This document shows, in pieces, positions 1-64,000 of a DNA stretch of 64,000 nt; positions within the stretch are counted from its first letter, which is position 1, and every line of letters begins with the position of its first letter. The stretch lies in contig JAUCBJ010006820.1 of assembly GCA_032718475.1 (NCBI GenBank), forward strand, positions 1 through 64,000, in the 5' to 3' direction. The position numbers were made by a program, and so were the translations under genes. The notes beneath the pieces were generated by a model. The model was not told the origin of the DNA. It saw only the letters and a program-made list of their open reading frames with translations, and did not search any database. Source of the stretch: Nemertoderma westbladi (lineage: Eukaryota; Animalia; Xenacoelomorpha).

Positions 1-93
1 CTCGACGTTAACAACGTTCCCTTCAGTATGAATAACCATTAGTGCGATGTGGAACCAATAAATGAGAACAATTGAGACAAGTCTGTGTTGCAT
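1..93 (-). CDS. Possible first coding exon of a secreted protein (runs off the window edge)
   Basis: Minus strand reads ACC-ATG then MQHRLVSIVLIYWFHIALMVIHTEGNVVNVE, which is signal-peptide-like and open to the window end. A TTATAG acceptor lies at 114-115. No homology recognised. Confidence 0.3.
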   Translation of the reverse strand, partial: MQHRLVSIVLIYWFHIALMVIHTEGNVVNVE

Positions 94-184
94 GGTTGGA
101 GTTTACAATAAACCTATAAGAAAATCAAATAATTATCTAAGTATGTTGGCGTATAATGATTAACAAGAAGTGACACAATAAGAG

Positions 185-1565
185 CTCATTTCTGCTCATT
201 ATTGCTCATTGCTGCTCATTGCTGCTTCTTGTTACTCATTGCTGGTCATTACGGCTCTTTGTTGCTCATTATTCTTGCACGTTGCAACTCATTGTTACTC
301 ATGGTTTCTCATTCGAGTTCTTGCTCGTTGTTACTCACGGTTTCGCATTCGAGTTGTTGCTCGTTGTTACTCATTATTATTGCTCAATGTTGCTCGTTGT
401 TATTTATGGTTTCTCATTCGAGTTTTTGCTCATTATTCTTGCTCATTGTTGCTCGTTGTTACTCACGGTTTCTCATTCGAGTTCTTGCTCGTTGTTGCTC
501 GTTGTTACTCACGGTTTCTCATTCGAGTTCTTGCTCGTTGTTGCTCGTTGTTACTCACGGTTTCTCATTCGAGTTCTTGCTCGTTGTTGCTCGTTGTTAC
601 TCACGGTTTCTCATTCGAGTTCTTGCTCGTTGTTGCTCGTTGTTTCTCATTCGAGTTCTTGCTCGTTGTTGCTCATTATTCTTGCTCATTGTTGCTCGTT
701 GTTACTCACGGTTTCTCATTCGAGTTCTTGCTCGTTGTTGCTCGTTGTTACTCACGGTTTCTCATTCGAGTTCTTGCTCGTTGTTGCTCGTTGTTACTCA
801 CGGTTTCTCATTCGAGTTGTTGCTCCGTTGTTGCTCGTTGTTTCTCATTCGAGTTCTTGCTCGTTGTTGCTCATTATTCTTGCTCATTGTTGCTCGTTGT
901 TGCTCGTTGTTACTCACGGTTTCTCATTCGAGTTCTTGCTCGTTGTTGCTCGTTGTTTCTCATTCGAGTTCTTGCTCGTTGTTGCTCATTATTCTTGCTC
1001 ATTGTTGCTCGTTGTTGCTCGTTGTTACTCACGGTTTCTCATTCGAGTTCTTGCTCGTTGTTGCTCGTTGTTTCTCATTCGAGTTCTTGCTCGTTGTTGC
1101 TCATTATTCTTGCTCATTGTTGCTCGTTGTTACTCACGGTTTCTCATTCGAGTTCTTGCTCGTTGTTGCTCGTTGTTACTCACGGTTTCTCATTCGAGTT
1201 CTTGCTCGTTGTTGCTCGTTGTTACTCACGGTTTCTCATTCGAGTTGTTGCTCGTTGTTACTCATTATTATTGCTCATTGTTGCTCGTTGTTACTCACGG
1301 TTTCTCATTCGAGTTCTTGCTCGTTGTTACTCATTATTATTGCTCATTGTTGCTCGTTGTTACTCACGGTTTCTCATTCGAGTTGTTGCTCGTTGTTACT
1401 CATTATTATTGCTCATTGTTGCTCGTTGTTACTCACGGTTTCTCATTCGAGTTCTTGCTCGTTGCTGCTCATTATTCTTGCTTGTTGTTACTCATTGTTG
1501 CTCATGATTTTTCATTTTTCTCGGGTATTGATTGCTAATACTTATTCTTTCTCGTTGTTGCTCAC
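185..1565. repeat. Complex minisatellite of 10-16 bp subunits
   Basis: Shuffled GCTCGTTGTT, ACTCACGGTT, TCTCATTCGAGTTCTT and GCTCATTATTCTT units. This explains the three overlapping plus-strand ORFs. Confidence 0.95.
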
Positions 1566-2403
1566 TATCGCCGGTTACATAGAGTGCAAATTTTTCAAAT
1601 CTGTCACGCATTCAAGAAACCTACAGTAGTACAATTTAAAGTGGAAATTTCATAACTATTACCGCATTTATTATTCATACAGTAGTGCGTGTAGCGTAAA
1701 GCAGCGCAAACAAAAGTTTAAGATAATGCATTGATTTCTTATTGACTGCACAATCACGAAAATTGGTTGTAATTGAAATTCAAAAATATAAACGTGTCAA
1801 ATTTCATGGGGCATACTACTATAACCTATCTAATATATTATATATCTCAAACTCAATGTGTATTCATTCAGCTGCCACGGGTTTCACTATAAACTCTGCT
1901 ATGAACCTAAATGTAATAACAGGAATGAATCGTGTTCATGTAAACTCCGTGGGAACCAGTGCACCCTTCTACACGCGCTTGAATGCAACAAAATTAAATC
2001 CTTGAAAGACCTTGGCAGCCTGTAACTTTATTATTACAATTTATTTACTTATTTATTTATTTTAATCATCTATATTTTACATACACCGAAAGGTGAAAGT
2101 AAATGTATTTACCTAATTAATTTTAATAAATAAAATTCACCCGTTATCAGAAATGTGTATATAAAATCATTAGCAGTAACATTGTAATTTTAACATTTCC
2201 TCACCTGAATGTGCGTTGTCTTTGGTGTGACCTGATTTCAGTATTTGTGGAAATTAATATTTATTTAATTTCGAAATTAATTTCTACAATTAACTTTTTA
2301 CTATTTCCAACGTGATCCGCCACTCTAATTAATTATTTCTTCTTGAAATACTTTATGTACCTGTACTTAGCAATGTGCGAAATAGTGCAACTTCAATGAA
2401 TGA

Positions 2404-2550
2404 CCAATGGAAGCTATTCGTTTAGTTAAGTGTTAAACCAATCACAATCGAGAATTAACAGGAGGCATATTCCCAATCCTTACTTACACTTACTAGGAAC
2501 ACCAATTGCATTGGCGCCAATGATTGGTTAGTGAGCTACTTTTTGATTGG
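2404..2550. promoter_or_regulatory. CCAAT-box cluster, candidate promoter of the minus-strand gene at the left edge
   Basis: About eight CCAAT/ATTGG motifs in ~150 bp (2404, 2438, 2473, 2502, 2510, 2517, 2523, 2546). A CAG|GTGAG donor lies on the minus strand at 2204. Confidence 0.4.
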
Positions 2551-2670
2551 ACCTTAACATAACATCGTGCAAAAAATGGAGAAAGGGGTCGCACTAGCAA
2601 AATGATTAATTTATCAGTTAGCACAATTTTCTTGTGCCAGTTGGCATTGTCACAGAAACGTTGTAAGTAA

Positions 2671-2910
2671 TGGAGAAAATGGGCGAGATGATGTAGGGGT
2701 TACTCTGGGGAGAAAATGGGCGAGATGATGTAGGGGTTACTCTGGGGAGAAAATGGGCGAGATGATGTAGGGGTTACTCTGGGGAGAAAATGGGCGAGAT
2801 GATGTAGGGGTTACTCTGGGGAGAAAATGGGCGAGATGATGTAGGGGTTACTCTGGGGAGAAAATGGGCGAGATGATGTAGGGGCGAGATGATGTAGGGG
2901 TTACTCTGGG
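2671..2910. repeat. 37-bp tandem repeat, ~6 copies
   Basis: GGGGAGAAAATGGGCGAGATGATGTAGGGGTTACTCT recurring with period 37. Confidence 0.95.
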
Positions 2911-3384
2911 TGAAATTAAATTTATCCATCTCGAGGGAAAAATCGATGCAAATTATGATTACCATTACAAATAAAACGGTGAACTTGTTGGACTTCTTGT
3001 TTGGTGGACTTTCGTTTATTTTGTTTTGGTTAGAATAACGCGTCAACTAACATGTTCCTTGATTTAACATTGTTAGCTCGCCGTGACGATATAATTAGCA
3101 GAGATGGTATTTGCGTCAGTGAACAGTGAACGACGGAAGGTTGATAATAAAAACATAGCGAAAATAATCTGGAGGACGAAATATATTGAGTAAAAATATT
3201 GAATATTAATTCAAAATAGCATCGGTTGCCATAACAACTAATTAATTTCACGAAAGAAGAATTAAATGAAATAATTAATGATTTGTCCCTAACATGTATT
3301 GATAATTGATGATGTTTAAAAATTGCACGACATAATAAAATATATTCTAACTAAAATGGAGGATATAATTTCATAATTGAATTA

Positions 3385-6300
3385 CCCCTCTCTCTATTTA
3401 TTCCCCCTCTCCCTATTTATTCCCCCTTCTCCCTGTTTATTCCCCCTCTCCCTATTTATTTCCCCCTCTCCCTATTTATTCCCCCTCTCCCTATCTATTT
3501 CCCCCTCTCCCTATCTATTCCCCCCTCTCCCTATTTATTCCCCCTCTCCCTATTTATTTCCCCCTCTCCCTATTTATTTCCCCCTCTCCCTATTTATTCC
3601 CCCTCTCCCTATTTATTTCCCCCTTTCCCTATTTATTTCCCCCTCTCCTTATTTATTCCCCCTCTCCCTATTTATTTCCCCCTCTCCCTATTTATTTCCC
3701 CCTCTCCCTATTTATTCCCCCTATCCCTATTTATTCCCCCTCTCCCTATTTATTCCCCCCTCTGCCTATTTATTTCCCCCTCTCCCTATTTATTTCCCCC
3801 TCCCCCTATTTATTTCCCCCTCTCGCTGTTTATTCCCCCTCTCCCTGTTTATTTCCCCTCTCCCTATTTATTCCCCCCTCTCCCTGTTTATTTCCCCCTC
3901 TCCCTATTTATTTCCCCCTCCCCCTATTTATTTCCCCCTCTCCCTATTTATTTCCCCCTCCCCCTATTTATTTCCCCCTCTCCCTGTTTATTCCCCCTCT
4001 CCCTGTTTATTTCCCCTCTCCCTATTTATTCCCCCCTCTCCCTGTTTATTTCCCCCTATCCCTATTTATTCCCCCTCTCCCTATTTATTCCCCCCTCTGC
4101 CTATTTATTTCCCCCTCTCCCTATTTATTTCCCCCTCCCCCTATTTATTTCCCCCTCTCCCTGTTTATTCCCCCTCTCCCTGTTTATTTCCCCTCTCCCT
4201 ATTTATTTCCCCCTCTCCCTATTTATTTCCCCCTCTCCCTATTTATTCCCCCTCTCCCTATTTATTCCCCCTCTCCCTATTTATTCCCCCCTCTCCCTAT
4301 TTATTTCCCCCTCTCCCTATTTATTCCCCCTCTCCCTATTTATTCCCCCTCTCCCTATTTATTCCCCCTCTCCCTGTTTATTTCCCCTCTCCCTATTTAT
4401 TCCCCCTCTCCCTATTTATTCCCCCTCTCCCTATTTATTTCCCCTCTCCCTATTTATTTCCCCCTATCCCTATTTATTTCCCCCTCTCCCTATTTATTTC
4501 CCCCTCTCCCTATTTATTCCCCCTCTCCCTGTTTATTTCCCCTCTCCCTATTTATTCCCCCTCCCCCTATTTATTCCCCCCTTTCCCTATTTATTTCCCC
4601 TCCCCCTATTTATTTCCCCCTCTCCCTATTTATTCCCCCCTCTCCCTATTTATTCCCCCTCTCCCTGTTTATTTCCCCTCTCCCTATTTATTCCCCCCTC
4701 TCCCTGTTTATTTCCCCCTCTCCCTGTTTATTCCCCCTCTCCCTGTTTATTTCCCCTCTCCCTATTTATTTCCCCCTCTCCCTATTTATTTCCCCCTCTC
4801 CCTATTTATTCCCCCTCTCCCTATTTATTCCCCCTCTCCCTATTTATTCCCCCTCTCCCTATTTATTCCCCCCTCTCCCTGTTTATTTCCCCTCTCCCTA
4901 TTTATTCCCCCTCTCCCTATTTATTCCCCCTCTCCCTATTTATTTCCCCTCTCCCTATTTATTCCCCCTCTCCCTATTTTATTCCCCCTCTCCCTGTTTG
5001 TTTCCCCTCTCCCTATTTATTCCCCCTCCCCCTATTTATTCCCCCCTTTCCCTATTTATTTCCCCTACCCCTATTTATTCCCCCCTCTCCCTATCTATTT
5101 CCCCTCCCCCTATTTATTTCCCCCTCTCCCTATTTATTCCCCCTCTCCCTATTTATTCCCCCTCTCCCTATTTATTCCCCCTCTCCCTATTTATTCCCCC
5201 CTCTCCCTGTTTATTTCCCCCTCTTCCTATTTATTCCCCCCACTCCCTATTTATTCCCCCTCTCCCTATTTTATTCCCCCTCTCCCTGTTTGTTTCCCCT
5301 CTCCCTATTTATTCCCCCTCCCCCTATTTATTCCCCCCTTTCCCTATTTATTTCCCCTCCCCCTATTTATTTCCCCCTCTCCCTATTTATTCCCCCCTCT
5401 CCCTATTTATTCCCCCTCTCCCTGTTTATTTCCCCTCTCCCTATTTATTCCCCCCTCTCCCTGTTTATTTCCCCCTCTCCCTGTTTATTCCCCCTCTCCC
5501 TGTTTATTTCCCCTCTCCCTATTTATTTCCCCCTCTCCCTATTTATTTCCCCCTCTCCCTATTTATTCCCCCTCTCCCTATTTATTCCCCCTCTCCCTAT
5601 TTATTCCCCCTCTCCCTATTTATTCCCCCCTCTCCCTGTTTATTCCCCCTCTCCCTATTTATTCCCCCCTCTCCCTGTTTATTTCCCCCTCTTCCTATTT
5701 ATTCCCCCCACTCCCTATTTATTCCCCCTCTCCCTATTTTATTCCCCCTCTCCCTGTTTGTTTCCCCTCTCCCTATTTATTCCCCCTCCCCCTATTTATT
5801 CCCCCCTTTCCCTATTTATTTCCCCTACCCCTATTTATTCCCCCCTCTCCCTATCTATTTCCCCTCCCCCTATTTATTTCCCCCTCTCCCTATTTATTCC
5901 CCCTCTCCCTATTTATTCCCCCTCTCCCTATTTATTCCCCCTCTCCCTATTTATTCCCCCCTCTCCCTGTTTATTTCCCCCTCTTCCTATTTATTCCCCC
6001 CACTCCCTATTTATTCCCCCTCTCCCTATTTTATTCCCCCTCTCCCTGTTTGTTTCCCCTCTCCCTATTTATTCCCCCTCCCCCTATTTATTCCCCCCTT
6101 TCCCTATTTATTTCCCCTACCCCTATTTATTCCCCCCTCTCCCTATCTATTTCCCCTCCCCCTATTTATTTCCCCCTCTCCCTGTTTGTTTCCCCTCTCC
6201 CTATTTATTCCCCCTCCCCCTATTTATTCCCCCCTTTCCCTATTTATTTCCCCTACCCCTATTTATTCCCCCCTCTCCCTATCTATTTCCCCTCCCCCTA

Positions 6301-7941
6301 TTTATTTCCCCCTCTCCCTATTTATTCCCCCTCTCCCTATTTATTCCCCCTCTCCCTATTTATTCCCCCTCTCCCTATTTATTCCCTCCTCTCCCTATTT
6401 ATTCCCCCTCTCCCTATTTATTCCCCCTCTCCCTATTTATTCCCCCTCTCCCTATTTATTCCCTCTCTCCCTATTTATTCCCCCTCTCCCTATTTATTTC
6501 CCCCTCTCCCTATCTATTTCCCCCCTCTCCCTATCTATTCCCCCCTCTCCCTATTTATTCCCCCTCTCCCTATTTATTTCCCCCTCCCCCTATTTATTCC
6601 CCCCTCTCCCAATTTATTTCCCCCTTTCCCTATTTATTTCCCCCTCTCCCTATTTATTTCCCCCTCCCCCTATTTATTTCCCCCTCTCCCTATTTATTTC
6701 CCCCTCTCCCTATCTATTTCCCCCTCTCCCTATCTATTTCCCCCTCTCCCTATCTATTCCCCCTCTCCCTATTTATTCCCCCTCTCCCTATTTATTTCCC
6801 CTCCCCCTATTTATTTCCCCCTCTCCCTATCTATTTCCCCCTCTCCCTATCTATTCCCCCCTCTCCCTATTTATTCCCCCTCTCCCTATTTATTTCCCCT
6901 CCCCCTATTTATTTCCCCCTCTCCCTATTTATTTCCCCCTCTCCCTATCTATTTCCCCCTCTCCCTATCTATTTCCCCCTCTCCCTATCTATTCCCCCCT
7001 CTCCCTATTTATTCCCCCTCTCCCTATTTATTCCCCCTCTCCCTATTTATTTCCCCTCTCCCTATTTATTCCCCCTCTCCCTATTTATTCCCCCTCTCCC
7101 TATTTATTCCCTCTCTCCCTATTTATTCCCCCTCTCCCTATCTATTCCCCCCTCTCCCTATTTATTCCCCCTCTCCCTATTTATTCCCCCTCTCCCTATT
7201 TATTTCCCCTCCCCCTATTTATTTCCCCCTCTCCCTATCTATTCCCCCTCTCCCTATTTATTCCCCCCTCTCCCTATTTATTCCCCCTCTCCCTATTTAT
7301 TCCCCCTCTCCCTATTTATTCCCCCTCTCCCTATTTATTCCCCCTCTCCCTATTTATTCCCTCTCTCCCTATTTATTCCCCCTCTCCCTGTTTATTTCCC
7401 CTCTCCCTATTTATTTCCCCCTCTCCCTATCTATTTCCCCCTCTCCCTATCTATTCCCCCTCTCCCTATTTATTCCCCCTCTCCCTATTTATTTCCCCCT
7501 CCCCCTATTTATTTCCCCCTCTCCCTATTTATTTCCCCCTCTCCCTATTTATTTCCCCCTCTCCCTATCTATTCCCCCCTCTCCCTATTTATTTCCCCCT
7601 CTCCCTATTTATTCCCCCTCTCCCTATTTATTTCCCCCTCTCCCTATCTATTTCCCCCTCTCCCTATCTATTTCCCCCTCTCCCTATCTATTCCCCCTCT
7701 CCCTATTTATTCCCCCTCTCCCTATTTATTTCCCCTCCCCCTATTTATTTCCCCCTCTCCCTATCTATTTCCCCCTCTCCCTATCTATTCCCCCTCTCCC
7801 TATGTATTCCCCCTCTCCCTATTTATTTCCCCCTCCCCCTATTTATTTCCCCTCCCCCTATTTATTTCCCCTTATCCCTATTTATTTCCCCCTCTCCCTG
7901 TTTATTCCCCCTTTCCCTATTTATTTCCCCCTCTCCCCTCT
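3385..7941. repeat. ~4.5-kb purine/pyrimidine-skewed satellite with a 19-21 bp unit
   Basis: CCCCCTCTCCCTATTTATT(T) repeated roughly 225 times. It is the source of the spurious Pro/Leu/Phe ORFs. Confidence 0.97.
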
Positions 7942-7946
7942 CGTAA

Positions 7947-8245
7947 TCAGAGAACTAATCCGTTACTAAATTCACCAACATCAGTTTCATCGACACATTT
8001 TAAGTCTGAATCTGTCAGTCGATTGGTCGCAAGTATATGCGACAAGTAACTCTGATATTGTTCCGTATCCAAAATGAACGAGGGAACTTTAGACCACGAT
8101 CGAGGCGTCGCATGCTTCCGCAGACGTTCGACATCCTGGTATGATATTTTACCCATATTGTATAAGGCTATAAAATCAATCCGTTTTCGGTTCTTCAGAA
8201 TTTGCAGAGCGCCTCTCAAGTATACTTGATCTTTGCTAAAGCAGC
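7947..8245 (-). CDS. MATCAP: MATCAP/KIAA0895-family metallocarboxypeptidase, last exon
   Basis: AG acceptor at 8247-8246, then (G)CFSKDQVYLRGALQILKNRKRIDFIALYNMGKISYQDVERL...TGA, matching the family motif GCFSKDQVYL. Confidence 0.88.
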
Positions 8246-8351
8246 CTAAGGAGCAAAAGTTTACCTTTACAAAGTCGAAAATAAAATATGTTAACGAAGT
8301 TAAAGATACGTACAGTTCTACGGATTGAATCGTTTAAGGAGTCCGACCCAC

Positions 8352-8502
8352 CTGGTTTCGATGTGTCAGACATTCCGCGTTTAGCGCGCAGACAGTAGTA
8401 CCATCGAATATCTTTATCTTCTACGAACTTCCCGAGATGATGAAAGAGTTCAAGGAATGAGAGTTTGTTCGCCATACATGATGTATAATACAACATTGCT
8501 AT
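8352..8502 (-). CDS. MATCAP: MATCAP-family exon
   Basis: Polypyrimidine-AG acceptor; IAMLYYTSCMANKLSFLELFHHLGKFVEDKDIRWYYCLRAKRGMSDTSKP; G|GTGGGT donor. Phases match both neighbours. Confidence 0.88.
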
Positions 8503-8739
8503 CTGAAAAAAAAAATAATTGACGTGACACTAATATTAGCGGTAGTAAGGGTAAGGCCTCATTCACATTGGGGGTGGGTCTAAATTATTGTACGTTACCG
8601 GTACCGGTACCGGTAGTCATAGGTTTGAAGCCATCTTGAAGAATCTGTATCAAATCTGCCCAAAAGCTCAATTGAAGATAAATTGTTACGCGTCCACATA
8701 AATAGCATGAGGATAGTGGTTGGTTTAGACCTTAGACTC

Positions 8740-8868
8740 CCACGGCTGGAGGCCGATTCTGCGCCGATCATGGAGTGATCAACCACGGCTGGAGGCCGAT
8801 TCTGCGCCGATCATGGAGTGATCAACCACGGCTGGAGGCCGATTCTGCGCCGATCATGGGGTGATCAA
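8740..8868. repeat. Intronic 43-bp tandem repeat x3
   Basis: CCACGGCTGGAGGCCGATTCTGCGCCGATCATGGAGTGATCAA at 8740, 8783 and 8826. Confidence 0.95.
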
Positions 8869-9121
8869 AAGGAAGAATGAGTTTTTGTGGTCGAAATCAC
8901 ATATTCCGAATGGGGCAATTATTTAGGCCTACACAACAAGGACTATCTCATGTATTGAAATATTAGTTTGGGGGAGGGGGGGGGGGGGGTGGTGGGGGGG
9001 GGGGGGGCTGGTTTCTACCCATGTGGATATTGTTTTGTGATGATGATGACCCTGAAAATCACTAAAACAATCAGCATAGAAAGTAGTAGAACAACTTGTA
9101 AGATGGTAGGTTACCACCTAC

Positions 9122-9276
9122 CTGGAATAGATGAGGGTGTTGGTTTGTTAGTATGCTGTGTAAGGCAGCCAAGCCTTCTTCGGTGGGGTTACATGGTTTC
9201 ATTTGATAGTCAGCCCGCGACATGTTGGTACTCCATGGCTGCCAGCGGTTATTTAGACTCCTCATATAATGCGTTC
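9122..9276 (-). CDS. MATCAP: MATCAP-family exon (completes HEIGTH; carries PTEEGLA)
   Basis: (G)THYMRSLNNRWQPW...NPTEEGLAALHSIL...HLFQ, with a CAG|GTAGGT donor. Confidence 0.9.
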
Positions 9277-9548
9277 CTACATTAAAATTATTTAATTATT
9301 CTGATGAGTGATTGATTGTATTTTCCATAAAAATTTGACACACAAAGTCATACTATCGTTTGATCGCTCTCGCAAACTCACTCCAATTGCGACATCTGAA
9401 GGTAATACCGGTAACAGATAGTGTAAGTTTTTTTAATGACGTTAAAAGTATCCTTGGCTAAGACATTTATTTATTTGGCTGGTGGATGTCGTCATATTTA
9501 CTGTTTAGATGAAGATATTTTGTACCGGTTGTTTGCTCTTGTTGCAGC

Positions 9549-9775
9549 AGAAACTAAGTTATTAAGAACCTAGAACCCTATTAAGAAACTAAGTTATTAA
9601 GAACCTAGAACCCTATTAAGAAACTAAGTTATTAAGAACCTAGAACCCTATTAAGAAACTAAGTTATTAAGAACCTAGAATCCTATTAAGAAACTAAGTT
9701 ATTAAGAACCTAGAACCCTATTAAGAAACTAAGTTATTAAGAACCTAGAATCCTATTAAGAAACTAAGTTATTAA
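9549..9775. repeat. Intronic 35-bp tandem repeat, ~6.5 copies
   Basis: Unit AGAAACTAAGTTATTAAGAACCTAGAACCCTATTA. Confidence 0.95.
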
Positions 9776-10059
9776 TTAGTAATTGTTCTTATGTTCTTAC
9801 TACCGATAATATCATATAAGAATAATTGTAGAACCTATTATACTGTAACCATAGTTATTATTGTATTGGTATTTTAAAATATACTTTGATTCTATTCACT
9901 TTCAAATTTTTCCATTTCGAAGTGTTGACATGGTTTTTCGAAGTGTTGGCCCATGGAATTCTAAATATAGTACTATACTCTATATTTAGTTATCCTTGGT
10001 TGACAATATCCCCTCACACAGGGCGTATGTTTCAGCTAGACAGAGAAGCAATGACTCAC

Positions 10060-10342
10060 CTATCTCGTGTCTTAACATCCCATGGAGCCAGTTTTCCTTG
10101 GTACCGTGTCCCATCTTTATGCTTAGTAGCGGACGACCATAGCTGTAGGACATGCTAGCCCGGGAGATCAGGTTCTCCGAGAGATTGAGGTCGATTTCAT
10201 TGGGGTCAATTCCTTCACGTTGGAGGTAACTCTTGACAATCTTTTTGACACGATTACGGGACAGCTGTTGTCCCATTGATATGCCCTGGTATTTTTCATA
10301 ACTTCCATGTTTACGTATAACAACATTAATTATCTTTATAGC
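10060..10342 (-). CDS. MATCAP: MATCAP-family exon (ends in LRHEI-G of the HExxxH zinc motif)
   Basis: AIKIINVVIRKHGSYEKYQ...ENWLHGMLRHEI, with a G|GTGAGT donor. Splicing to 9276 gives HEIGTH. Confidence 0.9.
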
Positions 10343-10668
10343 CTAATGCGGAAGGCAATTAATTTTATTTTATGTTAAAAACATTTAGAGCTAAAAAATG
10401 TATATAATAATTCATATTAAATTCATAATTATAAAATATAATTCATATTTCACATATTTCCCTGATATCAACTTTTTACGATTATGACACCTTGATATAT
10501 AACAATTAATAATTTTTAGGAATATTAGTCACAAAATCAGTCATTTAAAGCCGAATATTTTGCCATTGTTCTCCAATGTATTTATGTATTTTTAGGAGAC
10601 AATACCAATAAATAAAATATAAATAATAAATTAAACAAATAAAAAATTAACGCTGTTGCTAAACTAAC

Positions 10669-10823
10669 CAGATGTAAGTAAATGTCCGAAGGATTACTGA
10701 ACTGTTGTTTATAGAGCTGAAAGGGAATTGGACGGTCGTACTTAAACACTGGGTCGAAGTTTAGACTCATCAGAAATAGTTGCTTCTGGTCGATATGATT
10801 GACAGGTTGAATGGCCGATATCA
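10669..10823 (-). CDS. MATCAP: MATCAP-family exon (most 5' exon recognised; start codon not located)
   Basis: TTTCAG acceptor; ISAIQPVNHIDQKQLFLMSLNFDPVFKY...YLHL; GTTAGT donor in phase 0, matching the next exon. Confidence 0.75.
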
Positions 10824-11216
10824 CTGAAATAAATAAATGAGAAATATTATAAAGTTTTATCAAGTTTTACCTAAAGAGGATTCAATCTGGCCATGGGCTA
10901 CTTAAATCTGCCACCACTTTTCTTAACAATTAGCAATAACTATAACGCAGTAGTATTCTTATAATTATTTGTAAATTATGTTTAATATAGGCCTAATATT
11001 TGATTAAATATAAAAAAGTCTAACTAAGTTTTACCTAAAAATGTTCACTAGTTTCATAAGAGTAATTACAGTTCTGTCCGTTTTACAAACATAACAAAGT
11101 GCCACCAGTTTCGTACCGTCACAACCACAAAGTAAAATTCTGATAATGGAATTGGAATTCAGTCCAACGACACAACGATCCCCGATCATTCCCACTATGT
11201 GGAATCTTTTGTCAAA

Positions 11217-13878
11217 TATTTATTTACCTCTGTACTTTCTGACTCTTGTGTCATATATTTACCTGTGTACGTTCTGACTCTTGTGCTATGTGTACGTTCT
11301 GACTCTTGTGCCATATATTTACCTCTGTACGTTCTGACACTTGTGCTATGTGTACGTTCTGACTCTTGTACCATATATTTACCTCTGTTCGTTCTGACTC
11401 TTGTGCCATATATTTACCTCTGTTCTTTCTGACTCTTGTGCTATGTGTACGTTCTGACTCTTGTGCCATATATTTACCTCTGTTCGTTCTGACTCTTGTG
11501 CTATGTGTACGTTGTGACTCTTGTGCTATGTGTACGTTCTGACTCTTGTGCCATATATTTACCTCTGTTCGTTCTGACTCTTGTGCTATGTGTACGTTCT
11601 GACTCTTGTGCCCTATATTTACCTCTGTTCGTTCTGACTCTTGTGCTATGTGTACGTTCTGACTCTTGTGCCATATATTTACCTCTGTTCGTTCTGACTC
11701 TTGTGCTATGTGTACGTTGTGACTCTTGTGCTATGTGTACGTTCTGACTCTTGTGCCATATATTTACCTCTGTTCGTTCTGACTCTTGTGCTATGTGTAC
11801 GTTCTGACTCTTGTGCCCTATATTTACCTCTGTTCGTTCTGACTCTTGTGCTATGTGTACGTTCTGACTCTTGTGCCATATATTTACCTCTGTTCGTTCT
11901 GACTCTTGTGCTATGTGTACGTTGTGACTCTTGTGCTATGTGTAGGTTCTGACTCTTGTGCCATATATTTACCTCTGTTTGTTCTGACTCTTGTGCTATG
12001 TGTACGTTCTGACTCTTGTGCCCTATATTTACCTCTGTTCGTTCTGACTCTTGTGCTATGTGTACGTTCTGACTCTTGTGCCCTATATTTACCTCTGTTC
12101 GTTCTGACACTTGTGCTATGTGTACGTTCTGACTCTTGTACCATATATTTACCTCTGTTCGTTCTGACTCTTGTGCCATATATTTACCTCTGTTCTTTCT
12201 GACTCTTGTGCTATGTGTACGTTCTGACTCTTGTGCCATATATTTACCTCTGTTCGTTCTGACTCTTGTGCTATGTGTACGTTGTGACTCTTGTGCTATG
12301 TGTACGTTCTGACTCTTGTGCCATATATTTACCTCTGTTCGTTCTGACTCTTGTGCTATGTGTACGTTGTGACTCTTGTGCTATGTGTACGTTCTGACTC
12401 TTGTGCCATATATTTACCTCTGTTCGTTCTGACTCTTGTGCTATGTGTACGTTCTGACTCTTGTACCATATATTTACCTCTGTTCGTTCTGACTCTTGTG
12501 CTATGTGTACGTTCTCACTATTGTGCCACATATATTTATTTACCTGTGTACGTTCTGACTATATTTACCTGTGTACGTTCTGATTCTTGTGCCGTATATT
12601 TATCTGTGTACGTTCTGACTCTTGTGCCATAAATGTATATGAGTACGTTCTGTGTACGTCTCTTACATATATTTACCTGAGTACATATTTACCTGTGTAA
12701 GTTTGTGACTCCTGTGGCATATATTTACCTGTGTACGTTCTGACTCTTGTGCCATATATTTATTTACCTATGTACGTTCTGACTCTTGTGCCATATATTT
12801 ACCTGTGTACGTTCTGACTCTTGTGCCATATGTTTACCTGTGTACGTTCTGACTCTTGTGCCATAAATTTATCTGTGTACGTTCAGACTCTTGTGCCATA
12901 TATTTATTTACCCCTGTACGTTCTGAATCTTGTGCCATATATTTACCTGTGTACGTTCTGACTCTTGTGACATATATTTACCTGTGTACGTTATGACTCT
13001 TGTGCCATATATTTATTTACCTCTGTACGTTCTGACTCTTGTGCCATATATTTATTTACCTCTGTACGTTCTGACTCTTGTGCCATATATTTACCTGTGT
13101 ACGTTGACTCTTGTGCCATATATTTACCTCTGTACGTTCTGACTCTTGTGCCATATATTTATTTACCTCTGTACGTTCTGACTCTTGTTCCATATATTTA
13201 CCTGTGTACGTCCTGACTCTTGTGCCGTATATTTACCTGTGTACGTTCTGACTCTTGTGCCATAAATTTATCTGTGTACGTTCAGACTATTGTGCCATAT
13301 ATTTATTTACCTCTGTACGTTCTGACTCTTGTGCCATATATTTATTTACCTCTGTACGTTCTGACTCTTGTGCCATATATTTACCTCTGTACGTTCTGAC
13401 TCTTGTGCCATATATTTATTTACCTCTGTACGTTCTGACTCTTGTTCCATATATTTACCTGTGTACGTTCTGACTCTTGTTCCATATATTTACCTGTGTA
13501 CGTTCTGACTCTTGTGCCATATATTTACCTGTGTACGTTCTGACTCTTGTGCCATAAATTTATCTGTGTACCTTCAGACTATTGTGCCATATATTTATTT
13601 ACCTCTGACGTTCTGACTATTGTGCCATATATTTACCTGTGTACGTTCTGACTCTTGTTCCATATATTTACCTGTGTACGTTCTGACTCTTGTGCCATAT
13701 ATTTACCTGTGTACGTTCTGACTCTTGTGCCATAAATTTATCTGTGTACCTTCAGACTATTGTGCCATATATTTATTTACCTCTGACGTTCTGACTATTG
13801 TGCCATATATTTACCTGTGTACGTTATGACTCTTGTGCCATATATTTATTTACCTCTGTACGTTCTGACTCTTGTGTC
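11217..13878. repeat. Minisatellite with alternating ~25/35-bp variants
   Basis: GTACGTTCTGACTCTTGTGC followed by either CATATATTTACCTCT or TATGT, throughout the interval. Confidence 0.95.
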
Positions 13879-14139
13879 CTCTTGTTTTACTTGTATTTGT
13901 TGTACCCGGTCAGAAGATCCGCATTGACAAGAACAGATGCAGAAGATGTGACGGATTCGGTGGAATAACACCAACATTGTCATGCCAACGGCCAAACTTG
14001 TAATTTAGTTTAAATTAATCCATCGGCAATGCGATGTGATATCATCCTCCTCCAATTACCAAGGCAACTGAGTTCCCCAAGGAAGTGAACCTCACTCTCC
14101 CAGAATCCCCACGATTGTCAACTGTCTGTTTAATTAATA

Positions 14140-14432
14140 CTGTACCTTTCTCAGACTGTACTATGCAGTATTACATTACAGTGAGTACCTCACTCAGACT
14201 GCACTATGCAGTATTACATTGAGTACCTACCTCTCCCTCAGACTGCACTATGCAGCATAGTAGTGAGTACCTCTCTCAGACTGTACCATGCTGTATTACA
14301 GGAGTACCTCTTTCAGACTGTACTATGCTGTATTACAGTGAGTACCTCTCTCAGACTGCACTATGCAGTAATACAGTTAGTACCTCTCTCAGACTGTACT
14401 ATGCAGTATTACAGTGAGTACCTCTCTCACTA
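14140..14432. repeat. Degenerate ~38-bp tandem repeat
   Basis: GAGTACCTCTCTCAGACTGTACTATGCAGTATTACAGT-like units. Confidence 0.85.
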
Positions 14433-15472
14433 TGTAATGAAATATGCCTATGCATGGTTTGGTTCCAGCGAGCCTAGGGTACCGCTATTTCTACCATTGA
14501 ATGTCGGTCGGCCTGTTTCTAATTCTCCCGTGCGTCTGCGCGAAAAATCTTCTTCCATTTCTTTGTGAATCATCCGATCAAGCTGAAAGTTGGCGAATTT
14601 ATTCTAGATCCTGGGGAGTAGATATTAGGAAGTGTCTTTCTGAGTTCGCTGATCCATGTGCAGTAGGCCCTACTTACTGCTGTCGTACAAAGACTAAAAG
14701 CTCAAAAATATTCCCTTGAGTGTTCCCATCTCACCGATGGCCTTCCATTGCGGTCGGACTAACGGTTCGAGTATTTCGCTCTGTGATGCTCCGGCCTATT
14801 CCTATGCTGTTTGAAGGCATCACGAACGAGGCTCTCTAAGTTAGATATCTACTGTAGGCCTTCACCACCTATAAATTATTGTGCACGGCCTACATGGTGC
14901 AAGTTTTACTTTGTAAAAGAGACAACTATTTTTATTAAGTAAAAATGTTCAAATATCATTGACACATATTACATAAACATATACGCCTAGGCCTACACTA
15001 CACTACACATACAACAAATATTAATAATGTGATTAGTCTATTGAGTACATAAACCCATTTGGCATAATCCTTATCTACCTCAATCCAAAACATAGGCACA
15101 TTTTAAAGAACAATAGACAACGTTTGTACGTAGTGTGTTAAGTACAGTAGTAGCGCCTTGCCAAAATAGAATAAGTTTTAGGGGGAAATGTTCTTAAAAA
15201 CATTTAACCTTATCTCGGACTATCCCCTTACCTCCACCGATGAGGGGGGATGGAATATACTCACGAAGGGTCTCAAACGAAAGAATTTCAAAAAACAACA
15301 CCTGTTGTTTAGTCCTAGGACAAAACAACACATTTTTTACGTAGACTATCTTACAGAGTGTTGTTTTGCCCGGAATAAATAATGTTCAACAACAGATTTA
15401 ATATGGCATATATTTGGTATTTTTATTCGATATTTTATTTGTTAATTTATTCCGCCATTTTATATTCGAATG

Positions 15473-15728
15473 TAGCGGTACCAAGCTGTAGTACAGTAGT
15501 AGTAGTGCACCACCTAGCGGTACCAAGCTGTAGTACAGTAGTAGTTGTGCACCACCTAGCGGTACCAAGCTGTAGTACAGTAGTAGTAGTGCACCACCTA
15601 GCGGTACCAAGCTGTAGTACAGTAGTAGTTGTGCACCACCTAGCGGTACCAAGCTGTAGTACAGTAGTAGTTGTGCACCACCTAGCGGTACCAAGCTGTA
15701 GTACAGTAGTAGTTGTGCACCACCTAGC
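15473..15728. repeat. 42-bp tandem repeat x6
   Basis: Unit TAGCGGTACCAAGCTGTAGTACAGTAGTAGTTGTGCACCACC. Confidence 0.95.
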
Positions 15729-16152
15729 GCTCAAGCGGTGAATTGTCTGGAGCACGATTAAGGACAATAACGATTGGTTAAAGATAGGCTACAGTAACGC
15801 GGTGTGTTTTCGATTCAATATTAAATTTACTGTCTACGGCCTGCTTGTTCTGTTAGTTAATTTAATATTTAATTATTATTATAGATACCAGGAAGTGGGA
15901 GCAAATTTAGGTACTGAAATCAATAGTGGAGTGACATATTGAATCGAAAAAAATTGAGAAAAAGTATCAGAAAAAATACATAAATGTGACTTCAGACCCA
16001 CTTGTACCATTCACCAATAACAATAAAAAATTAGCCTTAAAACTACAGTGGAGCTGAAGTGCAACGTCGTGAATAAATACGTAGAAGTATGTTCTAGAAG
16101 TCCTTGATCAAATACAATATACAACCTTCACTGACTAAAGTCTGAATTAATA

Positions 16153-16297
16153 ATTATTTATTACATGGGAAAAAAGTAGAACTTTTTTTCATTATTCTCG
16201 AGGCATTTTATTTACCGAGCGCCAGCGAGGTTAATAAAGGGACGAGAGAATAATGAAAAAATATGTTCTACGTTTTTTTCCCATGTAATACGTAATT
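16153..16297. mobile_element. Small palindromic (foldback/MITE-like) element
   Basis: TTACATGGGAAAAAAGTAGAAC...TTCATTATTCTC is mirrored by GAGAATAATGAA...GTTCTACGTTTTTTTCCCATGTAA around a central CCGAGCGCCAGCGAGG. Confidence 0.55.
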
Positions 16298-16814
16298 TTA
16301 TTCTTAGATTAGTACTTGTTTGTTGCTCAATTCTTTAATAAAACATAGAGCGATATACTACAGTACAGTTGTGTTACAAAAAAATTAGTAGTATTTTGTG
16401 CTACTGTAAAAACAGTAGTATTTTACTATATTGGTTCCATAGTTACTGCGATTCTAATTACTGTACTATTCGACTCCTGATGCTGCCTTACTCAATGTTA
16501 AATAATTTAGTGTTCCCGAATATTTATTACGTAACTAGAGAGAGCCGCTTAACAACATAAACCAATATTGGATATTGAGTTCCATTTTGGAGTTCGCCGC
16601 GCAGACATTAAATTTACCATAACTTTTGAGTGTGTGAATGAATTTTGCTCAAATTAGGTGGAAACCATGACCTACTATATCTAGCTATTATATCTATCCT
16701 ACTACAGTATCTATGTATAGATACGACCCGCCAAGCTGCTGCAAAGCCCCTAAATTTAGTGGGCCAGTTATTTCTCTTAGATAAAACCCCTGAAACAATA
16801 TGTCTAGCGCGTCG

Positions 16815-17110
16815 AAAGTACTTGTCCCTAAGTAAAATTATGTCCTCTTTCAGATGAGACAAATAAAAAGTTAATAGCTCCAGTAGTTTTCGAGATATGA
16901 GGAGTTCCTGGTGCCCATACCATATCAACACCTTTCGGAATTGATAAAATTACACAAAATACATCACCCTTCAAGACTTTGGTATAACCATTAAACCATA
17001 TTATGCTTTTCTGGTTTGTTGAATTCATTTATTAGTAATCGAAAGCAAGATTAGAAGCAAAATTTTCATTTTTTTATCAATAGATAGTAAAAGAGCACCA
17101 AAAGTGCAAG
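16815..17110. repeat. Dispersed repeat, inverted copy of 21390-21682
   Basis: For example, AAAGTTAATAGCTCCAGTAGTTTTCGAGATATGAGGAGTTCCTGG is the reverse complement of sequence at ~21587-21630. Confidence 0.85.
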
Positions 17111-17289
17111 TATCACTTTTTTCAAAAGTGGTAAATTGGCCGTACAGTTTGGCTACTGAGGTTTTAGAATCTGTTGATTTCATTGGGAAGGTTTATTCCT
17201 CTACATCAAACATATCGAAGAGTTGTGTAATATAACAACATAGGCATGTTGTTATATTAGTTATTAGCCTTAGCCAGTTATTTGTGCCC

Positions 17290-17430
17290 CTGGAGCACGA
17301 AAAAAACATTTAATGGAAATATGATAATGAAAAATCACCACGAAAACAAATTGATTTTATGACCATATGGGTTTTTTGGGATGCTGATCACGAATATGAC
17401 ACTGAAAAATATCGTACCTTGTTGATTACG
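17290..17430. repeat. Dispersed repeat, direct diverged copy at ~29146-29282
   Basis: Both copies share CTGGAGCACGAAAAAAAC...AAATTGATT.TATGACCATATGGGTTTTT...GAATATGACACTGAAA. Confidence 0.8.
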
Positions 17431-19270
17431 GCTTTTTTGGATACGTGTCAATGTGCGACGAAAAACGATAGTCGCGTTACCACGAATTATTTTTAACGAG
17501 TTGTATCGTGATTAGCGACCTTGAAAACCAGTATAGTTCAGAATTACCAAACCAAAGGCAAAATTGAACAGTTTCAAATTTTTGCTACTTGTACTTTTCG
17601 TTCTGGGGCACCAGAATTGCACCAAAAGTAGGTTTGCACATACCAGAAATATTTATAACTACTTTCATCGTGATCAGCGACCTCGAAAACTCGAAATTTC
17701 TAAAATAACCACCCTCACCCCCTGCCCCCACCGCCCCTCCCCGGCCAATTAAGTACTATAGTACTGTAATATAGCCCGGGCCAGATAGCAGATAGGGTTA
17801 AACGTACCGGTAGCGTAACTCGGGATTACGGTAGTAACTGAATATGAATCTCTTAATTCCACATCAAACACATAAACACATAGTAGAGTAGAGTAAAATA
17901 AAGTATCAGTTCCTCAAATCATTAAACGACACTATATTCCAGGATAGTTAATAATAATTCCCCTAAATAATATCAGTTCCTCATTATAATGAAGTCGTAA
18001 TATTAATTTATCTCAGCATATCTATTATGTATCAATAACCTTTGTCTATTAAATCCAAGACAGTAAGAAGCGAACACTGTTGTTAAGGTGGTCACGCATA
18101 TTGTCTTACTTGAGATCCTCCGAAAGGGCCGATATGTCTTCGGGGGATTCAGATAGGAGTCCCGCTGGTTTAGGCAGGAGAATAAACCTAGCATGATGGT
18201 TCTTAAATAACCGGCCGGCCCTCCAACCCCAAGTCCAGCAGTAGCTTCATCTCTACATCAGATAAAGAAACTAATTTTACTCTCCTTCATGAATTTCGAT
18301 AGACGATGGACGGTATATTCTTTTTACTGGCGGTCTCCGAGGAATTTGAGGCATTTATAGCACAATGAAGTCGGAACAGATTCCGGGTTTACTGAATATA
18401 TCGCCCGTCGAAATGTACAAATGTTAGTGGTAGGCCCTGGTGTCATCTGATCTGTAAAAAAGCCCTGACTAGTCGAACTAAGTGCCACTCTGTAGACCGA
18501 GCGAGCGAGCGGCTCATGCTATACACAGCACTTTCCAACTATAACTGCTACGGCCTCCCCTCCATACAGATTCAGATACTATGTCCAGATTAGATTAGGC
18601 CCCCGTGCCCGTGGCTGCCAGCCCGTGTAGAAGGTGATAATAAATAGTCAAATAAACACAGGTAATCAGGTAATGTAATAATGATAAGGCATTGATGCCT
18701 AACACCAGCAGTAACAGCATAATGAGTCAGCACTCAGCAGTAATGTAATGCCTAACGCAGTAGTGCAGTGCAATGCACATACCACATACAGAATAATATC
18801 GTCCCTTTCATTTTCAAACAACCTAAATGACAAAATTGACTTTTCCTGTAAAACGGCATTTTCGATTCTAATTTTGTTTGAAAGTAATATTCCAGGATTT
18901 TGGTCTTATTTACTTTTAAATACATTAAATGTAACGATTTTAAACAAAAACAGTTATGGTATTGGAATTATGTAACATATTATGTAGAAAACTATGTATA
19001 GGGATATAGGTTGTTTCAAAATAATATTACATTTTTTACAATGATTACCCAAAAAGCATTAAAACCCTTAAGACAAATTCGAATATTAAGTTTTAAAAAT
19101 ATAAATCAAATCTCCCTCTATCATAATGAATAACAATTCTAGCTCCTGATTCGTTGTTTCCAATTTTATATCAACGTTTCCGGGGCTTAGTCTATTTATA
19201 ATAGTAATATGTGTTATTTAGGTTGTTTTAAAAAAAAATTTCTTTATAATGCGGTCTATGCAAAACTGGC

Positions 19271-21329
19271 ATATGGTCAATTCCATAAGAAACGGGCAAA
19301 AAAGTTAAAAAATAAAATGCATAATTTGTTATCACTGAATACACTTTCTGGTGCCATTTTTATCACAGATTATGAATATTATATTTAAAAGTCATCACTA
19401 GGTCATCATGTACAGATTTAGTAAAATGAATGAGAGTATCTCTTTTTTTGAGATAATTCTTCAAAATTAAGTCAGTTTATGATCCGTCATAATTTCTAAA
19501 GTACACGGAATAAATTGATGTTTTCGGTATCAATATCAAGGTTATCTATTACTGCATCAATTAAGCTATTACAAAGTGGTAGTGCATACTTGCATGTAAA
19601 GAAAATTTGGTGTTAAATAAACTCTTGTAAATTTCACACACGTCCGACACTTTTTTTTCACAATTTTCACTATTTACACGGCCAATCAAATAGAGTTGGT
19701 TTTTTGGAAGTTATTGAAGTGCTGAACTGAAAGCCTCTGCTATTGGTTGTTGCTCTTGGCAACAGCCATGTACAGAAGCCCAGAATATGCACCTTTGTTT
19801 GACCAACGTCCGACACCTAAAATGTAACTGTAATGTGATTGGATGTAAAACATTATTAGATGGCTTTACCCGACATTAAAATGTCACATAAAACAATAGT
19901 TAATTCCAGCAAGTAGTTGCCAATTTGTTCCGGGGAAGGGCCAGGATCCGTAGTACATACCGTTTCGAGATTCCCACGTTTGAAGGTCTACCAAACTAAT
20001 TTACGGAATCCATAGGGTAACCGGCAATGAACAACAATTTAATTATAATTCGATAAGCATGTCGAATAGTCGTTGGTATTACCATCACTATTACTATTTG
20101 ACTGTTGCTACCTGTTACCTGTTTCGTTAGGCCAATGATTTGACTTTCAAGATGGGTCATTGTTATAAATGTTGTCGCGCTCAAGACTCAAGTAATGTTA
20201 CCCCCCCCCCCCCCCCCATTCCTGTTAGCCCATGTATATAATTGTATTATTCTACTCATTTCCCTCATTTGATAACATCATTGCTTATTTTTACCGTCTC
20301 CATAACTTGCTCTTTTCCCCAAATTGGTAACATCTGTTTATTGTTTTGGAGAGAAAAATAATAGTATGTTTTTGCTTTATCAGTAATCTAGTTTGGTGGG
20401 TGGGTGGGGGGGGGGGGGGGGGGGGGGAGAATCGCTAAGTGCGACGGTGGGAGGGGGGTAACAGCACGGGACGATACTTCCATTGATTTATCCACATTAG
20501 TACAAATATAAGAATCTGGATAAGTCTGTTATAATTGGAACGTCCGACACCATAATTCCGACACAAAACGTCCGACACCATTTAATTTACAATCAAACTG
20601 CAAAAACTGTGCGTTAGATTGATGATATTACAAAAGTTTGATATATATTAGTTAAACACATAGTTGCAGATTATTGTGGTTAACCATAATTTAACCATTT
20701 AGCACCACATAAAAAGTTTTCGAGAAATAAGTGATAAAAAAATGTACAGTTCGATAAACATGCCATAGTTTGAAAAGTTGTGAACGAAATTATTTTATTT
20801 TTCTACCCCCGTAAAGCAGAGATGTTGTTTAAGACAAAGCGAATATGAACCCTCGCATTCATTACCAACAAAGTACAAATAAAAGAACCTGGATTAGTGG
20901 GCAAATCCAAACGTCCGACACCAAACGTCCGACACCATTTCAATTCCAATCAAACTACAAAAACTGTATGTTAGATTTAGGATATTACAAAGGTTGGATT
21001 AATAATAGGTAGCCAAATAGTTGCTGATCACTGTGGTTAGCCAAAATTTGCAAAAGCTCTCATCGGCACTGTTACACGAATGTTTTAATTTTTAGCCAAA
21101 AATTACTGTCCCAAAACTCAAACGTCCGACACCCACTTTTTAAACTCGAATTTCTAGAACTCTAGTAGTTTTCAGTGGACTCATTATGTGTTCTCATATA
21201 GAGCTTCGAATTTGGGGTAGTATAAGCATTACTCTGATTGACCTTGAATTAACAACTTCCTACAAATAGTAAAAAACAACCGAAAATTTGGGTTTGCCCC
21301 AACGTCCGACACCATGGAATTGACCATAT
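19271..21329. mobile_element. Non-autonomous TIR DNA transposon (~2.05 kb)
   Basis: Perfect 16-bp inverted ends ATATGGTCAATTCCAT / ATGGAATTGACCATAT, which include a TA or ATAT target duplication. About eight internal ACGTCCGACAC motifs. No transposase ORF. Confidence 0.75.
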
Positions 21330-21389
21330 AGGTGGTTTTAAAACGATAACGGCCAAATGACCACTTTTGACTATTTGAAAATTTCGAGC

Positions 21390-21682
21390 TACTTGTAATT
21401 TTGGTTTTGCTACTTTTTTAAAATAAACAATGATGATTTTATTCTAATTTCGTTTTCGATTACTAATAATTAATTCGACTATCCAAAAAAGCATAATGTG
21501 GTTTAATGGTTATACTAAAGTCTTGAAGGGTGATGTATTTTGAGTAATTTTATCAATTCCGAAAAGTTATGATATGGTATGGGTGCCAGGAACTCCTCAT
21601 ATCTCGAAAACTACTGGAGCTATTAACTTTTTATTTCTCTCCCCTGAAAGAGGACATAATTTTAGTTAATGACAAGTACTTT
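21390..21682. repeat. Dispersed repeat, inverted copy of 16815-17110, cut off by the LINE poly(A) tail
   Basis: Homology to the 16.8-kb copy ends at GACAAGTACTTT, where the T-run begins. Confidence 0.8.
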
Positions 21683-23020
21683 TTTTTTTTTTTTTTTTTT
21701 TTAACATTTATTATCCAAAGAAGAGGACAATTGGGCAACAAGCCGAAGCTTATGAGAGCCCTCTTGTCAATAATTACAATACAATTTGCACAACAGACAT
21801 ACAAAGGAAAGAAGCACAGTGCACATACCCAGGTACTACTACATAAAAAGGAACGAGGTATCACACACACCACACATACCCAAACCAAAAACATACGTGA
21901 AGATCCAGCGCAGTAGGAAGTTGAAAAATTGATATCCCAAAAGTAAGCCAGCAATTAAGCGATCAGTAGAGTGAATATAGAAAATTACTGTTACAACTAA
22001 GTGGAATAAAAAAAAAAAAAATTTTGTGTGTTGCAACCACAAATGTTGGAAATTAAAATTTGTAGAGGCGAAGATTTAGGTTAAAAAAGAATTACTATAG
22101 GTTCGGTTGTAATTTAAAAAAATAATATCTGGGTTTATTGTAGGTTATTCATTTCATTAAGATAATGAGCGTCTAGGTCGCCGTGCCGATGTCGGATGAC
22201 ACTAATACCCTAGGAAATTAAAACGACCCGTGTTGGATACAAATGCGGAGATTATGTCGATAAGAGCCTGCGCCTTGGTGTGCTGCATAGTTATGGAGGG
22301 TGGGTGATTAACATCTGTTGGAGGGCCATATAAGATAGTAGTCAATGTTGGCCTTAGTCCTAAATTTGAAATAGCTGCATGCAAGACAACATGAAGAGAG
22401 TGATAATGGAAACATTCCATAAAGTAGTGGAATGCGTCCTCTCGCTGATGACCGCAGGAACATGATTTTGTTAATTTAACATGGTTAGAGAAGAGATCGG
22501 AATTCAGTGAGGAGCAATTGCATCTGAGTCGCGCCAATAGGCCATTGATTGATGGTGATCCCAGGGTATAATAATAAGGAACAGGAGACGAGAAACATAT
22601 TACTGGAAATACACCATTCCTGAAACTTTCAATTGTGCCTGAAGAACGCAAATCGATCGGAAGTGAGTTCCACAATCTAACAGTAGAAGGTAGGAACGAA
22701 TCTCTGTAGAAGTTCCTATGGGCCATAGGAGGGCGTACATTCGTGGAGTTGCGGGTGTTGTATGCACTAGCGGACCTAACAACAGGTGGAAGGATATCCA
22801 ATAAGTGTTGGGGGGCGCGGTCCGTCATCATTTTGTAGAATACACACAATTTCTGAAAATCTCGTCTTTGTTGAAGTGGGCACAGCCCAGATTCCTTATA
22901 CAGTTTGCTCGTGTGGCAAGAAACTGTCAATCTGCAAACTATTCGAATAGCTTCCTTATTTAGGAGCTCCAACTCCATTTTGAGATCCTGAGAGCAGTTG
23001 TTCCAAACGGTACTGGCATA
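21680..23020 (-). mobile_element. 5'-truncated non-LTR retrotransposon (CR1/L2 group) with poly(A) tail
   Basis: Minus strand reads YASTVWNNCSQ into ORF 22202-22978 (SFLPSTVRLWNSLP; RLRCNCSSLNSDLF...CSCG...HYFMEC), typical of the RT C-terminus. The 3' UTR ends AATAAATGTT plus an A-tail (T-run at 21680-21702). Confidence 0.88.
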
Positions 23021-23028
23021 CAGGCATA

Positions 23029-26000
23029 CAGGACAACAGCTGTTTGACCCTTTAAGCTATATTACACCTAACCAAAGGACAACCAGCTGTTTGACCCTTT
23101 AGCTATATTAAACCTAACCAAAGGACAGCAGCTGTTTGACCCTTTAGCTATATTAAACCTAACCAAAGGACAACAGCTGTTTGACCCTTTAAGCTATATT
23201 AAACCTAACCAAAGGACAACAGCTGTTTGACCCCTTAGATATATTAAACCTAACCAAAGGACAACCAGCTGTTTGACCCTTTAGCTATATTAAACCTAAC
23301 CAAAGGACAGCAGCTGTTTGACCCTTTAGCTATATTAAACCTAACCAAAGGACAACAGCTGTTTGACCCTTTAAGCTATATTAAACCTAACCAAAGGACA
23401 ACAGCTGTTTGACCCCTTAGATATATTAAACCTAACCAAAGGACAACCAGCTGTTTGACCCTTTAGCTATATTAAACCTAACCAAAGGACAGCCAGCTGT
23501 TTGACCCTTTAGCTATATTAAACCTAACCAAAGGACAACAGCTGTTTGACCCTTTAAGCTATATTACACCTAACCAAAGGACAGCCAGCTGTTTGACCCT
23601 TTAGCTATATTAAACCTAACCAAAGGACAGCCAGCTGTTTGACCCTTTAGCTATATTACACCTAACCAAAGGACAGCAGCTGTTTGACCCTTTAAGCTAT
23701 ATTAAACCTAACCAAAGGACAACCAGCTGTTTGACCCTTTAGCTATATTACACCTAACCAAAGGACAGCAGCTGTTTGACCCTTTAGCTATATTAAACCT
23801 AACCAATGGACAGCCAGCTGTTTGACCCTTTAGCTATATTACACCTAACCAAAGGACAACAGCTGTTTGACCCTTTAAGCTATATTAAACCTAACCAAAG
23901 GACAACCAGCTGTTTGACCCTTTAGCTATATTACACCTAACCAAAGGACAGCAGCTGTTTGACCCTTTAGCTATATTAAACCTAACCAATGGACAGCCAG
24001 CTGTTTGACTCTTTAGCTATATTACACCTAACGAAAGGACAACCAGCTGTTTGACCCGTTAGCTATATTACACCTAACCAAAGGACAACAGCTGTTTGAC
24101 CCTTTAAGCTATATTACACCTAACCAAAGGACAACCAGCTGTTTGACCCTTTAGCTATATTACACCTAACTAAAGGACAGCAGCTGTTTGACCCTTTAAG
24201 CTATATTACACCTAACCAAAGGACAACAGCTGTTTGACCCTTTAGCTATATTACACCTAACCAAAGGACAACAGCTATTTGACCCTTTAGCTATATTAAA
24301 CCTAACCAAAGGACAACCAGCTGTTTGACCCTTTAGCTATATTACACCTAACCAAAGGACAACCAGCTGTTTGACCCGTTAGCTATATTACACCTAACCA
24401 AAGGACAGCAGCTGTTTGACCCTTTAGCTATATTAAACCTAACCAAAGGACAGCCAGCTGTTTGACCCTTTAGATATATTACACCTAACCAAAGGACAGC
24501 AGCTGTTTGACCCTTTAGCTATATTACACCTAACCAAGGGACAGCAGCTGTTTGACCCTTTAGCTATATTACACCTAACCAAAGGGCAGTCAGCTGTTTG
24601 ACCCTTTAGCTATATTAAACCTAACCAAAGGACAACCAGCTGTTTGACCCGTTAGCTATATTACACCTAACCAAAGGACAACCAGCTGTTTGACCCGTTA
24701 GCTATATTACACCTAACCAAAGGACAGCAGCTGTTTGACCCGTTAGCTATATTACACCTAACCAAAGGACAGCAGCTGTTTGACCCTTTAGCTATATTAA
24801 ACCTAACCAAAGGACAGCAGCTGTTTGACCCTTTAGCTATATTACACCTAACCAAAGGACAGTCAGCTGTTTGACCCTTTAGATATATTACACCTAACCA
24901 AAGGACAGCAGCTGTTTGACCCTTTAGATATATTACACCTAACCAAAGGACAGCAGCTGTTTGACCCTTTAGCTCTCTATATTACACCTAACCAAAGGAC
25001 AGCAGCTGTTTGACCCTTTAGCTATATTACACCTAACCAAAGGACAGTCAGCTGTTTGACCCTTTAGCTATATTACACCTAACCAAAGGACAGCAGCTGT
25101 TTGACCCTTTAGCTATATTACACCTAACCAAAGGACAGCAGCTGTTTGACACGTTAGCTATATTACACCTAACGAAAGGACAACAGCTGTTTGACCCGTT
25201 AGCTATATTAAACCTAACCAAAGGACAACATCTGTTTGACCCGTTAGCTATATTAAACCTAACCAAAGGACAACAGCTGTTTGACCCGTTAGCTATATTA
25301 CACCTAACGAAAGGACAGTCAGCTGTTTGACCCGTTAGCTATATTACACCTAACGAAAGGACAACAGCTGTTTGACCCGTTAGCTATATTATACCTAACC
25401 AAAGGACAACCAGCTGTTTGACCCTTTAGCTCTATATTACACCTAACCAAAGGACAGCAGCTGTTTGACCCTTTAGCTATATTACACCTAACCAAAGGAC
25501 AGTCAGCTGTTTGACCCTTTAGATATATTACACCTAACCAAAGGACAGCAGCTGTTTGACCCTTTAGCTATATTACACCTAACCAAAGGACAGCAGCTGT
25601 TTGACCCTTTAGCTATATTACACCTAACCAAAGGACAGTCAGCTGTTTGACCCTTTAGATATATTACACCTAACCAAAGGACAGCAGCTGTTTGACCCTT
25701 TAGCTATATTACACCTAACCAAAGGACAGCAGCTGTTTGACCCGTTAGCTATATTACACCTAACGAAAGGACAACAGCTGTTTGACCCGTTAGCTATATT
25801 ACACCTAACCAAAAGACAGCAGCTGTTTGACCCGTTAGCTATATTACACCTAACGAAAGGACAACAGCTGTTTGACCCGTTAGCTATATTACACCTAACG
25901 AAAGGACAGCCAGCTGTTTGACCCGTTAGCTATATTACACCTAACGAAAGGACAACAGCTGTTTGACCCGTTAGCTATATTACATCTAACCAAAGGACAA

Positions 26001-28654
26001 CCAGCTGTTTGACCCGTTAGCATATTACACCTAACGAAAGGACAACCAGCTGTTTGACCCGTTAGCTATATTACATCTAACCAAAGGACAACCAGCTGTT
26101 TGACCCGTTAGCATATTAAACCTAACCAAAGGACAACCAGCTGTTTGACCCGTTAGCTATATTACACCTAACGAAAGGACAACCAGCTGTTTGACCCGTT
26201 AGCTATATTACACCTAACGAAAGGACAACCAGCTGTTTGTCCCTTTAGCTATATTACACCTAACCAAAAGACAGCAGCTGTTTGACCCGTTAGCTATATT
26301 ACACCTAACGAAAGGACAACAGCTGTTTGACCTGTTAGCTATATTACACCTAACGAAAGGACAGCCAGCTGTTTGACCCGTTAGCTATATTACACCTAAC
26401 GAAAGGACAACAGCTGTTTGACCCGTTAGCTATATTACATCTAACCAAAGGACAACCAGCTGTTTGACCCGTTAGCATATTACACCTAACGAAAGGACAA
26501 CCAGCTGTTTGACCCTTTAGCTATATTACACCTAACCAAAGGACAGCAGCTGTTTGACCCTTTAGCTATATTACACCTAACCAAAGGACAGCAGCTGTTT
26601 GACCCTTTAGCTATATTACACCTAACCAAAGGACAGCAGCTGTTTGACCCGTTAGCTATATTACACCTAACCAAAGGACAGCAGCTGTTTGACCCTTTAG
26701 CATATTGCACCTAACCAAAGGACAACCAGCTGTTTGACCCGTTAGCTATATTACACCTAACCAAAGGACAACCAGCTGTTTGACCCGTTAGCTATATTAC
26801 ACCTAACCAAAGGACAACCAGCTGTTTGACCCGTTAGCTATATTACACCTAACCAAAGGACAGCAGCTGTTTGACCCTTTAGCATATTACACCTAACCAA
26901 AGGACAACCAGCTGTTTGACCCGTTAGCTATATTACACCTAACCAAAGGACAAACAGCTGTTTGACCCGTTAGCTATATTACACCTAACCAAAGGACAAC
27001 AGCTGTTTGACCCTTTAGCTATATTACACCTAACGAAAGGACAACAGCTGTTTGACCCTTTAGCTATATTACACCTAACCAAAGGACAGCAGCTGTTTGA
27101 CCCTTTAAGCTATATTACACCTAACCAAAGGACAGCAGCTGTTTGACCCTTTAGATATATTACACCTAACCAAAGGACAGCAGCACTTTGACCCTTTAGA
27201 TATATTACACCTAACGAAAGGACAACAGCTGTTTGACCCTTTAGCTATATTACACCTAACGAAAGGACAACAGCTGTTTGACCCTTTAGCTATATTACAC
27301 CTAACCAAAGGACAGCAGCTGTTTGACCCTTTAGCTATATTACACCTAACCAAAGGACAGCAGCTGTTTGACCCTTTAGATATATTACACCTAACCAAAG
27401 GACAGCAGCTGTTTGACCCTTTAGCTATATTACACCTAACCAAAGGACAGCAGCTGTTTGACCCGTTAGCTATATTATACCTAACCAAAGGACAACCAGC
27501 TGTTTGACCCTTTAGCTATATTAAACCTAACCAAAGGACAGCAGCTGCTTGACCCCTTAGATATATTAAACCTAACCAAAGGACAGCAGCTGTTTGACCC
27601 TTTAGCTATATTACACCTAACCAAAGGACAGCAGCTGTTTGACCCTTTAGCTATATTACACCTAACCAAAGGACAGCAGCTGTTTGACCCTTTAGCTATA
27701 TTACACCTAACCAAAGGACAGCAGCTGTTTGACCCGTTAGCTATATTATACCTAACCAAAGGACAACCAGCTGTTTGACCCTTTAGCTATATTAAACCTA
27801 ACCAAAGGACAGCAGCTGCTTGACCCCTTAGATATATTAAACCTAACCAAAGGACAGCAGCTGTTTGACCCTTTAGCTATATTACACCTAACCAAAGGAC
27901 AGCAGCTGTTTGACCCTTTAGCTATATTACACCTAACCAAAGGACAGCAGCTGTTTGACCCGTTAGCTATATTATACCTAACCAAAGGACAACCAGCTGC
28001 TTGACCCCTTAGATATATTAAACCTAACCAAAGGACAGCAGCTGCTTGACCCCTTAGATATATTAAACCTAACCAAAGGACAGCAGCTGTTTGACCCTTT
28101 AGCTATATTACACCTAACCAAAGGACAGCAGCTGTTTGACCCGTTAGCTATATTATACCTAACCAAAGGACAACCAGCTGCTTGACCCCTTAGATATATT
28201 AAACCTAACCAAAGGACAGCAGCTGCTTGACCCCTTAGATATATTAAACCTAACCAAAGGACAGCAGCTGCTTGACCCCTTAGATATATTAAACCTAACC
28301 AAAGGACAGCAGCTGTTTGACCCTTTAGCTATATTAAACCTAACCAAAGGACAGCAGCTGCTTGACCCCTTAGATATATTAAACCTAACCAAAGGACAGC
28401 AGCTGCTTGACCCCTTAGATATATTAAACCTAACCAAACGACAGCAGCTGTTTGACCCTTTAGCTATATTACACCTAACCAAAGGACAACCAGCTGTTTG
28501 ACCCTTTAGCTATATTACACCTAACCAAAGGACAGCAGCTGTTTGACCCGTTAGCTATATTACACCTAACCAAAGGACAACCAGCTGTTTGACCCGTTAG
28601 CTATATTACACCTAACCAAAGGACAGCAGCTGTTTGACCCGTTAGCTATATTAC
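23029..28654. repeat. ~5.6-kb satellite with a 45-46 bp unit, ~120 copies
   Basis: Unit GGACAGCAGCTGTTTGACCCTTTAGCTATATTACACCTAACCAAA, with local higher-order periodicity (e.g. 182 bp between 23191 and 23373). Confidence 0.97.
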
Positions 28655-29479
28655 TATACCATCTCCTCCATTGTTTTGTACATTTGGTGCGATATTGTTT
28701 ATTTGTTGCAATTTATTTTAAATATAATACAAATATTTCACTTTTTTGTTATGTATGAAATATTCTTAAGACGTTGTGATTTCTAGTTGTGTAGCAGGTC
28801 GACTCAGGGGGGGGGGGGGGGGGGGGGGGTATTTTATAATTTTTATTGTAATTTATCTGTATCTTTGAGTCAGGTTTGTTGGCAAAACCGAGATTTCGTG
28901 ACTTTTCATAAAATCTAAGGGGCATCCAATAGCGAAAACGACATTTACATGGCTATGTTAGTTTTCGTGCTGTGGTACCTTTCTGGAACCCATCACCAGT
29001 ATAGTATTTCTCGTGCTAAAATTTTTAGGTCTCACTAAAATTATTTTATTTGTGGTACATAGCGGTTTTTTTTTGGATGCTGATCACAATTATAGAACTC
29101 AAATATAACATTCGAGAAATTTTTTGTTAATTTTGAATGTGCCCTCTGGAGCACGAAAAAAACAAGTAGTGCAAATATGATAATGAAACATCACCACAAA
29201 ATCAAATTGATTATATGACCATATGGGTTTTTGGGAAACTGATCATGAATATGACACTGAAATATATCCTACATTGTTGATAATGGGATCAATGTGCAGC
29301 ACGAAAAATACAAGTACTAACCAGTACTCATTCCAGCTAAACAATTAAACTATACTCCTTCTAAATCCTCATCATCAGCCCTCAATACGTGGTCAGTAGC
29401 CTTAACTTTGACATTCCTTGATACTTTTACGTCAATTTTATCTCATAGTAACTAACATCTGAGATGCTGGCAGCCACCT

Positions 29480-30694
29480 TGTTCGCGCTTTCAGACCTTT
29501 GGCAGTTTAACCCGCCAAATTAGGATGTCTTCTAGATAATAAATCACGTTTAGCCTCTGACAAGTATTTTATTCACTACACTAGTCGAAACCAATCGGTG
29601 CGCGATCATTCACCCGCTGGATATACCCGGGAGATTGGGTTCGACGGCTTAATCGTATTGCTATGTAAGCCTAATGTATTATTCGACTGACAGTATTATA
29701 TAATCTCTGACAATATTATTCACCTTCGGGGAATATTAACAGTTCCTTTAGGACGTGGCGCTCTATCTATAAAAACAGAGTTATGACTTAAACTACTCAC
29801 AACGATATGGCTTAGTTACAATTCACATATATGGCGCATTCTTTAGGAAATGCTTCGTTATCAGTCTCACTCATACACAATGCTGCACAATACTGCACAC
29901 TGATCTGCCGATCTTCACTGATTTTAGTCACATATAAAGGGAACACGGACCGAATCATGTAGGGTCTATCAAATAACATTAGATTCACTTCAAACCACTT
30001 TAACATAAGTCACAATCGTTATATGTAACCTTTCTCTCTTACCTTCGGTATATCAAGAATATTGGGTTTCGGGGTTATTTCTCGTTATTCCAAATATAAT
30101 AATTCATCAACAAATATAATGAATAACCGACAGCAAAGCAGTAATGTTAAGTAAGATAAATGCAATGAGATAACCAGTGAGATATTAAGTCAGTGAGTTG
30201 AGATATCAAGTTTGGTTTGATAACGGATATATGTCCTTATAATTAAGCCTACTAGTGTTAGGCTAAAAGCAGAAAAGCACAAAATATTCTAAAGCCGTTC
30301 TTTCCTGGCTCAGGACAGAATGTAAACACTGCCCATAAAGCATGGAGTGATTTCTAGGAAATTTCTGTACAAGAGCCATAAAAATGCTCTGATTGGCTGA
30401 CTGAACTGAGAGATGCCGTAGAACAAAGAAAATCGACACGTATGAATGTCAGCTGTTAACCGTCGTCATAGTAACTACTGTTCAAGAGTAGCTATCACCT
30501 TTTGCGTCACGGAATTGCCATAGAATCATCAACTATGCCTTCCACAGTACACATACAGAAGAAATAGCTCTTAGATCCTCTAAAAACACCGATACAGCAA
30601 TAATACGGCCTCTTACGCCTATTAAACCAACTACAGAGTATTTTACGGGAAAAATAAGAGAAAATAACCGGGCAATTCAGCAAAAGCTTTTACA
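29480..30694 (-). repeat. 3' LTR of element A (1215 bp)
   Basis: Matches the split 5' LTR with about 8 substitutions seen by eye. Sense starts TGTAAAAGC and ends GCGCGAACA. It is preceded by GGGAGCGG (PPT-like, 30695-30702). Confidence 0.95.
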
Positions 30695-33600
30695 CCGCTC
30701 CCAGAAAATGGGATTTTCAGTCTATAAAATATAAAAATCACAGTTTCTAAAACATAAAGATACTCTAAACAGTTAGTTTTCTTTGCGCGGACGGCGTTTA
30801 CGCAGTTTCCCGAGGCTAGCCAGAGTCCTTTTCTCTTTGGGGCGAGCCACTTTACTAGGAAGGCTATAACTCCTGGGTAAAGGGTGCAATACAATTGCAT
30901 TAGAAGGTTTGGGTTTACGGTCGGTGTCTCGTCCAGTTCGATATGCTTCTCCTCGAGCTGATTTTCCTCCGCTTGTCATGGGATACGTTCGTCCAAAACT
31001 CTCGCAGAGAATAGGGTTTTCTAAGCTTGATATCTTCTTAGAGATTCGAGATTTCCCAATCGAACTGAGATAAGGCTAATTCGTTTATCGATTGGACTTA
31101 CTGTTATGACTTACGTTTATCTGAACAAACGCAGATTTCTTTTTTGATCTTGATAGAATAGCGTTTAACTCGTTTCGTACAACGCTCTCCTTCACCTTGA
31201 TGAAGGGTTGTATCGCGTTAAACGGGACGACCATCCGGTTGGATAGTGATATTAGGTGTCCGCGTCACAATCCGGCTAGGTAAGATGGGCGGCTAGCTAG
31301 AAATCACTGTCGGAGTGTTACCGATTAATTGTTAGGGTAGCACTAGATCTTTGAACAGTGAATACAGTCCGCGAGGATCCGCGACACCACCAGGATCGCA
31401 GGTCTGAGGTCCAACTAAGGAATGAGGAGGTTTGACCGAGTATTCCGGGACTCTGATCGTAGGTTTACTCCAGGATCGTTCGAGCCGAGTGAGCATAGGT
31501 GATACGTCAAACAAGTTTCGCTCGAAACTCCAGTAAATATAACGAGCACAACTGTGTTTAACACAACGTTTCCGTGGATGTTTATGTCTTTCCGTTTATT
31601 GGCTGGGTCTAGGGCATTTATCGTAATAATACCAAAGACGCACGTCTTGAAGGAGAAACGCGGGTGATATTTATTTGTTGTTATAATGCTTCTATCAAGA
31701 ATTCCAAATATATATTGGAGTTACCGCGTTTATTTGTTTCTTTAATGTCTTTTCTTTCGAGTCGATTTCGAATAGGATTTTCGCATTAGAATTTTGGTTT
31801 ATCGTTTCGACTCCTCTGGGGAGAATATGTTCGACATAGTCCGTATCGTGTAAATTGATAGAATTGCCAATGGTTAAGAAGTCCATATACATACCATTAC
31901 AATGCGTGTAGCGAGCGGTGAATTTTCCATAGTCCAATTCACGCGTAAGTTACTTCCAGGAAATCGTAGGTTCGATATAACGACCATCATCCTTCGTAGT
32001 AGTTGGACTAGTATCACCGCGTATCAAGCTATCAACAAATGTTTGAAAGTAGAGTATATCGCTCCCCGATACCAAGACCATCTTCTATCAACTCCGTCAT
32101 ATCTGCTATATATGAGTTTATCCATATTATAATGAGTTTATATTTAGGCTAGCGAGCGTCGCTGCCTACCCCAATCAGCCCCCGGACAGTGCGAGATCCT
32201 CAGCGCCGATGTGTCGTCGCCGCTGTACTTTCGCCAACGACGTAGCCGCACAACGACAACGACAACCGGCACAAGTCACTCGACTGTCCGTCCCAAAGGC
32301 TTAGATACACCTCAGGTTCTTACTGGAGAGTTAGGGTTACTTTCACAATTGCGACTCGCTACTGTAAACACACCTTACTAGTAACATTCGCCTATAAACT
32401 CACAAATACCACACACACAACTTGTCACAAATCACACACACTCGGGCCATTTGTCCGTTAGTCAATGCCTTCCAGAATGTCACTGTATTATTATGTATCC
32501 TTGGATACTAGTAGTGCGCTATTTATTCCCTATGCTATTCAATGGGACAAGCTTTCTATTGTTCTTTTAACTCAATTCTAATTCTAGCGTGGTTGTTGCT
32601 ATGGTGACATTATGTAAAGCTAGCGGTAGAATTAGGGTAATTCCAATGCATACAGATCTGGGATGTTATTTAATAGTAATTCTTTAATGGTCAATGTCCT
32701 GTTTTATACATGACTTTATGAATTTTATCGGCTATTGACTATGTTTGGGAGACTTCGCACACTCATACGCATAATAAGATAAATCTCCGCTCCCTTGATC
32801 TATTAATTAATGGAATTTTGGGAATGTTATAAATTACGTAAAAATGGCAATTTATTAAATTCATTAAAAGGCATGAATTTAAATTTATTCCCTGAAATTT
32901 TATAATTTGATAATTAAATTGACATATTTTGATTCTAGAACATGTCTGGGGACACAAGATCCTTAATTCTATGAAAATTGTCTTTTTAAGAATATCGGTA
33001 AATGCTACGATATCTTAATTGACTAGAATGGTTGAAGGATCTGAATTTTACAGATTTTTGATTTATTAGATTTGCAAATATTAAATAATTAATATTTGAG
33101 ATGGGCACCGATTTATTCCAGAACTTGTCTGGGGACATTAACCACTGATTCTAGAATTTGTCTTTCAAGTATATCGGTGGGTGCCACGATATCTTAATCG
33201 ACTAGAATTACAGATGGTCAAAGGGTTTAACAGATTTATTTTGCGTTATACGCTACTGTTAAAGGGACATCACGCTACTATATGTATTATTTAATATACG
33301 GTATGAGAGCAATATCGCACGAAGCAATGTCAGTGTGAAGAGGCAAGTCGTTTCCAAGGTCTACCCAGAGCTTGGTTTAGCCGAGACACGAGGATCTGAA
33401 CTTTGCATTCCTAATACTCTGCCTACCAATAATACTTGAATATAGTAGTGGCTTTATTGTACTTTAATAAGTACGGACATTTCATCTTACTGTAGTTACG
33501 TATTTATAATATAATACGGACAGTAAGGAAAGAGAAAAAACACTTGTTTCTCACCGTCACACTAAATATAATATAAGTAATTACGTACGCAATAAACACG

Positions 33601-33754
33601 AATATATTGCACTATTCTACTAAATAATCGCTAAATAATATTCTACTAAATTAAATAAAACGATTATAATAAAATTACATAGTAATACATACATAAATAT
33701 AAAAATAATAAAATAATATAAAATAATAGAGTCACACGCCCACTCCGAACGATA

Positions 33755-35698
33755 TTAAGTTGGGGAGTCCCTAGATGTGGGTTGGATTAGGGAAGTGGTC
33801 GTGGGAAGAGTTTCTTGCCTTCCATAGTTTCCGGAGAGTTCTCTGTCTCTTTCCAGTAAACATAAACGACCCACTGGGCGGTTGAGCTGTTGAGTCTCAA
33901 AGACTATCCCTGGTTTCTTAAAGTTACGCCGCATGACGACGAGTTCTACTGATCGCACCAAACCATCGCTCGAGATATGAGTCTCGATGATACGTCCTGT
34001 TTGCCATCGCTTACGTGGGAGATCGGGGTCCACAATAAGCACCATGTCTCCAGCGCTGACGTTTTCTTGCTGCGCAAACCACTTAGTTCGAAGTTGTAGA
34101 GTGGGCAGGTAATGTTTCTCGAAATGGTCAGCGAAACGACGGGATAGCAACTGCATAAGTTGCCAGGTTCGACGGCAGTACTCGTCTCCGTCTGTGATCT
34201 CCGATCGTGGGAGCATGGCTACGGGTTTCTTCAGTAGAAAGTGCGCGGGTGTTAGCGCTTCCAGGGAATCAGGACTTGAAGAGACTGGCATAAGCGGTCT
34301 TTCGTTGAGATAGGCGGCGATTTCCTCCATTAACGTCCGCAATAGTTCGTCGGTGAGATAAGCGCGACAAGGTACAATAAAGTGGAACGCAGTCTTCACG
34401 CTCCTAATCAATCTCTCCCAACTTCCTCCCCACCAAGGGGCGTCGGCGGCGTTGAAGGTCCAGCTAGACGCTGTTATCTTTAGCTGATCGTCCACCTGTC
34501 TTTTGTTCCAGTCCTTTACGTAAGCTTGAATTTCGTTGTTGGCGCCAATGAAGTTCGTTCCCTTATCCGATCTCATCGTGTTACTGGTTCCGAAACGAGC
34601 GATCTGTCGTCGTAAACTCAACACGAAGCTGTTGGTGGATAGATCGTTTACCATATCGAGATGGATAGCTCTACAAGTCATACAAACGAAGATGACACAC
34701 CATCTCTTGACTATAGTCCGGGCACGATATACTTCAATAGGGCCAAATAAATCCACACCGGTATTAGTAAAGGGTGGTTCATAGAAGCTTACTCTTTCCC
34801 TAGGTAATTCTGCCTCTCGCTGTGTCAAAGGCCTACTGAATGCTTTCCTACAGGGTATGCAGTTCCTAAGGACTTGGTTCAGAGCCCTACGGGGTTTATA
34901 AAAATAGAAGCGAGTTCGAATTTCGCTCAGAACTCGTTCTCTTCCAGCATGATACAGTTTGCTATGAACATCTACAATCATCTTGATTTGTATGTCAAGA
35001 TTTCTAATGAGTATGGGAAACTTAGTGTCAAAGGATAATGGGGCGTTGGTAAGCCTGCCTCCAACACGTATTAACCCATCTATCATTGTACTAGAGAAGC
35101 GATCCCTTAAGCGCATCTGCGGATTTCTTAACAACAGGAAATACTTATCGGAATCCTCATAGCATTGTAGGAGTCTCAGCATCTGTTTGTTGGTTTCATC
35201 ATGCTCCTGGTAACTGATCTTCTCCTTTAGAAACCTGTCGGATATCTTGTATTTAGGAAGATCTTTAACAACATGGACTCGTGCAGATGTTGATGGAGCA
35301 TCATCACTATTGGTCTTTGTCCCGGAGTAACGATGATGAAAACATCGTTTTAAATAGGTGACGGCTTTACAGAGCCGATTCCAGGAACTGTAGTGACGTA
35401 TCGCTCTCTGCAAGAGGGGTGAGAGTCCTTGCGCGATATCTGGTATTCCAGATTTCCAATCCTCTTTCCGGATTCCGGATTTCCAAGACTTCTTTAGTCG
35501 TGGCGGTGGGTTTCTGATCCAAAGCATCCTCTCCTGAAGTAAATAATACAGATAGATCAACCGCAGGTTTAAACAACTTCGATTTACTCGCTCGAGTTTT
35601 GGGTTTAACTTTCTCCGCTCCCTTGGCCTGTCTGATCTCTGCTGTTGTGAGATGGGGAGGCCATTCTTCTTCTTCTCTGTAGAGAAAGTCGGGTCCAC
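33755..35698 (-). CDS. Integrase portion of element A polyprotein (separate frame; the true join lies at ~35700-35420)
   Basis: SSWNRL, HHCC (HSKLYH...CIPC), TGVDLFGP, RSDKGTNF, WERLIRSVK, LTPAHFL and GDMVLI...W..GRI, typical of BEL/Pao integrase. Confidence 0.92.
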   Translation of the reverse strand: MDPTFSTEKKKNGLPISQQQRSDRPRERRKLNPKLERVNRSCLNLRLIYLYYLLQERMLWIRNPPPRLKKSWKSGIRKEDWKSGIPDIAQGLSPLLQRAIRHYSSWNRLCKAVTYLKRCFHHRYSGTKTNSDDAPSTSARVHVVKDLPKYKISDRFLKEKISYQEHDETNKQMLRLLQCYEDSDKYFLLLRNPQMRLRDRFSSTMIDGLIRVGGRLTNAPLSFDTKFPILIRNLDIQIKMIVDVHSKLYHAGRERVLSEIRTRFYFYKPRRALNQVLRNCIPCRKAFSRPLTQREAELPRERVSFYEPPFTNTGVDLFGPIEVYRARTIVKRWCVIFVCMTCRAIHLDMVNDLSTNSFVLSLRRQIARFGTSNTMRSDKGTNFIGANNEIQAYVKDWNKRQVDDQLKITASSWTFNAADAPWWGGSWERLIRSVKTAFHFIVPCRAYLTDELLRTLMEEIAAYLNERPLMPVSSSPDSLEALTPAHFLLKKPVAMLPRSEITDGDEYCRRTWQLMQLLSRRFADHFEKHYLPTLQLRTKWFAQQENVSAGDMVLIVDPDLPRKRWQTGRIIETHISSDGLVRSVELVVMRRNFKKPGIVFETQQLNRPVGRLCLLERDRELSGNYGRQETLPTTTSLIQPTSRDSPT

Positions 35699-38600
35699 CT
35701 AACCATTCGGGAGTATTTACCAATTCCTTTGGAGTCGCTCCTCGGGAAGCGATATCTGCTGGATTAATCGTTCCGGGGCAATGTCTCCATTGGTCCATCG
35801 TCGTGCGACTAAGTATGATGGCTACTCTGTTGGTAACGAAGACGCTGAACTGACAGACTTCATTGGTTATATACTCTAACATGAGTAAAGCGTCGGTCCA
35901 ATAGACAGTTTTCTCTAATGGATAGTCAATCTGTTCTGTTACATTCCTGCCGATGGCTGTAGCGTATAGAGCCGCTTTTAACTCTGCTCGAGGAACTTTC
36001 AACTTGTTGTTGATTAATGCCTTAGAAGTAACCAAGGCGACTTTGATTCCATCCGGAGTTTCCACTCTTAGATAGGCTACTATACCTATTCCCATATCGC
36101 TGGCGTCTCCAAACACATGGAGTTGATAGGAATACGTAGGGAGAACATGACCAAAATATGAACGGGAAATTATAAAATCCTCGATAGCCGGCAGAGAATC
36201 TTCCCATTTCATCCACTTTTTTAATAATTCTCCCTTAAGTGGATCGTCCCATGAGTGGTTTTCAAGCCACATTTGTTGTACCAAACTACGAGCAATCAAT
36301 ATAACTGGGCTAATAAATCCCAATGGATCGAAATAAGTGCTCAGTATACTTAAGCAAATCCGTTTGGTTCGAACTGGATTATCTCGCTGTTTTAGCTGGA
36401 AAAACAGGATATCTCGCTCTGTGTCCCATTTCAAGCCGAGTGTCTTGGTTTCTGGCAGATCATCTTTGATCAAATCTAGATCTTTCGCCCCTCGATCTTC
36501 CGCAGGGATCGACTCCAGAAACTCACGGGAGTTGCTGGTGAATTTCGTTAATCGAAACCCACCTCTTTTTAAGCACTCTACTGTTCCTTTAGCGACCTCA
36601 ATGGCTTCCTCAACTGATGGAAGGGACTTCAGATTGTCGTCCATGTATATGTCCCGCTTGATGTTGTCGATCACTTCCTTAGAGAAGGCTTCTCGGTTGT
36701 CCTCGGCAGTGGTACGCACTACCGAACAGGCGTTGGAAGGGCTTGAGATTATCCCAAAGGCCTGGATGGTCATCCAGTACTCCACCGGTTTCTGGTTGAG
36801 GTCTCCTTCGGGCCACCACAGAAATCGTAGACTATCTCGATCCCTATCTAACACTTTAACTTGTAAGAACATGCCTTCTATATCGGAGGCGAAAGCAATC
36901 GAATATTGTCTCAATCTTAAAAGAATTCCCAACAAAGATTGAAGTAAGTTGGGTCCGGGTAACAATTCAGAGTTAAGGGATTGACCCATGTAAAGAGCGG
37001 AGCCATCAAACACTACTCTCACTTCATGTGGTTTACCGGGTTTAGGAACGTAATGGTGAGTTAAGTAGTACGTTCTTTCAGTCACAGATGTTTCTTTCGG
37101 TACTCTCTCCGCGTATCCCTTACTAATAAATTTCTCCAGCTGTGTTTGATACATTTCTTTAGCTGAAGAATTAGCCGTAAGGCGTCGATGGAGTTGCGCG
37201 ATTCTTTTTTCCGCCAAGGGTCTGTTATTGATGAACTTCGGTTCTCTCTTGCGGAAAGGTAGACCGACTTCATACCTACCTTGATCTTTGAGGAAACGTG
37301 TAGTTGTCTCTTGGATCTGCTTGGCCCTTTCCTCTTCCACCGACAAGGCTTTATCGTAGGAATTGGGCTCTACCGCCTCTTGCATAAAGAATCGTACGGC
37401 ATGTTCATCTCGAGTCTTGGCATTGCAACGCTCAATGACGTCATTTAACTCGTCGTTATAAGCTTCTCGTTCAGATGGATAGAGAAGTTGACATAAGTTC
37501 ACTTGGTTTTGCCAAGCCTCGTTTTCCTTAAGGAGATCGATGGTATTCTCCTCATCAAAAAGCTGGTGAACGTCGTCGTTATCTGAGGAGTATGGGGTTC
37601 CCTCAGTTAAATCGTCTCCCTCACTAGCATCATCTTCCCATTCACTCACCTGGCAGACGCGCTCTTGCGGTTGTCTTTCTCTGAGTGTTCTACGGGAAGG
37701 GCCAGTAAAGTACCAACCTACTCTAGTTCTTACCGCATAGGTCTGTAGTGGCTGCGGTTGAGCAGGCCGTTTCTCTAATGTCTCCAGCGCCTCATGCGCG
37801 TTTTGGCCGATGAGTATTTGCACTCCAGGATAATCAGTCTGGAATCGAGGTATGTTAAGATGTTGGATGCTCTCATCCTCGTCCCAATTATAAAGGTCTG
37901 CTTGAGTAGTAGCGAAGTTCTTTATAGCCACCATTTTCACTGACCTTATGCTATGTTCTCCTAGTTCGTCCTGGGGGGTGGACAACGCGCCTACATAATA
38001 ATCTGCTGTTATTGTAGATTTCCAAACTTGCATAATGCCTGACATGTTTAGCTTAGTTTGGAACTTGGGTTGTCCAGCAAATATGTCTTCGGCTAGCTCT
38101 TTGTCGATGAATGTTCCTGTACTACCGGAGTCAAGGAGGGCGTTCACTACATAACTCCTCTTAGGTCCGTGAACCCTTACTTGCACCACAGGAAACTCTC
38201 GGATCCCTACATTGGAAGATGGCTCTTTCCAAGATGGTTGTCGTTCAGAAGTAGTTAGAGTGAAGTCGCTGTCTGTATCCTTTTCATATGTGAGTGCTCG
38301 ATACACTGCGGTATTTATCATATAACAGGATTCATTTTCATCGGAGAACTCGTCCGTATAGAATCCTTCCATCTCAGATTGATCAGTGTCGTTCACATCA
38401 CTGAATTGGACATGTAGTTCGGAATCACTTACCTGATTCGGACTATTTCGCTCGAATTCAACGTGCAACAAGATATGATGTTTCGCACCACACTTTGCAC
38501 ACCTTATGTCCGAGTAACAGGTTCGCCGTTGGTGTCCTTGTCTGAGGCAATTATAACATAACCGCTTATCCCACATGACTTCACGTCTCTCAGTTAATGA

Positions 38601-41600
38601 TTTCTTTAGAAATTCATCATACATATTTAAGCGATGGGTCCCGTCACATAGCGCACATTTCGGTTTGATGTTACTCACCTTACTCTGAGTCACATTGTGT
38701 ACACTTGCTTTTTCTTCGGGCTTTCTCACCTGAATTCTCTTGGGAGACGTAGGAGGAGTTTTTCTTACCTGTTCTCTCCTGTCATTTGTTCGAGACTTGA
38801 ATTTACTTACCTGATCTTTAGGCATTTTATTCACGTAATAAGATCTATCAGTGTCCTTCCCGCTATCTTCTCCTTGAGAAGTCTGGCTTTCGCCGTCGTC
38901 TGTATAACACACTGGTGTTACCTTTCTCCTAGAGACGGGTTTTTCACTTACCTTGTTTTCCGGTGTCTTCTCTCTGGACAGTTTCAGGAGCTGTAATTTC
39001 ACTTCTCCATCTAGGAATGACATGAGATCAGACATGGTAGGGTCTCGTCGTTGTTGTTCCATCATATATAACACTTTCTTATCCCAGCGTGTACCTACTC
39101 CACCCTTCGGTAAAGTAGAAGCCACTGCTCTAATAACCATAGCATTCTGATACTCATGAGACTTACCTAGCCAATCTAATTGTCTACAGATCTCCTGAAT
39201 CTCATCGGAAAACTCTATAATTCCGCTGCTAATAAACTTTCGGGGCGCTACCAACTTTGCATACAAATACCCAGCTATGTTATTCCTATTACCATACCTG
39301 ATGTTTAGTGTATCCCAAACTTGTCTTAATCCGTCTGGATGTCCAATAAACTTTAACGCCATTAACTTGGGAGATCCTTCCAAGCACTCGATGAGGAATC
39401 TAAGTTTCTCTCCATTAGACAGTACAGAGTTCTGTATGTTATCTTTGTAATATTCATTAAAAGGTAACCATTTCATCTCATCTCCATTGAATTTGACTAT
39501 CTCTCCCACCTTCACCGCTTGCCGGGCTTCGGTTCTAGCCATTTGACGCGTAAAACTTTCTTGGGCCATCGTGTTATTTAATATCGAGTTATCGGTATAT
39601 AAATTTCTCGGATTATGATCAGTTCTATAGGGAATGTCATTATCAACAGGTCTATAATTACCCTTAATAGGGTTCACTATAGGAGTTTCGACTTCGCTAG
39701 CAGTATATATGCGTGTAGGCTCCACACCTTGCGCATGAGATACTTCAGACCTAACAGGTTGACACATTGTTACTGAGGGTGGTGGTATACCTCTTTGTGT
39801 ATTTACTAATTTATCGCGTTCTAGCGCGATACTTTGCTGCACTTCTTGCAACTCTAGCCTACTTTCCCTTATTGTGCCTTTGAATTGCTGAACCGTCTCC
39901 TGCATCTGCCCGAGCAGGAGATCCATCCCCCGCCGTCTCTCGTCCACCCATTCGACCGCCGAAGCGGGAGTCGCCAACGTTGTAGCGGGCGGACGAGGGA
40001 CAACGGGCGACAAATTAGGAATATTTCGCTCGGGGTCCAGGACCTGAACTGTCTCCTGGGCAGTTCTACTGGGCACAGGTAGCTTAGTGCTATGCAGAGG
40101 GAATTTAGAGGTAGCTTCAGGGAGCACAGGTGTGTCTATCACCGAAGGGGTGATTTCAAAAACAGGCCTAATTATTTCAGGCTCATCTACTATAGTAGGG
40201 AGTCTTTCTATTTTAATTATTTGGTCTGTGGGTTCTGTACTGCCTAAGTTGGTGTTATTTAGTTGCCTTCTAACAGCTGGAGGCAAATCAGGCAATTTCT
40301 GACGGTGGAATGTTCTTTTACGTCTGCTTAGACGAGATCTATTTCCTTTGCCTTCAGTATCGGTGGTATCGCCTTCTTCAGATGATGTATATCCCTGTCT
40401 TTTGGGAGTAGATCGATTCATCATCTGCATATTACTAGCTGTTAACTGTTTACTGAAGTCGTCTTGCTTCTCTTGAAGATTTTCCAACTCCAGTTGGGCG
40501 ATCTCTTCAGCCGCTCTCCGTTCTGCTTCCGCCACCGCTGCCGCTTTTGCCTCTGCCGCTGCCGCTTTTGCCTCTGCCGCTGCCGCTTTTGCCTCTGCCG
40601 CTGCCGCTTTTGCCTTTGCCTCTGCTTCTGCTGCTGCCGCTTTTGCCTTTGCCTCTGCTTCTGCTGCTGCCGCTTTTGCCTCTGCCGCTGCTTCTGCCAA
40701 GGTCGCTTTTCTTTCTGCCTCTGCCACTGCTGCTATCTTTCTGTCTTCTATACGTTTTTTCCTTACTTGTTCTTCTCGTTCTCTAGCGATGCGGAGTTGT
40801 TCATCGAATTTAGCTTGGTTCGCCGCTAACCTATCCACATCTATTGCATCCAACACACGCTGGGCTCCTTCACTATTAGGGCTAAGTCCATCTAGCCTTC
40901 TCCTCAACTCTTCATCTCCCAAAAAACGCTGATAGTCCGACAGATAGATGTCAATGGCATCCTTCTTATGCGGTTTCTCTGCCGTCGCTTCACTTTCCAC
41001 TTGGGAAAAAGTAGCGTCCGTTGATTCTCCATGGGTTGAGCGCTCCTCCAGCTGAGCTTTCCACTGAGCTGCTCCTTGAACCTGGCGACTCACCCGTTGA
41101 AACCAAGTCTTTACGGCAACTTGCAACGACGTGTCTTGTCTTCTTTTAGAAGCCTCCTCAAAGGCTGATAAGATTAGCCTAATTCGCAGAATTCTTTCTC
41201 TAACTTGATAAAGCAGTTGTCCCTGCTCTTGAGGTCCTTGAGGTTGTTTAAACAGTTGTTTTTCTACTCGCTCCATAGAGCTGAAGAATCCTTGTGCGTA
41301 TCCGGCTGCGGACCTCTTCCATACAGCTGGATCGATGGTTTCCTTGGCTACTCCCATCCGGTGTATGTCTTCCCAGGTAGCTTCTGATAAATCAAACGGG
41401 AGTCCGGGTCCGGGGAAGTTCCATTGCGACTCGACAATAGACTTCAGTTCTTCCCTCGTGTATCCCGCATAACTATCTCTAGTTGATCGCTGACTTCTCG
41501 CCCAATCGATCTGGTGTTCTTCCACCGCAATCAATAACCTAGTGAGTACGGCTGCAGGAAGGATGAGAAGGGGATCCGAATAAACCGCATCCATCATCTT

Positions 41601-41912
41601 TGCTCCGCGTTCGGGTGTCAGTTCTACAGTATCCTCACTACTGGAGCTGTTGGGCCATTGAGAAATAAGTTCTTGGCCCGCGGGTTGTTGCTGTTCTGCT
41701 GCTTCTTGGTCCCGCTTGACCTGAGCTCGAGTGCCTATGATAGACCTACGATGTTGGACCAGCCTAGGTTCTGTTATTACTACAGGAGGGATGACCTTCC
41801 TCACAGTGGGAGGTGAACCGAACTTACGACTAGACGGTTCTACGCCTCTATCTGAGTCGCAGATAGTTACATCTAATAAACTGTCTGACAGGTTCTGCTT
41901 AGTATCAGACAT
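35367..41912 (-). CDS. Gag-protease-RT-RNase H polyprotein of element A
   Basis: KFNGDEMKW gag motif; Cys/His knuckles (CYNCLRQGHQRRTC, CAKCGAKHHILLH); LLDSGS protease; VRVVFDGS, DIEGMFLQV and YMDD in RT; HVFGDAS, VPRAEL and YWTDA in RNase H. Confidence 0.95.
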   Translation of the reverse strand: MSDTKQNLSDSLLDVTICDSDRGVEPSSRKFGSPPTVRKVIPPVVITEPRLVQHRRSIIGTRAQVKRDQEAAEQQQPAGQELISQWPNSSSSEDTVELTPERGAKMMDAVYSDPLLILPAAVLTRLLIAVEEHQIDWARSQRSTRDSYAGYTREELKSIVESQWNFPGPGLPFDLSEATWEDIHRMGVAKETIDPAVWKRSAAGYAQGFFSSMERVEKQLFKQPQGPQEQGQLLYQVRERILRIRLILSAFEEASKRRQDTSLQVAVKTWFQRVSRQVQGAAQWKAQLEERSTHGESTDATFSQVESEATAEKPHKKDAIDIYLSDYQRFLGDEELRRRLDGLSPNSEGAQRVLDAIDVDRLAANQAKFDEQLRIAREREEQVRKKRIEDRKIAAVAEAERKATLAEAAAEAKAAAAEAEAKAKAAAAEAEAKAKAAAAEAKAAAAEAKAAAAEAKAAAVAEAERRAAEEIAQLELENLQEKQDDFSKQLTASNMQMMNRSTPKRQGYTSSEEGDTTDTEGKGNRSRLSRRKRTFHRQKLPDLPPAVRRQLNNTNLGSTEPTDQIIKIERLPTIVDEPEIIRPVFEITPSVIDTPVLPEATSKFPLHSTKLPVPSRTAQETVQVLDPERNIPNLSPVVPRPPATTLATPASAVEWVDERRRGMDLLLGQMQETVQQFKGTIRESRLELQEVQQSIALERDKLVNTQRGIPPPSVTMCQPVRSEVSHAQGVEPTRIYTASEVETPIVNPIKGNYRPVDNDIPYRTDHNPRNLYTDNSILNNTMAQESFTRQMARTEARQAVKVGEIVKFNGDEMKWLPFNEYYKDNIQNSVLSNGEKLRFLIECLEGSPKLMALKFIGHPDGLRQVWDTLNIRYGNRNNIAGYLYAKLVAPRKFISSGIIEFSDEIQEICRQLDWLGKSHEYQNAMVIRAVASTLPKGGVGTRWDKKVLYMMEQQRRDPTMSDLMSFLDGEVKLQLLKLSREKTPENKVSEKPVSRRKVTPVCYTDDGESQTSQGEDSGKDTDRSYYVNKMPKDQVSKFKSRTNDRREQVRKTPPTSPKRIQVRKPEEKASVHNVTQSKVSNIKPKCALCDGTHRLNMYDEFLKKSLTERREVMWDKRLCYNCLRQGHQRRTCYSDIRCAKCGAKHHILLHVEFERNSPNQVSDSELHVQFSDVNDTDQSEMEGFYTDEFSDENESCYMINTAVYRALTYEKDTDSDFTLTTSERQPSWKEPSSNVGIREFPVVQVRVHGPKRSYVVNALLDSGSTGTFIDKELAEDIFAGQPKFQTKLNMSGIMQVWKSTITADYYVGALSTPQDELGEHSIRSVKMVAIKNFATTQADLYNWDEDESIQHLNIPRFQTDYPGVQILIGQNAHEALETLEKRPAQPQPLQTYAVRTRVGWYFTGPSRRTLRERQPQERVCQVSEWEDDASEGDDLTEGTPYSSDNDDVHQLFDEENTIDLLKENEAWQNQVNLCQLLYPSEREAYNDELNDVIERCNAKTRDEHAVRFFMQEAVEPNSYDKALSVEEERAKQIQETTTRFLKDQGRYEVGLPFRKREPKFINNRPLAEKRIAQLHRRLTANSSAKEMYQTQLEKFISKGYAERVPKETSVTERTYYLTHHYVPKPGKPHEVRVVFDGSALYMGQSLNSELLPGPNLLQSLLGILLRLRQYSIAFASDIEGMFLQVKVLDRDRDSLRFLWWPEGDLNQKPVEYWMTIQAFGIISSPSNACSVVRTTAEDNREAFSKEVIDNIKRDIYMDDNLKSLPSVEEAIEVAKGTVECLKRGGFRLTKFTSNSREFLESIPAEDRGAKDLDLIKDDLPETKTLGLKWDTERDILFFQLKQRDNPVRTKRICLSILSTYFDPLGFISPVILIARSLVQQMWLENHSWDDPLKGELLKKWMKWEDSLPAIEDFIISRSYFGHVLPTYSYQLHVFGDASDMGIGIVAYLRVETPDGIKVALVTSKALINNKLKVPRAELKAALYATAIGRNVTEQIDYPLEKTVYWTDALLMLEYITNEVCQFSVFVTNRVAIILSRTTMDQWRHCPGTINPADIASRGATPKELVNTPEWLGGPDFLYREEEEWPPHLTTAEIRQAKGAEKVKPKTRASKSKLFKPAVDLSVLFTSGEDALDQKPTATTKEVLEIRNPERGLEIWNTRYRARTLTPLAESDTSLQFLESAL

Positions 41913-43234
41913 GTTTATGTGTACAGTTGAATGTCTACTGCTGTATTACAGTCTGAGCAAGTCTAGTAACTCAGTATTAACTACTAGCCTAGTAATTAAT
42001 TACCTATACTGCTACTCAGTGTATCGTGATATATATAATATATTAGAATACCGGTATGCTTATAGTATATATAACTATATAAGTATTATTACAGACTGGG
42101 TTTATCACAGAATACCGGTATAATTTTAGCACAAATATATATAAATATATAATAGGCCTATCGGGAATACCGGTATACAGCTTACAGCTTGTAGTATATA
42201 TAATTCTGGACTAGAATTAATTACAAGTACCGGTATGATCTCAGCCTAAATTTATAGAAATAAAGATAATAGGCCTATCGTAAATACCGGTATATCAATT
42301 ATTTTAAATAATTGAATTTCTGAATTTTAGGGTTACTTGGTTACTTTACTTACTTTATTACCGTTATTTGAGCAGTAGTCCAACTGATATTGAGACCTAA
42401 TTGTTGTATGGCAGGCCTACTATTTATAAATCGTTTGAGTTGATTTATAATATATATATACCCGTTTAATGGGTTTTGTCAATGTTTGAAATAAATGTTA
42501 TTATTTCTGGGGAGCAATCACTACACAAAGCGGTGCGCTTTCAGTGAAGTGCTACTTATAGGACACTAAAACAAATAATTCTAATTTACCTAAGTTACTT
42601 AATACTACAAATTACGTACAATTCGGGTGAGATTACAATCTTTAAATAAACACAAAAATTTACAAAAACACAAAATACGAATTTTCAGGGTAATTTTACA
42701 AGAAGTCTGCAAACCAGCCTAACAAAGGGTTAGAAATCTGGTTATTACTACGGACAGGTTACTACGGTATTTGAAAATAATAAGTAGTAGTAAATACACT
42801 GCGCTGTCCAGATAGGAAAATACCACCGCCTGACGACCTATAGCCGTATCGCTATAGGTACTACGTTATGTATCACGGAGTGTTCCTACCTAGAAGTTAA
42901 TAGAGCTAATCGAACGTGCCTATCAACCACTTTACAACACAAATATAATGCCTACACTAATTACTTTCGGAAAGCACTGTACACTAAACCCTAAATTAGG
43001 TACAAGTACTTGTATAACAAATAATCAGTAGTTAAAAATACTTGAACAGCTAAAAGAACCACGGTATCTGCTGGAGTGACCGGTGCACAAAATCACCAGT
43101 CTTTACCTACGCCGAGCAGCCCGTATAGTACCGGGGTTAGTTTAACTATAACGGTATGTATAACAAACACAATTACTGTAGGAATAAACTTGGGGATATG
43201 AATGTTGCGAATAATCGCATAAACTCTGAATAAT

Positions 43235-43800
43235 AAATATTACGCTACGCGTACAGACCATTCAAACAAAATGCAGACCAAATACTGACAGACTACTATC
43301 AAGCCTAAACAAACTACGGTATATGTAGACTCCGAAATGGTTAAGTAGTATGCGTTCTAACCCAGTAGTACGACTTATTCTTTAGATGGGGGTTTACCTT
43401 ACAGCTTTTGCTGCCCCTACTTCCTAACCGTTCTTTATCGGACAGATGCTTTACACACACCGAAATTTCCTCAAACCCAACAGCAGCCAGACAACTATCC
43501 AGCCTACAAATTATCTAAATAAATTATACGCTACCTGTACAGACTACACAAACAAAGTACAGACTAAACGATGGCAGACTACTCTCAAGCCTAAATAAAC
43601 TACAGGACATGCAGACTCCGAAATGATTAGGTAGTATGCGTTCTAACCCAGTAGTACGACTTATTCTTTAGTTGGGGGTTTACCTTACAGCTTTTGCTGC
43701 CCCTACTTCCTAACCGTTCTTTATCGGACAGATGATCTACACACACTGCAATCCGTTCAGACTTAACAACAATCAGACAACAGTCAAGCCTACAAATTAT
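43235..43800. repeat. ~286-bp tandem duplication in the 5' leader of element A
   Basis: GTAGTATGCGTTCTAACCCAGTAGTACGACTTATTCTTTAG occurs at ~43345 and ~43631. Confidence 0.85.
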
Positions 43801-44068
43801 CTGTACAATCTGAGCGGGCTTACACGCCTTCTGCTCAATACTGGCCTACAAATAAATAAAACTGACAGAAATAGGCCTAAGTAAAATCCCAATAAAAACC
43901 AGGCGTCCCCGATTAATTATTAAGACCTACCGGCTTATAATTATCAAAATCGAATAATACTGCTGTACCTGTACTGCTATATGTACCGGTCCGGGTGGTT
44001 AGGTAGTCAGGCCTACTTGGTACCGGTTGCCGGTACTTCTGCTTTATTGCCTACTGCAATACAGAAGC

Positions 44069-44080
44069 TATATCCGTTAT
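44069..44080 (-). promoter_or_regulatory. Non-tRNA-type primer-binding position of element A (sense ATAACGGATATA)
   Basis: Abuts the 5' LTR end and has no TGG. It is the perfect complement of LTR-internal sense TATATCCGTTAT (63310-63299; 30231-30220). Confidence 0.7.
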
Positions 44081-44453
44081 TGTTCGCGCTTTCAGACCTT
44101 TGGCAGTTTAACCCGCCAAATTAGGATGTCTTCTAGATAATAAATCACGTTTAGCCTCTGACAAGTATTTTATTCACTACACTAGTCGAAACCAATCGGT
44201 GCGCGATCATTCACCCGCTGGATATACCCGGGAGATTGGGTTCGACGGCTTAATCGTATTGCTATGTAAGCCTAATGTATTATTCGACTGACAGTATTAT
44301 ATAATCTCTGACAATATTATTCACCTTCGGGGAATATTAACAGTTCCTTTAGGACATGGCGCTCTATCTATAAAAACAGAGTTATGACTTAAACTACTCA
44401 CAACGATATGGCTTAGTTACAATTCACATATATGGCGCATTCTTTAGGAAATG
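44081..44453 (-). repeat. 5' LTR of element A, internal (R/U5-side) part
   Basis: Matches 29480-29852 except one substitution seen; ends at the AAATG target of element B. Confidence 0.95.
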
Positions 44454-46661
44454 TGTTACGGTATATGGCGCTGTATCCACAGTATTAGTCCATTATGCTG
44501 TATCCACAGTATTAGTCCATTATGCAGTATGCAGTATTAGTCCATTATGCAGTATGCAGTATTAGTCCGTTATACTGTACGTAATATTAGTCCGTTGTGC
44601 AGTATAATTATTTAGATAAGGCGCAGTGTGGTGACATTTAGGTAAGGAAGTTAAAACGCCCATATATTTTGCATCCATTCATTTTGTATAGTATGTAGCC
44701 CTACCTACGTAATTTTGTATTAGGATATATGTAGATAGTTCCAGGGTAGCGAGTTTACTCGGACCCTGGATTTTGTGCTTGCTGATATTAGTTTGATAGG
44801 GCTAGCATATAGGGACGCTGTCCTGGCCATTCAGCAGCCAGAGACGTGATCCATTACCATATATGGTAATAATTTGAGGGCATAGGGCTACAATCCGGTC
44901 TCCTTATTGGATTAACTGCTTCCAGGTTGGTTTAATGCTAGCATAGACTGGAGAGCCAATGGGAGAGCGATTGAGTCACCTTATTGCATCACCCCATCCG
45001 GATCACCTATAAATTGGCGGTGTGCCGGTAGGGCCTTTGTTGTTCATATGTTCATGCTTTATCACATGACACACCCCTGTTACAATTTACTTGCTGAGCT
45101 GTCTCTAATTTTGTATTAGGATATCGTATTTTCTGCAATTTGCTAATTTGATTAATTTCTTGAAATGATTTGCTAGTTTGTGTTTGTGGTTGTTTGTGTT
45201 TCTCAATAATTCCTTCGATTACTGCTAATTACAATTGAACTATGATTTCTACTCTTTGATTAATGGTTCTATGTGATTCTTTTCTGCGCAATAATCCTAA
45301 GGGATTTCTGAGACTGTCAGACTTTGTGATTTGCATGCGCCGCTACGGTAGCTATTAGCATCATGGAGGGCTAAGGTGCCAGTGGGCGGTGGGCGCATCG
45401 GGGGGTTGAGCGACTAGGAGAGAGCGGAGGATTCAAAACGGGCAACGCTGGCCAGGGTCACCGTTGCGGGCGGGTATCTTGCACTGCGGCACGCAGACCG
45501 ATCGCCGGTACAGTATCTAGGGGGCTGATGATCCAGGTTTTGTCTCTATTTAGTATTAGGGGGGCAGGAATTGGGTTAGTTAGGAATCCTAGATGTACCC
45601 GGGAGAGGCCTGCGCGTATTACAACGTTGAGTATGGAGTACGAGTAGTGAATTGCACAATTGTAAACTGTGATTTCTAACGCTGATTGGTGTGTTATTGA
45701 AGTGTGCCTAAGATTACGAATGCTTAGATAGGCGCTCTTTTTCCTTTGATTGATTTCTATTTCTTAGTTACAATAATTAGTTATTGATTAGGTCAAAGTA
45801 ATACGGCAATTTAGGCTATTACTAGCGAAACCTGTTGCGTGATAGATTAGAATTACGTATTCTGGAATTCTTAGTAATTAGTACGCTGTTAAATATTTGT
45901 GACTGTAATTAATTAGTAAAAATTAAGAATTAGTACGCAGCATAGCGGAGAGTAGCTAAGGTAATAATTAGTGTACTGTAAACTATTCACGCTGAGCGGT
46001 TATTTGCATTAGCGGGCAATCAGCTAGAACGCACTATTCGGTACGCACGATACGCTAGTAATTTTGCTGCCCTAAAGCCAGCCGCGGGCAGTTTTAGACT
46101 CGGAGTGGTGTTATCCACGTAGAAACAGATACTGTACCATTTTGATATTTTAAATATTCTCGCATTCACACATTACGTTAGGGAACCTCCAGTATTCGCG
46201 ATTAGAAAGACGTAGGTAATAGCGTGCTTTAATAGTGATAAAATTAGGCGTAAGAATACTCTGAGTGCAAGGCCTCTCGCACTCGTCTTAAGTAAGCTTA
46301 GGGAGCCGACTCGGGTTTATTGTTTTGGTTATTCCCGCGTGGCTCATAGATTCGAACAGTTAGCTCTCTATCGAGCAATCGGTAGAGAAAGGAACAAGCG
46401 ATTTTGCAGGAGTTGTGTAAAATTAGTAAAATATATTAGTGGACGGCAGATTAGCGCCATCTAACGGTAAGTAGCGGTTTTGTATTTAGCAACCCTTACA
46501 ATTTAGTAATAGCACGCTCCTAATCCCCTTTACTTAACAGTAGAGCAGTTTTTGTGTCTTATTGGATAGGCGAGAGCTCATTAGGTTGGCAGAAGGATAT
46601 TAACGGGTATTGGTCTGTTCAACAGTTCTGCTGTTAGTATAGAGGTCGCGGTTGTTTATCA
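44454..46661 (+). repeat. 5' LTR of element B (2208 bp)
   Basis: Near-identical to 60723-62926 (about 6 substitutions plus one 16-vs-12 bp block, by eye). CCAAT at 44956 and TATAAA at 45008. Confidence 0.96.
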
Positions 46662-46672
46662 GTAATACGCGC
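46662..46672 (+). promoter_or_regulatory. Non-tRNA-type primer-binding position of element B (GTAATACGCGC)
   Basis: Abuts the LTR-terminal CA and has no TGG. It is the perfect complement of GCGCGTATTAC at 45612-45622 (61877-61887 in the 3' LTR). Confidence 0.7.
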
Positions 46673-47969
46673 TTTTGCTTTGCTGTACTGCGTACAGTAA
46701 GGCAGATAGAGTATTCTTAGGCTATTAGCTTAGATTATTGTTACTTTAGATTACTGATACTTCGTATCAGTAATACGCGGCTTTTGCTTTGCTGTACTGC
46801 GTACAGTAAGGCAGATAGAGTATTCTTAGGCTGATAGTAGTATCATAGTATTAGGCAATAAGTTAGAGCACGTGATCGTCTGCTGTAGGCTATAGGCTAG
46901 CGTACAGTAAGACATTGAGTTTATTCTATTAGGTTGTTAGTTTAGATTACTGTATTCACTGGCTGCGTACAATAGTACAGTAGTACATTAGGCTGATTGT
47001 TGTTACTGCGTACGGTAGAAGGGACATTTGTTTGCCGTACCACACACACAGTATCATTAGGCTGTTAGGTTGGTGTACTGTTTTACTTACTGTACTGCAT
47101 ACAGTGGATGTACGGTAGTGCGTTTTACTAATTGCGAATACAGCAGTTCCTTAGGCCTTAGGGCAAACTGTAATTAGTAAGTTTTTTGAAAATTATTAGC
47201 TAGGTTTGCGAGAATTCAGTTTCGGTCAAAATTATTTTGTAAAATTCTAGAGTTTTGTACCGGTATGTTAGGTAACCGCTTAGTTATTTTATACCATCTG
47301 GAGATACATGGCAAGACGGAACTTCTGAGTTTGGGGTTCGTGTGGGTCTGCGGGTTCGGTTTGCAATCAGCGAAGGGCCTGAATCTTTGGACGCGGACGT
47401 GGAATCTCACAGCAAACAAGGTTAGTTGTTCTGTTGGCACCAGTGTGTTTGTGGAAGCAGTAAAAAATTATCGGTTGTTTATCTGCGAAGCTGAACTCAA
47501 TTTATTAGTTAGGATATTTAGGTTTAGCCGGCCATGGTTTTTTGAATCGCTCAAGTTAGAGAGAGAGTTAGAGAGAGTCGCAACCCGAAGATGTAGCCAC
47601 GCGCTAGTGGATACATATAATATTTGAAATTAAAATTACGTTAATTAGAGCTATATATATATAAAATTAGAAATATTCGGGTGGCAAGTATATTTTGAAT
47701 ATTTTGTATTAGATTCAGAGTTATTTTGTGCTATACCGGTATTTAATACTATATAGTAGCTATATAATAATATTTTTGTTTAAATATTGTGCTAGTATTT
47801 GCTATAACTATATACCCCATTAAATTCACAATATTGCATTGCGAATTTATTTTGACATTTTGGACCAACTGATTATTTGACAAATAATTTGACCGTATTT
47901 CGGTTAAATTATAATCATATCTCGAACTTTGCGAGATATTTTTGCCGGAAGGCAAATATTATTTAGACT

Positions 47970-49571
47970 ATGAGTGTCTCAGACAAAGAGGCACTAGAGG
48001 ACAGCTACGAGACGGCGGCTGGACCGCCGACTGACGATAGCGTCAATATTACTGTTGACGACAATGCCGACTATGACGACGCAGCGAGCGACGCTGACGT
48101 AAGTGAACAGGAGGACGAGACAGTGACTAGTGAGGAAGAACAACTACCTCAGGTAATAGTATTAGGATCCCCTACCGCTACTGTAAGGAAGGATTGTACA
48201 GCAACCCGGGCAGAGGTGAGTGATAGGGAGGATAGTGTAGCAGAAGCGAGAGCCCGGAGCCCGGTTTCCAGACCTGTGGGTATGGTAAGTGCCGTGGTCC
48301 CAACGGCTGTAAGGAGTACCCGTAGTTCCCGAAATAATCCTTCAAGTCCACCGAGCGTAAGTCAGGTGAGTGATAGAGAGTTCGATATCGCGATAAAGAA
48401 GAAACTTCGCGCGCATGCCGGACATATAACTCGGACGGCGGACAAGGTAAGAAAAATGTTGGCCGACTCAGCCAACATCGGGAGGGTAGAGTTAGCAGAA
48501 ATTAGAAGAGGATATAACTCAGCGTTATTCAAGCAGACAGAGGAGCTTGCAGTCCTAGCGAAGAAGGCAGTAGAGTCTCAGTCGAGCGACGTGGCGACGA
48601 GGATTTACGACAGGGTTTTAGCAGCCTTGTTGGAGCACCGCGAGTTATCGGAGCGATTCCGACGAGTTAGGACAGAGAACTGGCTGCTATGGGCATCACA
48701 AGCGCAGGCGACTCAGGTGAGTGACGCAGAGTTAAGAGACTTAGTGGAGCGAGAAGAGACGCAGGATAAAGAGGAGCGCCGTTATCAGAGGGAAGGTACT
48801 AGCTGGCTGATGCAGAATGGAGTGGTGGTACCAGGCCAGGTGCTACCGACGACGGAGAACATTCAACAGAGGACGTTAACTTCACCCGACGATGCATCTA
48901 GAGACAGCGGCGATTCCCAGGTTAGTCACGCGCGAGGTAAGGTAATATGTGCTAGATCCCTTGTTTCTCACAACTCGGCGGAGGAGAGAAGACGCCGACT
49001 AGACGAACAGCAGGCGGAAGTTTTGCGTGCACAGGAAGCACGGAAGGAAGCCGAGCGGGAACGGGAGTGCACACGTAAGTTGGACGCAGAGTTACGAGAG
49101 TTGGAAGAGATAAGTAAGCGCGAGCGAGCGGAACGCGAGCAAAGGGAACGCGAACTCCAAGCCGAGCGCGAGCGCGAGGAACTCGAACGCGAACAGAGAG
49201 AACGCGAACTCCAACTTGAATGCGAGCGGGAAGCGAAGAAACGCGAACTCCAACTCGAACGCGAACAGGAAGCGAAGAAACGCGAACTCCAAGCCGAACG
49301 CGAGCGCAAGAAACTCGATCGTGAACAGAAGGAGCGCGAGCTTCAACTCGAACGCGGACGCAAGGAACGCGAACTCGAGATCGAGAAAAGAAGACGTGCA
49401 TTGTATGAAGAAAGGTCGCGAGTGGAAGAAGAGGGCGCAGCGAGACGAGCGAGGGAAGAAGAAGAACGTAAACTGGCGCAGTTGGAAAGTGCGAGATTAA
49501 GTTTAGAGAGCGAAGAATGGACTAGGAAGGCGAACGAAATCGCCGAGAAGGGGATGCGAATGATCGAATAA
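47970..49571 (+). CDS. N-terminal coiled-coil part of element B Gag, ending at an in-frame TAA
   Basis: Acidic N-terminus and E/R-rich 11-aa repeats. Same frame as the downstream ORF (offset 1626 nt), separated only by TAA at 49569-49571. Confidence 0.8.
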   Translation: MSVSDKEALEDSYETAAGPPTDDSVNITVDDNADYDDAASDADVSEQEDETVTSEEEQLPQVIVLGSPTATVRKDCTATRAEVSDREDSVAEARARSPVSRPVGMVSAVVPTAVRSTRSSRNNPSSPPSVSQVSDREFDIAIKKKLRAHAGHITRTADKVRKMLADSANIGRVELAEIRRGYNSALFKQTEELAVLAKKAVESQSSDVATRIYDRVLAALLEHRELSERFRRVRTENWLLWASQAQATQVSDAELRDLVEREETQDKEERRYQREGTSWLMQNGVVVPGQVLPTTENIQQRTLTSPDDASRDSGDSQVSHARGKVICARSLVSHNSAEERRRRLDEQQAEVLRAQEARKEAERERECTRKLDAELRELEEISKRERAEREQRERELQAEREREELEREQRERELQLECEREAKKRELQLEREQEAKKRELQAERERKKLDREQKERELQLERGRKERELEIEKRRRALYEERSRVEEEGAARRAREEEERKLAQLESARLSLESEEWTRKANEIAEKGMRMIE

Positions 49572-49595
49572 TGTGGGGCGAGTGTAGGGACTGAG

Positions 49596-52500
49596 TTGCG
49601 AGAACTGTTCGCACTGCAGAAGGCCGAACAGGAAGCGAGAACTCCGGCTATACGCGAGTCGACGACGACCAGAATTCCTATACCCGGTCCAGCTATTACG
49701 AGTACACGGATCGTTAAACCGCTCTCTACATATCGCACGCCAGTTGGTATTAGTGCTTCACCTATCGCCCAGGATCTACGTCATCGGAACACCGCACCAC
49801 TGTATACCGAACGTGACAACGGAGAATTTAGAGAAGAAACTCCGACGGGCCGAGTATTTGGCGAACCGAACCCGAGGGTTTGGAATACGCGGACGGAGCG
49901 CCGACCCAGTTCGACGGAGAACTTCCGGGTTAAACCGGAAGAGGGATCATATGAGAGACAGCGGATTACTCAGATAGAGCCGACTATACAACAGAACCCT
50001 AGCCAGGAATTTATTACGAGGGATGAGTTAAGTGCTAGTTTAGCGCAAGCTATATCGCCGCACATCCAACCTATAACGGACATGCTTAGCAACCTTCGGT
50101 TAAAGGAAGCAGCCCAGGTAAGAAGTAATTCTAATCCTAGCAGGCCTGAGTTAGATAAAGTCCAGCCTAGTCAACGAGTACGCATATCGGAGGAGACTAT
50201 ACCACATAGACCTCAGGTAAGGACGCCTGTCCCGAATATCCATAATCCCAATTTCGAAAATTCGGCAGAAAGATTTATTGAGGAAGCTTGGGTCAGGGCC
50301 TCGGCGCGCAAATCATCGCGAGCGCTAAGGACTGACACCGAGTCAAGCGATGAAGAGGAAGAAATGAGACGTCAAAAGTCCCGAAACTATAAGGAAAGAA
50401 GGACGGACGCGGAGCAGGTAAGTTGGAACCACCGGGAAAGGACCAGACTTAACAACCCTGCGGAACTAAACCATTTGTTAACCCGGAACGACGCAACCCT
50501 CAGGGACATAGGTAAGTTTGCTGCTAGGCAAGGACTGCCGACGCAACAACCCCAGAAGTTTATGGGCAACCACAAGCACTGGAGGACTTTTAAAACCTAT
50601 GTCGACGAGCAGCTAACCAACAGCACCTTTACTCCCAACGAGAAGTTCAACTATTTGCTTCAGATGCTCCATCGAGAACCTAGAGCCATTGCTGATAACT
50701 TCGTCGGCAATGAAAGAGCATTTGAGTTAGCGATGTTGGGCATCTGTTGGGACACCTGTTGGGCATGTCTTGCGCCAGGCCATGTACGGCGGCAGTGCCC
50801 GAACAGCAAGGACGGATGCATGGAATGCGGCAGACTACATCACAAGTTGCTACATGCGGATTTCCATACCCCAACGGACCGTTACTTACAACGAAATCCT
50901 CAAAGGAAGGGGAGCAAAGAACCCGTATCGATAAGGAGGAATACGTATACTGGCATCCAGGACGATGGTTACCAACCAGGTTCGTCGGACGAGGATGGCG
51001 TGTCGAGCGCAAGAGAAGTGACCTGCCAAGGTTTCACCGCGGATAGTTCATCGACCAGCGCGCGGACGTATTTATCATCGGCCACGTCGGAAATATTTAG
51101 CGTGATTCCGGTGAAACTCACTGGCGATAAGGGATCAAAGCGAATATATGTGATGTTGGACACTGCGTCCACATTATCTTACATCGACGAGGAAGTGGCG
51201 AGAGCTGTTTCTAGCTTCCAGGACGCCGAGGAGATCCAAATAGAGTTGAAGTCTATGCACGGAGTAGGAGACCTCAAGGGACACAGAATTTCGGTAGAAC
51301 TTGATTCCCTACTTCCGAGAGACCAGCATACTCGACAAGAACGGAAAGCTTTGCCATTGGACGGATTTAAGTGTCTAGCTATGAAGGGATTCGGCAGGCA
51401 GTTAGGTAAGGTGCCGCCGATGAGTCCCATAGCACAGGAGTATTTTGACAAGCTCAGGATACCCAGACACCAGGTAGGTTATAGGAATGTTTCTATGTTA
51501 ATTGGTGCAGAACAGCTGATCGCACACCAAATATGGGAAACGAGACCAGCTGAGCCGCATGTCAATGGACCACATGCCCATAGGACCATATTAGGTTGGT
51601 ATACACGAGTACCCATGTCTTATGAGTTTACAGGTGGCGACAAGCCAATGAACAGATACGACGAATTACAGCCTATAACTCAACCACCGTTAGTAGAACC
51701 ACCAGACATAGACGAGTTTAGGAGAACCTGTATTGACCACTATAGTGACTTTAGCGAGTCGGACGAGGAGTTGATTCCCGATAATGTTAGGTTGTCGGAA
51801 CCACTTCACAACGACCGGACAGATAGTGAACCCGAGGACTACTGTTATCAGACCCGTGGGTCTGGTTCAGCGGCCCACGCTACTTATCTGACTAACGTTT
51901 TGACTTATACAGACATAGTGGAGGGTCAAGCGGCTAAATATCGAGACCTAGACATTTTCCAATATAGTGAGGAGGAATTACAGAAGGAATTGATACGCCA
52001 GGACCTCGAGACAGGAGCCAGAACCGTAAAATGGCTGGATAGGGACGCAATGGAACCCGGTGGATATGACCTAGCCATGTCTACTGATGAGAAACGGTCG
52101 CTGGAGATGATGGAAGATACCATACGTCTACTACCGACTGGACATTTTGAAGTTGGAATGTTGTGGCGTCGACAACCACCTAAGTTGGAGAACAACTATA
52201 ACTTAGCCTTGAAAAGATTAAACGGAGTAAGGGCTCGGTTGTTGAAGAATCCGGACATTAGGGAGAAGTATTGCGCCCAGATCAACAACTATTTCGCCAA
52301 GGGATTTGCTGGGAAGGTAGAGGACCCTGACTTAGTGACAGACCAGACTTATTACCTTCCACACCACTATGTGACTCTCCCTGACAAGCCAGACAAAGTC
52401 CGAGTAGTCAACGACTGCGCAGCAGTCTATAGAGGTATGTCCCTGAATTCAGAGTTGATGGATGGTCCCAACCTGAATAACTATTTGATTGGAATACTGT

Positions 52501-55500
52501 TGCGTTTTAGACAGCGGCGATTCGCATTTACTTGTGACATCGAGGCGATGTTCCACCAGGTAAGAGCCTGTAAGTCAGACCAGGATAGCCTTCGATTTCT
52601 CTGGTATGAGAATGAAGACTTATCCGGCCCAGTGGTTACATACCAAATGTACGTTAGGATATTTGGCGCCCGCGATAGTCCGAATGGCACGCTGTTCGTT
52701 TTAAAGAAAACGGCAACAGCCCAGATTGGTAAGTATCCAGTAGAAGTAATCGAGTCCATCTTGAGAAACTTCTATATGGACGACGGATTGGTGTCCAAGG
52801 ACACGGCGGAACAAGCCATTGAAGTGGCTCACGGCCTGCAAGAGTGCTTGGCTACAGGGGGATTTCCTCTGACCAAGTTCACTACTAATTCGGAGGCCCT
52901 ATTAGAATCGTTCCCGGTAAAAGATCGCGGGAGCGGAGACATAGAATTGGGGGTAGAACCAATCCCCATGGCGCGAGTACTGGGACTCGCTTGGAATCCG
53001 AACTCAGATAAGTTCCAGGTAAGAGTTAGATTTGAGCCCAGTAGCCCAGACAAAGTTTTGACAAAGAGGATTTGCTTATCGACGTTAAGTAGACTATTTG
53101 ACCCGATGAACTTTATCAGTCCGGTTATATTACAGGCACGAGCGTGCATGAGGAAAATTTGGTTGTCCGACTTAGAGTGGGACGAACCAATATCTCCTAT
53201 ACATGCAAAGCAGTGGAGAGAGTGGGAAGCCGAGTTACATCTATTGAAAAACATAGATGTACCCCGTTCCTACTTTCCGAATCAGCTGGTATTCCCAGCT
53301 GATTTAGAGCTCCACCTATTTAGTGACGCAAGTGATACCGGCTTTGGTATGGTAGCCTACCTTCACCGAGAGGTAAGTCAGGACAAGTTTGAGACGGCTT
53401 TTGTGACTTCTAGATCAAAGACAATGCCGGTCAAATACATGACTGTCCCTCGTGCAGAGTTACAGGCGGCTGTAGTTTCGGTCGAGGTAAGTAAGCAAAT
53501 AACTGAGGAGTTGGACACGACATTGACCTTATTCTATTGGACGGACGCATCCTTGGTGTTAGTATACATTGCGGCCGACAATATTGCACTAAAGACATTT
53601 GTGGCCAATAGACGCGCTCAGATCGTTGATTTTTCAACGAAGGAACAATGGAGACATTGTCCGGGAGTGTTGAACCCGGCCGACATAACTTCGAGAGGTG
53701 CAATGCCGGCGGAATTCTGTCGGGAAGAGTCGCAGGAGTTTTGGTTGCATGGACCTGATTTTCTAACAAGGACACAGGAACATTGGCCAGAGCGACTAAA
53801 GATAGTGACCAATCCGATGCCTGAAGATGCAGAAGTAAAAGTGGAAAAAGTCTCTAAGTCGAAGTCTAAAGCCAAACTTAAGTCATTGGAGCGGCCTGAA
53901 GAGTCATCGGAGCGGCCTGAAGAGTCATTGGAGCGGCCTGAAGAGTCATTGGAGCGGCCCGGAGACCTGTCAGACCAACAGACTTACGTGACTACTAGGT
54001 CAGGAAGGGTAAGTTACGACGTAAAACCACCCTTACAGACTAGACGACAGTCACAGTTGGTAAGTGACGGACAGAAAATGACCGACATAATGGATCCTTT
54101 GGTTTCCAAACCTGTGGGTTTGGATTCGAAACTTCCATTGGTTAGCGGACAACCGTCGCTGGCATTAGAGTCATGCAGTGTTTATGACAAATTACTAAAT
54201 TCGTCTGCCTCTTGGCTGACAATTTGTAAAAGAACTGCGTGGTTAAGCCGATACATTTTGTACCTTCGTTTAAAACATTCGAAACATTTGAGAGAACCAT
54301 TGAGCACAAATAGTGAGCGAATTCGGAAATTGAAACAACCTCTGACAGAGGATGAGATTGATCAAGCGGAATTAAAGCATTTGAGACATTATCAAATGTG
54401 TGCCTTCCCTAAAGAATTCCATCTATTATCGGCTCAACGACCAGTTCTCTATAAACCCCTTAGAAAATGGAGTCCATTAATCCATAAGGGTTTAATTTGT
54501 CATAGATCGAGAATCCAGACTGTCGACATAAACTCACAGTTTCGGTTCCCAGTGATAATCCCTAGTTACCCAATAGAATTGCAAAGAGCGATTCTATGGG
54601 ATATACACAAGAGGTTGCATCATGCGGGAAAGTTACACTGTCTGTCGGCAGCGAGACAGCGATTCATTCTATTGCAGCCAAGCAGGGCAGTCGGCACCAT
54701 GTACGACGCCTGTCTGGTTTGCAAGAGGGTGAACGCCAGAGTATTGGAACAGGAGATGGCTGAACTCCCGGAAGCGAGAGTGCAGGCATATGACCCACCC
54801 TTTACGAACACAGGGGTGGATTGTTTTGGTCCGATTGAGGCAAAGAGTGGACGGCTGACCCACAAGCGATGGGGTCTGCTACTGACATGTATGGCTAGTA
54901 GAGCCATACACATCGAGCGTGTGGCAGACATGTCGACCAAATCTCTGCTCCTGGCCTTGAAGAGATTTATGGCCAGGAGAGGACTAGTAAAGGCGTTCTA
55001 CTCTGATAAGGGTACAAACTTTGTCGGAGGGAATAGCGAGTTGAACGCGGCTCATAAAGCAGCACAGAATAAGGAAATTTCTGCAGCACTTTTGCCGCAA
55101 CGAGTAGAATGGAGATTCAATACTCCAGAAAGTCCTTGGAGAGGAGGAAGTTGGGAGCGTTTGGTTCGCTCTGTGAAGCAGGCCATTGCCAAAACATTGC
55201 CTGTGAACAAACAACTTACCGATGACGAACTGGTTACAGCTTTCATTGAAATCGAGCATACCCTAAACTCGAGGCCGATAGCTATGTTGCCAGACGGTGT
55301 TGCATTGACGCCGAATCATTTGCTAATGCAGAGTCCAGCATTTCTTGTGCCGGCATCAGAACCCGTTAGTGCCGACCTATATAGTCGTAAGAGCTGGAAG
55401 GTGACACAATTTGTGGCGTACACATTCTGGGAATATTGGCGGGAATACTATCTTCCCACCATATCCACCAGAACAAAGTGGTACAAAACGGTTCGGAGTC

Positions 55501-55769
55501 TCCAAAGGGGAGATTACGTGTTGATAACCGAGCCGATTATCAAGAGAAAGTATTGGGAGACAGGAGTTATCTTGCACACACACCCAGACGTGCAAAACAT
55601 AGTGCGCACAGTCACTGTGAAAATTAGGTGCAAGTGTCCGCACCCAAAAAAGTGTAAAACTAATGGTTTACACACCTTGGACCGACCGGTCCAAGATATT
55701 GTGTTATTAGAGGAGACACGTATCGAGACGGGAGATTATAATTTGTCTCCTGCCTCAAAACAGAGTTAG
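49596..55769 (+). CDS. Gag-PR-RT-RH-IN polyprotein of element B (continuation after the stop; gag internally shortened)
   Basis: KFMGNHKHW; CWACLAPGHVRRQC and CMECGRLHHKLLH knuckles; MLDTAS; DIEAMFHQV and YMDD; HLFSDAS and VPRAEL; HKRLHH..CLVC, GVDCFGP, SDKGTNF and WERLVRSVK. Confidence 0.95.
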   Translation: MRELFALQKAEQEARTPAIRESTTTRIPIPGPAITSTRIVKPLSTYRTPVGISASPIAQDLRHRNTAPLYTERDNGEFREETPTGRVFGEPNPRVWNTRTERRPSSTENFRVKPEEGSYERQRITQIEPTIQQNPSQEFITRDELSASLAQAISPHIQPITDMLSNLRLKEAAQVRSNSNPSRPELDKVQPSQRVRISEETIPHRPQVRTPVPNIHNPNFENSAERFIEEAWVRASARKSSRALRTDTESSDEEEEMRRQKSRNYKERRTDAEQVSWNHRERTRLNNPAELNHLLTRNDATLRDIGKFAARQGLPTQQPQKFMGNHKHWRTFKTYVDEQLTNSTFTPNEKFNYLLQMLHREPRAIADNFVGNERAFELAMLGICWDTCWACLAPGHVRRQCPNSKDGCMECGRLHHKLLHADFHTPTDRYLQRNPQRKGSKEPVSIRRNTYTGIQDDGYQPGSSDEDGVSSAREVTCQGFTADSSSTSARTYLSSATSEIFSVIPVKLTGDKGSKRIYVMLDTASTLSYIDEEVARAVSSFQDAEEIQIELKSMHGVGDLKGHRISVELDSLLPRDQHTRQERKALPLDGFKCLAMKGFGRQLGKVPPMSPIAQEYFDKLRIPRHQVGYRNVSMLIGAEQLIAHQIWETRPAEPHVNGPHAHRTILGWYTRVPMSYEFTGGDKPMNRYDELQPITQPPLVEPPDIDEFRRTCIDHYSDFSESDEELIPDNVRLSEPLHNDRTDSEPEDYCYQTRGSGSAAHATYLTNVLTYTDIVEGQAAKYRDLDIFQYSEEELQKELIRQDLETGARTVKWLDRDAMEPGGYDLAMSTDEKRSLEMMEDTIRLLPTGHFEVGMLWRRQPPKLENNYNLALKRLNGVRARLLKNPDIREKYCAQINNYFAKGFAGKVEDPDLVTDQTYYLPHHYVTLPDKPDKVRVVNDCAAVYRGMSLNSELMDGPNLNNYLIGILLRFRQRRFAFTCDIEAMFHQVRACKSDQDSLRFLWYENEDLSGPVVTYQMYVRIFGARDSPNGTLFVLKKTATAQIGKYPVEVIESILRNFYMDDGLVSKDTAEQAIEVAHGLQECLATGGFPLTKFTTNSEALLESFPVKDRGSGDIELGVEPIPMARVLGLAWNPNSDKFQVRVRFEPSSPDKVLTKRICLSTLSRLFDPMNFISPVILQARACMRKIWLSDLEWDEPISPIHAKQWREWEAELHLLKNIDVPRSYFPNQLVFPADLELHLFSDASDTGFGMVAYLHREVSQDKFETAFVTSRSKTMPVKYMTVPRAELQAAVVSVEVSKQITEELDTTLTLFYWTDASLVLVYIAADNIALKTFVANRRAQIVDFSTKEQWRHCPGVLNPADITSRGAMPAEFCREESQEFWLHGPDFLTRTQEHWPERLKIVTNPMPEDAEVKVEKVSKSKSKAKLKSLERPEESSERPEESLERPEESLERPGDLSDQQTYVTTRSGRVSYDVKPPLQTRRQSQLVSDGQKMTDIMDPLVSKPVGLDSKLPLVSGQPSLALESCSVYDKLLNSSASWLTICKRTAWLSRYILYLRLKHSKHLREPLSTNSERIRKLKQPLTEDEIDQAELKHLRHYQMCAFPKEFHLLSAQRPVLYKPLRKWSPLIHKGLICHRSRIQTVDINSQFRFPVIIPSYPIELQRAILWDIHKRLHHAGKLHCLSAARQRFILLQPSRAVGTMYDACLVCKRVNARVLEQEMAELPEARVQAYDPPFTNTGVDCFGPIEAKSGRLTHKRWGLLLTCMASRAIHIERVADMSTKSLLLALKRFMARRGLVKAFYSDKGTNFVGGNSELNAAHKAAQNKEISAALLPQRVEWRFNTPESPWRGGSWERLVRSVKQAIAKTLPVNKQLTDDELVTAFIEIEHTLNSRPIAMLPDGVALTPNHLLMQSPAFLVPASEPVSADLYSRKSWKVTQFVAYTFWEYWREYYLPTISTRTKWYKTVRSLQRGDYVLITEPIIKRKYWETGVILHTHPDVQNIVRTVTVKIRCKCPHPKKCKTNGLHTLDRPVQDIVLLEETRIETGDYNLSPASKQS

Positions 55770-56525
55770 TGTTGGACGCAACTCACTTCGTATGCATTCC
55801 TCGTATGCAAATACAAGGAAATGCATAGGAGCGGGGTTGTGGTGATTTGCGTTGAGTTTTGTCTGGTGGGTATCAAAACAAAATTTTATTTTCAAAATTT
55901 TGGAAAAATTAAAAAATTTTAAAATTAGAAGTGAACCCAAGACAATTCCAGACGCTGTGTATAGACGCGTTTTAGAATTCGTCTATAGAAAACAGTAATT
56001 TGAAAAGTCGTGAAGCCTGGAAAATAGCATTTAGAAACCATGGTGACGGCTATATTACGTAGGAGTGTAAATTGAGTTTAGCAACTTCCACAGATTGGTG
56101 CCAATAGTGCAACTAAGGTGCTAAAGGTTAGTAGCACCAGAGGCGTGCACGGACCCCACTCAGTAGTTTGCAGGATGTGTGATGTTCGATTATCAAACCT
56201 GTGGGTTTGGTATAGTCGAGTATTGTGGCTATGGTCCTTTCTAACTACTGTAGTTTAGTACGAGTAATGGGAGTAGTTTGGGCATCAAAAAGTGAGTTGG
56301 TCACGGCCAGTTTATCTCCGAAGTTTTTGCGCTATGCATGGGAATAGGTTAGAGGATAGTTAGTTAGGAAGAGACGGGATCTAGAGAGTCGAACCTGAAC
56401 TGCTGGAAGGCGGGGGGGTTCGGGAGGTCTGTCTTTCGGCGACATCTAACTGATTTACCCACAGTGTAGTTGGTTACGTAACGGCACTTATTGGGATATA
56501 TATATATGTATATACGCGTAACATA

Positions 56526-59500
56526 ATGGAGAGGGATATTAGAGCGCAACCGCGCAGAGGATTTACTGCCAGAGAGGAGGCGGAGCTACCATTCGCGCGA
56601 CCAGGATGTAAAGACTCTAACGTTTACTACCATGGGCGGTCCGTGATGGAGCTGAACGGGAAGTATAAACCAAGTTATGATAAAGAATTACGGAGAGAAA
56701 GAATGAGAGCGTTGGGGGACCGGATGGAAGTTTTGCGGAGAGAGTATCGCACGCGGTATCCCTACGACTTTGCTTTGGACGTGTGCGACATTAGCGCAGA
56801 TCCGGACGAGGAAATCGCACGACTATACCATATGAATATGTATTTACGACACGAGGAGCCTCTACCTGCAGTCCGAGACCAGTTCGACGGAATGCACCTG
56901 TATCGGAGGACTCGAGGCGAGGATCAGGAGACGCCGAAAGTCTTCAGCGTATACAAGCTCTTCTACAAGTGTGGTGAATGCATGAATAAACAGGACGTGG
57001 CGATTCCCGACCGACTAGACGAGCAACATCCGGAACCGATATTAACGCGATGTCCAGCTCACCAATTCCTTAGATACAACGAGGGAGGTTACCCGATGAG
57101 CAACCCGATGATCAGTATCGACTTCAGCGGAAAGCGACCTCCGAGACCCATTACGCCGACCGTTACGACATTAGATCCGTATACGGAGATTAAACCCTGT
57201 TCGACACCCAGTTTGATAGAGACGGCAGCGGCCATTTCGCTGTACCGAGCCTATAAGGATCTAGAGGCGCGGCGCGAAGCGGCGCGGGACTCGGGTACCA
57301 AACCCGCGGGTTTGGAGCTCTCGAGTCCCTGGACTGCGTTTACTTCACCTCACCGAGTGAGAAGCCTCACGCCTGAGCATCAGGACGACATAGACGCGTT
57401 GCGGCAGGAGGAGCGAGCGGCGAAGGCAAAAGAGTTATTTGAGAACAGGATAGCGGAGTATAATAAGACCGCGGATAGACATCAAGAGGAGACGAGGAGA
57501 GTGACCGGATTTGTTCCACAGGTCGTATCTCAACCCGGACCGGTGTATTATTCCGACGGCACCGAACCTGCGATATTAGTAGATCATCCGGAGTCGCGAG
57601 AAGCGATACGATTCTTGCCGATGGTAAGAATGGCGGACCATTGGAACGTTGACTGTCTACGGGAAGTTTTATGCGCGAAGTTCTTGCGTGATGTCCCAAT
57701 GCAGATCACAGATTATGACACGTTGGATAAGATTGGAGCTCCGGGGAAGGAGAGTAAACTATTCGGATGGTTGGATAAGTACATCAAGGTATGGGTCGCG
57801 GTGGCTACATTCCCAGACGACGAGGAGGTAGACCAGACGTGGCTGAGGAGGAAGGGTTCTTATACCCGATATGATGACCACAAGGCGATCGAGCGCATGT
57901 GGACCCCATCAGATGAGATTCAGCGTCAGTGGAGGAAGACGGAGGAATCGCTGCAAGATTGGAGGGTGATGTTCTACGACAATGAAGGAGGGTCCCATCA
58001 AGAATGCTTGACCAGCAAGTGTATTCAAGTTCGTGCGGCCGATAGTGTGACTCATGTGTTTATGCGTGTGAGGGCGGATCGAGAGAGACCGGAGCCCATC
58101 ATAACGACACAATATCGGAAGGGGAAGGATCCTAGGGAACAGATTTTGGAGGTATGCAGGCGAGGAGGTATGCACGGAGCGGAGCGTATCGACGCCAGGA
58201 TGTTACCAAAGAAAGTTAGAGAGGCTATTCTCAACCAAGATTACGTCAAGGTGGGATCGGGAGTCCAGAGCGATTTGGAGAGCGACTTCAACGCCATGAC
58301 TGATCTGGAAGATAGATTGCCGAGACCGTTTGTCGACACCAAGCTATTGTTGCTATGGGCACAGGATATTGGAATTTATAGGGAGTATCCCAACTCTGCC
58401 AAGACTGGTATGGGCTTTATAGCACACTTGTTGTATAATTGGGACTTTAAGTTGAAGACGCAGAAGAAGTACGAGGAGGCGTATGGTGAATACAACACGC
58501 CACCAGGAGCGGAGTTCAAATCCCACTTCAAGCGGCAAGCGTTAGTGTATTGGAACATTTGCGCGCCACCCCGTGCGTCGCTACAATATTATTTGGTGCT
58601 TGAGTCGAACACGGTGACTTGTTTATTAGCGGATATCGTTGCGCGAGTTTTGAAGCGTCATCCATTGGTATTCGGAGGAGATCAATACGTTCGCTCGAAA
58701 GGGGGAATCCAATCCGACGTGATGAAGCGTTTCTTAACCCCGTTCTTCAACCAATCGTTAGAGAATACGTCGATGGTGAGGAGAGGATTAGCGATATTCG
58801 AAGGAGTATATCGACAGAACATCGGAGATTTGGGAGACCGACCGTCGATGGAATATCCGACGCCAGAAGCTTTGGAGAAGTGGTTCGGGAATCAAACCCG
58901 CGGGTTTGGTACTCCCTTCCACTCGGAGGCTGATAGACCTGTTAAGGAGGGCTGGCCGGAAACGTTAGTAGAGGTGTTCGGAGTAGATCTTCCGGTGGAG
59001 AAGACATATCCGAAACGAACGCGGGAGGAAATATTGGAGATAGAGGACAAGGGCGAGGATGTTTACTTTGTTCCGGATCGACAACCGTTGACCGGAGAGG
59101 ACGACATCGTATTAGACATTGGGAAGGAAGGAAGTGCGAAACCGATTGGAGACCTCATATACGAGAGGGCCTGGTTTCCACAAGCGCGTAGGTGCAAATT
59201 GTGCGGCAGCACAAGGCACAATCTAAAGTCGTGCGACGCGGTAATAGAGGCGGCGCATAAGGTCTGTCGTTGGTGTAATGAGACCGACCATTCGTTTCAC
59301 ACGTGCACCGTCTTCATTTCTCAATGTGGATATTGTGGAGTAAAAGGACATCGTAGCGCGAGATGTCAGCTGCGAGATGATTCCTTTCAAAACCATAGCG
59401 CTAACCTACTTCGGGAGATGTTAGACAAGTGGGAGAGTGTGGCGGATTACCATATTCAAGCGCAGATGCGTTGGTTACCATTTAAAGCGGGATATGGGTT

Positions 59501-60233
59501 TTGGGCGGTAGACCCATCGCATGTTGCGTACGAGCCATATCTACAATCGCTACCACAATATCAGGAGCTCATCCTAACTGCTCAAGACCTTCCACAGAAC
59601 ACTGGAGTTATCGTAGTCCGAGAATACTTCAGACAATTGAACATGGACAATAAGTACACATGGAACTTCGTTGCTATTTGCGATCGCATCACGAAGGGTG
59701 TATTTACGGAGACTAGAAAAGTGGTACGCGCGCGAGGTGATTGGAGGATGGCGGCTATACAATACCGCAACGAATTCTTGTTGACTCATGTGCCGGTGGG
59801 TTCATTGACCGCCGAGAGGATACAGGAACAAAGGATCGCAGCGACCACAGCGACGACCGCTGGAGCTCAAGGCTCGCGGAAAGAACCAGGAGGAGGGGTC
59901 CAAGACAAGCGTCAAGTCAAGGACGACCACTACCACTCTATTATAGAAGCGCAAAGGTTGCAGCGCAAGGCGCAGGGGGCGTCTGAGAAAGCGCGTGTGC
60001 AACTGCAGAAGGAAGAGTTGGCGGAAGCGACCACGGGAGCGCGACAATTGGGACGAGGCCGAGGGAGAAGTTCGAGCCGAGAATCTGTCGGGGCTCAGGG
60101 AACGTCGTCGCCGGTTCCGGGGAGTGACGCCTCACGGACGCCGTCAACGGAGTCGACTAGAGGTAGATTAGTGTATCTGGGAAGGGGGCGAAAGAGAGGA
60201 GCGAGCCCAAAGAACCCAGGAGCGGGTCGATAA
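56526..60233 (+). CDS. Extra ORF (1235 aa): DEDDy/RNase D-like 3'-5' exonuclease domain plus three CCHC zinc knuckles
   Basis: ExoI FYDNEG (57978), CIQV, LPKKVREAILNQDYVKVGSGVQSDL (ExoII), FVDT, GMGFIAHLL, W...LQYYLVLE (ExoIII-like). Knuckles CKLCGSTRHNLKSC, CRWCNETDHSFHTC and CGYCGVKGHRSARC at 59193-59366. No signal peptide or TM segment seen. Confidence 0.78.
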   Translation: MERDIRAQPRRGFTAREEAELPFARPGCKDSNVYYHGRSVMELNGKYKPSYDKELRRERMRALGDRMEVLRREYRTRYPYDFALDVCDISADPDEEIARLYHMNMYLRHEEPLPAVRDQFDGMHLYRRTRGEDQETPKVFSVYKLFYKCGECMNKQDVAIPDRLDEQHPEPILTRCPAHQFLRYNEGGYPMSNPMISIDFSGKRPPRPITPTVTTLDPYTEIKPCSTPSLIETAAAISLYRAYKDLEARREAARDSGTKPAGLELSSPWTAFTSPHRVRSLTPEHQDDIDALRQEERAAKAKELFENRIAEYNKTADRHQEETRRVTGFVPQVVSQPGPVYYSDGTEPAILVDHPESREAIRFLPMVRMADHWNVDCLREVLCAKFLRDVPMQITDYDTLDKIGAPGKESKLFGWLDKYIKVWVAVATFPDDEEVDQTWLRRKGSYTRYDDHKAIERMWTPSDEIQRQWRKTEESLQDWRVMFYDNEGGSHQECLTSKCIQVRAADSVTHVFMRVRADRERPEPIITTQYRKGKDPREQILEVCRRGGMHGAERIDARMLPKKVREAILNQDYVKVGSGVQSDLESDFNAMTDLEDRLPRPFVDTKLLLLWAQDIGIYREYPNSAKTGMGFIAHLLYNWDFKLKTQKKYEEAYGEYNTPPGAEFKSHFKRQALVYWNICAPPRASLQYYLVLESNTVTCLLADIVARVLKRHPLVFGGDQYVRSKGGIQSDVMKRFLTPFFNQSLENTSMVRRGLAIFEGVYRQNIGDLGDRPSMEYPTPEALEKWFGNQTRGFGTPFHSEADRPVKEGWPETLVEVFGVDLPVEKTYPKRTREEILEIEDKGEDVYFVPDRQPLTGEDDIVLDIGKEGSAKPIGDLIYERAWFPQARRCKLCGSTRHNLKSCDAVIEAAHKVCRWCNETDHSFHTCTVFISQCGYCGVKGHRSARCQLRDDSFQNHSANLLREMLDKWESVADYHIQAQMRWLPFKAGYGFWAVDPSHVAYEPYLQSLPQYQELILTAQDLPQNTGVIVVREYFRQLNMDNKYTWNFVAICDRITKGVFTETRKVVRARGDWRMAAIQYRNEFLLTHVPVGSLTAERIQEQRIAATTATTAGAQGSRKEPGGGVQDKRQVKDDHYHSIIEAQRLQRKAQGASEKARVQLQKEELAEATTGARQLGRGRGRSSSRESVGAQGTSSPVPGSDASRTPSTESTRGRLVYLGRGRKRGASPKNPGAGR

Positions 60234-60722
60234 TACATTATGGCACAGGGCGACAGACTCTAGATATATACATCATCGTCGCTCTGATGTATATTGTAGC
60301 ATTTGAAAATTTTCGACTAGACTCGTATACACTAGTTGAGTTATTTGAATTTATATTATGAAAGAGGCGAAGGAAGTGATTGGGGAGACAAACCTGCGGG
60401 TTTGTCTTACTCCTTTCACTTACCCTAGCAAAATTTTTATATTTGATTTTGTATGTAGTAATCATTATGTAGTAAGAATGAACGAGAGACAATATTTTGT
60501 AAATTTAATTTGTATGTAATAATCGTTAAACAATGAGAGAGATAATATTTTGTAAACTTAATTTGTATGTAATTCATTATGCAATATCTATGGCAATATT
60601 TGTAAATAGTAGAATTATTATGTTATTTAGATTGGTTGGAAGAAATTTATTTTGTTTTGTATACATCACCTTATACTCTTCTACAATTGGAGGGAAACAT
60701 TATATGATTTCCCTTGGAGCGG

Positions 60723-62926
60723 TGTTACGGTATATGGCGCTGTATCCACAGTATTAGTCCATTATGCTGTATCCACAGTATTAGTCCATTATGCAGTATG
60801 CAGTATTAGTCCATTATGCAGTATGCAGTATTAGTCCGTTATACTGTACGTAATATTAGTCCGTTGTGCAGTATAATTATTTAGATAAGGTGCAGTGTGG
60901 TGACATTTAGGTAAGGAAGTTAAAACGCCCATATATTTTGCATCCATTCATTTTGTATAGTATGTAGCCCTACCTACGTAATTTTGTATTAGGATATATG
61001 TAGATAGTTCCAGGGTAGCGAGTTTACTCGGACCCTGGATTTTGTGCTTGCTGATATTAGTTTGATAGGGCTAGCATATAGGGACGCTGTCCTGGCCATT
61101 CAGCAGCCAGAGACGTGATCCATTACCATATATGGTAATAATTTGAGGGCATAGGGCTACAATCCGGTCTCCTTATTGGATTAACTGCTTCCAGGTTGGT
61201 TTAATGCTAGCATAGACTGGAGAGCCAATGGGAGAGCGATTGAGTCACCTTATTGCATCACCCCATCCGGATCACCTATAAATTGGCGGTGTGCCGGTAG
61301 GGCCTTTGTTGTTCATATGTTCATGCTTTATCACATGACACACCCCTGTTACAATTTACTTGCTGAGCTGTCTCTAATTTTGTATTAGGATATCGTATTT
61401 TCTGCAATTTGCTAATTTGATTAATTTCTTGAAATGATTTGCTAGTGCGATTACTTGCTTGTGTTTCTCAATAATTCCTTCGATTACTGCTAATTACAAT
61501 TGAACTATGATTTCTACTCTTTGATTAATGGTTCTATGTGATTCTTTTCTGCGCAATAATCCTAAGGGATTTCTGAGACTGTCAGACTTTGTGATTTGCA
61601 TGCGCCGCTACGATAGCTATTAGCATCATGGAGGGCTAAGGTGCCAGTGGGCGGTGGGCGCATCGGGGGGTTGAGCGACTAGGAGAGAGCGGAGGATTCA
61701 AAGCGGGCAACGCTGGCCAGGGTCACCGTTGCGGGCGGGTATCTTGCACTGCGGCACGCAGACCGATCGCCGGTACAGTATCTAGGGGGCTGATGATCCA
61801 GGTTTTGTCTCTATTTAGTATTAGGGGGGCAGGAATTGGGTTAGTTAGGAATCCTAGATGTACCCGGGAGAGGCCTGCGCGTATTACAACGTTGAGTGTG
61901 GAGTACGAGTAGTGAATTGCACAATTGTAAACTGTGATTTCTAACGCTGATTGGTGTGTTATTGAAGTGTGCCTAAGATTACGAATGCTTAGATAGGCGC
62001 TCTTTCTCCTTTGATTGATTTCTATTTCTTAGTTACAATAATTAGTTATTGATTAGGTCAAAGTAATACGGCAATTTAGGCTATTACTAGCGAAACCTGT
62101 TGCGTGATAGATTAGAATTACGTATTCTGGAATTCTTAGTAATTAGTACGCTGTTAAATATTTGTGACTGTAATTAATTAGTAAAAATTAAGAATTAGTA
62201 CGCAGCATAGCGGAGAGTAGCTAAGGTAATAATTAGTGTACTGTAAACTATTCACGCTGAGCGGTTATTTGCATTAGCGGGCAATCAGCTAGAACGCACT
62301 ATTCGGTACGCACGATACGCTAGTAATTTTGCTGGCCTAAAGCCAGCCGCGGGCAGTTTTAGACTCGGAGTGGTGTTATCCACGTAGAAACAGATACTGT
62401 ACCATTTTGATATTTTAAATATTCTCGCATTCACACATTACGTTAGGGAACCTCCAGTATTCGCGATTAGAAAGACGTAGGTAATAGCGTGCTTTAATAG
62501 TGATAAAATTAGGCGTAAGAATACTCTGAGTGCAAGGCCTCTCGCACTCGTCTTAAGTAAGCTTAGGGAGCCGACTCGGGTTTATTGTTTTGGTTATTCC
62601 CGCGTGGCTCATAGATTCGAACAGTTAGCTCTCTATCGAGCAATCGGTAGAGAAAGGAACAAGCGATTTTGCAGGAGTTGTGTAAAATTAGTAAAATATA
62701 TTAGTGGACGGCAGATTAGCGCCATCTAACGGTAAGTAGCGGTTTTGTATTTAGCAACCCTTACAATTTAGTAATAGCACGCTCCTAATCCCCTTTACTT
62801 AACAGTAGAGCAGTTTTTGTGTCTTATTGGATAGGCGAGAGCTCATTAGGTTGGCAGAAGGATATTAACGGGTATTGGTCTGTTCAACAGTTCTGCTGTT
62901 AGTATAGAGGTCGCGGTTGTTTATCA
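60723..62926 (+). repeat. 3' LTR of element B (2204 bp)
   Basis: Direct repeat of 44454-46661, immediately preceded by GGAGCGG (PPT-like, 60716-60722). Confidence 0.96.
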
Positions 62927-62931
62927 AAATG

Positions 62932-63773
62932 CTTCGTTATCAGTCTCACTCATACACAATGCTGCACAATACTGCACACTGATCTGCCGATCTTCACTGA
63001 TTTTAGTCACATATAAAGGGAACACAGACCGACTCATGTAGGGTCTATCAGATAACATTAGATTCACTTCAAACCACTTTAACATAAGTCACAATCGTTA
63101 TATGTAACCTTTCTCTCTTACCTTCGGTATATCAAGAATATTGGGTTTCGGGGTAATTTCTCGTTATTCCAAATATAATAATTCATCAACAAATATAATG
63201 AATAACCGACAGCAAAGCAGTAATGTTAAGTAAGATAAATGCAATGAGATAACCAGTGAGATATTAAGTCAGTGAGTTGAGATATCAAGTTTGGTTTGAT
63301 AACGGATATATGTCCTTATAATTAAGCCTACTAGTGTTAGGCTAAAAGCAGAAAAGCACTAAATATTCTAAAGCCGTTCTTTCCTGGCTCAGGACAGAAT
63401 GTAAACACTGCCCATAAAGCATGGAGTGATTTCTAGGAAATTTCTGTAAAAGAGCCATAAAAATGCTCTGATTGGCTGACTGAACTGAGAGATGCCGTAG
63501 AACAAAGAAAATCGACACGTATGAATGTCAGCTGTTAACCGTCGTCATAGTAACTACTGTTCAAGAGTAGCTATCACCTTTTGCGTCACGGAATTGCCAT
63601 AGAATCATCAACTATGCCTTCCACAGTACACATACGGAAGAAATAGCTCTTAGATCCTCTAAAAACACCGATACAGCAATAATACGGCCTCTTACGCCTA
63701 TTAAACCAACTACAGAGTATTTTACGGGAAAAATAAGAGAAAATAACCGGGCAATTCAGCAAAAGCTTTTACA
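62932..63773 (-). repeat. 5' LTR of element A, outer (U3-side) part
   Basis: Matches 29853-30694 and ends GCTTTTACA. 373 + 842 bp = 1215 bp. Confidence 0.95.
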
Positions 63774-64000
63774 CACCACTAGCTTTGCTATCCACTGTTA
63801 GTTTGCTTTTCTTGTATATTTATCTTTTACCGATCACTAACCAATATACGCGGCCCTCTCATTCCAATACCGACTAAGTGCTTCGGTGCAAATTTTGAGA
63901 AAAAGCCGAAAGACTTTCTGGGTCGGTCATTTATGTTGTATATAAACAACAACAATGTAAATTATAAGTCACATAGGTAAAATGTAACCATAGATTTGTT

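Follow-up and report, generated by a model that had tools for sequence, protein, structure and literature searches.

Putative self-priming from LTR-internal complements in two nested BEL/Pao retrotransposons of Nemertoderma westbladi and in their relatives

Two young BEL/Pao elements, A and B, lie nested in the window analyzed here (the whole 64,000-nt stretch), and the branch to which they belong probably starts reverse transcription from its own RNA, as Tf1 does, rather than from a host tRNA. In each element, the first bases after the 5′ LTR form a non-TGG primer-binding site (PBS) perfectly complementary to a stretch of its own LTR (Table 1), and site and complement change together among related families. 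This co-variation, which is a matter of sequence, lends support to the self-priming BEL/Pao lineage that the first-pass annotation had suggested.

Table 1. Positions of the features of elements A and B in the window
Element	Feature	Positions	Strand	Basis
A	3′ LTR, 1215 bp, TG..CA	29480..30694	-	LTR-pair comparison
A	PBS complement (candidate self-primer), copy in 3′ LTR; ATAACGGATATA on (+)	30220..30231	-	
A	Polypurine-tract-like GGGAGCGG, adjoins 3′ LTR	30695..30702	-	
A	Integrase-bearing frame (Integrase_H2C2, DUF5641)	33755..35698	-	Pfam, ORF
A	gag-PR-RT-RH frame, 2192 aa (DUF1759, Peptidase_A17, YMDD)	35367..41945	-	Pfam, ORF
A	Non-TGG PBS, 12 nt, spacer to LTR zero; TATATCCGTTAT on (+)	44069..44080	-	
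A	5′ LTR, PBS-proximal part; sense AATAAA at 44174-44169	44081..44453	-	
A	5′ LTR, outer part; complement (candidate self-primer) at 63310-63299, ATAACGGATATA on (+) from 63299	62927..63773	-	
B	5′ LTR, 2208 bp, TG..CA; TATAAA at 45008	44454..46661	+	LTR-pair comparison
B	PBS complement GCGCGTATTAC (candidate self-primer), terminal AC	45612..45622, copy from 61877	+	
B	Non-TGG PBS GTAATACGCGC, 11 nt, spacer to LTR zero	46662..46672	+	
B	Tandem second copy of LTR end, PBS and leader	46765..46832	+	
B	First frame: gag N-part, coiled-coil; terminates at in-frame stop	47967..49571	+	ORF
B	gag C-part-PR-RT-RH-IN frame, 2065 aa	49572..55769	+	Pfam, ORF
B	Extra ORF (ORF3), 1259 aa, three CCHC knuckles	56454..60233	+	
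B	Polypurine-tract-like end GGAGCGG	60716..60722	+	
B	3′ LTR; complement copy 61877-61887	60723..62926	+	LTR-pair comparison

The assignment to BEL/Pao, proposed earlier, is borne out by the Pfam domains of both elements (Peptidase_A17, DUF1759, DUF5641; order PR-RT-RH-IN), and their best database matches are BEL/Pao polyproteins (38–43%). B sits inside the 5′ LTR of A and interrupts it. The LTR ends were set by comparing each LTR pair, with 8 differences in A and 15 differing columns in B. The target-site duplication (TSD) of B is an exact 5-bp repeat, AAATG (62927-62931 and 44449-44453), and that of A matches at 4/5 positions. The integrase frame of A is distinct from the upstream gag-pol frame, though overlapping it, and the polypurine-tract-like GGGAGCGG of this element has an end identical to that of B and resembles the GGGGCCGG of relatives. 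ORF3 of B has no Pfam family, no homolog among 7990 candidates of 679–2162 aa, and no match in the BEL loci.

The motifs reported earlier were all recovered, in both elements, at the positions of Table 1. No TGG occurs within 30 nt downstream of the LTR in A or B, in line with the claim of the first-pass annotation that neither has a TGG-starting PBS, and its statement that the duplex ends exactly at the LTR boundary held once the LTR ends were fixed by pair comparison, both duplexes beginning at the first post-LTR base (offset 0). Neither is extended by further Watson-Crick pairs on the PBS-distal side; the energies of the core duplexes are −13.3 (A) and −16.5 kcal/mol (B). The tandem copy in B has a 1-nt insertion, and 10 pairing bases remain. 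Host sequencing runs show two linked variants (45614 and 45620) at about 20% depth inside the complement of B, on the complement side. Among the matches listed, loose ends leaving B at 45611-45614 keep the AC at 45621-45622 in 6/6 cases, and B subfamilies of the host vary within the complement while retaining the terminal AC; subfamilies with an intron in the complement were not borne out among these loose-end matches. One host run (X4, RNA by guess only) has no cover over the complement bins.

The first-pass annotation had proposed co-variation in related families as a check, and the check was passed. It was run on 75 metagenomic BEL loci, of which only the 12 whose LTR ends are both fixed entered the counts; the remaining loci lack one LTR end or have blind-scan candidates only, and near-duplicates (L002, L028, L017, L001, L069, and L019) were not given separate counts. 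A blind scan of all loci yields many chance 10–12-nt matches in flanks, which were not counted. RT-RH identity is 43–76% among the relative families and 36–45% between these and A or B. TGG is absent in 11 of the 12, the exception being L049. Among these 11, the element's own LTR contains a perfect complement of 10–15 nt in 10, the letters differing from element to element; in the eleventh, L018, one C-to-T change gives a G-U pair, and its sister L019 is perfect. When the PBS of each of the 14 elements whose two LTR ends are known was matched against every LTR, at least 10 nt were found in the own LTR in 12/14 cases (the two misses are L049 and L018) and in a foreign LTR in 12/182, 6 of these among three families with a common PBS. 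At least 11 distinct PBS sequences are involved, each matching the LTR of its own element.

The 13 non-TGG sites begin with GT (10) or AT (3), and C follows the complement in 11 of the 13. A, B, L021, and L028 have no spacer on either the PBS side or the polypurine side, the spacers elsewhere being mostly 1–4; this symmetry breaks down in L059 and L067. No convincing candidate complement was found in L009, L014, or L016, where the LTR start is fixed and the end is not, and L023 is ambiguous. Viral contigs gave 21 pattern matches and no relative. In a tree without outgroup, built from the loci only and with no named BEL/Pao references, A and B are sisters (support 100/99), and the TGG-type elements L030, L031, L049, and L065 lie on the opposite side of a branch (91/94, under the starred threshold) from A, B, and the self-complement elements.

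The complement takes two forms. In 8 of the 11 non-TGG relatives (L003, L018/L019, L021, L064, L010, L042, L054, and L071) it is present only across the junction of a predicted canonical GTAAG...AG intron, and it is contiguous in L059, L005, L025, A, and B. A splice-junction primer was rejected for A and B, where the complement has neither acceptor nor donor and the contiguous match is best. Because the complement is intron-split in most relatives, A and B would be intron-less members of a more widespread system, descending from an RNA that lost the LTR intron or never had one. We lean slightly toward a history in which the self-primer of this broad animal BEL/Pao branch was ancestrally put together by splicing out an intron of the LTR, with the PBS re-copied in each cycle, the middle letters drifting, and the terminal AC/AT fixed; A and B would then be giant-LTR forms with the intron lost and the primer ready-made.

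Under self-priming, transcription would begin at or upstream of the complement, and the RNA would fold back, the complement of the 5′ LTR copy pairing in cis with the PBS. RT/RNase H would cut the RNA directly 3′ of the complement, whose last two letters are AC (AT in A), and minus-strand DNA synthesis would then start, in the manner of Tf1, from the 3′ end so created. The expected cuts, after 45622 in B and after sense 63299 in A, are base-exact, testable predictions. With the PBS re-copied from the primer in every cycle, the two would remain matched even as their middle letters drift, and the agreement of a PBS with a spliced junction would be accounted for. A TATA box precedes the complement by about 30 nt in only 1 of 14 elements (L010), and the nearest TATA is at −10 in A and −604 in B, so that a Tf1 geometry, with the opening bases of the RNA as primer, is only one possibility here. 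The loop spans 740 nt in A and 1039 nt in B, and 62–234 nt in relatives. Folding was rejected as a means of locating the transcription start, being unstable across start points: the duplex probability ranges from 0.05 to 0.88 over seven starts in B, and for A it reaches 0.91 when the RNA begins with the complement and 0.25–0.29 with upstream sequence added.

The complement is found in both LTRs, the 5′ loops of A and B are long, and folding does not locate the transcription start. Priming might thus use the 3′ LTR copy, of the same or a partner RNA, by end-to-end pairing instead of 5′ fold-back, and an RNA starting with the primer would leave the junction-split relatives an exon 1 of just 4–9 nt. 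This variant is nevertheless unlikely. Poly(A)-like signals lie 12–133 nt downstream of the complement in 9/11 non-TGG relatives, and in A the distance is 646 nt, so that the complement is no natural RNA 3′ end (rejected as such for the relatives). A cut at this copy would delete the R region required for strand transfer, and splicing would be expected to strip the intron from the progeny, yet 8/11 families retain it.

Base pairing is what is observed, and the helix could be real and serve circularization, dimerization, or translation control, with another primer in use; the Ty1 CYC pairing is of the circularization type. We regard this as improbable. The duplex starts 0–4 nt past the LTR end in 13/13 non-TGG elements, where a primer end must sit; no TGG site lies downstream, and TGG-type relatives lack the complement (4 nt at best in the own LTR of L049). 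The splice-junction match and the invariant terminal dinucleotide are most simply explained by a PBS copied from that very RNA.

Half-tRNA priming exists in Copia lineages, according to the available part of one source (PMC6317226), but priming here by half of a host tRNA or by another small RNA, with the LTR match incidental or a decoy, is very improbable: at least 11 PBS sequences match their own LTRs, and each would need a separate host RNA plus a chance match. The 64-kb window contains no tRNA gene and no Rfam family.

As for chance, the uniform-composition estimates of the first-pass annotation stand in order of magnitude, their values being 2–7 times too low. Internal positions with an equally long LTR complement number 2/13,356 in A and 9/14,030 in B (the PBS itself included), and second-order Markov LTRs give a match in 3/6000 and 10/6000 cases, respectively, i.e., about 1e-4 to 2e-3 per element. 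Although 10-nt matches are expected in long LTRs, and 3 of the 12 foreign matches fall in the 2.2-kb LTR of B, the joint probability for A and B (about 2e-5, five offsets allowed for each) and the excess of own over foreign LTR matches effectively refute chance.

To our knowledge, Tf1 is the sole element with demonstrated self-priming, and predictions extend to a few gypsy and copia lineages. If the present reading is right, BEL/Pao would be a third LTR superfamily with self-priming, in animals and across many families. This would bear on the question of a single ancestral or a repeated origin of self-priming and would explain the failure of PBS-based annotation to find such elements; the junction-split relatives would couple host splicing to the initiation of reverse transcription.

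BEL/Pao elements are generally described as tRNA-primed, as the first-pass annotation stated and as ICTV lists the family, its replication being poorly understood and tRNA priming assumed (PMC8742986). Belpaoviridae (Semotivirus) are given an 18-nt PBS for tRNA-Arg or -Gly, LTRs of 0.2–1.2 kb, and genomes of 4.2–10 kb (PMC8742986). A and B share the Gag-PR-RT-RH-IN order, the Pao peptidase, DUF1759/DUF5641, the 5-bp TSD, and the optional third ORF, but have no tRNA site, LTRs of 1.2 and 2.2 kb, and sizes of about 15.8 and 18.5 kb. Because the family is defined by pol, they depart from its description and not from the family. A literature search found no report of BEL/Pao priming other than by tRNA.

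Like A and B, Tf1/Tf2 of S. pombe, Tj1, and Tf1/sushi lack a tRNA site and have a PBS of about 11 nt that adjoins the LTR and is complementary to an LTR-internal stretch. Tf1/sushi elements have a Ty3/gypsy chromovirus pol, whereas that of A and B is BEL/Pao, which would make the latter Tf1-like in working without membership. Their loops are much longer than in Tf1, of which a primer made of the first RNA bases is a feature, and for the intron-split primer of most of their relatives no report was found. The PBS of A opens with ATAAC, as that of Tf1 does in the accessible part of PMC11042837, probably by coincidence. Self-priming is also predicted for the plant lineages Tcn1 (gypsy) and TAR/Houba/Osr-1 (copia), defined by a sequence test of at least 10 nt located 0–5 nt from the LTR (PMC6317226, available part); A and B come within this test, with perfect matches of 12 and 11 nt at 0 nt. 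Those lineages are plant gypsy and copia elements with, in the same part of that source, contiguous primers only (PMC6317226), whereas the branch of A and B is animal BEL/Pao.

Two nested LTR elements occupy the right half of the window, with B lying inside A in the opposite orientation (see table). The LTRs of A differ at 8 positions and are flanked by CACCT/CACCA; those of B differ in 15 columns, with an exact TSD (AAATG). Both elements encode Peptidase_A17, DUF1759, Integrase_H2C2, and DUF5641, in the order PR-RT-RH-IN, and have the PPT end GGAGCGG in common. Their RT-RH identity is 46%, and the top database matches of the B RT-RH are BEL/Pao polyproteins (38-43%). Both copies are broken: A has its integrase in a separate overlapping frame and an interrupted 5′ LTR, and in B, gag contains an in-frame stop and DUF1759 is matched only in part. 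The third ORF of B matches no Pfam family and no homologue of it was found; the corresponding ~3 kb of A contain no long ORF and are not matched by it in tblastn. The repeated LTR end of B is possibly a strand-transfer slip. In the left half of the window, which contains several tandem arrays, no long ORF lies between the 215-nt inverted arms, and the 284-aa frame presumably resembles, judging by eye, the C terminus of a protein from a non-LTR retrotransposon.

Features of the window, with strand and basis or description
Feature	Position	Strand	Basis or description
A 3′ LTR	29480-30694	-	LTR-pair comparison
A 5′ LTR, split by B	63773-62927 plus 44453-44081	-	LTR-pair comparison
B LTRs	44454-46661 and 60723-62926	+	inside the 5′ LTR of A
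B third ORF, 1259 aa	56454-60233	+	three CCHC knuckles at residues 914-971
B LTR end, PBS, and ~50 nt of leader, duplicated	46657-46832		repeated 108 nt downstream; second copy with 1-nt insertion
Pyrimidine-rich stretch ending AG	30262-30283	-	31 nt upstream of the complement in A
Pyrimidine-rich stretch ending AG	45536-45553	+	58 nt upstream of the complement in B
Inverted arms, 215 nt	16815-17029 and 21468-21682		91% complementary, 4.4 kb apart
284-aa frame	22202-23056	-	no Pfam match
Tandem arrays	160-13800, 22900-28600		units ~10, 20, 35-37, 42, 45-46, 60 nt

The first-pass annotation held that both elements lack a TGG-type primer-binding site (PBS) and carry instead a site complementary to their own LTR. 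This is borne out: the first 30 nt after either 5′ LTR contain no TGG, and the sequence that follows the LTR without a spacer is exactly complementary to a stretch of that LTR, over 12 nt in A (LTR positions 464-475) and over 11 nt in B (positions 1159-1169). The complementarity is a real feature of both elements, with core duplex folding energies of -13.3 (A) and -16.5 (B) kcal/mol. The pyrimidine-rich stretches upstream of the two complements could be splice acceptors.

Co-variation in related families, proposed as a check, was then found. A, B, and 20 homologues were aligned as query, and the best 80 of 534 confirmed matches gave 75 metagenome loci; among the loci listed, 12 distinct families with both LTR ends visible were counted (RT-RH identity to each other 43-76%). 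L049 is the only one of these with a TGG site, and its LTR contains no complement. In 10 of the remaining 11, the PBS is perfectly complementary to 10-15 nt of the family's own LTR; L018 has one C-to-T change giving a G-U pair, its sister L019 being perfect. The complementary site starts 0-4 nt after the LTR. The search of the relatives also admitted complements divided by an intron, and in 8/11 non-TGG families the two sides pair only if a GTAAG...YAG junction is bridged, with introns of 71-164 nt, 4-9 nt contributed by the upstream exon, and 5-7 nt by the downstream one. The complement is contiguous in L059, L005 (decayed LTR pair, 77%), and L025 (end hand-set 7 nt inside the BLAST end), as it is in A and B. 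In a 14 x 14 matrix of PBS by LTR, a PBS finds a complement of at least 10 nt in its own LTR in 12/14 cases and in a foreign one in 12/182, six of these among L064, L042, and L071, which have one PBS in common. Of the 13 non-TGG sites, 10 start with GT, that of B among them, and the other 3, that of A included, with AT; in 11/13 elements a C follows the complement. A blind scan gave similar candidates in L013, L034, L035, L040, L043, L045, L050, L056, L066, L067, L068, and L072, left out of the counts as their LTR ends were not independently fixed; L009, L014, and L016 gave no convincing complement candidate and L023 is ambiguous.

The tree comprises 29 selected rows of 64 usable, namely the labelled rows and three unknowns. 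It groups A with B as sisters on long branches (support 100/99), and the TGG-type loci L030, L031, L049, and L065 lie across a 91/94 branch from them, which is not starred in a tree with no outgroup; FastTree gives the same split between TGG and non-TGG elements. The contiguous forms require at least five changes on the tree, hence the intron has been lost or gained repeatedly. The sister families L040 (1330-1637) and L059 (1790-1874) have a junction-split candidate and a contiguous complement, respectively.

Complementarity, its position, cross-family co-variation, a fixed terminal dinucleotide, and poly(A)-like signals are all observed, as is, in the relatives, the junction-split form. The poly(A)-like signals lie 12-133 nt downstream of the complement in 9/11 relatives and at 646 nt in A; in B, AGTAAA is the only one. 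A TATA at about -30 occurs in 1/14 elements, and RNA folding singled out no start site for A or B. In Tf1, the PBS pairs with the initial 11 nt of the RNA, which RNase H severs between bases 11 and 12 (PMC7175516). By analogy, the 5′ part of the element RNA would fold onto the PBS and be cut after the complement, and the resulting 3′-OH would prime strong-stop DNA that covers the 740 nt (A) or 1039 nt (B) between the cut site and the end of the LTR and includes the R needed for transfer. The PBS would be regenerated from the primer during plus-strand synthesis, as established for tRNA primers and Tf1 (PMC11042837), which would explain why a PBS matches a spliced junction. Priming from the copy of the complement in the 3′ LTR, instead of from the 5′ end, is improbable, as is a helix with no part in priming.

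Four of seven host runs (three samples; none of the seven is on record as RNA) were compared with window positions 45530-45650, where 10 places vary at ≥1%. The two largest variants, G>A at 45614 and T>C at 45620, both fall inside the complement of B; each makes up 12-24% of depth, with X1 and X3 depths alike. In runs X1-X3, B-like copies agree upstream of the complement and diverge at its start or end, at 45611-45614 or 45623-45624; AC at 45621-45622 is present in 6/6 listed loose-end rows leaving B at 45611-45614. The complement is thus not conserved in sequence among host copies except at its 3′ end, a pattern that disfavors a fixed binding motif and agrees, as far as the complement side of these copies goes, with re-copying of the PBS from the primer. 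One X1 contig matches B up to 46664 and then diverges. Two host contigs rejoin B at 45659 and 45679, so that the candidate primer together with the 40-60 nt after it forms a hypervariable block, which may be the U3/R border. Host runs show both families to be very high-copy (window positions 44081-44453 for A and 44454-46661 for B), the summed depth of the A LTR being about ten times that of B, although depth is not copy number. That a tRNA fragment serves as primer is very unlikely, given at least 11 distinct PBS sequences that each pair with their own LTR. A chance match is hardly credible: equally long complements in the LTR occur for 2/13,356 (A) and 9/14,030 (B) internal positions, the PBS itself counted, and in 3/6000 and 10/6000 Markov-simulated LTRs.

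The proposed self-priming by the folded 5′ end may be set against known systems. Cer7 of C. elegans reportedly encodes its own tRNA-like primer, a different solution from that of A and B. According to ICTV, Belpaoviridae are primed by host tRNA-Arg or -Gly at an 18-nt PBS, and their replication is poorly understood (PMC8742986). The main texts of four BEL/Pao surveys (PMC3118150, PMC554778, PMC6238403, PMC11117352) lack the terms "PBS" and "tRNA", and the available text of PMC8220671 mentions the PBS only generically. Among main texts, with subscription journals, Repbase, and GyDB outside the scope, we found no paper on self-priming BEL/Pao elements or splice-built primers. The literature reports self-priming in Tf1/sushi and predicts it in the plant lineages Tcn1 and TAR/Houba/Osr-1 (PMC6317226, PMC4600332, PMC3601003, PMC6934838, PMC5445492). 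A and B resemble Tf1 in their self-complementary PBS but belong to another LTR superfamily, and their very long LTRs are unusual. They are the plainer, intron-less form; their branch would represent self-priming of the Tf1 kind in a third LTR superfamily, the relatives having a probable splice-built form.

Follow-up and report, generated by a model that had tools for sequence, protein, structure and literature searches.

A selectively maintained third ORF with a predicted DEDDy-type exonuclease fold in a large BEL/Pao retrotransposon of Nemertoderma westbladi

The window analysed is a stretch of 64,000 nt from Nemertoderma westbladi contig JAUCBJ010006820.1. It contains element B, a BEL/Pao LTR retrotransposon of 18,473 bp (44454..62926) that sits inside an LTR of another BEL element, element A; all features described below lie on the + strand. 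The LTRs of element B, both bounded by TG...CA, measure 2208 bp at the 5' end (44454..46661) and 2204 bp at the 3' end (60723..62926), and are separated by a K2P distance of 0.005 (0.5% apart). A 5-bp target-site duplication flanks them (44449..44453 and 62927..62931), and the target sequence occurs once in the other LTR of element A, where the site has no insertion. Element B is a young insertion of a recently active, multi-copy family. A short purine-rich tract touches the 3' LTR (60716..60722) and is identical to a 7-mer in element A. Repeats of this 7-mer were considered as a mark of an ancestral insertion point and dropped, with 10 occurrences on the + strand. No tRNA or Rfam families were found in the region.

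The N-terminal gag frame (47967..49571) ends at an in-frame stop (49569-49571) and is followed by the remaining gag and pol (49572..55769), with Pfam matches to PF05380 (E 1.3e-38), Integrase_H2C2 and DUF5641. These Pao-type pol domains stand in BEL order within paired LTRs, and by such sequence features element B belongs to Belpaoviridae (BEL/Pao). From the DUF1759 start to the matching knuckle, gag comprises 69 aa in element B vs 314 aa in element A. The loss of ~245 aa, together with the stop, bears out the first-pass annotation, which had described gag as damaged in a copy where the downstream frame is intact. Element A is ~16 kb long and holds no trace of that frame.

The downstream frame, ORF3 (56526..60233), encodes 1235 aa from an ATG at 56526 to the stop at 60233 with no internal stop, as originally annotated. 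It is placed after integrase and before the 3' LTR, on the same strand as pol, and ends 490 bp short of that LTR. Because its start is 757 bp past the pol stop, a separate message is inferred, and ORF3 would be translated from this own, probably spliced, transcript. The annotated “env position” holds for location between pol and the 3' LTR and fails as env likeness. The signal peptide and transmembrane anchor of an env or fusion glycoprotein were not found in ORF3. Its best 19-aa hydropathy window reaches 1.34, and the transmembrane threshold for such a window is 1.6, so that ORF3 has no transmembrane-like segment, in agreement with the annotated lack of env-like hydrophobic stretches.

Several modules can be recognized along ORF3. 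A CxxC...CxxH cluster (C149-x2-C152...C176-x2-H179; aa 149-179, 56970..57062), a possible zinc site, lies in a part of ORF3 that was left out of the homologue search. The predicted DEDDy-type 3'-5' exonuclease domain covers aa ~461-720 (57906..58685), as supported by profile, structure and ESM Atlas searches; the predicted model puts an additional first strand near aa 420. Three CX2CX4HX4C zinc knuckles starting at aa 890, 914 and 934 (aa 890-947, 59193..59366) are followed by a helical domain conserved family-wide (aa ~951-1040, 59376..59645). Both the knuckles and the upstream cluster had been correctly noted before. For a model of the knuckles with the post-knuckle domain, Foldseek gave no match at E<=0.001, a wide VIA search gave a best Z of 5.2 located on the low-confidence end, and ESM Atlas matches stayed under 0.9; the absence of a fold match does not establish a new fold. 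The low-complexity tail (aa 1096-1235, 59811..60230), previously called basic and RG-rich, is indeed basic (19% K+R), while its RG-richness is modest (5 RG).

The exonuclease domain escapes single-sequence comparison. Pfam gave no PF01612 match for ORF3, NCBIfam nothing useful, and PDB searches with the single sequence returned only weak knuckle or chance matches. When PF01612 was applied to the aligned domains of eight remote homologues, one of the 8 matched (E 0.041). The fold emerges with the family profile and the predicted model. The profile built from the 8 homologues matches EXD2 (E 3.6e-5 and 2.2e-4), and 24 of 30 ESM Atlas matches fall in the PF01612 set. Foldseek with the predicted model gave 8 matches at E<=0.001, all of them EXD2 chains (best E 1.9e-4). 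The top VIA-align match is Nibbler EXO (Z 13.4, rmsd 3.5, 197 aligned), and the 50 matches listed are, by title or known identity, DEDD 3'-5' exonuclease domains. Nibbler leads NrnC, diDNase and a polymerase proofreading domain by <1 Z, and the structural match therefore does not name the substrate. The model itself is of low confidence (mean pLDDT 50.8), and its input alignment was already set in the D485 register. In BFVD it had no match at E<=0.001; the top rows are nonetheless 3'-5' exonuclease or polymerase I proteins. A homologue-only profile scores ORF3 at 74 bits vs <=3.1 bits for 300 shuffles, a test not fully independent because the homologues were found using ORF3. Taken together, ORF3 very probably carries a DnaQ-like DEDDy-type 3'-5' exonuclease fold, whose absence from profile or structure searches the first-pass annotation had named as counter-evidence.

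The annotated DxE, KVG.GV..D, FVD and YxxxE motifs are all present. ExoII is D583 within KVGSGVQSD (58272..58274), invariant in alignment A5 and aligned by the family profile to the ExoII Asp of EXD2; the FVD motif contains D604. The probable ExoI is D485-x-E487 (57978..57986), weakly preferred over D518. Its placement block score is 9.4, vs 4.5 for the rejected alternative at D518/E520, with profile scores near zero. Alignment A1 and two of three alignment modes give the D485 register; in A4, A5 and one local mode (3 of the 6 alignments) the register is shifted and ExoI lacks an acidic pair. The ExoI register is thus probable and weakly fixed. At ExoIII, Y689-x3-E693 (58590..58604), Glu replaces Asp. 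Since this motif is acidic and departs from canonical YxxxD, ORF3 was filed as DEDDy-type and not as canonical DEDDy. Among the homologues, ExoIII reads YxxxE in 2/8, carries Asp in 5/8 and is absent from 1/8. The likely catalytic set, judged from sequence, is D485/E487/D583/Y689/E693 (DEDE). Each of the three Exo motifs keeps its acidic residues in 7 of 8 homologues, at ~20% identity, which fits metal binding. Homologue P0001 has lost ExoII and ExoIII and reads DxK at ExoI; some family members are therefore pseudo-enzymes.

The 8 homologues share 17-22% identity with ORF3, and all of them carry three CCHC knuckles and the helical domain downstream of the exonuclease. By sequence comparison, the nearest relatives of ORF3 form a distinct exonuclease and knuckle family rather than EXD1, EXD2 or Mut-7. 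Of the earlier proposal of a captured RNA-processing enzyme, the predicted exonuclease fold stands, and capture from the host is conjectural. No likeness to gag or pol was seen at either of the two homologue loci examined; one of them contains an intron, hence host-gene members may exist. Word-index homologue searches with ORF3 were empty, viral contigs and prokaryote genomes yielded no ORF3 relatives, and phage records yielded none with one homologue as query.

Sibling copies of ORF3 were compared down to ~82% DNA identity. Within the exonuclease, 32 of the 35 differences at a share of at least 8% are synonymous (omega ~0.04), with no indel rows; over the whole ORF3, 30 of the 34 differences listed are synonymous. 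ORF3 is under strong purifying selection among sibling copies. An absent or decaying frame in siblings had been named in advance as a sign against the captured-enzyme reading; it is present in many and is selected. Its intact frame and this selection mark ORF3 as an accessory gene that the BEL/Pao family maintains. That it is a passenger, captured recently as a host mRNA and of no benefit to the element, is accordingly largely refuted and very improbable: the homologue gene with an intron speaks for it, and the omega value and the failure of homologue searches to find a close host-type relative speak against it.

The primer region of element B is unusual for its family. No TGG start follows the 5' LTR of either element A or element B, and an 18-nt tRNA-Arg or tRNA-Gly primer site, as given by ICTV, was not found; priming by an internal tRNA fragment could still operate. 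At offset 0 after the LTR there is instead a self-complementary site of 11 nt in element B and 12 nt in element A. In element B this position (46662..46672) is complementary to a putative self-primer in the 5' LTR (45612..45622, LTR position 1159-1169), with a copy in the 3' LTR (61877..61887), a signature that suggests self-priming. An exact 11-nt complement at the first post-LTR base occurred in 0.5% of 20,000 Markov shuffles, and 8 of 13,990 internal positions of element B match as well. None of the 11 primer pairs formed in the predicted RNA fold of element B (p ~0.02). AATAAA and ATTAAA are absent from its 2.2-kb LTR, and no TATA box was found 30 nt upstream of either self-primer site. 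The self-complementary site is also a different possible target for the exonuclease. Their presence in two BEL elements runs counter to the tRNA priming that textbooks give for the family.

With regard to function, the ORF3 product likely helps the element against host small-RNA silencing or in its own primer making. We consider it rather more likely than not that this product is an active RNase. In the reading that we tentatively prefer, which may well be wrong, the enzyme would shorten or degrade small-RNA guides that the host directs against the element. The knuckles would grip single-stranded RNA and feed its 3' end to a two-metal site, like trypanosome RNase D. The target would be an unprotected small RNA or its precursor, and the benefit would therefore be independent of the LTR replication cycle. 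A cycle-independent role is favoured by the homologue loci devoid of gag/pol, by element A, which lacks ORF3, and by the rotifer DEDDy ORFs, common to LTR and Penelope-like elements (PMC5408684). Against this reading, mature piRNAs carry a 2'-O-methyl group and withstand many 3' exonucleases. A review, too, makes the case that wide anti-silencing would hurt an element inherited vertically, the known cases being narrow (PMC6719617). If ORF3 encodes an active small-RNA nuclease, it would count among the few animal examples of counter-silencing by a transposon-encoded product.

A role in primer or 3'-end maturation is credible and rather unlikely. Here an unpaired 3' end, left by an imprecise RNase H cut (5' copy) or by the transcript 3' end (3' LTR), would be trimmed back by the exonuclease to the 11-nt duplex, leaving a paired 3'-OH for reverse transcriptase. 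DEDDy RNases stall at duplexes, in agreement with this mechanism; RNase H has a role in Tf1 self-priming. The lack of a tRNA-type site, the exact complement at the first post-LTR base and the LTR without polyadenylation-type hexamers agree with it, and 3'-end processing was also suggested by Rodriguez et al. Against it, element A has the 12-nt signature and no ORF3, which makes the enzyme dispensable in cis, and the pairing is missing from the predicted fold of element B. Tf1 manages self-priming without an exonuclease gene, as far as PMC4600332 describes. Moreover, packaging of the protein is not assured, because ORF3 lies outside Gag-Pol.

Carrying a similarly low probability, the domain may be a catalytically weak or dead fold serving as an RNA-binding adaptor, as in Egalitarian and EXD1, that localises or protects element RNA, for example in germ-line transport. 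Among the fold matches are Exd1 and complexes of Egalitarian with RNA, the RNA in one of them being the I-factor signal; the non-standard ExoIII, the uncertain ExoI register and the degenerate homologue point the same way, as does the occurrence of inactive DEDD derivatives in piRNA pathways (PMC5408684). The retention of acidic residues at all three motifs in most of these remote homologues argues against this. The broader proposal, that a giant BEL/Pao lineage has given up tRNA primers for self-priming and that this family has added an RNase D-like enzyme which trims RNA to the primer duplex or else destroys small-RNA guides, is unlikely when taken as a whole. Proofreading or cDNA-end trimming in trans, in the manner of a polymerase 3'-5' exonuclease while reverse transcriptase copies a very long genome, is improbable. 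Element length (18.5 kb vs 4.2-10 kb in the ICTV profile), polymerase exonuclease domains within ~1 Z of the top structural match and 40-kb Terminons that carry DEDDy ORFs too are weighed there against the ~16-kb element A lacking ORF3, knuckle arrays that point to RNA, and an ORF3 unfused to pol.

Element B resembles Belpaoviridae (ICTV, PMC8742986) in PF05380, integrase and DUF5641, in TG...CA LTRs, in the 5-bp duplication and in a third ORF past pol. It differs in length (18.5 kb vs 4.2-10 kb, a range that is descriptive and no strict criterion), in LTRs of 2.2 kb vs 0.2-1.2 kb, in a third ORF with an enzyme fold instead of env likeness, and in having no tRNA-type primer site. Elements this large would have been lost from the main BEL/Pao survey, which stopped at 15 kb. 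The 11-12 nt right past the 5' LTR, complementary to an LTR-internal stretch, recall self-priming of the Tf1/sushi type, which PMC4600332 and PMC6317226 place in Ty3/gypsy and some Ty1/copia lineages.

A transposon-encoded DEDDy exonuclease is also known from Dada DNA transposons, where the domain is inserted within the DDE transposase and DNA-end processing was proposed (PMC3706591). With animal EXD2, Nibbler (Mut-7), WRN-exo, Egalitarian and EXD1, ORF3 shares the ExoI-III order, EXD2 being the best profile match and Nibbler EXO the best structural one. Structural identity to these proteins is 7-14%, and none of their other domains was seen in ORF3.

The annotated precedent in bdelloid rotifers is real: Juno/Vesta LTR retrotransposons and Athena/Terminon elements carry DEDDy ORF3s (PMC5408684). 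As in Juno/Vesta, a DEDDy-type exonuclease of putative function and altered acidic motif forms a separate ORF3 past pol of an env-less LTR element, a likeness judged by description and motif. The carrier here is BEL/Pao, and the motif is DEDE vs DEED in rotifers (PMC5408684). The 1235 aa, three knuckles and further conserved domain also set it apart from rotifer ORF3s as far as that report describes them. The rotifer report gave neither selection nor activity evidence for DEDDy ORFs, and the env and GDSL ORF3s sequenced showed mostly neutral intragenomic variation (PMC5408684), in contrast to the purifying selection observed here. No DEDDy ORF3 in BEL/Pao was found in the literature searched. 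Here a strongly selected DEDDy-type ORF3 belongs to another superfamily, in a family of multiple copies and recent activity.

The closest parallel in layout is TbRND, the Trypanosoma brucei RNase D, in which a DEDD exonuclease is followed by tandem CCHC fingers that bind RNA and raise cleavage, a pairing called very unusual in PMC7797062. Its structure (PDB 7c42) aligns with the ORF3 model over 200 residues (VIA-align Z 11.0). TbRND, a mitochondrial enzyme of the host with 390 aa, has four fingers ~30 aa past the exonuclease, whereas ORF3 has three knuckles ~170 aa past it and then another domain. The likeness is probably convergent and concerns working only. Since the layout matches that of a biochemically solved enzyme, substrate and mechanism are open to direct testing.

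Element B is a plus-strand BEL/Pao retrotransposon of 18.5 kb (44454-62926), with LTRs of 2208 and 2204 bp, TG...CA ends and a 5-bp duplication on both flanks, inserted into an LTR of another BEL element, element A, which lies on the minus strand. Between its own two LTRs there are 11 substitutions and 4 gap positions (K2P 0.005). Pfam identified PF05380 (E 1.3e-38), integrase and DUF5641 in pol. In this copy, as the first-pass annotation had proposed, gag is damaged while ORF3 (56526-60233) is intact. The gag carries an in-frame stop at 49569-49571 and a capsid region ~245 aa shorter than that of element A. ORF3, between integrase and the 3' LTR, runs uninterrupted for 1235 aa. It carries three CX2CX4HX4C knuckles and lacks a hydrophobic anchor, in line with the earlier description of a triple-knuckle ORF free of env-like hydrophobic segments. 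A 21-bp tandem repeat in pol (53885-53975) gives a short repeated peptide in the RNase H/integrase interval. The sense strand of the 2.2-kb LTR (44454-46661) has a single TATAAA, at 45008, and neither AATAAA nor ATTAAA.

The observation of a predicted DEDDy-type exonuclease in ORF3 is confirmed, and its interpretation is supported. The enzyme domain has no match in Pfam or NCBIfam. EXD2 was matched by the ORF3 family profile (E 3.6e-5) and by the part of this profile covering the exonuclease domain alone (E 2.2e-4), with the ExoI, II and III motif columns in register. In ESM Atlas, 24 of 30 matches belong to a PF01612 set, the best score of 0.91 being a level attained by shuffled proteins 4-10 times in 100. 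Confidence in the AlphaFold model is low (mean pLDDT 50.8); with it, all eight Foldseek matches at E<=0.001 were EXD2, and VIA-align placed Nibbler EXO at the top (Z 13.4, rmsd 3.5, 197 aligned), in a tie with NrnC, diDNase and an apicoplast polymerase, at most 1 Z away. Trypanosoma brucei RNase D (TbRND) reached Z 11.0. These matches support the DEDDy-like exonuclease proposed in the first-pass annotation.

The predicted catalytic set is likely D485, E487, D583, Y689 and E693. ExoII at D583 is a firm assignment from the alignments. ExoIII does depart from YxxxD, as first noticed, with Glu as its acidic residue in ORF3 and in two of eight homologues. ExoI is the weak point of the predicted set: it falls at D485/E487 in alignment A1 and in two of three profile-alignment modes, whereas in A4, in A5 and in the remaining mode it is displaced by ~30 residues, with no acidic pair there. 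A homologue-only block score prefers D485 (9.4 versus 4.5 for D518). The structure model is not independent on this register, because it was built on A1.

An exhaustive HMMER search through 1.84 billion representatives, with ORF3 aa 340-1095 as query (the first 340 aa lying outside it), returned eight proteins at E<=0.001, one of them at <=1e-10. All are unnamed or labelled 'hypothetical' and share 17-22% identity over the alignment. The knuckle cluster and a conserved post-knuckle domain are present in all eight, and a recognisable exonuclease core in seven, being degenerate in P0001. Genomic context was covered for two, P0001 and P0004, through the two loci (L001 and L002) confirmed among 140 pattern matches in a metagenome scan. 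In L001 (3.7 kb) the knuckle and post-knuckle unit is present in two copies; P0001, with its degenerate exonuclease and both units, is followed by the start of an acidic ORF at the contig end (79-2025 and 3384-3685). L002 (2.5 kb) has a 90-bp GT-AG intron at 505-594 within the exonuclease. ExoI is encoded upstream of this intron, and exon 1 is missing from P0004 as it stands in the database. Neither locus showed gag or pol similarity beyond a knuckle, but both are too short to reveal their carrier. The family thus exists also as a spliced eukaryotic gene, host or mobile.

All or part of the ORF3 stretch occurs in public DNA runs of four studies, one possibly the window's own source. Contigs aligned to 56300-60400 numbered 5264 in run X2 and 2554 in run X3, figures that are not copy numbers. 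Similarity is under 90% for 670 and 466 of them, and this spread indicates that the family is diverse and multi-copy. Among the 40 of 344 difference rows listed, 34 lie within ORF3, 30 of them synonymous. In the exonuclease domain, 32 of all 35 differences at a share of at least 8% (three informative runs, two samples; rarer variants are invisible) are synonymous, against 21-34% expected (p <= 3e-12); omega is ~0.03-0.05 by simple counting relative to the window copy, without a pol control. No indel rows occur in the domain at that share, and none of the 35 differences changes D485, E487, D583, Y689 or E693; amino-acid changes are so few that catalytic sites are not conspicuous. The sibling copies are thus subject to strong purifying selection overall, as opposed to the neutral decay raised in the first-pass annotation. 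A few have nevertheless decayed, as seen from deletions at low depth and a frameshift among the sibling contigs, which are too short for assignment to full elements.

No TGG-starting tRNA primer site was found in either element. In element B, the 11 nt directly 3' of the 5' LTR (46662-46672, plus strand) pair without mismatch to LTR position 1159-1169 (45612-45622), a complementarity reached in 0.5% of 20,000 shuffles and at 8 of 13,990 internal positions. Element A, tested after the signature had been noticed in element B, has a 12-nt LTR complement at offset 0 (44069-44080 and 63299-63310, minus strand; 1 of 13,329 positions). Predicted folds form this pairing at 12/12 positions in element A and 0/11 in element B. 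The LTR end, primer site and leader start of element B (46657-46723) are repeated ~108 bp downstream (46765-46832), with 10/11 primer-site bases retained.

Element A (29480-44453 plus 62932-63773, minus strand, ~16 kb) has 1.2-kb LTRs with 8 differing positions. Its gag-pol frames are long, and in the 3 kb upstream of its 3' LTR coding-strand ORFs are all <= ~100 aa. No ORF3 relative was found in it. Elsewhere in the window, a 284-aa frame (22202-23056) has a presumed similarity to the C-terminal part of ORF2 from non-LTR retrotransposons. Long tandem-repeat arrays occupy 160-1600, 3300-8050, 11100-13800 and 22900-28650 (units of ~10/46, 20, 35/60 and 45 bp). Two 215-bp inverted repeats (16815-17029 and 21468-21682; 91%, 4.4 kb apart) are possibly DNA transposon ends or else a dispersed repeat present twice.

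The ORF3 product would be an RNA-binding 3'-5' exoribonuclease, presumably made from its own message. We tentatively favour host small RNAs as its target, because such ORFs are common to unrelated retroelement classes (accessible text of PMC5408684), the neighbouring element A does without ORF3, and ORF3 relatives occur outside visible LTR context. The consulted part of a review describes transposon anti-silencing as tending to be narrow (PMC6719617). Two close rivals to the small-RNA reading are each rather unlikely: maturation of the element's putative self-primer, for which the exonuclease is dispensable in cis, since element A shows the same signature without an ORF3 relative, and a role as an inert RNA adaptor. 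Proofreading is improbable, and a mere passenger very improbable.

Published DEDDy ORF3s, which have a DEED motif, come from the rotifer elements Juno and Vesta and from Terminons (PMC5408684, in part), and the bdelloid precedent named in the first-pass annotation holds. In a literature search confined largely to non-subscription journals, and without Repbase, no BEL/Pao exonuclease or exonuclease-knuckle ORF3 was found, so earlier annotation is possible. Within the same scope, mostly outside subscription journals and partly in excerpt, no self-priming BEL element was found. The signature in both elements, known here from sequence, is that of Tf1 self-priming (PMC4600332, PMC6317226, as far as available) and is not listed in the ICTV Belpaoviridae profile (PMC8742986). 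At 18.5 kb, with LTRs of ~2.2 kb, element B also differs from that profile (4.2-10 kb; LTRs 0.2-1.2 kb); the main BEL/Pao survey, in its available sections, retained elements of 2-15 kb (PMC3118150). A DEDDy domain also lies within some Dada transposases (PMC3706591, partial text), whereas ORF3 is separate. ORF3 matches the exonuclease and CCHC layout of TbRND, in which, according to the accessible sections, a two-metal DEDD site does the cutting and the CCHC fingers enhance it, holding the RNA at a point upstream of its 3' end (PMC7797062).
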